DNA from: a virus
Lineage: Duplodnaviria > Caudoviricetes
Length of the DNA: 30,069 nt
Virus record (IMG/VR): IMGVR_UViG_3300030372_003225
Span: 1 to 30,069 of that record
Strand: one strand, 5' to 3'
The translations under genes and the position numbers were made by a program. A model generated the notes under the pieces. That model was not told where the DNA came from and did not search any database. It saw only the letters and a program-made list of their open reading frames with translations. This document shows, piece by piece, positions 1-30,069 of this stretch (its first letter is position 1; every line of letters starts with the position of its first letter).

Positions 1-2
1 CA

Positions 3-161
3 GCAGGTACATCAACATTAACAGGAACAGAGTCTGGAGCAACACAGGATACGGAATACTCGTTTACAATTCGTGCCACTGATGCACAAGGCCAGACAGC
101 TGATCGAGCGTTTACGATGACATTTACATTTGGAGCGTCTAACTCGATTCAGTTTAACTAG
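3..161 (+). CDS. 3' end of an Ig-like (He_PIG/cadherin-like) tail-associated protein, partial; paralog of 2620..3333 (not in ORF track)
   Basis: Frame 3 reads ...TLTGTESGATQDTEYSFTIRATDAQGQTADRAFTMTFTFGASNSIQFN* (TAG 159-161). It aligns with FTVVATDAEGQTASRAFSISYSFGATGSGGFS of the 237-aa ORF. Confidence 0.85.
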   Translation, partial: AGTSTLTGTESGATQDTEYSFTIRATDAQGQTADRAFTMTFTFGASNSIQFN

Positions 162-170
162 GAATTTATT

Positions 171-1523
171 ATGGCAACAAGTTACTTAACAAAAACTTTT
201 GGAAGTGCAGGAAGTCTAACAACTTGGACATTATCTTGTTGGGTTAAAAAAGTAGGCCGGGGTATTGAACAAAGAATATTTAGTTGTGATGATGATGCTT
301 CAGGTAATAATGACCAATGGATGAAATTTGATGGTTCGGATATTCTTCAATTTTCACAGTATCAAAGTGGATATACTCAAAAAATAGAAACTAATAGAAA
401 ATTTAAGGACAATAGTGGCTATTACCATATAGTTTTAGTATGGGATACAACAAATGCATCAGCAGGAGATAGAACTAGAATATATATTAATGGAGTTAGA
501 GAAACTTCATTTAGTTCTGAAGTACAAGCATCTTCTTCTTTAGGTAGTTTAATAAATAATACTACATACCCATTTGAAATTGGTCGTAGAGGTTTAGATG
601 GTTCGCAATATTTTCCTGGGAATTTATCTAATATAGCGTTTGTAGATGGGACGGCTCTAGATCCAACTTCATTTGGTGAAGTAGATTCGACGTCGGGAAT
701 TTGGAAGTTTAAGGCACCATCTGGTATTACATGGGGCACAAATGGTTTTTGGTTAAAAGGAGAAAACTCAGCTAATTTAGGTTTAGATAGTGCTAACTCA
801 AATAATTTTACAACTGGAGGAGGAACACCGACTCAGTCGATCGATACACCTTCAAACGTCTTTCCGGTTTTTAACAGTTTAGAATATTATGGATCTGATG
901 GAGCAACACTAAGTAATGCAAATACAACATATGCAACTCCAAGTGCTGGTCATAGATATTTAAGAGCTAGCTTAGCTGCAGCAAGTGGAAAATTTTATTT
1001 TGAATGTAAGTTAGATACAGCTGCAGGTTCTGGTTTGGATGTTATTGGTATAACAGATCATGAAATGAATGATGGTACTGACGAATTATCACAAGATGCA
1101 AATTCTATTGCTTATGTTAGTGACGGTTCAGTTAGAAAAGATGGAAGTAATGTTGATACAGGTGAAGGAACTTATACGTCCGGAGATATTATATCGGTGG
1201 CAGTAGATATTACCAATTCAAAAATTTATTTTAGAAAAAATGATGGTGCCTGGATTAATTCAGGAGATCCAGCTGCTGGGACAAATGGTTATAGTATTGC
1301 TGCTGTAGATACAACATCCGGTGGTTTTTATCATTTTGCAGCAGGTGATTGGGTTAACCCAGGATCAAATACATGGTCAGCTAATTTTGGAACGGGTTTT
1401 TTTGGAACCTCGGCCGTTGCGTCTGCTGGAACTTCAAGTACTGGTGATGATTCAGTTTGGGAATATGATTGCCCAACGGGATACTATGGAATGAATACAA
1501 AAAATATAAATACTTATGGATAA
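171..1523 (+). CDS. Tail/receptor-binding protein with LamG (concanavalin A-like) and SPRY-like domains, copy 1
   Basis: LamG-type motifs WTLSCWVKK, YYHIVLVWD, RIYING, FVDGTAL. SPRY-type motifs GKFYFE, GDIISVAVD, KIYFRKN, ANFG. Rich in Gly/Ser/Thr/Asn. Confidence 0.75.
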   Translation: MATSYLTKTFGSAGSLTTWTLSCWVKKVGRGIEQRIFSCDDDASGNNDQWMKFDGSDILQFSQYQSGYTQKIETNRKFKDNSGYYHIVLVWDTTNASAGDRTRIYINGVRETSFSSEVQASSSLGSLINNTTYPFEIGRRGLDGSQYFPGNLSNIAFVDGTALDPTSFGEVDSTSGIWKFKAPSGITWGTNGFWLKGENSANLGLDSANSNNFTTGGGTPTQSIDTPSNVFPVFNSLEYYGSDGATLSNANTTYATPSAGHRYLRASLAAASGKFYFECKLDTAAGSGLDVIGITDHEMNDGTDELSQDANSIAYVSDGSVRKDGSNVDTGEGTYTSGDIISVAVDITNSKIYFRKNDGAWINSGDPAAGTNGYSIAAVDTTSGGFYHFAAGDWVNPGSNTWSANFGTGFFGTSAVASAGTSSTGDDSVWEYDCPTGYYGMNTKNINTYG

Positions 1524-1537
1524 GGAGATAAAATAAT

Positions 1538-2617
1538 ATGGCTTACGCAAACATTACGAAACCTAGTTTAAAGATGAACACCGTTTTATACACGGGGGAT
1601 AGTTCATCAACAAGAGGTATAACTGGAGTAGGATTTCAACCTGATTTAGTTTGGGTTAAAACTAGAAATGCAGCTAATCCACATTTAGTGAGTGATGCTG
1701 TTAGAGGTACAAATAATAATTTACAAACAGATTCAGCTGCAGCAGCGGCTGTTGACTATTCGCAAGGCTGGGTTTCTGCATATGGAGCTGATGGATTTAC
1801 TGCACAAGCAGGGAGCAGTGGAGATAATGATATTAATGGAAATACAAATACTTATGCAAGTTGGAATTTTAAAGCAAATGGTGCAGGTTCATCAAATAGT
1901 AACGGAAGTATAACTTCTACTGTTTCTACAGATTCTGATACGGGGATATCAATAGTAAAATATACGGGGGCTGGTACAACAAGTACTGTTGGGCATGGAT
2001 TAGGTGTAGCACCTGAAATGATTTGGGTTAAAAGATTAGATAGTTCTAATGGATGGATTGTTTGGAATGATTGGTTACAAGGAGCTAATAGATATTTAGT
2101 ATTAAATACTACAGCAGCTCAAGCAACTAATTCTACATTTTTTCAAGAAACACCTCCAACCGAAAACGTTTTTTATGTGGGTAATGATGATGGTGTTAAT
2201 GGTAATACTTATGACTATATAGCTTACTGTTTTGCACGTAAAAAAGGTTTTTTAGCACAAGGACAATTTCGTGGAACAGGAAATAGCGATGGTGCTTTTA
2301 TATACACTGGTTTTAAACCAAGATTTGTAATAGTTAAAGTTATGTGGGCTTCATCAGGTCCTGATTTTGCAAACCATTGGTTTATCTTTGATAGTCAATT
2401 AGATGGTTATAATGAAAATAATGAATTTTTAAAATGTGATAGTACTGAAACTATCTCTTCAGGAGATAATCGAATTAATTTTTTAAGTAATGGTTTTAAA
2501 TGCACAACTAGTAATGACAGTGTTAATAGTTCATCAGGACAATATACATATTTAGCAATAGCAGAAGAACCTCTAGTTGCAAATGTAGGATCAGGAATTC
2601 CTTCAACGGCAAGATAA
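1538..2617 (+). CDS. Beta-rich putative tail fibre/virion protein (VGFQPDLVW...TAR family), copy 1
   Basis: Three internal repeats (YTGD...GFQPDLVWVK; YTGAG...HGLGVAPEMIWVK; GTGN...TGFKPRFVIVK) and a C-terminal PSTAR. AAGGAG RBS upstream. Confidence 0.7.
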   Translation: MAYANITKPSLKMNTVLYTGDSSSTRGITGVGFQPDLVWVKTRNAANPHLVSDAVRGTNNNLQTDSAAAAAVDYSQGWVSAYGADGFTAQAGSSGDNDINGNTNTYASWNFKANGAGSSNSNGSITSTVSTDSDTGISIVKYTGAGTTSTVGHGLGVAPEMIWVKRLDSSNGWIVWNDWLQGANRYLVLNTTAAQATNSTFFQETPPTENVFYVGNDDGVNGNTYDYIAYCFARKKGFLAQGQFRGTGNSDGAFIYTGFKPRFVIVKVMWASSGPDFANHWFIFDSQLDGYNENNEFLKCDSTETISSGDNRINFLSNGFKCTTSNDSVNSSSGQYTYLAIAEEPLVANVGSGIPSTAR

Positions 2618-2619
2618 TT

Positions 2620-3333
2620 ATGGCAAAAACAAAAATATTAAATGATGGTATAACAGCAACTACAATAGCTAATGATAAATTAGTTAACAGCAGTATTACT
2701 ATTAATGGAAGTACAGTTTCTTTAGGTGGTTCAGTATCTGATATTGGAGTAGAAACTTTTCCAAATATTTCCTCTTTTACACCAACAGTTGTAACAAATG
2801 CTCAAACGAGTATTGCTATTACAGGAACTAATTTTACTTCTATTCCTCATGTTGAAGCAATTAATTCGACTGGAGCAATTGTGCCAGCTGATTCAATTAC
2901 ATTTAATTCAGCTACTTCTCTTACAGTATTATTTACACTACCAACTGATGGGGTTTATTATCTTAGAGTAGAAAACCCTAACGGATTGAGTATGAGAACA
3001 GCTAATGCAGATCTTACAGTTTCTGATAATCCTGTATGGGTTACAGCTTCAGGAACAGTAGGAACTTTTGCGGGGGACGTAGCAATTGGTACAATTACTT
3101 TAACTTGTACAGATGCAACTTCGTTTACATGTTCCCCTAATCCACCTACGGCAGGATTAACATTTACAAGTGGAACAGGAAGTTGTACACTAACAGGAAC
3201 GCAGACTGCACACACAAGTGCGTCAACAGACAATTTTACAGTGGTTGCAACGGATGCAGAAGGCCAAACGGCTTCAAGAGCTTTTTCAATAAGTTACTCA
3301 TTCGGAGCTACTGGATCAGGAGGATTTAGTTAA
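2620..3333 (+). CDS. Tail-associated protein: N-terminal fibre-like segment, IPT/TIG-like domain and Ig-like domain, copy 2
   Basis: IANDKLVNSSITING segment; IPT-like PNISSFTP...IAITGTNF...YYLRVENPNG; Ig-like C-terminus FTVVATDAEGQTASRAF. Confidence 0.7.
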   Translation: MAKTKILNDGITATTIANDKLVNSSITINGSTVSLGGSVSDIGVETFPNISSFTPTVVTNAQTSIAITGTNFTSIPHVEAINSTGAIVPADSITFNSATSLTVLFTLPTDGVYYLRVENPNGLSMRTANADLTVSDNPVWVTASGTVGTFAGDVAIGTITLTCTDATSFTCSPNPPTAGLTFTSGTGSCTLTGTQTAHTSASTDNFTVVATDAEGQTASRAFSISYSFGATGSGGFS

Positions 3334-4664
3334 TGGCTGATACATACGCAACACGTACATTTGGGACACCAACAAGTCCTTATAAATTTACAATTTCATT
3401 TTGGGTAAAAAGAAGTAAGTTAAGTGTTTCACATATAGCACCTATAACAGCAGGAACTTATACTAGTACAAATATGGGTCAATTTCTATTTAGTGGGGAT
3501 GATACTTTACTTTGTCAAACTTACAATGCAGGTGGAAGTGCAACAATGGCACGAGACACAAATATGAAATTCCGGGATACCAACGGATGGTACAATATCG
3601 TACTTGGTGTTGATGGAACTTTAGCATCAGCAGGAGATAGACAGAAACTTTATGTTAATGGAGAACTAATTACAAGTTTTGCGGCTTCTACAGATGCAAG
3701 TCAAGATACAGACTTAGCTTGGAATCAAAATGGTATTGTATGTATGCTTGGTAATAGAGCAACTACTTCTTATTATTTTGACGGGTACTTAAGTCACGTG
3801 CACTTCATAGACGGGACTCAATATCAAGCTTCAGATTTTGGATCTACGGATGCCACGACGGGACAATGGAAAATAAATACGGCTCCAAGTGTCACTTATG
3901 GAAATAATGGTTTTTTTGTTCTCAAAAATGGCAATTCATTAACAGACCAATCTACTAATAGTAATGATTTTACTTTAGGTGGTGGGGCTATAGTGGACAT
4001 GAAAGACTGCCCTTCTGACGTATACGCTACAATGAATAATTTAGATAATTATGAACAAGGTTCAACATTTACAGTATGTAATACTAAACTTGAATGGAAT
4101 ACAAATAATAAAACAAATTATTCAACTTTTGCAATGAATAAAGGTAAGTTCTACTGGGAAATGAAATATGCTAATATTACAGGTGGTGCTGATGCTATGA
4201 TAGGAATGTCATTAGCAGATACTAGACAACCTGACGATTATCCAGGGCATGATTCTACTGCTTGGTCTTATTATGCTTCTAATGGAAGTAAATATAATAG
4301 TGGTGGTTCTTCTTACGGAGACAGTTGGACAACTAACGATATTATTGGTGTAGCTTTTGATGCAGATACTAGAACACTTTGGTTTTCTAAAAATGGTGTT
4401 TGGCAAAACTCAGCAACGATTTCTGAAATAGCAGCGGGAACAACTACTAATGCAGCTTGGACAGGTATGGGTTCAGCAGGACAGTGGTTTATACCTTGTA
4501 TGTCAGGATATGATGGAAACAAAGCAGAATTTAATTTTGGAAATGGTTATTTTTCAACGACACCTATTTCTGATGAAGGAACAAATGCAAGTGGCGTGGG
4601 CAAGTTTGAATACGATGTTCCAAATAATTTTACAGCGCTTAGTACGAAAGGATTAAATATATAA
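3333..4664 (+). CDS. Tail/receptor-binding protein with LamG and SPRY-like domains, copy 2
   Basis: Motifs FTISFWVKR, WYNIVLGVD, KLYVNG, HFIDG, GKFYWE, DIIGVAFD, WFSKNG, FNFG are colinear with 171..1523. TAATG coupling with the upstream gene. Confidence 0.75.
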   Translation: MADTYATRTFGTPTSPYKFTISFWVKRSKLSVSHIAPITAGTYTSTNMGQFLFSGDDTLLCQTYNAGGSATMARDTNMKFRDTNGWYNIVLGVDGTLASAGDRQKLYVNGELITSFAASTDASQDTDLAWNQNGIVCMLGNRATTSYYFDGYLSHVHFIDGTQYQASDFGSTDATTGQWKINTAPSVTYGNNGFFVLKNGNSLTDQSTNSNDFTLGGGAIVDMKDCPSDVYATMNNLDNYEQGSTFTVCNTKLEWNTNNKTNYSTFAMNKGKFYWEMKYANITGGADAMIGMSLADTRQPDDYPGHDSTAWSYYASNGSKYNSGGSSYGDSWTTNDIIGVAFDADTRTLWFSKNGVWQNSATISEIAAGTTTNAAWTGMGSAGQWFIPCMSGYDGNKAEFNFGNGYFSTTPISDEGTNASGVGKFEYDVPNNFTALSTKGLNI

Positions 4665-4665
4665 T

Positions 4666-5709
4666 ATGGCCTGGACAACAATAAATAAAAGCAGTTTACA
4701 CATGAACCCTAAGCTCTACACAGGGAACGGTTCAACAAATGCAATTACTGGAGTTGGATTTCAACCTGACTTGGTTTGGTTAAAAAATAGAGATACTGCT
4801 AATTCACATCAATTGTATGATGCTGTTAGAGGAACAACAAAATATATTGAATCAGATAATAATGGTGCTGAATATACAAGTGCTAATGGTATTTCAGCTT
4901 TTGGCACAGATGGATTTACAATAAATGGAAATTTAACAGGAGCAAATAATAGTAGTGATAATTTTGCATCATGGAACTGGAAGGCAAATGGTGCAGGCTC
5001 AGCTAATACAGATGGAGACATAAATTCTACTGTTAGTGTTAATACTACAAGTGGTTTTAGTATTGTGAAGTATGTTGGAAACTCAACAGCAGGCGCAACT
5101 GTAGGTCATGGCTTAGGTGTTGTTCCACAATTAATATTATTTAAAAGATTAAATGCAAGTAATGTTTGGATTACAGGAGATATGGTAAATAGTTTTACAA
5201 AAATTATGTTCTTAGATACTACTGCAGCATCAACTACTGATAGTAATGCTTTCAATGATACTAATCCTACTTCAAATGTTTTTACATTAGGGTCAGCTTT
5301 AGGCACTGGTACTAATTTTAGTGGAGACGATTACATAGCTTATTGCTTCGCCAATATCGATGGCTATCAACGAGTAGGAGGATATACTGGAAATGGAAAT
5401 GCTGATGGAACATTTGTTTACACAGGATTTAAACCTACTTGGACTATGATTAAGTGCACAAGTGGTACGGATAACTGGGTTATAGATGATAATAAAAGAT
5501 CAACATCTAATGTAATGGAAAATACTTTATTTGCTAATACAAGTGGTGCTGAATATACAGGATCAGCTTATGGAATAGATTTTTTATCCAATGGCTTCAA
5601 AATAAGAAATACTGATGGTCAATATAATACAAATGGTGGCTCATACTTGTTCCTTGCCATAGGTCAAACCCAGGTCGGTACTAACGATACGCCCGCGACG
5701 GCGAGGTAG
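4666..5709 (+). CDS. Beta-rich putative tail fibre/virion protein, copy 2
   Basis: Colinear with 1538..2617 (TGVGFQPDLVW, DAVRGT, KANGAGS, SIVKY, GHGLGV, YTGFKP, FLSNGFK); ends in PATAR. Confidence 0.7.
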   Translation: MAWTTINKSSLHMNPKLYTGNGSTNAITGVGFQPDLVWLKNRDTANSHQLYDAVRGTTKYIESDNNGAEYTSANGISAFGTDGFTINGNLTGANNSSDNFASWNWKANGAGSANTDGDINSTVSVNTTSGFSIVKYVGNSTAGATVGHGLGVVPQLILFKRLNASNVWITGDMVNSFTKIMFLDTTAASTTDSNAFNDTNPTSNVFTLGSALGTGTNFSGDDYIAYCFANIDGYQRVGGYTGNGNADGTFVYTGFKPTWTMIKCTSGTDNWVIDDNKRSTSNVMENTLFANTSGAEYTGSAYGIDFLSNGFKIRNTDGQYNTNGGSYLFLAIGQTQVGTNDTPATAR

Positions 5710-5712
5710 AAC

Positions 5713-6162
5713 ATGCTTTTAGGTTTTGATTCCTACTCAGCAACTCCTTTTTCTACTACAGGAGCAGATAACGGTGTAGTAGTTTCAGTTAGCGGAGTTC
5801 CAATATTATTCAAAGTTGGCAACGTCGATATAACTGCTAATTCTATATACCAAATAGCTAATGCTGATCCTCTTGCTTTAAAGACAGGAACTCCAATTAT
5901 TACAGGAGTAGCTAATTTAACAGTTAATGGTAGTCCTCTTGCTGTAGGATCAGGGACTGTTATTGTTTCAGGAGACGCTGATATTGTAGCAACGTTAAAC
6001 TCCTTGAAAATTAAGACAGGATCGGTTACAGTAACAGGAACATCAAACGTAACGCCTACAGGCTCACCAATTTTAGTTAAAACAGGGGTCGGTAGTGCAA
6101 TAACATGGAGTAATATAGATCCAAACGCTACAGAAGTTTGGACACCTATAGTACCTTATTAA
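5713..6162 (+). CDS. Virion structural protein with ~22-aa beta repeats
   Basis: N-terminus MLLGFDSYSATPFST, then about five repeats of a V-x-G-x-P-[IL]-x-x-x-x-G-x-V-x-[VI] pattern. Located in the tail operon. Confidence 0.6.
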   Translation: MLLGFDSYSATPFSTTGADNGVVVSVSGVPILFKVGNVDITANSIYQIANADPLALKTGTPIITGVANLTVNGSPLAVGSGTVIVSGDADIVATLNSLKIKTGSVTVTGTSNVTPTGSPILVKTGVGSAITWSNIDPNATEVWTPIVPY

Positions 6163-6164
6163 TT

Positions 6165-6908
6165 ATGGCATCAACATATTCATCAGATTTAAAACTAGAA
6201 ATAATGACAACCGGCGAAAAAGCTGGTCAATGGGGAACAATTACAAATACTAACTTAAACATTTTAGCTCAATCTACGAGCGGTGTTCTAAGTAAAGCTA
6301 TGGTTACAACTAGTCCATATGATACTTCATTACCTATTTCAGACGGATCAACTTCTGATGGTAAAAATTTATATATTAAACTTACAGGAACTTTAACCGC
6401 TAATAGCACCGTAACTATGGCTGCAGCAGGGGCGAGAGTTTTTATTATTGAGGACACAACAGACAGAACTACAAGTGAATTTACAATCAATGTATTGACA
6501 GCTAGCAGTGGAAGTCCCGTTCCTTTACCTGCAAAATCTACATGTATATTCTATTCAGATGGCACTAATACCTCTTTAGGTGGTATCATTAAAAAAGGAT
6601 ATATTAATATTAATTCTGCTACTACAACTGCTTACACAGCAGTAAATGGAGATCAAGTATTAGTATCTACAACTAGTAACACTGTGGCAATTACATTACC
6701 TGCGAGTCCTTCAACAGGCGACGAAGTGACAATTATGGATGTTTCTGCAACTGGAGGTTTTGCGTCTAACAATGTAACAGTAGCTAGAAATGGACAACCC
6801 ATTCAAGGTGCTGCTTCTGATTTTACAATGTCAACTAACAATCAATGTCTAACTTTTATCTATACAGATGGGACAAAAGGTTGGCTATTAAAATCAACAA
6901 ACGTATAG
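6165..6908 (+). CDS. Tail fibre/tail-anchor protein (start corrected to ATG 6165)
   Basis: N-terminus MASTYSSDLKLE...GQWGTITNTNL is typical of phage fibre anchors. C-terminal YTAVNGDQVLVST...ITLPASPSTGDEVTIMD module. The ATG lies 2 nt after the previous stop, whereas the track start at 6138 is a TTG inside the previous gene. Confidence 0.65.
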   Translation: MASTYSSDLKLEIMTTGEKAGQWGTITNTNLNILAQSTSGVLSKAMVTTSPYDTSLPISDGSTSDGKNLYIKLTGTLTANSTVTMAAAGARVFIIEDTTDRTTSEFTINVLTASSGSPVPLPAKSTCIFYSDGTNTSLGGIIKKGYININSATTTAYTAVNGDQVLVSTTSNTVAITLPASPSTGDEVTIMDVSATGGFASNNVTVARNGQPIQGAASDFTMSTNNQCLTFIYTDGTKGWLLKSTNV

Positions 6909-6918
6909 GAGCTAAATA

Positions 6919-8916
6919 ATGGCTCTTACTACCATTAAGATTTTCCCTGGTGTCGATAAACAAGATACTAACGTAGGTGCTCAAGCACGTTGGGTTGATT
7001 CCGATAACGCTAGATTTAGATATGGTACACCTGAAAAAGTAGGTGGATGGTCTTCACTATTAACTGAAACTATAGTAGGTGCAGCAAGAAAGTTATTTGC
7101 TTTTGTAGATTTAGAAGGAAATAGATACACGGCTATTGGAACAGATAAATTTTTACTTATTTATTTTGAAGGTCAAATTTATGACATAACTCCTTGGAGA
7201 AGTGACGATTTTGGGGCTCAAATTACTTTTACATCTTCTACTTTAGCAACCGATAGTACGACAGCTAAGACATGTACGATAACTACGACAACTCCACATG
7301 GCCTAGAGATAGGTGATATTATTTATCTAGATAGTGTAACTCTTCCTGCTGGGACAGGCTTAACCAATGCTCAGTTTGAAGATAAACTTTTTCAAGTTTT
7401 ATCTACTCCTTCTACAACTACTTTTACAATTAACTCTTCTAATCAAGCAAGTGCAGTAGTAAGCACTGGCGGTAGTATGACTGTAATGCCGTATCAAAGA
7501 ATAGGACCTGTTGAACAAACATATGGATATGGATGGGGAATACCTCAATATGGCGGTACGGTGAGTTCAGGATCTCAAACAGGATGGGGAGTTGCAGCTG
7601 CAGCTTCGTCTGTTACTTTGGAACCTGGATTATGGTCATTTAGTAATTATGGACAGGTTTTAATTGCTACAGTTTTAAATGGAAAAACATTTACATGGGA
7701 TACATCTATTGGATCCAGTACAGCATTCACAACACGTGCTTCAACAACTACTCCTAATTTTGTGACAGCTTTAGTATCTGGAACTAATTTAGGAAATCCT
7801 ACAGCATCTAGAATGACTTTAATTTCACCTACTACTAGACACGTTATCCATTGTGGCACTGAAACTACAATTGGTGATGACAGTAGTCAAGACGACATGT
7901 TTATTAGATTCTCAGATCAAGAAGGTTTAAATGAATATAAAGCAACTGCAGTTAATACTGCTGGTTCTCAACGTTTGCAAGATGGAACTAAAATTATGGG
8001 AGCCATTAAAGGTAAAGAAAATATTTTAATTTGGACAGACAATGCTTTGTATACCATGAAATTTGTAGGTTCTCCTTTTACATTTGGTTTTGAACAAGTA
8101 GGAACTAACTGTGGTTTAATTGGACAGAATGCATGTTGTGAGATTGATGGTGTTGCTTATTGGATGTCCAACAATGGTTTTTTTGCATTTGATGGTACGG
8201 TTAATTCATTGCCTTGTGCTGTAGAAGATTATGTTTATGATGACTTTGATACTACTAAAGGTCAACAAGTTTGTGCTGGAATTAACAATCTATTTACAGA
8301 AGTTGTTTGGTATTATCCTACATCAGGATCAAGTTTTAATAATAGATATGTAGTATTTAATTACGGAGAGTCTGGTAAATTACCTATGGGTAATTGGTAT
8401 ACTGGAGTTAATACAAATGCAATTAGAACAACATGGTTAGATTCATTAGTATATCCTAAACCTTATGCAACAGCTTATAAAAGTTCTAATTCAGGAAGTT
8501 TTCCTGCGGTTATTGGAGAAACAGGACTAGGTTCATCTACGTTATTTCAACATGAAACAGGGACCGATCAAATTAATGCCGATGGTACAACTACAACATT
8601 AACTTCATTTATTGAGTCTTATGACTTTGCATTACAACAAGAAGAACCCGAGGTATTTTTAGCAATGCGAAGATTTGTTCCTAATTTTAAAGCTTTAACC
8701 GGAAATGCTAAAATAACCATTTCTGTTAAAAATTTTCCTTCTCAAACTAAGACAGTTAGTACATTAAGTCCCTTTACAGTGGATGCAAATACTACTAAAA
8801 AGGACACACGAGCTAGAGGAAGATATGCAAGTATAAAAGTAGAAAACGCCGGCGCAGGAGAGTCTTGGAGATTTGGGCCTTTCCAAGTTGACGTTCAACC
8901 AGACGGGAGAAGATAA
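6919..8916 (+). CDS. Tail nozzle / DNA-stabilisation protein (P22 gp10 / tail tubular protein B-like beta-propeller)
   Basis: 665 aa with motifs WVDSDNARFRYG.PEKVGGW, IRFSDQE, CGLIG, YWMS..GFF.FDG, EVVWYYP and C-terminal RARGR. GGAG RBS. Lies just before the internal virion genes. Confidence 0.7.
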   Translation: MALTTIKIFPGVDKQDTNVGAQARWVDSDNARFRYGTPEKVGGWSSLLTETIVGAARKLFAFVDLEGNRYTAIGTDKFLLIYFEGQIYDITPWRSDDFGAQITFTSSTLATDSTTAKTCTITTTTPHGLEIGDIIYLDSVTLPAGTGLTNAQFEDKLFQVLSTPSTTTFTINSSNQASAVVSTGGSMTVMPYQRIGPVEQTYGYGWGIPQYGGTVSSGSQTGWGVAAAASSVTLEPGLWSFSNYGQVLIATVLNGKTFTWDTSIGSSTAFTTRASTTTPNFVTALVSGTNLGNPTASRMTLISPTTRHVIHCGTETTIGDDSSQDDMFIRFSDQEGLNEYKATAVNTAGSQRLQDGTKIMGAIKGKENILIWTDNALYTMKFVGSPFTFGFEQVGTNCGLIGQNACCEIDGVAYWMSNNGFFAFDGTVNSLPCAVEDYVYDDFDTTKGQQVCAGINNLFTEVVWYYPTSGSSFNNRYVVFNYGESGKLPMGNWYTGVNTNAIRTTWLDSLVYPKPYATAYKSSNSGSFPAVIGETGLGSSTLFQHETGTDQINADGTTTTLTSFIESYDFALQQEEPEVFLAMRRFVPNFKALTGNAKITISVKNFPSQTKTVSTLSPFTVDANTTKKDTRARGRYASIKVENAGAGESWRFGPFQVDVQPDGRR

Positions 8917-9098
8917 TGACAAAAAGACTAAACATTGAAAAAGCAATTAAGAAACCAGGTGCGTTAAGAAAATCGCTTGGAATTAAAAAAGGTGAAAAGA
9001 TTCCTTTAAGTAAATTAAATAAAGCAGCTAAAGCAAAAGGTAAATTGGGTCAACGAGCTCGTTTTGCTAAAACTTTAAGAAAAATAAATAAAGCCTAA
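8916..9098 (+). CDS. Small, highly basic protein, putative DNA-binding/condensing virion protein
   Basis: 60 aa with 21 K/R and 2 E; KAIKKPGALRKSLG motif; TAATG-coupled on both sides. Confidence 0.65.
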   Translation: MTKRLNIEKAIKKPGALRKSLGIKKGEKIPLSKLNKAAKAKGKLGQRARFAKTLRKINKA

Positions 9099-9265
9099 TG
9101 ACAAAATTAGTAGTTAGATTACCAGAACCTAAAAAAGAATACACTGAAGATAATCAAAGACAGATTAATAGAGCTTTAACTTCTGTTATAGAACAATTAA
9201 ATTCTACGTTTTTAAAAGACATGAAGGAGGACCAAGAACGATTTACTTGGTTTGGATTAGGTTAA
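9098..9265 (+). CDS. 55-aa hypothetical virion protein (missed by ORF track)
   Basis: MTKLVVRLPEPKKEYTEDNQRQINRALTSVIEQLNSTFLKDMKEDQERFTWFGLG*. TAATG overlaps at both ends, and it exactly fills the gap. Confidence 0.8.
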   Translation: MTKLVVRLPEPKKEYTEDNQRQINRALTSVIEQLNSTFLKDMKEDQERFTWFGLG

Positions 9266-9597
9266 TGGCTAATATATATAAAAATGATAAAGTAAGTTTA
9301 ACTAATACTGACAATACAACTTTGTATACAGTACCATCAAACTCAAGGGCTATTGTAAAATCTTTATTAGTTGTAGAAGATAATGGTGGTGCAGCAGTTG
9401 TTAAAACAACATTAACTAATGAAGCAGGTACAGCATTTGTAATAGACAATGATATTAATTTAAGTGCTAATCAAAAGGAACAAGTTTTAAGTGAACCTTT
9501 AATTATGCAAGAAAGTGAAATATTAAAGGTACAAGCAACTAGTGGTAATGTAGATGTTATTGCATCTATACTAGAAATCAACAGAGAGGATAAATAA
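9265..9597 (+). CDS. Small beta-sandwich virion protein (start corrected to ATG 9265)
   Basis: MANIYKN...TTLYTVPSNSRAIVKSLLV...ILKVQA. TAATG coupling at 9263-9267. Confidence 0.65.
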   Translation: MANIYKNDKVSLTNTDNTTLYTVPSNSRAIVKSLLVVEDNGGAAVVKTTLTNEAGTAFVIDNDINLSANQKEQVLSEPLIMQESEILKVQATSGNVDVIASILEINREDK

Positions 9598-9842
9598 TGT
9601 CGTTTATAGAACAAGAAATGAAAATAATACAAGAGGAAGTAAATGGTCAAAAAGTACCATTTGTTAGACCTGAAGTAGTAGTTACCTTAAAACATAAGCT
9701 AACAGGCAAAGAATATGGATCTGATGCTGAAGCTGAAGCCGATATTCAGGACCCTAATACGGAGACTCAGTCACACCACATTGAGCGAAGTGTGAGAATA
9801 AATGTTAAACTTCCTCCTTTAGGAACATCAACTAACTTGTAA
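9597..9842 (+). CDS. Hypothetical protein
   Basis: 81-aa ORF, TAATG coupled, GAGG RBS. Confidence 0.7.
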   Translation: MSFIEQEMKIIQEEVNGQKVPFVRPEVVVTLKHKLTGKEYGSDAEAEADIQDPNTETQSHHIERSVRINVKLPPLGTSTNL

Positions 9843-9865
9843 TAGGAGAAAAAGTAGTATAAATT
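9837..9865 (+). promoter_or_regulatory. Possible sigma70-type promoter for the internal virion protein genes
   Basis: TTGTAA (9837-9842), 17-nt spacer, TAAATT (9860-9865), in the only sizeable intergenic gap of the structural region. The AT-rich background weakens this call. Confidence 0.35.
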
Positions 9866-9914
9866 ATATGATCCAGGATAACATACCTGCCTATATTTTA
9901 ATTACATAACAAAT

Positions 9915-12728
9915 ATGCCAATAACACGAGCGCAAATGAACAGACAATTATATGCAGGGGGTGGAATTATGACAGTTGCCCCAAGAGAAAAATTTGGACT
10001 AGGAAGTAGTCTTAAAAAATTTGTCAGAAAAATTATACCTAATGAAATTTCAAAAGTAGCTACAGTTGCAGCTCCGTTTGTAGCTCCATTTAATCCATTA
10101 CTTGCTGCAGGAATGGCTGGTATTGGTGGTTTTGATCAACACGGAAGTATAAGTAAAGGTTTAAAATCTGGATTAATGACATATGGCGGTGGTCAAGCTG
10201 CTAGGTATCTGGGTGGCGCTGGATTTCAAGAAGGTATAAATCCTTTTTCTGGTTTTGATGGGGGCGTAGGAAGTTTATTTAGTTCCCCTATTGGTACAGA
10301 AACAGGACTTAAACTAGGTCAATACAAAATGTTTGGTGGTTCACCAGAACTTAAAACAGTAACAGGAGTAGATTCCTCTCCAATTCAAATGGCAACGGAT
10401 TCAGCAGTTAATGTTAATGATGCTCTTTTAGGAAACCCAGATTATATGGGTGGCACAACAAGCAGTGATTTAATAAATAAAGCAGTAAGCGGTAATATAT
10501 CTAACACAGGATCTCTTGTTAATAAAAAAGTTGTAGAACAAAGTTTCTTTGAAACATTGAAATCTGGTAACATGGCCGATATAGGTAAGGCTACTATGGA
10601 TCTAGGTGGTAAAGCACTTAAAGCAATATTTACTAATCCTATTACAAATGCAGCAGGAGAAGTAACAGGAACTACATTAGACAAAACTGCAATTCTTGCA
10701 GCACTTGTGGCCGTTCCAAGTTACTTGGAAGCAAAAGCTTTAGCTGATGAAGCAGGGCTCACGGACGAAGAATTTAATGAAGATTTATACAATGCAGAAA
10801 AAGCTTCTTACATGTCTAAATATCAAGAAGCACTACCTTATGAAAGTTTTGGTTTAAAAGATGGTGGAAGAATTAAGTATGCAGGAGGTAGTGATCCTAG
10901 AGTTACCCAACTATTAGAAATAAAAAGAGCATTAAAAGAAAAAGGTGAGGACACTTCTGATATTGATGCCGAGATATTTCAAATAACAGGGAGAGTATTA
11001 GAAGCATTTGGTACTGATAAAAATAATAGAGAAGGTATTGAAACCATTGATATTGGTATGGAAATGGAAGAAAAACCTGAAAATGATAAATTAGCTTTAG
11101 GTATGGACACCATTAGAGACTACGCTTTAGGAATGAATGATGGACAAGGTCCAATTACTAGAAAAGACTATATAGATATTTATATATTCATGGGGCATGA
11201 CACAGGTACGGCAACCTCTTTAGGAACCAATGCCTATAAAGAAGGTGTTAGTAATGTAGAAGGTTTAAAAGATGGTGGAAGAATTAAAAGAAAATTTGGT
11301 TCTCCTGAAAAGGGAGAAGGTATTGAAACCATTGATATTGAAATGGAAAAAGAAGAAGTACCTGAAAACGAATTAATGGCAGGTATTACATTTAGCTCTG
11401 CAGAAAAATCTTATTTGTTTAGAAGACTAGCTGGTAATCAAGGATCAGACAGATCCTACACAATGCCTAAATTGTATAGAATTTTAAACAATCCAGGATC
11501 ATATCCTGATGATGCAGCTATATTAAAACAAATTGCTATTATGGGCCTTAACAAAAAAGATGGTGGAAGAATAGGGTTTAATGAAGGTACTAACTTAGAC
11601 GAAATTTTAAAAGAAGATATGACTATTTCTGAGAGCCGTAATGATCCAAAAAATATGACTACAAAAGAAATTGTAAGTATTATTCAATCTGGGAGATCTA
11701 CTCCAGAGATGTTTGAAGAATTAATGTTAAGAGGTTACTCTGGAGTTGATTCACTGATATTAGAGGAAATAGGTGGTAAAAAATTAGACAAACCTGAAAC
11801 AGCTTATACTTTTAGATCTGATGGAAAAACAGGTGTACTAGAAGACTTTTTATTTAAATTAAGAGAATCTAATCCTGATATTTATGGAAAATATAAAAGA
11901 CCTATAGACAATTATCCTACTGAAGGTCCTTCTACACAAGTAAAATTTTTGGATAATACAACGATGAAAGCTAACGGTGGCAGAATAGGATTTGAAAGTG
12001 GTACTTCATGGATTACTAAAAAATCTGATTCAACAGGAATAGAAGATTTAATGATAGATGGAGAAAACGATCTTACAGAATGGATTAAGAGAAAAACAAT
12101 TATAGACAAAGAACCTGCTTCTAATTGGATTCAGAAAAAAATAAAAACAGTTGAAGATTCAGACAAAGAACCTACTTCGTGGATTAAGAAAAAAGAAGAA
12201 CCTGAGACATGGATTACTAAAAAATCACAACACAACAAATTAATAGAAAAATTAGATTCTTTCTATCAAGACAGTGAAGCTAGCGGTGGAAGATTGTTTC
12301 AAGACCTACAAACTACACATGGAATTTTATTAAGAGACTTACAAAATGGAACTAATAAAAGCGGTTTAAATACCGATAAAATTAAAGCAGAAGATCCTGT
12401 TGAAATGACAGCCACAATCTTACTAGGCACATTTTCTACTGGTGGTAAATCTATTGAAGAAAAAGCAAAAGGTGGTATCATGGGGATGGAAGTTCCTGTA
12501 AGAAAAAACCAGGGCGGTGTCAGTGAACTAGACTACAGAAATACCGGCGGCTTTGTACCAGTTGGCGTTAAAGAGAGAGCTGATGATGTTCCTGCAATGT
12601 TAAGCAAAAACGAATTTGTATTTACTGCAGATGCAGTAAGAAATGCTGGTAATGGCAATATTAATAAAGGTGCACAAAAAATGTATAACATGATGAAAAA
12701 TTTAGAAAACGGAGGAACACTAGCATAA
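9915..12728 (+). CDS. Modular internal virion protein with repeated GG motifs (putative polyprotein / ejection protein)
   Basis: Gly-rich hydrophobic N-terminal region; repeated KDGGRI/ANGGRI motifs; C-terminal GGFVPVG...DDVPAMLSKNEFVFTADAVR domain. Confidence 0.6.
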   Translation: MPITRAQMNRQLYAGGGIMTVAPREKFGLGSSLKKFVRKIIPNEISKVATVAAPFVAPFNPLLAAGMAGIGGFDQHGSISKGLKSGLMTYGGGQAARYLGGAGFQEGINPFSGFDGGVGSLFSSPIGTETGLKLGQYKMFGGSPELKTVTGVDSSPIQMATDSAVNVNDALLGNPDYMGGTTSSDLINKAVSGNISNTGSLVNKKVVEQSFFETLKSGNMADIGKATMDLGGKALKAIFTNPITNAAGEVTGTTLDKTAILAALVAVPSYLEAKALADEAGLTDEEFNEDLYNAEKASYMSKYQEALPYESFGLKDGGRIKYAGGSDPRVTQLLEIKRALKEKGEDTSDIDAEIFQITGRVLEAFGTDKNNREGIETIDIGMEMEEKPENDKLALGMDTIRDYALGMNDGQGPITRKDYIDIYIFMGHDTGTATSLGTNAYKEGVSNVEGLKDGGRIKRKFGSPEKGEGIETIDIEMEKEEVPENELMAGITFSSAEKSYLFRRLAGNQGSDRSYTMPKLYRILNNPGSYPDDAAILKQIAIMGLNKKDGGRIGFNEGTNLDEILKEDMTISESRNDPKNMTTKEIVSIIQSGRSTPEMFEELMLRGYSGVDSLILEEIGGKKLDKPETAYTFRSDGKTGVLEDFLFKLRESNPDIYGKYKRPIDNYPTEGPSTQVKFLDNTTMKANGGRIGFESGTSWITKKSDSTGIEDLMIDGENDLTEWIKRKTIIDKEPASNWIQKKIKTVEDSDKEPTSWIKKKEEPETWITKKSQHNKLIEKLDSFYQDSEASGGRLFQDLQTTHGILLRDLQNGTNKSGLNTDKIKAEDPVEMTATILLGTFSTGGKSIEEKAKGGIMGMEVPVRKNQGGVSELDYRNTGGFVPVGVKERADDVPAMLSKNEFVFTADAVRNAGNGNINKGAQKMYNMMKNLENGGTLA
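10851..11287 (+). repeat. 26-nt exact direct repeat ggtttaaaagatggtggaagaattaa (10851-10876 and 11262-11287; partial third copy ~11556-11572)
   Basis: Read directly from the sequence; encodes GLKDGGRI. Confidence 0.9.
11029..11340 (+). repeat. 27-nt exact direct repeat gagaaggtattgaaaccattgatattg (11029-11055 and 11314-11340)
   Basis: Read directly from the sequence; encodes EGIETIDI. Confidence 0.9.
12007..12226 (+). repeat. Five W-I-x-K-[K/R] peptide repeats; 19-nt exact repeat catggattactaaaaaatc at 12007 and 12208
   Basis: SWITKK, EWIKRK, NWIQKK, SWIKKK, TWITKK in the translation. Confidence 0.85.
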
Positions 12729-13597
12729 TGGCAACTAACACTACAATCAATAGACCCGCTCCCTATTTAGAAGCAGCAGGAGAAACACTATTAGATCTAA
12801 CTACCAAACTTACAGGAAAAGAAGTTGATACTTCCAAATTTGCACCAACAGTTGCAGGTCAAAATGTATTAACACAACAAGCACAACAACAAGCAGCAAC
12901 ACAAGCGGGACTTGGTACTTTAACTTTTGGATCAGAAGGTCAAGTTAGTGGTGTAGGTGCAGGTACAGGTGTTGCAGGTTATCAACCTTTTTTAGATCAA
13001 GCAGCAGCATATTCAGGACCACAAGGTTATCAAGGTTTTATGTCACCTTACCAACAAGACATTATAGATACTTCATTAGCAGAATTCGATAAACAAAAAG
13101 CAATACAACAAAATCAAATAGCTCAAAATGCAATTACAGCTGGAGCTTTTGGTGGAGCTAGACAAGGTGTACAAGAAGCAGAATTTGGAGCCCAAACTTT
13201 ACAAGACAGAGCTTTATTACAAGCACAGATGTTAGGACAAGGATATGCACAAGCTAATCAATTAGCAAATCAAGGTTTTGAACAACAAAAAGGTTTAGCA
13301 TCATTACAACCATCACTAGCACAAGCTAACATACAAGCACTAGGTGGAGCAGGTACTAGCGATCTTGGATATCAACAAGCACTATTAGATGCGTCTGCAC
13401 AAGGTAATCAATTAAAAGCATACGAACCATATAACAGATTACAATTCTTAAGTTCTATAACTGGTGGATTATTGTCAGGGCAACCTCAAGCTTATATGAC
13501 AACATCCCCTGCAACAGGAGGAACAGCCGGACCATTAAGCACCGCACTGGGAACAGCAGCTAGTGTATATGGTTTAGGAAGTTTATTTGGAAAATAA
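12728..13597 (+). CDS. Gln/Ala-rich internal virion (DNA ejection/pilot-type) protein
   Basis: MSPYQQDIID and AGAFGGARQGVQEAE motifs, Q/A-rich helical composition, Gly-rich hydrophobic C-terminus. Confidence 0.6.
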   Translation: MATNTTINRPAPYLEAAGETLLDLTTKLTGKEVDTSKFAPTVAGQNVLTQQAQQQAATQAGLGTLTFGSEGQVSGVGAGTGVAGYQPFLDQAAAYSGPQGYQGFMSPYQQDIIDTSLAEFDKQKAIQQNQIAQNAITAGAFGGARQGVQEAEFGAQTLQDRALLQAQMLGQGYAQANQLANQGFEQQKGLASLQPSLAQANIQALGGAGTSDLGYQQALLDASAQGNQLKAYEPYNRLQFLSSITGGLLSGQPQAYMTTSPATGGTAGPLSTALGTAASVYGLGSLFGK

Positions 13598-15231
13598 TGT
13601 ATAACGTATTTAAAAGACCTATGTTTAGAAAAGGTGGCAGTTCTAAAGGAACTGGTATCATGTCCCATGTAGAACCTAGAGTTCAAGCCAACAGCGGTTA
13701 CTTTGGTCAAACACCTATTTATCCTGTACCCTTAAATCAAATTAAAGTAAATGCTGCTATGGGTATGGGTGATGGTAGGGTTCCAATGATGAAAAGTTTT
13801 CCTATGGATGCACAAGTTATGGGAGCTAGTACCAATGTTAGACCTACCATAAATAAAAAAAACACTGATACTTCTCTATCGGGTTTTGATTATGGAATAG
13901 ATGGTCAAATGCCTAATGTTGAAGGTCCTTCTCAAGAAGAAATTTTTGCTCAAATGTTTGAAAGAGTTACAAAAAAAGCAAAAGAAGGTAAATTTTTAAA
14001 TGCTGAAGAAAGAAAATTTGCAATGGACAATGGTATTAAAATGTACAACGAATTAGCAAGTGGGGATACTCAAATTTCATTAGAAGAAGTTATTGCTGAT
14101 AAAAACAAATCTAAAGAAATAGATTTTTCTGAAGTAGGTGCTGCAGGAGATCAAATTACTATGGCTTCAGAATCAGAAAAAATAGCTAGAGCTAATGCAT
14201 TACAAAAGAAAAAATTAGATATCGTACCTGGTGGAGACAATAGTGGTAAACTTACAACTGATATTATGGAAGAAGTTGCAAACGAAAAGAAAATTTTAAA
14301 CGAACTATTAAAAAATGACAAATTAACTAGAGGTGAGAATGCTTTAATTATAGCAGCCGCTTTAACTGAGCCTGGTGGAATTAATGAAAAAGTTAAAAAA
14401 GCAACAGAGCTTGCATTACCTGTCGCAAGATCAAGAGCTAAAGAAGATAAAGCTGTTACATTAACTGCTTACAAAGCTGCTAAAGAAAAAGAAAAGTATG
14501 CACAAAAATATAAAGCTGATGCAAATAAACCTACTCAGGAAATGAAAAACCTAAACAATAGAGCTAATATTTTAATACAAAATGGTGACAAAAGAGATAA
14601 AGAAACAATAAAAGCAGAAATGATAAAAGATTCAATGAATGAGTCTGCAGATGTTAAAGCACAAAGAGCAATTATTAAACAATATTTACCTGAAATTGAT
14701 GAGAGACATAGTGATGTTTTAAAATACAGAAAACAAGTAAAAGAATATGCAAATAAGTACACAGGAAAAGATATAACTCAAGATAAAAAATACATAAACT
14801 TACTTGAAAAATTATCTAAGGCAGAAACTCTTTTTGGAACATTTATAGATAGTAATGATGTTTTATTAAATACAGTTCCTCAATATAGAGAAGTAATTGA
14901 AAGTCTTTCTAAAACAAAAGCTAAGGATGGCGGACGAATTGGTTATTCAATGGGTACAGACCCCAATGAACCGATTGAAGATATAGAATCTACAGAAGTA
15001 ATAACAACAGGCGGTACGGAAACTCAAGAAAAACCTGTTCTTAATTTAAGTTATGCAGAACTTAGGGATAGATTACCTCCTGAAATAACAGATCAAGTTG
15101 TAGCTTTATTAGCAAGTAGTGAGGAAGCCTTACAAGACTTTGCTTACATTACTTCACAAGAAGATGTTCAAAAGTTTAATGTTAAATACGGAGTAAATTT
15201 AGTTGTTCCTCCTGCTCAACCAACTGCATAG
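13597..15231 (+). CDS. Internal virion protein (charged, helical) with GG motifs
   Basis: N-terminal RPMFRKGG...GIMS; KAKDGGRIGYSMG at residue ~445 precedes an acidic C-terminal domain; TAATG coupled. Confidence 0.55.
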   Translation: MYNVFKRPMFRKGGSSKGTGIMSHVEPRVQANSGYFGQTPIYPVPLNQIKVNAAMGMGDGRVPMMKSFPMDAQVMGASTNVRPTINKKNTDTSLSGFDYGIDGQMPNVEGPSQEEIFAQMFERVTKKAKEGKFLNAEERKFAMDNGIKMYNELASGDTQISLEEVIADKNKSKEIDFSEVGAAGDQITMASESEKIARANALQKKKLDIVPGGDNSGKLTTDIMEEVANEKKILNELLKNDKLTRGENALIIAAALTEPGGINEKVKKATELALPVARSRAKEDKAVTLTAYKAAKEKEKYAQKYKADANKPTQEMKNLNNRANILIQNGDKRDKETIKAEMIKDSMNESADVKAQRAIIKQYLPEIDERHSDVLKYRKQVKEYANKYTGKDITQDKKYINLLEKLSKAETLFGTFIDSNDVLLNTVPQYREVIESLSKTKAKDGGRIGYSMGTDPNEPIEDIESTEVITTGGTETQEKPVLNLSYAELRDRLPPEITDQVVALLASSEEALQDFAYITSQEDVQKFNVKYGVNLVVPPAQPTA

Positions 15232-15239
15232 GAGTCTAA

Positions 15240-18200
15240 ATGGCCTGGGAAACTTGGGAAGAAGATGTTGAAGTTGCAAGAGGTGGCGACGTTGGAACAT
15301 TAGGATATATTACTGATACTGTTATTACAGGTCCAGCTAAAGGATTAAGTTTAGCTGTTAGAGGACTGTTAGAAATGGGTGCAATGCCTATTGATTATTT
15401 AGCTAACACAAATTTATTAAAAGGAATAGAGGATATTTTTGAAGGAGATGGTTTCCTTGCAACTCCTGATACTAAAACTGCATTAGGAGACATTACTTCT
15501 GTTATAACTCAGTTTGGAGTTCCTTATCTAGGAGCATTAAAAATTGCTAATGGTTTAAGTAAAATGAAATCAGGAGCTGGTTTCACAATGACTAAACTTG
15601 GTAGCCTATCTAAAGCTGGTAAAGCTGCTGAACTTACTAAACGTGCAGGTTATTTTGGAGGTATAGGTGGAGTTGTAGATTTTGCAGTTTCTACTCCAAG
15701 TGAATTAGGAACCTTGTCTGATATTACAGGGCTCACGGAAAAAACTGATTACTCAGGTTTAGAAGGAAGAGATAGAGCAATTGAAACTATAAAAGGTAAA
15801 GCAAAATTTGGTGCAGAAGGAGCTGTGTTAGGAGCGGGAGTAACACTTTTACCACAAGCAGCATCTTTAGGTTTTAGATATGGAATTCTACCTGCAGCTA
15901 AAACAGTTGGTTATGTAGGAGGAAAAGCTTTAAATGTAGTGGACTACCCCTTAACAGGAGCAATTAATGCTATTGTTGGTAAAAATAATAAAAGTATTCT
16001 TCAAGAAGCAGTTATAGCAGGTCGAACTAGATTGTCAGATGCAGGTAAAAAAATTGCAGGCGATGTAGAATGGAGATATGTTCCAGCTGAAGGTGGTTTA
16101 ATGGATCATCTTAAAAGAAGAATTATAAAATTAAGAGATCAATTTGATACATATAGAGGACAAGGTAAAGCTATAAGAGATATACAAGTAGATCTTAATT
16201 TAAAATTTGGTGCAGAACAAAAAACATTAACTAGAATTGGTCAAGCCATTCAAGAAGGACACAAAGATATTATAGATAAATACAAAGTTATTTTTAATAG
16301 AGATGGAGATTCATTATTAAAATTACAATTAGAAGACAACAAAGTACACAATTTATTACTAGCTACTTCAAAAAGCGAAAAAAGAGAAATACTAAAAACA
16401 ATTCCAAAAGAAGTTAGGAAAAATGTAATGCGGTTTGATAAATTAATTGATGCTGCAGCTACAAGATTTAGTGCATTTACTGCTGGAATAACTAAGAAAG
16501 AGGCTTTGCAAAGTTTAGCTGCAGACTATGCTTTGTATAGTAAAAGAAATTTTGCTGCATTTAATAATAAAAAATTTGAATTTAATCCTCTGTTAGACAA
16601 AAATGCTATTAAAGAATTTAAAAATATAATTAGAACAGGTGACAAAGATGTGTTAGCTGCAGTCAGACAAGAAGCTGTTAAAATAGCTAAAGGAGCTACT
16701 TCAGGAAAAGTTTATGACGATGCTTATGAACAAGCATTAGAGAAATTTGCTAAAAGAGATATGTTAGCATACAAACAAAAAGTTATATCTGGAGCACAAA
16801 GCCCCGAGTTTGCATTTAACGAATTAAATAAAATGTGGAATGTTACAGAAAAAACTAAAGGCGAACCGTTAAAAGCTTTTAAAGGGGAAGATCTACCTGA
16901 TGCAGTAAAAAGAATGTTATCTGTTGAAAAAGGTAGAACAGGTGCAGAACTCTCTAAAAAAGGTGTAAGAGATTCTTCTGGAAAACTAATAACTGAAGAC
17001 GTTAAAACTTGGAGTGCAATTAATGCGGGTCTAGATGTAGCTCTTCAACAATCAAAACAAATGTATGGTAAGAAAGCTTTTGATAGTATTTTACAGGCAG
17101 GCTTAAGAACTGGAGACAATGTAAACGGAGCAATATTTGATGCTGCCGCTAAGGCAAGATTGGGCAGTAAAACAGAACTTGTAAATCTAGCTAACATTGG
17201 GCATAAACAAAATTTTTCTGATCTTGTTATGACAAGTGATTTATTTAACGGTAAGTATTTCGCTGCTCCAGAATTAGCTCATGCATTAGTGGGTGCTAAA
17301 GAAGCAACCGCTGGGTTGTATAGTCTTCCTTTTTATAAAGGTTTAATGACTTTAAAAGCAGGTGCACAAATATCTAAAACAATTTTATCACCTATGACAC
17401 AAATAAGAAACTTTACAACAGCAGCAATGTTTCCTATGGCTAGTGGATTAATAGGAGGTCGAATTGGTTTTAAAGATGCTTGGAGATTAACAGGTGAAGA
17501 TATATTTGCAGGAGCAAAAACAGATATAGAAAGAATTGCTAGAATAGAAAGATTAATTGAAAGAGGAGTTATTGATCAAAACGTTAACCTGGCTGAAATG
17601 AGAAGAGTTTTAGAAGCTGCTAAAAACGGTAAACTTGATTTTCAAGGGCTAATGAATAGTCCTGTTATGAAAAAACTAACTGATGTATATCAAGGTGCTG
17701 ATAACTACTGGAAAATTTATTCAGATAATTTTTATCAAGGTGCGTTAGCAACTGCTTTTTCTAGAAACGGTGCTATGGACGCAACTGCTTTAATGAAGAT
17801 GCCTGCAGGTGCTCAAAAAGAAGCTGCTCAAGCTGCTTTTTTTAAAAACATAGATGATTGGTTTAGAACAGTTACAGGTAGTAAATTTGAAAAAATTAAT
17901 ACTTTTACAGGTGCTGCTAAAACTCCTTTAGAAGCATTAGAAGAAGCTTCTGCGTATTTAGTTACTAATACAATTCCTACCTATAGTAAGGTTCCAAAAG
18001 TAATTGAAAATATTAGAAACTTACCTTTAGGAAACTTTATAGCTTTCCCTGCAGAAATTTTAAGAACTTCATCAAATATATTTGCAATTGGTACAAGAGA
18101 GTTAACTAGTAATAATCCTTACATAAGACAAATGGGAATGAGAAGATTAGTAGGTCTTTCGACTGTTCTTGGCGGTGTTGGATATACTGTTAAAAAAGGA

Positions 18201-19529
18201 GCTCAATATATAACAGGAGTAGATGATTCAACTATGGAAGCTTTTCAAACTTACTTTGCTCCAACGTATCAAAGAAATTCTACGTTAATACCAATGACTT
18301 CTCCAGATGAAAATGGTAATTTTAAATATTATAATTTTTCATATTCAAATCCATACGATACTTTAGTTTCCCCGGTTAATGCTGTTATAGGTGCTTTCTC
18401 TGATGGTAGGCTAAATAAATCTACTGCTAATGAAATTATATATAATGCTTTATTTGGTGAACTAATTGGTGGAGATGGTCAAAAAAGAAAAGGTGCTATT
18501 GCCGAATTTATTACTCCATTTGTTACAGAATCAATTGGTACAGAAAGAGTTACAGACGTTTTACCTGTCGGTAGAAGTGGTAAAACAAGAACAGGTAAAG
18601 TAATTTATTTTGAACAAGACTCACCTGATGTTAAATTAGCAAAATCTATTAATCATATTTTTGGCGGTTTAACACCTGGAGCAGTTACTAGTGCTCAACG
18701 TGTATGGGAAGGTGCAACTGGAAAATTTACAGATTACGGAACTCAAAGAGATGGTGCAGCTGAATTAGCAGCTTTAATGTCAGGAGTTAGATTAGAAAAT
18801 GCTAAACCCCTATCTAGTATGCCTTTTATATTAACTTCTTACGGAAAAGATAAAGGATTGATTAGAAGTAAATTTGCTAAAACAGCATACTCAGCAAGAA
18901 CTTCACCTGAAAATAAAATTGGTGCATGGAAACAATATGTATTAGAAAACTATGCTAATCAAACTCAAATGTTTAACACAATAAAGGCGGCAGAAGAATT
19001 AGGTATTAGTTCAAGAGAATTAAGAAAAATTTTAGAAAACAGATTAACTAAAACTGAATCAAGAAGTTTAATGAGAGGTGAGTTCAAATCTCCGACTTAT
19101 AGTATTGAAGCTTTTGAACAATTATCAAAAAGATTAGAAGATGAAGATCCTTTTAAAGCTGACGAAATTACAGACCAAAACGAAATTGTAATGGATATTT
19201 TTAAAGACAGTCAAAAAGCTTTGAAAAAATTTGAATTAGGGAGATCTATGGAAGAATTAGAACAATTTATAGATGAAATTTTATCACCAGGAGTAGAAGA
19301 ATCTAGAGAAATAATAGACACATCTGTATCTCCAAACATTACTCCTGTTCAACAAACAGAAGCTAAACTGCCTGTCGACGTAAATATGGCTACTTCAGCA
19401 AATACCGTGTTGCCTATTTTAGCTCAAAACAATTCAACAAATCTTGCAACCTTATACGGGATAGATTATAATAGGATGAATACTGCGCAAAAAATTGAAG
19501 CATTTTATAAACCTTTTAGGACAGCTTAA
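15240..19529 (+). CDS. Large internal virion/ejection protein (T7 gp16-like by size and position)
   Basis: 1429 aa, helical, with Gly-rich hydrophobic segments; motifs TQIRNFTTA, DNYWK, NTIPTY, GNFIAFPAEILR; AGGAG RBS. Confidence 0.6.
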   Translation: MAWETWEEDVEVARGGDVGTLGYITDTVITGPAKGLSLAVRGLLEMGAMPIDYLANTNLLKGIEDIFEGDGFLATPDTKTALGDITSVITQFGVPYLGALKIANGLSKMKSGAGFTMTKLGSLSKAGKAAELTKRAGYFGGIGGVVDFAVSTPSELGTLSDITGLTEKTDYSGLEGRDRAIETIKGKAKFGAEGAVLGAGVTLLPQAASLGFRYGILPAAKTVGYVGGKALNVVDYPLTGAINAIVGKNNKSILQEAVIAGRTRLSDAGKKIAGDVEWRYVPAEGGLMDHLKRRIIKLRDQFDTYRGQGKAIRDIQVDLNLKFGAEQKTLTRIGQAIQEGHKDIIDKYKVIFNRDGDSLLKLQLEDNKVHNLLLATSKSEKREILKTIPKEVRKNVMRFDKLIDAAATRFSAFTAGITKKEALQSLAADYALYSKRNFAAFNNKKFEFNPLLDKNAIKEFKNIIRTGDKDVLAAVRQEAVKIAKGATSGKVYDDAYEQALEKFAKRDMLAYKQKVISGAQSPEFAFNELNKMWNVTEKTKGEPLKAFKGEDLPDAVKRMLSVEKGRTGAELSKKGVRDSSGKLITEDVKTWSAINAGLDVALQQSKQMYGKKAFDSILQAGLRTGDNVNGAIFDAAAKARLGSKTELVNLANIGHKQNFSDLVMTSDLFNGKYFAAPELAHALVGAKEATAGLYSLPFYKGLMTLKAGAQISKTILSPMTQIRNFTTAAMFPMASGLIGGRIGFKDAWRLTGEDIFAGAKTDIERIARIERLIERGVIDQNVNLAEMRRVLEAAKNGKLDFQGLMNSPVMKKLTDVYQGADNYWKIYSDNFYQGALATAFSRNGAMDATALMKMPAGAQKEAAQAAFFKNIDDWFRTVTGSKFEKINTFTGAAKTPLEALEEASAYLVTNTIPTYSKVPKVIENIRNLPLGNFIAFPAEILRTSSNIFAIGTRELTSNNPYIRQMGMRRLVGLSTVLGGVGYTVKKGAQYITGVDDSTMEAFQTYFAPTYQRNSTLIPMTSPDENGNFKYYNFSYSNPYDTLVSPVNAVIGAFSDGRLNKSTANEIIYNALFGELIGGDGQKRKGAIAEFITPFVTESIGTERVTDVLPVGRSGKTRTGKVIYFEQDSPDVKLAKSINHIFGGLTPGAVTSAQRVWEGATGKFTDYGTQRDGAAELAALMSGVRLENAKPLSSMPFILTSYGKDKGLIRSKFAKTAYSARTSPENKIGAWKQYVLENYANQTQMFNTIKAAEELGISSRELRKILENRLTKTESRSLMRGEFKSPTYSIEAFEQLSKRLEDEDPFKADEITDQNEIVMDIFKDSQKALKKFELGRSMEELEQFIDEILSPGVEESREIIDTSVSPNITPVQQTEAKLPVDVNMATSANTVLPILAQNNSTNLATLYGIDYNRMNTAQKIEAFYKPFRTA

Positions 19530-20407
19530 TGACATTTTATGAACTATATCAATATTATCTAAACAAAAACAAAGGTGGTGGTGAAGGTATTGAATCTATA
19601 ACCGATAGTACTCAATACATTCCAATTCCACCACGTGCAGGTGGCGGAGACAATGATTTTCAAGGTGGTGGTAAATGGGGAAATTTAGATTTAGATGACA
19701 CTAAAACTTTTAACAAACAAGTTTGGTCAGACACAGCCGGCCCCCCAGGACAATTTGATTGGATGGATCAAGAAGTTAAAGGATATTTAAATCCTAAAAC
19801 AGGACAATATCAAACTTTTGAAGGTAAAAATATAAATCACTTAGGTATAGAAGTTCCAACTATTGCTGGCATGTTGTTTGATAAAAATTTTGGTCAAGGT
19901 CCTCAACCAGGTGATATTAAAGGATTGTTCACAGACGGAGTTCCTCAAAACTGGAAAGACAGTATATCCAACATAGGTAATCCTTTTAAAAAAAATACAG
20001 GTATTGCTAGTGCGTATGATTACAATATTATAGGGGATTCAAGTGTAGACTCAGAAGAAAATCAACCTGGTGATGGAGGTAATATAATTACAAACACAGA
20101 TCAAAGTGGTACAGGTGATGGTGATGGTGGTAGTGGCAACAATAAATTTGCAGGCGATTCAGGAAATAAAGCAGGAACAACAGGATCATGGAGTCCGGGA
20201 GGTACATACACATCTTCTAATACTTCTAATCAAAGAAGACATCATGCATTAGCGGAGGGTGGTAGAGTTAAATATGAATATGGGGCCACTAAAAAAGTTG
20301 CTTTGATTAGAATGCTTTTTAATGAAGCAGGTGGAGAAGAAGGGACTGGAAAGTCATTTGAAAAATTTATGGCAGATGTATTGTTTGAAGGAGACTATTT
20401 AGATTAA
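19529..20407 (+). CDS. Low-complexity Gly/Asp/Asn-rich protein with a GG motif, probable virion cargo
   Basis: LAEGGRVKYEYG at residue ~244; EGIESI and TGIASA motifs; TAATG coupled. Confidence 0.55.
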   Translation: MTFYELYQYYLNKNKGGGEGIESITDSTQYIPIPPRAGGGDNDFQGGGKWGNLDLDDTKTFNKQVWSDTAGPPGQFDWMDQEVKGYLNPKTGQYQTFEGKNINHLGIEVPTIAGMLFDKNFGQGPQPGDIKGLFTDGVPQNWKDSISNIGNPFKKNTGIASAYDYNIIGDSSVDSEENQPGDGGNIITNTDQSGTGDGDGGSGNNKFAGDSGNKAGTTGSWSPGGTYTSSNTSNQRRHHALAEGGRVKYEYGATKKVALIRMLFNEAGGEEGTGKSFEKFMADVLFEGDYLD

Positions 20408-20418
20408 AGGATAATATT

Positions 20419-20610
20419 ATGGCTAAAGACAACGCATTACAAAGAATAGATTCCCATGAAAAATTATGCAGAATAATGCAAAAACAAACACACGACAAAA
20501 TTCATAAATTAGAAAAACAAATTAATCGAGTAGAAAGCATCTTGTTAGTATCTACAGGTGCTTTAATTACTGGAATGGCTTACGTTATTTTTACACTTAT
20601 CATACGATGA
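20419..20610 (+). CDS. Small coiled-coil protein with C-terminal transmembrane helix (XhlA/holin-like architecture)
   Basis: Heptad-like IHKLEKQINRVE followed by hydrophobic ILLVSTGALITGMAYVIFTLII; AAGGA RBS. Confidence 0.55.
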   Translation: MAKDNALQRIDSHEKLCRIMQKQTHDKIHKLEKQINRVESILLVSTGALITGMAYVIFTLIIR

Positions 20611-20984
20611 AAAATAGCTTGCTCGTACATAAGCACCTCATTGTACGTGCTGAAGCCATCCGACCTCCTGTTGATGAAGAACAACTTAAAGAATGGATGT
20701 TAGATTTTATTGCTTCCATTAATATGAAGGTAATGATGGGTCCATATGTTAAGTATTGTAATATGGAAGGCAACCGAGGTATTACAGCTATAGCTGTAAT
20801 AGAAACTTCGCATATAGTAATGCATGTATGGGATGAACCTAATCCAGCGTTGATGCAATTTGATGTGTATTCATGCGGTGATTTTAATCACACAGATATT
20901 TGTAAAAAAATTATGGATGATTTTGATATTCATAAAATAGAATATAAATATTTAAATCGAGAGACTGGTTTACAAGACATTTAA
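20607..20984 (+). CDS. speD: Pyruvoyl-dependent S-adenosylmethionine decarboxylase family proenzyme (substrate uncertain)
   Basis: HKHLIV N-terminus, GITAIAVIETSHIVMHVW (autocleavage SH motif), FDVYSCG; 125-aa size typical of short prokaryotic AdoMetDC. Confidence 0.8.
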   Translation: MKNSLLVHKHLIVRAEAIRPPVDEEQLKEWMLDFIASINMKVMMGPYVKYCNMEGNRGITAIAVIETSHIVMHVWDEPNPALMQFDVYSCGDFNHTDICKKIMDDFDIHKIEYKYLNRETGLQDI

Positions 20985-21187
20985 CGGCACATACATCCCA
21001 TCATATTACCGCTACCATCATTCATTATGTGTAGATTGAGAGTATCCACATAGCCAGTTAATTTTAATCTAAGTATGTCACATAAATCAAAACAATTTAT
21101 CTCATCAAATAATTCTATACCCTCTAACATTTGTTTTGTTACAGGTATCAACTGATACAAACCATCATTTAAAATTATTAAATCCAT
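20981..21187 (-). CDS. Hypothetical protein
   Basis: 68-aa ORF overlapping the SNF2 helicase stop; its stop shares TTAA (20981-20984) with speD. Confidence 0.65.
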   Translation of the reverse strand: MDLIILNDGLYQLIPVTKQMLEGIELFDEINCFDLCDILRLKLTGYVDTLNLHIMNDGSGNMMGCMCR

Positions 21188-22611
21188 TCTTTAAAATCTT
21201 CAGCCATTATTTCATTGGCTATGTTCATTTTTTTTCTTAAAGCTTCTACAATTTTTTCATCAACTGTTTTTTCTGCTATAATATCTATGTAAGTCATTTT
21301 TCTTTTTTGCCCTGCCCTATTTATTCTAGCCTCTGATTGTGTTCTTTTCTCTAGATCATACCCATTAGAATAATAAATCATTGTATTTGCTTCAGTTAAA
21401 GTAATTCCATACCCACCTGTTTGAGGTGTGCCTATCAAAAACCTAACAGGACTATCGGGATCTTGTATTTTTTTAATATTATTTTGCCTTTCATCTGGGG
21501 GAGTATCTCCGTAATAAGTAACATAAGAATCTTTACCATATTCTTTTTCTACTGTTTCAATTATTGATTTAATATCTTGTCTCCAATGGGCCCAGATAAC
21601 TGCTTTATTTTCTACTTCTTTTAATATTTCTACAAGAGCAGTAACTCTTTCGTTTTTAATAGGTTTTATAGTCTTATCATCAGCTGTAAAATGTCCACAC
21701 GTTATTTGATGAAGTCGCATTAATTGAACTAATGCTGTAGCAGTAGTCATCATTTTTCCATCCATAGATGCTAAAGCTATTCGTTTCATTTGGTCATAAA
21801 CTTTCCTTTGTTCAGGCGTAAGACTAATAATTCTTTTCATGTAAGTATATTCAGGTAAATCTAAGCAGTCTTCTTTTAATACACGATAAGAAAACCTATC
21901 TAATTTTTCTGATAATTCTCCTAGGTTTTTATATCCGACTACAATTTGAACCGATCTGCCTCCAAAGTTAGCTGATTTCATAATAGCGTACCTAGTTCTA
22001 AATGCATAATAAGAACTAAAATCTAATAATTCTTCTTGTAAGAATTCACATTGTTTATACAAATCTAATGGTGATTTAGTCACAGGAGATCCTGTTAATA
22101 TTCTTCTATACTTAGCATGTTTTCCAAGAGCCACAATTGCCTTAGTTCGTTTAGCTTCTGGATTTTTAATAGTCGTACTTTCATCAATTGCCATTAAAGT
22201 ATTGTGACAATTTAAAAATTTAGCAGCAAACTCTAAACCTTTTTTAGTAGAGAAAGCTTCTACATTCATTATTAAAACATGTAGTTTTTCAGTAGTTTGA
22301 AATAATATGTTTAATTGATTTTGTTGTTTTTGATTAATTAAGGCGCGCCATAATACCATATCTTTTTCTACATGAGTAGCCATATGTTGTGGTATTTCTA
22401 TATCAAACCAGTTTTGATATACACCTTTTGGTGCTATAATAAGTGCCCCATTTATTTTACCTTTATCATAAAGCATAGAAATATTATCTATTAATACTTT
22501 AGATTTACCTGTACCCATTTCCATAAAGTATGCATAGCATTCTTTATTCCATGATTTTTCTAACGCAGTTATTTGATGTGCGTATGGCTTTGTTTTAAAT
22601 TTATAATTCAT
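21178..22611 (-). CDS. SNF2-family (SF2) helicase/ATPase
   Basis: PYAHQ, MEMGTGKS (Walker A), IDEST (Walker B), LTGSP, GYGITL, QSEARINRAGQ (motif VI). Confidence 0.9.
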   Translation of the reverse strand: MNYKFKTKPYAHQITALEKSWNKECYAYFMEMGTGKSKVLIDNISMLYDKGKINGALIIAPKGVYQNWFDIEIPQHMATHVEKDMVLWRALINQKQQNQLNILFQTTEKLHVLIMNVEAFSTKKGLEFAAKFLNCHNTLMAIDESTTIKNPEAKRTKAIVALGKHAKYRRILTGSPVTKSPLDLYKQCEFLQEELLDFSSYYAFRTRYAIMKSANFGGRSVQIVVGYKNLGELSEKLDRFSYRVLKEDCLDLPEYTYMKRIISLTPEQRKVYDQMKRIALASMDGKMMTTATALVQLMRLHQITCGHFTADDKTIKPIKNERVTALVEILKEVENKAVIWAHWRQDIKSIIETVEKEYGKDSYVTYYGDTPPDERQNNIKKIQDPDSPVRFLIGTPQTGGYGITLTEANTMIYYSNGYDLEKRTQSEARINRAGQKRKMTYIDIIAEKTVDEKIVEALRKKMNIANEIMAEDFKEWI

Positions 22612-22627
22612 ATCTATCTTGTTTTTC

Positions 22628-22676
22628 TTTCTATTGACTATTATATAATATTAATATATTAAAAGTCAATTAGAAA
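22628..22676. promoter_or_regulatory. Divergent promoter region framed by an inverted repeat
   Basis: Minus strand: TTGACT (22669-22664), 18 nt, TATAAT (22645-22640). Plus strand: TTGACT (22634-22639) with a weaker -10 (TATATT or TATTAA). Arms are tttctattgact and agtcaattagaaa. Confidence 0.7.
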
Positions 22677-22679
22677 GTT

Positions 22680-23033
22680 ATGAAAAATAAAGTTTATGTA
22701 ATTCAAGAACTTCCAGGTACTACTAAAGGTGAACCTAAGTTTAATATTATGGGTGTTAAGAAATATGGCGATATTGTCACATTGTTGCCTGAATTTTCCC
22801 AAATTATTCTGTCACCAGGTCCATTAGTGTTTAAATTAAGAAAATTATTAAAAAATTACACGCCAGACGATTATTTATTATTAACAGGAGATCCAGCAAT
22901 TATAGGAGTGGCGTGCTCAATTGTCGCAGATCTAACAAATGGTAAGTATAACTTATTAAAATGGGATAGACAGGAGAAAACTTATTACCCTATAGAAATA
23001 AATTTATATGAAAGAGGGGATATTGATGCTTGA
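22680..23033 (+). CDS. Hypothetical phage protein (alpha/beta, DYLLLTGDP motif)
   Basis: 117-aa ORF, first gene of the rightward replication operon. Confidence 0.75.
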   Translation: MKNKVYVIQELPGTTKGEPKFNIMGVKKYGDIVTLLPEFSQIILSPGPLVFKLRKLLKNYTPDDYLLLTGDPAIIGVACSIVADLTNGKYNLLKWDRQEKTYYPIEINLYERGDIDA

Positions 23034-23057
23034 CAAAACAATATTATAGATTATATA
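23030..23057 (+). promoter_or_regulatory. Possible sigma70-type promoter
   Basis: Perfect TTGACA (23030-23035) overlapping the stop codon; TATATA follows after a 16-nt spacer. Confidence 0.4.
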
Positions 23058-23064
23058 GGATATT

Positions 23065-23646
23065 ATGAAAGGTAAAAAAGAAAAAAAGGTAAAAACTATG
23101 TCAATTAACTTTGAAGAAGATAAACAACAATCAATAAATAAAACAGATGACGCACATTTGTTATCTGCTCAGGTAACTAAACTACAAGGTTTAGAAGATG
23201 AGTTGGCATCAAAGGAAACTGAACTAAAGAAATTAAAAAAGAATATAGAATTAATTTCTGGTGAAGTTATTCCTACTATGATGCAAGAGATGAATATCTC
23301 TACATTAAAATTAGCAGATGGTTCCGCAGTTGAAGTGAAACCAATCTACGGTGCTTCTATTTCTATAGACAAGAAAGAAGAAGCATTTAACTGGCTTCGT
23401 ACAAACGGCTTAGGTGATCTTATTAAAAATGAGGTTATCGTTTCCTTTGGTCGTAACGAAGACGCAAAGGCAGCAGAATATGCTGTACTAGCGCAAGGTA
23501 AAGGATATCAACCTATCCAGAAATTAAAGGTTGAACCTATGACTCTTAAAGCTTTAGTTCGTGAGCGTATCGAATCTGGAAAAGATATGCCCACGGAACT
23601 ATTTAACGTGTTCTCAGGAAACAGAACCAAAATAACGAGGAAATAA
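23065..23646 (+). CDS. Hypothetical replication-module protein with N-terminal coiled coil (alternative start 23098)
   Basis: Coiled coil, then IPTMMQE, AFNWLRTNGLGDLIK, VEPMTLKALVRE; directly upstream of the SSB-like gene. Confidence 0.65.
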   Translation: MKGKKEKKVKTMSINFEEDKQQSINKTDDAHLLSAQVTKLQGLEDELASKETELKKLKKNIELISGEVIPTMMQEMNISTLKLADGSAVEVKPIYGASISIDKKEEAFNWLRTNGLGDLIKNEVIVSFGRNEDAKAAEYAVLAQGKGYQPIQKLKVEPMTLKALVRERIESGKDMPTELFNVFSGNRTKITRK

Positions 23647-23648
23647 CC

Positions 23649-24464
23649 ATGACTCAAGAAAAAAGAAACACGGACAATGGCGCAAAAAAACAATCTGCAG
23701 TAGCTGAAAAAGCTACTGCTGGTGCTTTGTCTACAAGCCTCTTTGAGGCTGACGCAGATAAGGGACTAAGTAATGTAGGTCACGACGACCTTGCATTACC
23801 TTTCCTTAAAATCCTAGGACAATTATCTCCTGAAGTAAATAAGAGAGACGGTAAATACGTAGAAGGTGCAGAGCCTGGTATGATTTACAACTCTGTTACA
23901 GGGGAGTTGTTTGATGGAGTAAAAGGTGTGGATGTTATACCTTGTCACTATAAGTTAGAATACATAGAGTGGCAAGATAGAGGAGAAGGATCTGGAGCGC
24001 CTGTGGCGATCCACTCTTCTTCAAGTGACATCATGTCTAAAACACAAAGAGACTCAAGTTTTAAAGATAGATTACCTAATGGTAATTATATTGAGAGAAC
24101 TGCAAGTCACTTTGTAATAGTAAATGGCTCAAGTCCATCTACCGCTTTAATTGCTATGAAATCGACACAATTAAAGGTTAGTAGAAAGTGGAACAGTATG
24201 ATGGCCAGTATACATTTAAAAGGTAAGAATGGATTATATACTCCAGCTTCTTTTAGCCACGTATACAAGCTAAAAACTGTTCAGCAGTCTAATGATAAAG
24301 GTACTTGGTTTGGCTGGGAGATTAGTAAAGTTGGTCCAGTGCAGGATGCTGCAGTGTACAAACAATCTAAATCTTTTTCTGAGAGTGTCTCTAAAGGAGA
24401 CGTTCAAGTCAAGCACGGTGATACCGTTGCTGGGGCTACAGAGAAAGCTGGCGCACACTTTTAG
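23649..24464 (+). CDS. Putative single-stranded DNA-binding protein
   Basis: LALPFLKILGQLSPEV, YIEW, SRKWNS, NDKGTWFGW aromatic beta-strands; flexible tail ending in Phe; upstream of the primase and followed by a terminator. Confidence 0.55.
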   Translation: MTQEKRNTDNGAKKQSAVAEKATAGALSTSLFEADADKGLSNVGHDDLALPFLKILGQLSPEVNKRDGKYVEGAEPGMIYNSVTGELFDGVKGVDVIPCHYKLEYIEWQDRGEGSGAPVAIHSSSSDIMSKTQRDSSFKDRLPNGNYIERTASHFVIVNGSSPSTALIAMKSTQLKVSRKWNSMMASIHLKGKNGLYTPASFSHVYKLKTVQQSNDKGTWFGWEISKVGPVQDAAVYKQSKSFSESVSKGDVQVKHGDTVAGATEKAGAHF

Positions 24465-24472
24465 TTTTCTTT

Positions 24473-24498
24473 TGGGGGCGAGCAATCGCCCCCATTTT
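24473..24498 (+). terminator. Rho-independent terminator / stable hairpin
   Basis: Perfect 9-bp stem TGGGGGCGA-GCAA-TCGCCCCCA with a GNRA tetraloop, followed by TTTT. Confidence 0.8.
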
Positions 24499-24514
24499 AA
24501 TAACATGGGTTACA

Positions 24515-26128
24515 ATGGAAGAATTTATAAAGATATTTAATGGGTTGGAAAGAAATTACGGATATATTAAGGATATATCTAGCGCTAAGAATAACGAAGA
24601 AGGTAAACTAAAAACAGTTTATACGTGGGCTAAAACAGAAATAACTAATCAAGATTACATTAATCATTTAAACGGAGTTAAATCTATAGGAATACAGCCT
24701 TGTGATGATGAAGGTATGGCAAGTTTTGGAGCCATAGATATAGATGACAAAGAACATAGTTACAAAAATTTTCCTTATCAAAAATATTTAGAAATAATTG
24801 CTAAACACAAACTACCTATAGTTCCAGTTAAATCAAAAAGTGGTGGGCTTCATTTATATATTTTCTTTTCAGAAAAAGTAAAAGCTACTTTTGTTAGAGA
24901 TTGTTTAGAAAACTTTTTATATTGTTTAGATCTTAAACCTGGAATAGAAATTTATCCTAAACAAACAGAACTTGGAAAAGATTCCTCAGGTAAATTAATA
25001 GATGGTCAATTTATTAATCTCCCTTATTTCAATAAAACCGACAGAGTTGCATTAAATTTAGACGGCACAGAATTTTCATTTGAACAATTTATAGAAGTAG
25101 TAAAAGCCAATACATTTACTCAAAAACAATTTGAAGAGTTTTCACTAGCCCATGTGAAAAATCTGCTACAGGGAGGTGCCGAAGATTTAATTGATGGACC
25201 TCCTTGTCTGCAGATCTTGACACAAAATAAATTAAAAGATGGTAGAGACAGGGTTCTATATAACTATATGGTCTTTGCTAAAAAGAAATATAAAGATAAT
25301 TGGGAAAAGAAGGTTTTAGAGTTTGCAAGAACTAACTTTATTTATGACAATGATTGGGGCGATAAGAAAGTAGAATTTAAAATTAAAGCATGGGATAAAG
25401 AAACTACCAAAGGACATACGTGCACAGAGGATCCAATCCACGCAGTATGTTTAAAAGCTGAATGTAGAAAAAGAGCCTTTGGTTATTTATCTGATAAACA
25501 AGTACACTACCCTGTATTATCTGGTTTAGTAAAAATAGCTTATCCTGAACCAGAGTATACATTTAATGTGGTTTTACCTGATGGAGAAACTACCAAACAA
25601 GTTAGAGCCAAGAATATAAAACAAATTATTAATCAAGATGAGATTAGAGGAATTATAGGAAACGCAGCTGGATTTGTTCCAGCTAAAATTAAAGCAGATA
25701 AGTTTCAAGAAGTATTGGATAGTTTATTCCCACCAAAAGAAGTTACTACTCCAGCAAAAGGTACAACTCCAGAAGAATTATTAGAAGAACATTTAATTGA
25801 ATATGTAAATGGTCCACAGGCTACAACTTATGCAGCTTTTAGAACAGGAGCAACTCTTGTTGAAGAAGATAAAATGTTTTTTAAATACAAAAACTTTTTT
25901 GATAGTTTAAGAAATAAGGATTGGAAAGAAAACAAATCTAAAACTGGTGAAATGATGATGAAATTATTTAGTGCAAAATTTGGAATTAACAAAAGATTTC
26001 CTAAGAAAGACGGTGAAGAAAGTTCTCATCCATCTGTAGAAGTAGTAGAAATAACAATTGATAATTACATTGAAGGAAATATTCCTACGGAAAAAGTTCC
26101 ATTTAAAAATACAAAGGAAATTTTTTAA
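24515..26128 (+). CDS. Archaeo-eukaryotic-type primase (prim-pol-like) with PriCT-like and Cys-rich regions
   Basis: GAIDID (DxD), SKSGGLHLY (motif II), FINLPY (motif III), PPCL, DGRDRVLY, HTC...C...C. Confidence 0.75.
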   Translation: MEEFIKIFNGLERNYGYIKDISSAKNNEEGKLKTVYTWAKTEITNQDYINHLNGVKSIGIQPCDDEGMASFGAIDIDDKEHSYKNFPYQKYLEIIAKHKLPIVPVKSKSGGLHLYIFFSEKVKATFVRDCLENFLYCLDLKPGIEIYPKQTELGKDSSGKLIDGQFINLPYFNKTDRVALNLDGTEFSFEQFIEVVKANTFTQKQFEEFSLAHVKNLLQGGAEDLIDGPPCLQILTQNKLKDGRDRVLYNYMVFAKKKYKDNWEKKVLEFARTNFIYDNDWGDKKVEFKIKAWDKETTKGHTCTEDPIHAVCLKAECRKRAFGYLSDKQVHYPVLSGLVKIAYPEPEYTFNVVLPDGETTKQVRAKNIKQIINQDEIRGIIGNAAGFVPAKIKADKFQEVLDSLFPPKEVTTPAKGTTPEELLEEHLIEYVNGPQATTYAAFRTGATLVEEDKMFFKYKNFFDSLRNKDWKENKSKTGEMMMKLFSAKFGINKRFPKKDGEESSHPSVEVVEITIDNYIEGNIPTEKVPFKNTKEIF

Positions 26129-27627
26129 TGATTAAAAAAATATTGGGACCCCCAGGCACAGGAAAAACAAGAACCTTATTAGACTATGTAGATGAATATG
26201 TTAAAAGAGGTATATCATTAAATGAAATAGGATACTTTGCATTTACAAAAAAAGCAGCCAATGAAGCAAAACAAAGAATGTTAGAAAGACATCCTGAGTT
26301 AGAGAAAAAAGATTTAAAATATTTTCAAACTTTACATTCATTAGCTTTTCATACACTAGGATTAAGTGAAGAAAGAGTAATGCAACCAGAACATTATGAA
26401 CAAATAGGAAGTGATTTAAATATAAGAGTCAACTACTATAGGGAAGGAGAAGAAATTTGTTATTTAGATTGTGACAACGAATACTTTAAGCTTATTAATA
26501 AAGCTAGAGTAAAAGGTTATTCTATTGAAAAAGAGTTCAATACTAATGAATGGAGTAGGAATATAGACTTTCCAGTTCTAAATCATATCTATCAATATTA
26601 TTTAGATTTTAAACATGGCAGTAATTTAGTTGATTACACTGATATGTTGGAACTTTTGATAGACAACGCACCGAGCATACCACAGTTTAAGGCTATTTTT
26701 ATAGATGAAGCTCAGGATTTAGCTCCTATTCAATGGAAGGTTTATGATACTTTATTAGACTGTAGTGATGATATGTATTTAGCTGGCGATGATGATCAAG
26801 CTATTTTTGCTTGGGCTGGTGCAGACGTAGATAGGTTTATTACTGAACCGGCAAAAGAAATTGTATTAGATCAATCAGAAAGAATACCCCAAAGGGTGCA
26901 AGAGATATCTAATGTCATTATGAATAGGATACAGGGTTTAAGAAAAGAAAAAATTTATCATCCAAAATTTGATAAACAAACCAAAAAAATAATTGAAGGC
27001 CACACAGAGCCCATTTATTCTTTAGATAATTTAAACTTACAACAGGGCAACTGGCTAATATTGGCACGAACTACTTACAGAGTAAGTGAGATATGTAAAC
27101 AATTAAAACAATCTAATCTTTATTACAATCACTATAGGTTTGGGAAAAGTTTTGACACTAAGTTATTTAGAACGATTCTAAACTGGACTAGTTTAGCAAA
27201 AGGTAAATCAATAAATAGAGCCGACTGTAAGGATATTTTTGATTATTTAAATATAGAATTTAATGAAAACCTAGGTTCTGAAGTAACTATAAAAGATTTA
27301 AATTTTAAAACCGGATTACCTTGGTACGAAGTATTTACTAACGCTGACCAATCAGAATGTTTTTATATTAGAAATATGTTAGCGATGGACGAAAAATTAT
27401 CACAAGATGCGAGAATACAGGTCTCAACAATTCATGCAGCCAAAGGTGGTGAATGTGAGAATGTGGTCTTAGTTTTAGATAATACAAAAAAGATCAGGGA
27501 TTCTATCACAACTAGTTTATTTAAGCAAGATGAAGAACATCGAGTTTGGTATGTAGGTGTGACTAGATCAGCCCAAAATCTTTATATATTAAAACCAAAA
27601 AAAGAAAGGAATGGATACAACCTATGA
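26128..27627 (+). CDS. UvrD/Rep-like superfamily 1 helicase
   Basis: GPPGTGKT, TLHS, IDEAQD, GDDDQAIF, LART, STIHAAKGGE, YVGVTRS. Confidence 0.9.
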   Translation: MIKKILGPPGTGKTRTLLDYVDEYVKRGISLNEIGYFAFTKKAANEAKQRMLERHPELEKKDLKYFQTLHSLAFHTLGLSEERVMQPEHYEQIGSDLNIRVNYYREGEEICYLDCDNEYFKLINKARVKGYSIEKEFNTNEWSRNIDFPVLNHIYQYYLDFKHGSNLVDYTDMLELLIDNAPSIPQFKAIFIDEAQDLAPIQWKVYDTLLDCSDDMYLAGDDDQAIFAWAGADVDRFITEPAKEIVLDQSERIPQRVQEISNVIMNRIQGLRKEKIYHPKFDKQTKKIIEGHTEPIYSLDNLNLQQGNWLILARTTYRVSEICKQLKQSNLYYNHYRFGKSFDTKLFRTILNWTSLAKGKSINRADCKDIFDYLNIEFNENLGSEVTIKDLNFKTGLPWYEVFTNADQSECFYIRNMLAMDEKLSQDARIQVSTIHAAKGGECENVVLVLDNTKKIRDSITTSLFKQDEEHRVWYVGVTRSAQNLYILKPKKERNGYNL

Positions 27628-27872
27628 CAGATCAAGATATGTTTAAAGATGTGTTTCCTCAAAGCAGACAAGTTGGAGGATCTCATTATAAAAATTTTCA
27701 TATTCAACCCTACGAGTTTATTTCAAAAAATAATCTTTCGTTTTTTCAAGGGTGTGTAGTGAAATATGTCTGTAGATATTTACATAAAAGTGGTGTAGAA
27801 GATCTACAAAAGATAATTCATTATTGTGAATTAGAAATTTTAAAATTAAAAGACACTAAAAAGAAAAAGTAA
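27624..27872 (+). CDS. DUF3310 family protein (T7 gp1.7 nucleotide kinase-like)
   Basis: QVGGSHYK, IQPYEF, GCVVKYVCRY, EDLQKIIHY. Confidence 0.75.
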   Translation: MTDQDMFKDVFPQSRQVGGSHYKNFHIQPYEFISKNNLSFFQGCVVKYVCRYLHKSGVEDLQKIIHYCELEILKLKDTKKKK

Positions 27873-27875
27873 ATT

Positions 27876-29732
27876 ATGATTATACCAAAGTTTGAAACCC
27901 AAAAGGAATGGGTAGAGCCAAAAGAATTTCCTGACTTACGACAATGTGATGAAATAGCAATAGACTTAGAAACTAGAGATCCAGATTTAAGAACTAAAGG
28001 ATCGGGTTCTGTAATAGGTAACGGAGAAGTAATTGGTATTGCTGTAGCTGTACCAGGCAAAGCTTTTTATTTTCCAATTGCTCATGGCTCAGGGCCAAAC
28101 ATGGAACGTAAAAAAGTTTTAAAATGGTTTGAAGATATTATGGCAAGTCCTTCTACAAAAATATTTCACAATGCAATGTATGACGTATGTTGGATAAGAA
28201 ATTTAGGTATAAAAATCAATGGTTTAGTGGTTGATACAATGATTGCAGCATCGTTAGTAGATGAAAATAGATTTAGATATGATCTCAATACTTTGTCTTG
28301 GGATTATTTAGGACATGGTAAAAATGAAACTGCATTAAACGAAGCAGCTAAGTCTAGAGGTTTAGATCCTAAAGCAGATATGTGGCAACTACCAGCATTA
28401 GAAGTTGGATTGTATGCAGAGAAAGATGCACAACTTACATTAGAACTATGGCAAGTTTTTAAAAGAGAAATAGTTCAACAAGATATAGAAGATATTTTTA
28501 ATTTAGAAACAGATTTGTTTCCATGTTTAGTTGATATGAAATTTAAAGGAGTTCGCGTTGACGTTGAAAAAGCGAATCAAACCAAGATCCATTTAGCAAC
28601 AAAGGAAGAACAATTATTATTAGATATTAAAAAAGAAACTGGAATACAACCTCAGATATGGGCTGCTAGAAATATTGCAGAAATATTTGATAAGTTAAAT
28701 TTAGATTATGAAAGAACTGAAAAAACTCAAGCACCAAGTTTTACTAAAAATTTTTTGCAAGAACATAAACATCCTTTAGTACAAAAGATTGCTCAAGCAA
28801 GAGAGATTAATAAAGCACATACAACTTTTATTGATACAATTATTAGGTATGAACACAAAGGAAGAATCCATGCAGACATAAATCAAATTAGATCAGATAA
28901 TGGCGGAACTGTGACAGGAAGATTCTCATACTCAAATCCAAATTTACAACAACTTCCAGCTAGAAACAAAGACCTTGGACCTCTAATAAGGTCCTTATTC
29001 TTGCCTGAGGAAGGCCATACATGGGGTTGTTTTGACTATTCTCAACAAGAGCCTAGGTTGGTAGTGCATTATGCCTCTTTGCATCAATTTCCGTCTGTTT
29101 ATGAAGTAGTGGAAGCTTATCAAGATGATGTAAGCACAGACTTTCACCGGACAGTAGCAGACATGGCTAAGATACCTAGGTCCCAAGCTAAAACAATTAA
29201 CTTAGGATTGTTCTATGGGATGGGTAAAACAAAATTACAAGCAGAACTTGGTGTAACTAAAGAACGTGCTAAAGAATTATTTGATCAATACCATGCTCAA
29301 GTGCCGTTTGTTAAACAACTCATGAACAGTGCATCTAACAGAGCACAAGAACGAGGACAGATTAGAACTTTACTAGGTCGTCTGTGTAGGTTTCATTTAT
29401 GGGAACCAAATAGTTTTGGAATGCATAAAGCATTGAGTCATGAAGATGCACTCAGAGAACACGGACCAGGGATTAAAAGAGCGTACACATACAAAGCTTT
29501 GAATAAATTAATTCAAGGTAGCGCTGCTGACATGACAAAAAAATGTATGTTAGATCTTTACAAGGAAGGTATATTGGCTCATATACAAATACATGATGAA
29601 TTAGATATATCTGTTGAAAGCCCAGAACACGCTAAAAAAATAGTTGAGATTATGGAAAATGCTGTTACACTGGCTGTCCCAAATAAAGTAGATTATGAAT
29701 CAGGAAACACATGGGGAGATATCTACGATTAA
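27876..29732 (+). CDS. polA: Family A DNA polymerase with 3'-5' exonuclease and no 5'-3' exonuclease; Leu762 type
   Basis: Exonuclease motifs DLET, FHNAMYD, YAEKDA; TGRFS..PNLQQ; motif A DYSQQEPR; motif B RSQAKTINLGLFYG; motif C IHDE. Confidence 0.95.
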   Translation: MIIPKFETQKEWVEPKEFPDLRQCDEIAIDLETRDPDLRTKGSGSVIGNGEVIGIAVAVPGKAFYFPIAHGSGPNMERKKVLKWFEDIMASPSTKIFHNAMYDVCWIRNLGIKINGLVVDTMIAASLVDENRFRYDLNTLSWDYLGHGKNETALNEAAKSRGLDPKADMWQLPALEVGLYAEKDAQLTLELWQVFKREIVQQDIEDIFNLETDLFPCLVDMKFKGVRVDVEKANQTKIHLATKEEQLLLDIKKETGIQPQIWAARNIAEIFDKLNLDYERTEKTQAPSFTKNFLQEHKHPLVQKIAQAREINKAHTTFIDTIIRYEHKGRIHADINQIRSDNGGTVTGRFSYSNPNLQQLPARNKDLGPLIRSLFLPEEGHTWGCFDYSQQEPRLVVHYASLHQFPSVYEVVEAYQDDVSTDFHRTVADMAKIPRSQAKTINLGLFYGMGKTKLQAELGVTKERAKELFDQYHAQVPFVKQLMNSASNRAQERGQIRTLLGRLCRFHLWEPNSFGMHKALSHEDALREHGPGIKRAYTYKALNKLIQGSAADMTKKCMLDLYKEGILAHIQIHDELDISVESPEHAKKIVEIMENAVTLAVPNKVDYESGNTWGDIYD

Positions 29733-29741
29733 AGGAGATAA

Positions 29742-29843
29742 ATGGAAAACATTAAAGTAAAATGCCAGAAGATCTGGCTAGATCATAAACACTGTATCAT
29801 TAGTGCTGTAGTAGGTGTAATAGTCGGCGCAATACTATTCTAA
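29742..29843 (+). CDS. 33-aa membrane protein (not in ORF track)
   Basis: MENIKVKCQKIWLDHKHCIISAVVGVIVGAILF*; AAGGAG RBS; C-terminal hydrophobic helix. Confidence 0.7.
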   Translation: MENIKVKCQKIWLDHKHCIISAVVGVIVGAILF

Positions 29844-29877
29844 ACTACAAAAATTAATCACATAACCGGAGAGTATA

Positions 29878-29964
29878 ATGTTAAGAATGAAACACATTAT
29901 TGCTAAAATAAAATCTATTAAAGAAAAAATTAAAAGTTGGTTTAGCAATAGAAAAGTTAAGTAA
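29878..29964 (+). CDS. 28-aa cationic amphipathic peptide (not in ORF track)
   Basis: MLRMKHIIAKIKSIKEKIKSWFSNRKVK*; GGAG RBS; the stop abuts the next ATG. Confidence 0.55.
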   Translation: MLRMKHIIAKIKSIKEKIKSWFSNRKVK

Positions 29965-30069
29965 ATGAATTTAGTAGATCTGTTAAAAAAAAACATAGTA
30001 ATGGTACCTATTGTTGCATCACTAGTTGTTGGAACATTTACAGGGGTCCGTTACATAGTTAATCTTACA
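29965..30069 (+). CDS. 5' part of a membrane-anchored protein (partial)
   Basis: MNLVDLLKKNIVMVPIVASLVVGTFTGVRYIVNLT..., open to the window end. Confidence 0.65.
   Translation, partial: MNLVDLLKKNIVMVPIVASLVVGTFTGVRYIVNLT

Follow-up and report, generated by a model that had tools for sequence, protein, structure and literature searches.

During head maturation in phages T4, phiKZ and SPN3US, a prohead protease cuts internal head proteins whose products are ejected, and in T4 and phiKZ these cuts follow Glu. Adenain, ASFV pS273R and C39 are cysteine proteases that cut after Gly-Gly, with a small residue before the pair. The tape-measure protein pb2 of T5 is split into pb2* and pb2C after R1127 according to Linares et al. 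(2023; PMC10038345), who cite intact-mass data for this cut, and lambda gpH is reported to be processed in a Gly-rich region to gpH* and gpHC, with the removal of about 14 kDa by a catalyst stated to be unknown (PMC12617516). In crAss001, cargo protein 1 (gp45) has been described with a portal-bound segment at residues 425-552 and a tail-bound segment at residues 214-245 (Bayfield et al., 2023; PMC10172136). Its authors view gp45 as a single threaded chain, and the portions of their text covered here mention neither the motif discussed below nor cleavage. For podophages, the choice and processing of injected proteins are poorly known. Here we analysed a 30,069-nucleotide stretch of phage DNA (IMG/VR record IMGVR_UViG_3300030372_003225, referred to as the window), in which an earlier note, made from the sequence alone, had read a recurrent Gly-Gly motif as a protease site and/or a prohead-packaging tag.

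A probable podophage cargo locus with a recurrent Gly-Gly motif

Gene order and homology with HTVC023P and HTVC027P identified the window as an HTVC023P-type podophage; the cultured relatives are podoviruses, and PolA, primase and SNF2 helicase adjoin the cargo locus as in those two genomes. All features described below lie on the + strand. The upstream landmark of the locus is a 665-aa virion structural protein (6919..8916), probably the tail nozzle, which lacks the motif. It is followed by the 937-aa cassette protein (9915..12728), the probable first cargo protein, in a slot orthologous to HTVC027P gp82; by a Gln/Ala-rich protein of 289 aa (12728..13597), probably a small ejection protein judging from its position and sequence; by a 544-aa probable ejection protein (13597..15231); by a large probable ejection protein of 1429 aa (15240..19529), whose matches are proteins of Cellulophaga phages with a virion structural annotation; and by a 292-aa accessory protein (19529..20407). 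The 937-aa protein consists of a conserved N-terminal block, a variable cassette array and a conserved C-terminal domain, and its family ranges from 339 to 937 aa, which sets it apart from the long rulers of long-tailed phages. A similar variability is seen in PF25725, the family of crAss001 gp45 (372-1797 aa in 120 matches, some of them partial). The gp45 gene likewise comes after the gene for the distal tail (muzzle) and before further cargo genes, and it encodes many A-x-G-G; the corresponding domain is internal in gp45, while the 'EFV' domain of the 937-aa protein is C-terminal.

The motif is carried by the 937-, 544- and 292-aa proteins, and every site listed for them in the earlier note was found at the residues given. 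In the 937-aa protein the Gly-Gly pairs are at residues 317 (10854..10874, followed by a degenerate second 8-residue unit), 454 (11265..11285), 550 (11553..11573) and 688 (11967..11987), with shorter forms at 15-17 (Y-A-G-G-G-I-M, residues 13-19, 9951..9971, a position kept in many relatives), 791 (weaker, 12276..12296), 853 (12462..12482) and 878. The 544-aa protein has the motif at residues 13 (F-R-K-G-G, 13624-13644) and 445 (14920-14940), the internal one being absent from the closest relative, and the 292-aa protein at residue 244 (20249-20269). The consensus is [K/A/F/Y/M/R]-[A/K]-x-G-G-[R/I]-[I/V/M]. This profile is centred on Gly-Gly without a fixed Glu, and the Glu-ended sites typical of internal proteins in T4 and phiKZ do not appear in it; conservation is strongest downstream of the glycines, at +2, +3, +4 and +8.

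A strict pattern ([KA].GGR[IV][GK][FY]) occurs three times in the 937-aa protein and once each in the 544- and 292-aa proteins, numbers equalled by none of 2000 shuffles of each protein. For a looser pattern ([AK][DNEKSG]GG[RIF][IVLM]) the occurrences are seven, one and one, equalled by 0, 11 and 16 of 2000 shuffles. Both patterns were derived from the observed sites themselves, so this significance is overstated, and the independent test is how often the motif occurs in the other classes of proteins that relatives encode. Neither pattern is found in the remaining 24 of the 27 window proteins, and the one GGRIGF in the 1429-aa protein, at residue 739, is at chance level (208/2000 shuffles). 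The earlier statement that the motif recurs in the neighbours therefore holds for the 544- and 292-aa proteins, but the 289- and 1429-aa proteins inside the same span are not carriers.

Distribution of the motif among protein classes

Among relatives, motifs were enriched in the 937 family (278 motifs vs 14.8 in shuffled sequences, 71 proteins), a circular comparison because this family is the source of the pattern. Enrichment was also found at the 544 position (53 vs 5.5, 68 proteins), where an N-terminal [FY][RK]xGG is present in 65 of 68 relatives, in proteins of the terminase-portal interval (89 vs 10.5, 136 proteins) and in small post-portal proteins (44 vs 4.5, 149 proteins). At the 292 slot of relatives, 5 of 51 proteins have the motif (6 motifs vs 1.1 expected). 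The 289-aa slot (3 vs 8.7 expected, 73 proteins) and the 1429-aa slot (18 vs 12.8 expected, 57 proteins) behave as non-carriers. No motif was found in the relatives' portal (0 vs 4.3 shuffled, 62 proteins) or nozzle (0 vs 5.2, 63 proteins), and the fibres (4 vs 6.5, 259 proteins) and the replication side (1 vs 17, 683 proteins) showed no excess. The motif is thus not enriched in tail and replication proteins, in line with its reported absence there in the window, and its expected confinement was borne out by direct counts, with enrichment in probable head-internal classes and none in portal, nozzle, fibres or replication proteins.

Two terminase sequences were set aside. The F-R-Q-G-G at the terminase tail is found in the HTVC027P-like clade, with the GG missing in HTVC023P, DSL-LC04, MinM2, CRP-901/902 and others, and was taken as a helix-end coincidence; the internal L-Q-P-G-G fits the pattern but counts as a false positive.

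As in T4, phiKZ and SPN3US, one short motif is common to many unrelated proteins, here probable head-internal ones. Sites in T4 and phiKZ, in contrast, end in Glu and have a dedicated protease, while the window motif follows its predicted cut. A prohead protease is not annotated in the head modules of HTVC027P, HTVC023P and psg01, where many genes are unnamed. Third codon positions of the motif Gly-Gly vary about as in other Gly-Gly pairs, which points to selection on the peptide. Additionally, in 9 of 11 cases from one protein family, a twin-arginine-like signal with a hydrophobic stretch lies 13-18 residues behind the motif; such signals would suit a newly freed N-terminus.

Motif-bounded cassettes and recombination

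The motif marks the joints between swappable modules of the 937-aa protein. A near-identical phage (G001/L001) has swapped the cassette that motifs 550 and 688 enclose: the window cassette, 138 aa from motif to motif (11580..11966), is replaced there by an unrelated one of 62 aa, with the left crossover at GG550, the right joint at GG688 and the crossover within Gly codons. Cassettes are 62-138 aa long and lie behind a 301-aa N-terminal block, in place of the modules of about 95-165 aa proposed previously. The 35 swaps or indels counted include 19 that lie far from motifs, in the N-terminal block, which is divergent; these were handled separately. Of the 16 events in the cassette region, 13 are bounded by motifs at both ends, two (one event, seen twice) lie at a different repeat and one has a single end 14 aa off. 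In the boundary test, 219 of 801 alignment ends, which are not independent of one another, were within 10 aa of a motif, against 12.6% expected. These data agree with the earlier placement of the motif at module boundaries. Several swaps and indels show an overlap of 5-6 residues, as for deletion between direct repeats. Cassettes are exchanged by crossover in the motif DNA itself, a point absent from the earlier note, as is the tape-measure-like C-terminal domain described below.

Another repeat in the 937-aa gene is likewise a site of deletion.

The motif might then be largely a scar of recombination: a DNA repeat at the joints that encodes a tolerated linker, was spread by cassette shuffling and is recognized by no reader. 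This would account for the crossover within Gly codons, the motif-bounded events, the residue overlaps and the further repeat that hosts a deletion, but not for the synonymous variation at Gly-Gly, the fixed single copies in unrelated proteins or the presence of the peptide in crassvirus cargo and in the tape-measure proteins of T5 and lambda, and we regard it as quite improbable.

Register of the predicted cut

The T5 pb2 cut lies in R1127-A-E-G-G-M-M. The severed bond, R1127|AEGG, corresponds to the -3/-2 bond of the motif, two residues before the GG, and behind it, as in the 937 family, comes a short domain in which a Glu looks conserved; R-A-E-G-G also opens the EFV domain in several 937-family members. 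T5 differs in being a siphophage with a long tail and one site near the C-terminus, whereas the window phage is short-tailed and has up to eight sites per protein, with sites in several proteins. In crAss001 gp45, A-x-G-G occurs eight times against a shuffled mean of 1.5 (0/2000 shuffles). With the segment limits published for gp45, the first resolved residue of the portal-bound segment is at N424|AFGG and the segment ends before the next motif, while the tail-bound segment (214-245) falls within one motif-bounded module. The chain being ordered from A425 would fit tight binding and a free N-terminus equally well. Lambda gpH has A-x-G-G at 718 and 734, where cuts would give pieces of about 14 and 12.6 kDa, and its A-T-G-G at 734-737 is followed by a G-E-F-V-F-T stretch; it is a tail rather than a head protein, its cut site is not mapped and it has no cassette array. 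Cleavage in JBD30 is a proposal of its own paper and was not used as an anchor.

Compared by sequence, the X|A-x-G-G register is shared by the T5 pb2 cut and the gp45 domain start, and the motif probably acts as a common signal for cutting, the predicted cut lying just before the glycines. A literature search, thin on subscription journals, returned no description of the motif as a shared signal. The protease-site reading gains two outside anchors in this way, but its placement of the cut after the glycines is supported by neither. An adenain-, ASFV- or C39-like cysteine protease releasing effectors, the analogy drawn in the earlier note, would cut after Gly-Gly. The small -2 residue before Gly-Gly and the location of the motif at joints resemble the sites of these enzymes, but such a cut is unlikely because the T5 and crAss001 anchors place the register before A-x-G-G. 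Furthermore, the strongest conservation lies behind the GG, and no such protease was found among the 27 window proteins or in the HTVC027P annotation, so that this explanation appears extremely improbable. More generally, none of the 27 window proteins, which do not include the head module, matched a protease family.

Some observations count against a cut. Position -3 is very mixed (K 30%, A 25%, R 10%, M 8%, Y 6%, F 6%; seed selection had used -2 to +3). For the P1 residue of a specific protease this is odd, and the Arg before the T5 cut weighs on the same side. Where a motif lies 13 residues from the N-terminus or at a C-terminal end, a cut would free only a tiny peptide, and a tag fits such sites equally well. 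The motif may instead be an uncut, repeated docking tag for portal, scaffold or EFV domain, probably a short hairpin, which concentrates cargo in the prohead and gains avidity with copy number. Asp or Asn is present at position -1, and Asp/Asn-Gly-Gly favours turns. A tag of this kind would explain motifs at N-termini (as in nearly all proteins at the 544 position), at the very C-terminus of some proteins and in small basic ones, the tandem 8-residue units, the unconstrained -3 position and the motif forming the first ordered residues of the portal-bound crAss001 domain. It leaves unexplained, however, the T5 cut in the same register and the signal-like peptides directly behind motifs, and packaging of the 289- and 1429-aa proteins, both probable ejection proteins, would have to proceed without it; we consider it somewhat unlikely. 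The same turn preference, together with the many small, Lys-rich carriers, could also indicate a small hairpin with a structural or DNA-contacting role, bound by no particular partner, through which unfolded cargo could be packed or polymerised. The charge of carriers differs widely, though, and neither the T5 cut nor the co-occurrence with the EFV domain would be explained, which makes a purely structural role very improbable.

The C-terminal EFV domain

The conserved EFV domain (about residues 865-937, 12507..12725), a candidate reader of the motif, contains its own motif (R-N-T-G-G-F-V, 12537-12557) and the invariant residues D890, P893 and E900. It resembles the C-terminal regions of tape-measure proteins: 64 of 64 family members match tape-measure PHROG 5448 at E<=0.1 (best 1.6e-7), and PDB 8zdo (E 0.0095) was the sole match in PDB sequence searches. 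EFV profiles match lambda gpH weakly (6-10 bits) at the G-E-F-V-F-T stretch behind A-T-G-G; no match was obtained in T5 pb2. Dispersed motifs were enriched (<=2/200 shuffles) in 8 of the 11 genomes that have the domain and in 0 of the 7 that lack it, in counts that include the terminase L-Q-P-G-G false positive (one extra per pelagiphage-type genome and in DSL-LC04) and with five of the eight enriched genomes forming one clade. The EFV genomes lacking enrichment are Caulobacter RW and MinM2, with HTVC023P borderline (12/200 shuffles).

Neither the 937-aa protein nor any of 96 EFV domains matched PF25725 by sequence. The hhalign comparison gave P 0.04-0.10 with the same register in 4/4 alignments and 0.2-0.6 for reversed controls, which is not significant; a P-x6-E-[FV]-V stretch of crAss001 cargo 1 aligns with the EFV domain in that register. 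As a side lead only, ESM Atlas scored PF25725 likeness at 0.82. AlphaFold models had low confidence (pTM 0.38 for the C-terminal domain and 0.45 for a natural tandem form), and Foldseek searches with them yielded no PDB match at E<=0.001 and, in BFVD, only uncharacterised phage proteins, while the best VIA fold-search hit of a low-confidence model (Z 5.0) was on an N-terminal helix pair. Pfam and NCBIfam searches assigned no family to the motif carriers, and the 937-aa protein and 29 family members had no Pfam match at the curated cut-off.

That the EFV domain reads or cuts the motif, through D890 and E900, is speculative. A bolder version, in which X|A-x-G-G is one ancient processing code of tailed phages and EFV a dimeric autoprotease cutting in cis and in trans, we hold to be distinctly unlikely.

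Proposed role and implications

Our favoured explanation, to which we give a little less than an even chance, is that the motif is a maturation signal cut at X|A-x-G-G in head-internal cargo, its DNA serving as the crossover point for cassettes. The 937-aa, 544-aa and other carriers would be packaged in the prohead as precursors, the 937-aa protein being anchored there by its C-terminal EFV domain in the manner of crAss001 cargo 1. Carriers would then be cut directly before the motif Ala or Lys, giving separate pieces for ejection (for the 937-aa protein, predicted masses of 1.6, 31.0, 15.0, 10.7, 15.6, 11.9, 6.6, 2.7 and 6.6 kDa), and recombination at the motif DNA would exchange cassettes and vary the cargo modules. 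The non-significant PF25725 kinship, the EFV genomes without motif enrichment and the absence of the internal 544 motif from the closest relative count against this explanation. Virion proteomics for the HTVC023P-type group was not found in the portion of the literature searched.

The motif connects the most abundant group of marine phages with gut crassviruses and with T5/lambda, and exact cut sites are predicted from it. If EFV were an autoprotease, it would be the missing catalyst of lambda gpH and T5 pb2 cleavage, would account for the pieces of crAss001 cargo 1 at either side of the portal, and would provide plug-and-play cassettes of injected peptides for the ocean's most abundant podophages. 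If the maturation signal is real, packaged cargo would be predictable from sequence alone, the motif could be used for loading proteins into phage heads, and these phages would possess a cassette system that diversifies injected peptides through recombination at the signal itself.

Gene setting of the motif proteins

The window covers part of the genome of an HTVC023P-type phage; the C-terminus of its 937-aa protein matches HTVC027P gp82 and 023Pt_psg01, and the gene order agrees too. Cultured members of this type are podoviruses, and one report ranks this group first in abundance among the known marine phage groups (bioRxiv 2019.12.14.876532). Tail and fibre genes (171-9842), including SPRY-domain and DUF7483 proteins in two paralogous pairs (171-5709, a probable fibre or receptor-binding module), are followed by a block of large unnamed genes (9915-20407) and then by an SNF2 helicase and replication genes; an S-adenosylmethionine decarboxylase gene (20607-20984) follows the cargo locus and precedes the helicase. 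The 289-, 544- and 1429-aa genes appear to occupy the usual podovirus ejection-gene position, and the 1429-aa protein has matches among Cellulophaga phage proteins that carry a virion structural annotation. Neither the window nor its near twin G001 (L001) has terminase or portal genes. These two phages are 87-97% identical except for a strongly diverged stretch (13826-17271) that takes in the 544-aa gene and runs halfway into the 1429-aa gene; the 542-aa protein of G001 has no internal motif.

Distribution of the Gly-Gly motif

Every motif site listed in the earlier note is present in the sequence, and a strict pattern finds 3, 1 and 1 copies in the 937-, 544- and 292-aa proteins and 0 in the other 24 window proteins. 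Window shuffles used patterns derived from the finding itself; the real test is the other protein classes of relatives, under one fixed pattern. Motifs exceeded shuffled expectation in the 937 family (278 observed vs 14.8 shuffled), the 544 position (53 vs 5.5), additional genes ahead of the helicase (6 vs 1.1), terminase-portal interval proteins (89 vs 10.5) and small post-portal proteins (44 vs 4.5), class counts that are not independent events because the loci are related and partly redundant. There was no such enrichment in the 289 family (3 vs 8.7), the 1429 position (18 vs 12.8), the genes that separate the nozzle from the cassette gene (3 vs 7.0), portal proteins (0 vs 4.3) and genes upstream of the terminase (2 vs 3.8). 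Tail and replication proteins of relatives showed no enrichment either (nozzle 0 vs 5.2, fibres 4 vs 6.5, replication side 1 vs 17). All 123 pattern matches in the terminase itself come down to a single internal false positive and a tail restricted to one clade.

The profile of 243 instances is mixed at -3, with Ala/Lys at -2 and Asp/Asn/Glu at -1, then Gly-Gly, Arg/Ile and Ile/Met/Val, and a second degenerate unit often lies eight residues after the motif. Small Lys-rich proteins stand in a row behind the portal gene (L013:13690-16001 in HTVC027P, L259:17782-20000, L015:21419-22609), and in many of them a motif close to the C-terminus precedes R-G-x-G.

Cassette exchange at the motif

Proteins of the 937 family (78 non-redundant members) range from 339 to 937 aa and carry motif-bounded cassettes in differing orders. 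The G001 counterpart is 94% identical, but where motifs 550 and 688 enclose a 138-aa cassette in the window protein it has an unrelated one of 62 aa; in the DNA, the two sequences part within motif 550's Gly codons, and there the G001 codons become like those of motif 688. Among 661 close pairs (169 proteins), 35 distinct swap or indel events were identified, and 19 of these fall in the N-terminal block, which is divergent and distant from motifs. The cassette region accounts for the other 16, and 13 of those had both ends within 12 aa of a motif (chance at most 0.285 per end). Because of the codon-level switch and these motif-bounded events, the motif DNA is a recombination joint. A pure recombination scar would account for the cassette swaps but leaves the motif's spread unexplained, and we consider it improbable. 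The synonymous variation of the Gly codons and the fixed copies in unrelated proteins show that the motif is also under selection as a peptide.

Several other features of the cassette genes were observed. W-I-x-K-K repeats fill part of the cassette behind motif 688 (11970-12240), with 22 extra residues of them in G001. A second, longer direct repeat (11015-11086 and 11300-11371, 88% over 58 nt) is common to two cassettes, and the relative P0008 lacks the 95 aa between its copies. At L087:8386-9926 the cassette gene takes the form of two ORFs of 333 and 127 aa, the second containing the C-terminal EFV domain; the break may be natural or an assembly error. The cassette protein and the major capsid protein have similar N-termini (window 9915-9950; L013:19045-19953 and 34165-35184; M-A-I-S-R-x-Q in HTVC027P), so that of the cassette protein could possibly be a capsid-mimic targeting arm.

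No cassette matched a known enzyme family in the window protein or the 29 of 78 family proteins scanned; what cassettes may contain is hinted at only by a lysozyme in crassvirus relatives and by the signal-like peptides that follow motifs. The second terminase-portal interval protein (L177:3389-5563, L180:3485-6439, L235:2774-6139 and others; HTVC027P gp42, L013:8430-11084) has twin-arginine-like signals (mostly K-R, not R-R) with a hydrophobic stretch close to its C-terminus, 13-18 residues after a motif. They number 11 in 136 interval proteins and 0 in the other five classes.

The EFV C-terminal domain

Residues about 865-937 of the 937-aa protein are conserved, with D890, P893 and E900 invariant (96 sequences, two subfamilies). 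All 64 tested members match a tape-measure PHROG at E<=0.1, and the EFV profile matches the tape-measure chain 8zdo twice and lambda gpH weakly; fold searches with weak EFV structure predictions gave no informative match. Eleven of 18 genomes sharing the capsid family encode one protein with this domain. In 8 of these 11 genomes, 5 of the 8 being one clade, motifs outside the EFV protein were enriched (at most 2 of 200 shuffles), compared with 0 of 7 genomes without the domain, of which QDWS535 reaches 12/200. The EFV genomes RW and MinM2 showed no enrichment, and HTVC023P was borderline.

Some phages have two copies of the domain in tandem, one of which has lost its Glu. The same slot before the ejection genes is filled by a stand-alone ~190-aa protein (L292:8091-8684, W03; L396-L475) that has two EFV repeats, Ser replacing Glu in the first, and W04 likewise has two repeats; the first 28 residues of the stand-alone protein weakly match Acinetobacter phage "head maturation protease" N-termini (E about 0.1). 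Such natural two-repeat proteins hint that the domain may work as a dimer.

Proposed cleavage register

The T5 tape-measure protein pb2 is cut after R1127 (Linares et al., PMC10038345), and its sequence record reads R1127-A-E-G-G-M-M; the cut therefore falls at the motif's -3/-2 bond. A cut after GG by an adenain- or C39-like enzyme is at odds with the T5 site, where the cut lies before GG, and we consider it very improbable. Lambda gpH loses a ~14-kDa piece from a Gly-rich region, by a catalyst described as unknown (PMC12617516).

The closest cluster with a name in the ESM Atlas was crassvirus cargo protein 1; at 0.82, this is a weak lead. The crAss001 cargo-1 gene, gp45, comes after the muzzle gene and encodes 8 A-x-G-G (1.5 expected); a looser pattern matches nine times in gp45, once each in gp31, gp33, gp44 and gp47, and nowhere else among the 16 other late proteins scanned. 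The portal-bound cryo-EM segment of gp45 is 425-552 (PMC10172136; PDB 7qog), which starts exactly at N424|A425-F-G-G, and Pfam PF25725 covers 424-555. Parts of gp45 on both portal sides were read by those authors as one threaded chain, and the main text of PMC10172136 makes no mention of cleavage or proteolysis. Among 120 cargo-1 relatives a loose pattern occurs 408 times vs 132, with [AK]xGG near the domain start in 71. Because the register is constant, kinship between PF25725 and the EFV domain is suggested, although it is not significant. Two crassvirus cargo-1 proteins (P0202, P0214) have ten motifs each and a precomputed lysozyme domain (PF00959); in P0202 a lysozyme-like pattern begins 12 residues past a motif.

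Proposed role of the motif

The reading we favour, at close to even odds, is that motif carriers would be packed into the prohead, the cassette protein being anchored by its C-terminal domain as cargo 1 is at the crAss001 portal; a cut at X|A-x-G-G would split the carriers, and the pieces would traverse the tail and act separately. The main rival, that the motif is an uncut docking tag, seems rather unlikely to us and is compatible with cutting.

Internal head proteins cut at a motif, and processed tape-measure proteins, are already known. Searches of the literature, including passages of PMC9599517, PMC10713586 and PMC11445458, turned up no X|A-x-G-G signal that is common to podophage cargo, crassvirus cargo 1 and siphophage rulers and doubles as a cassette joint. 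New here are the nucleotide-level crossover, the crAss001 register match and the EFV/motif co-occurrence test. The motif is a real feature of these phages, and its cutting and packaging in the window phage are predicted.
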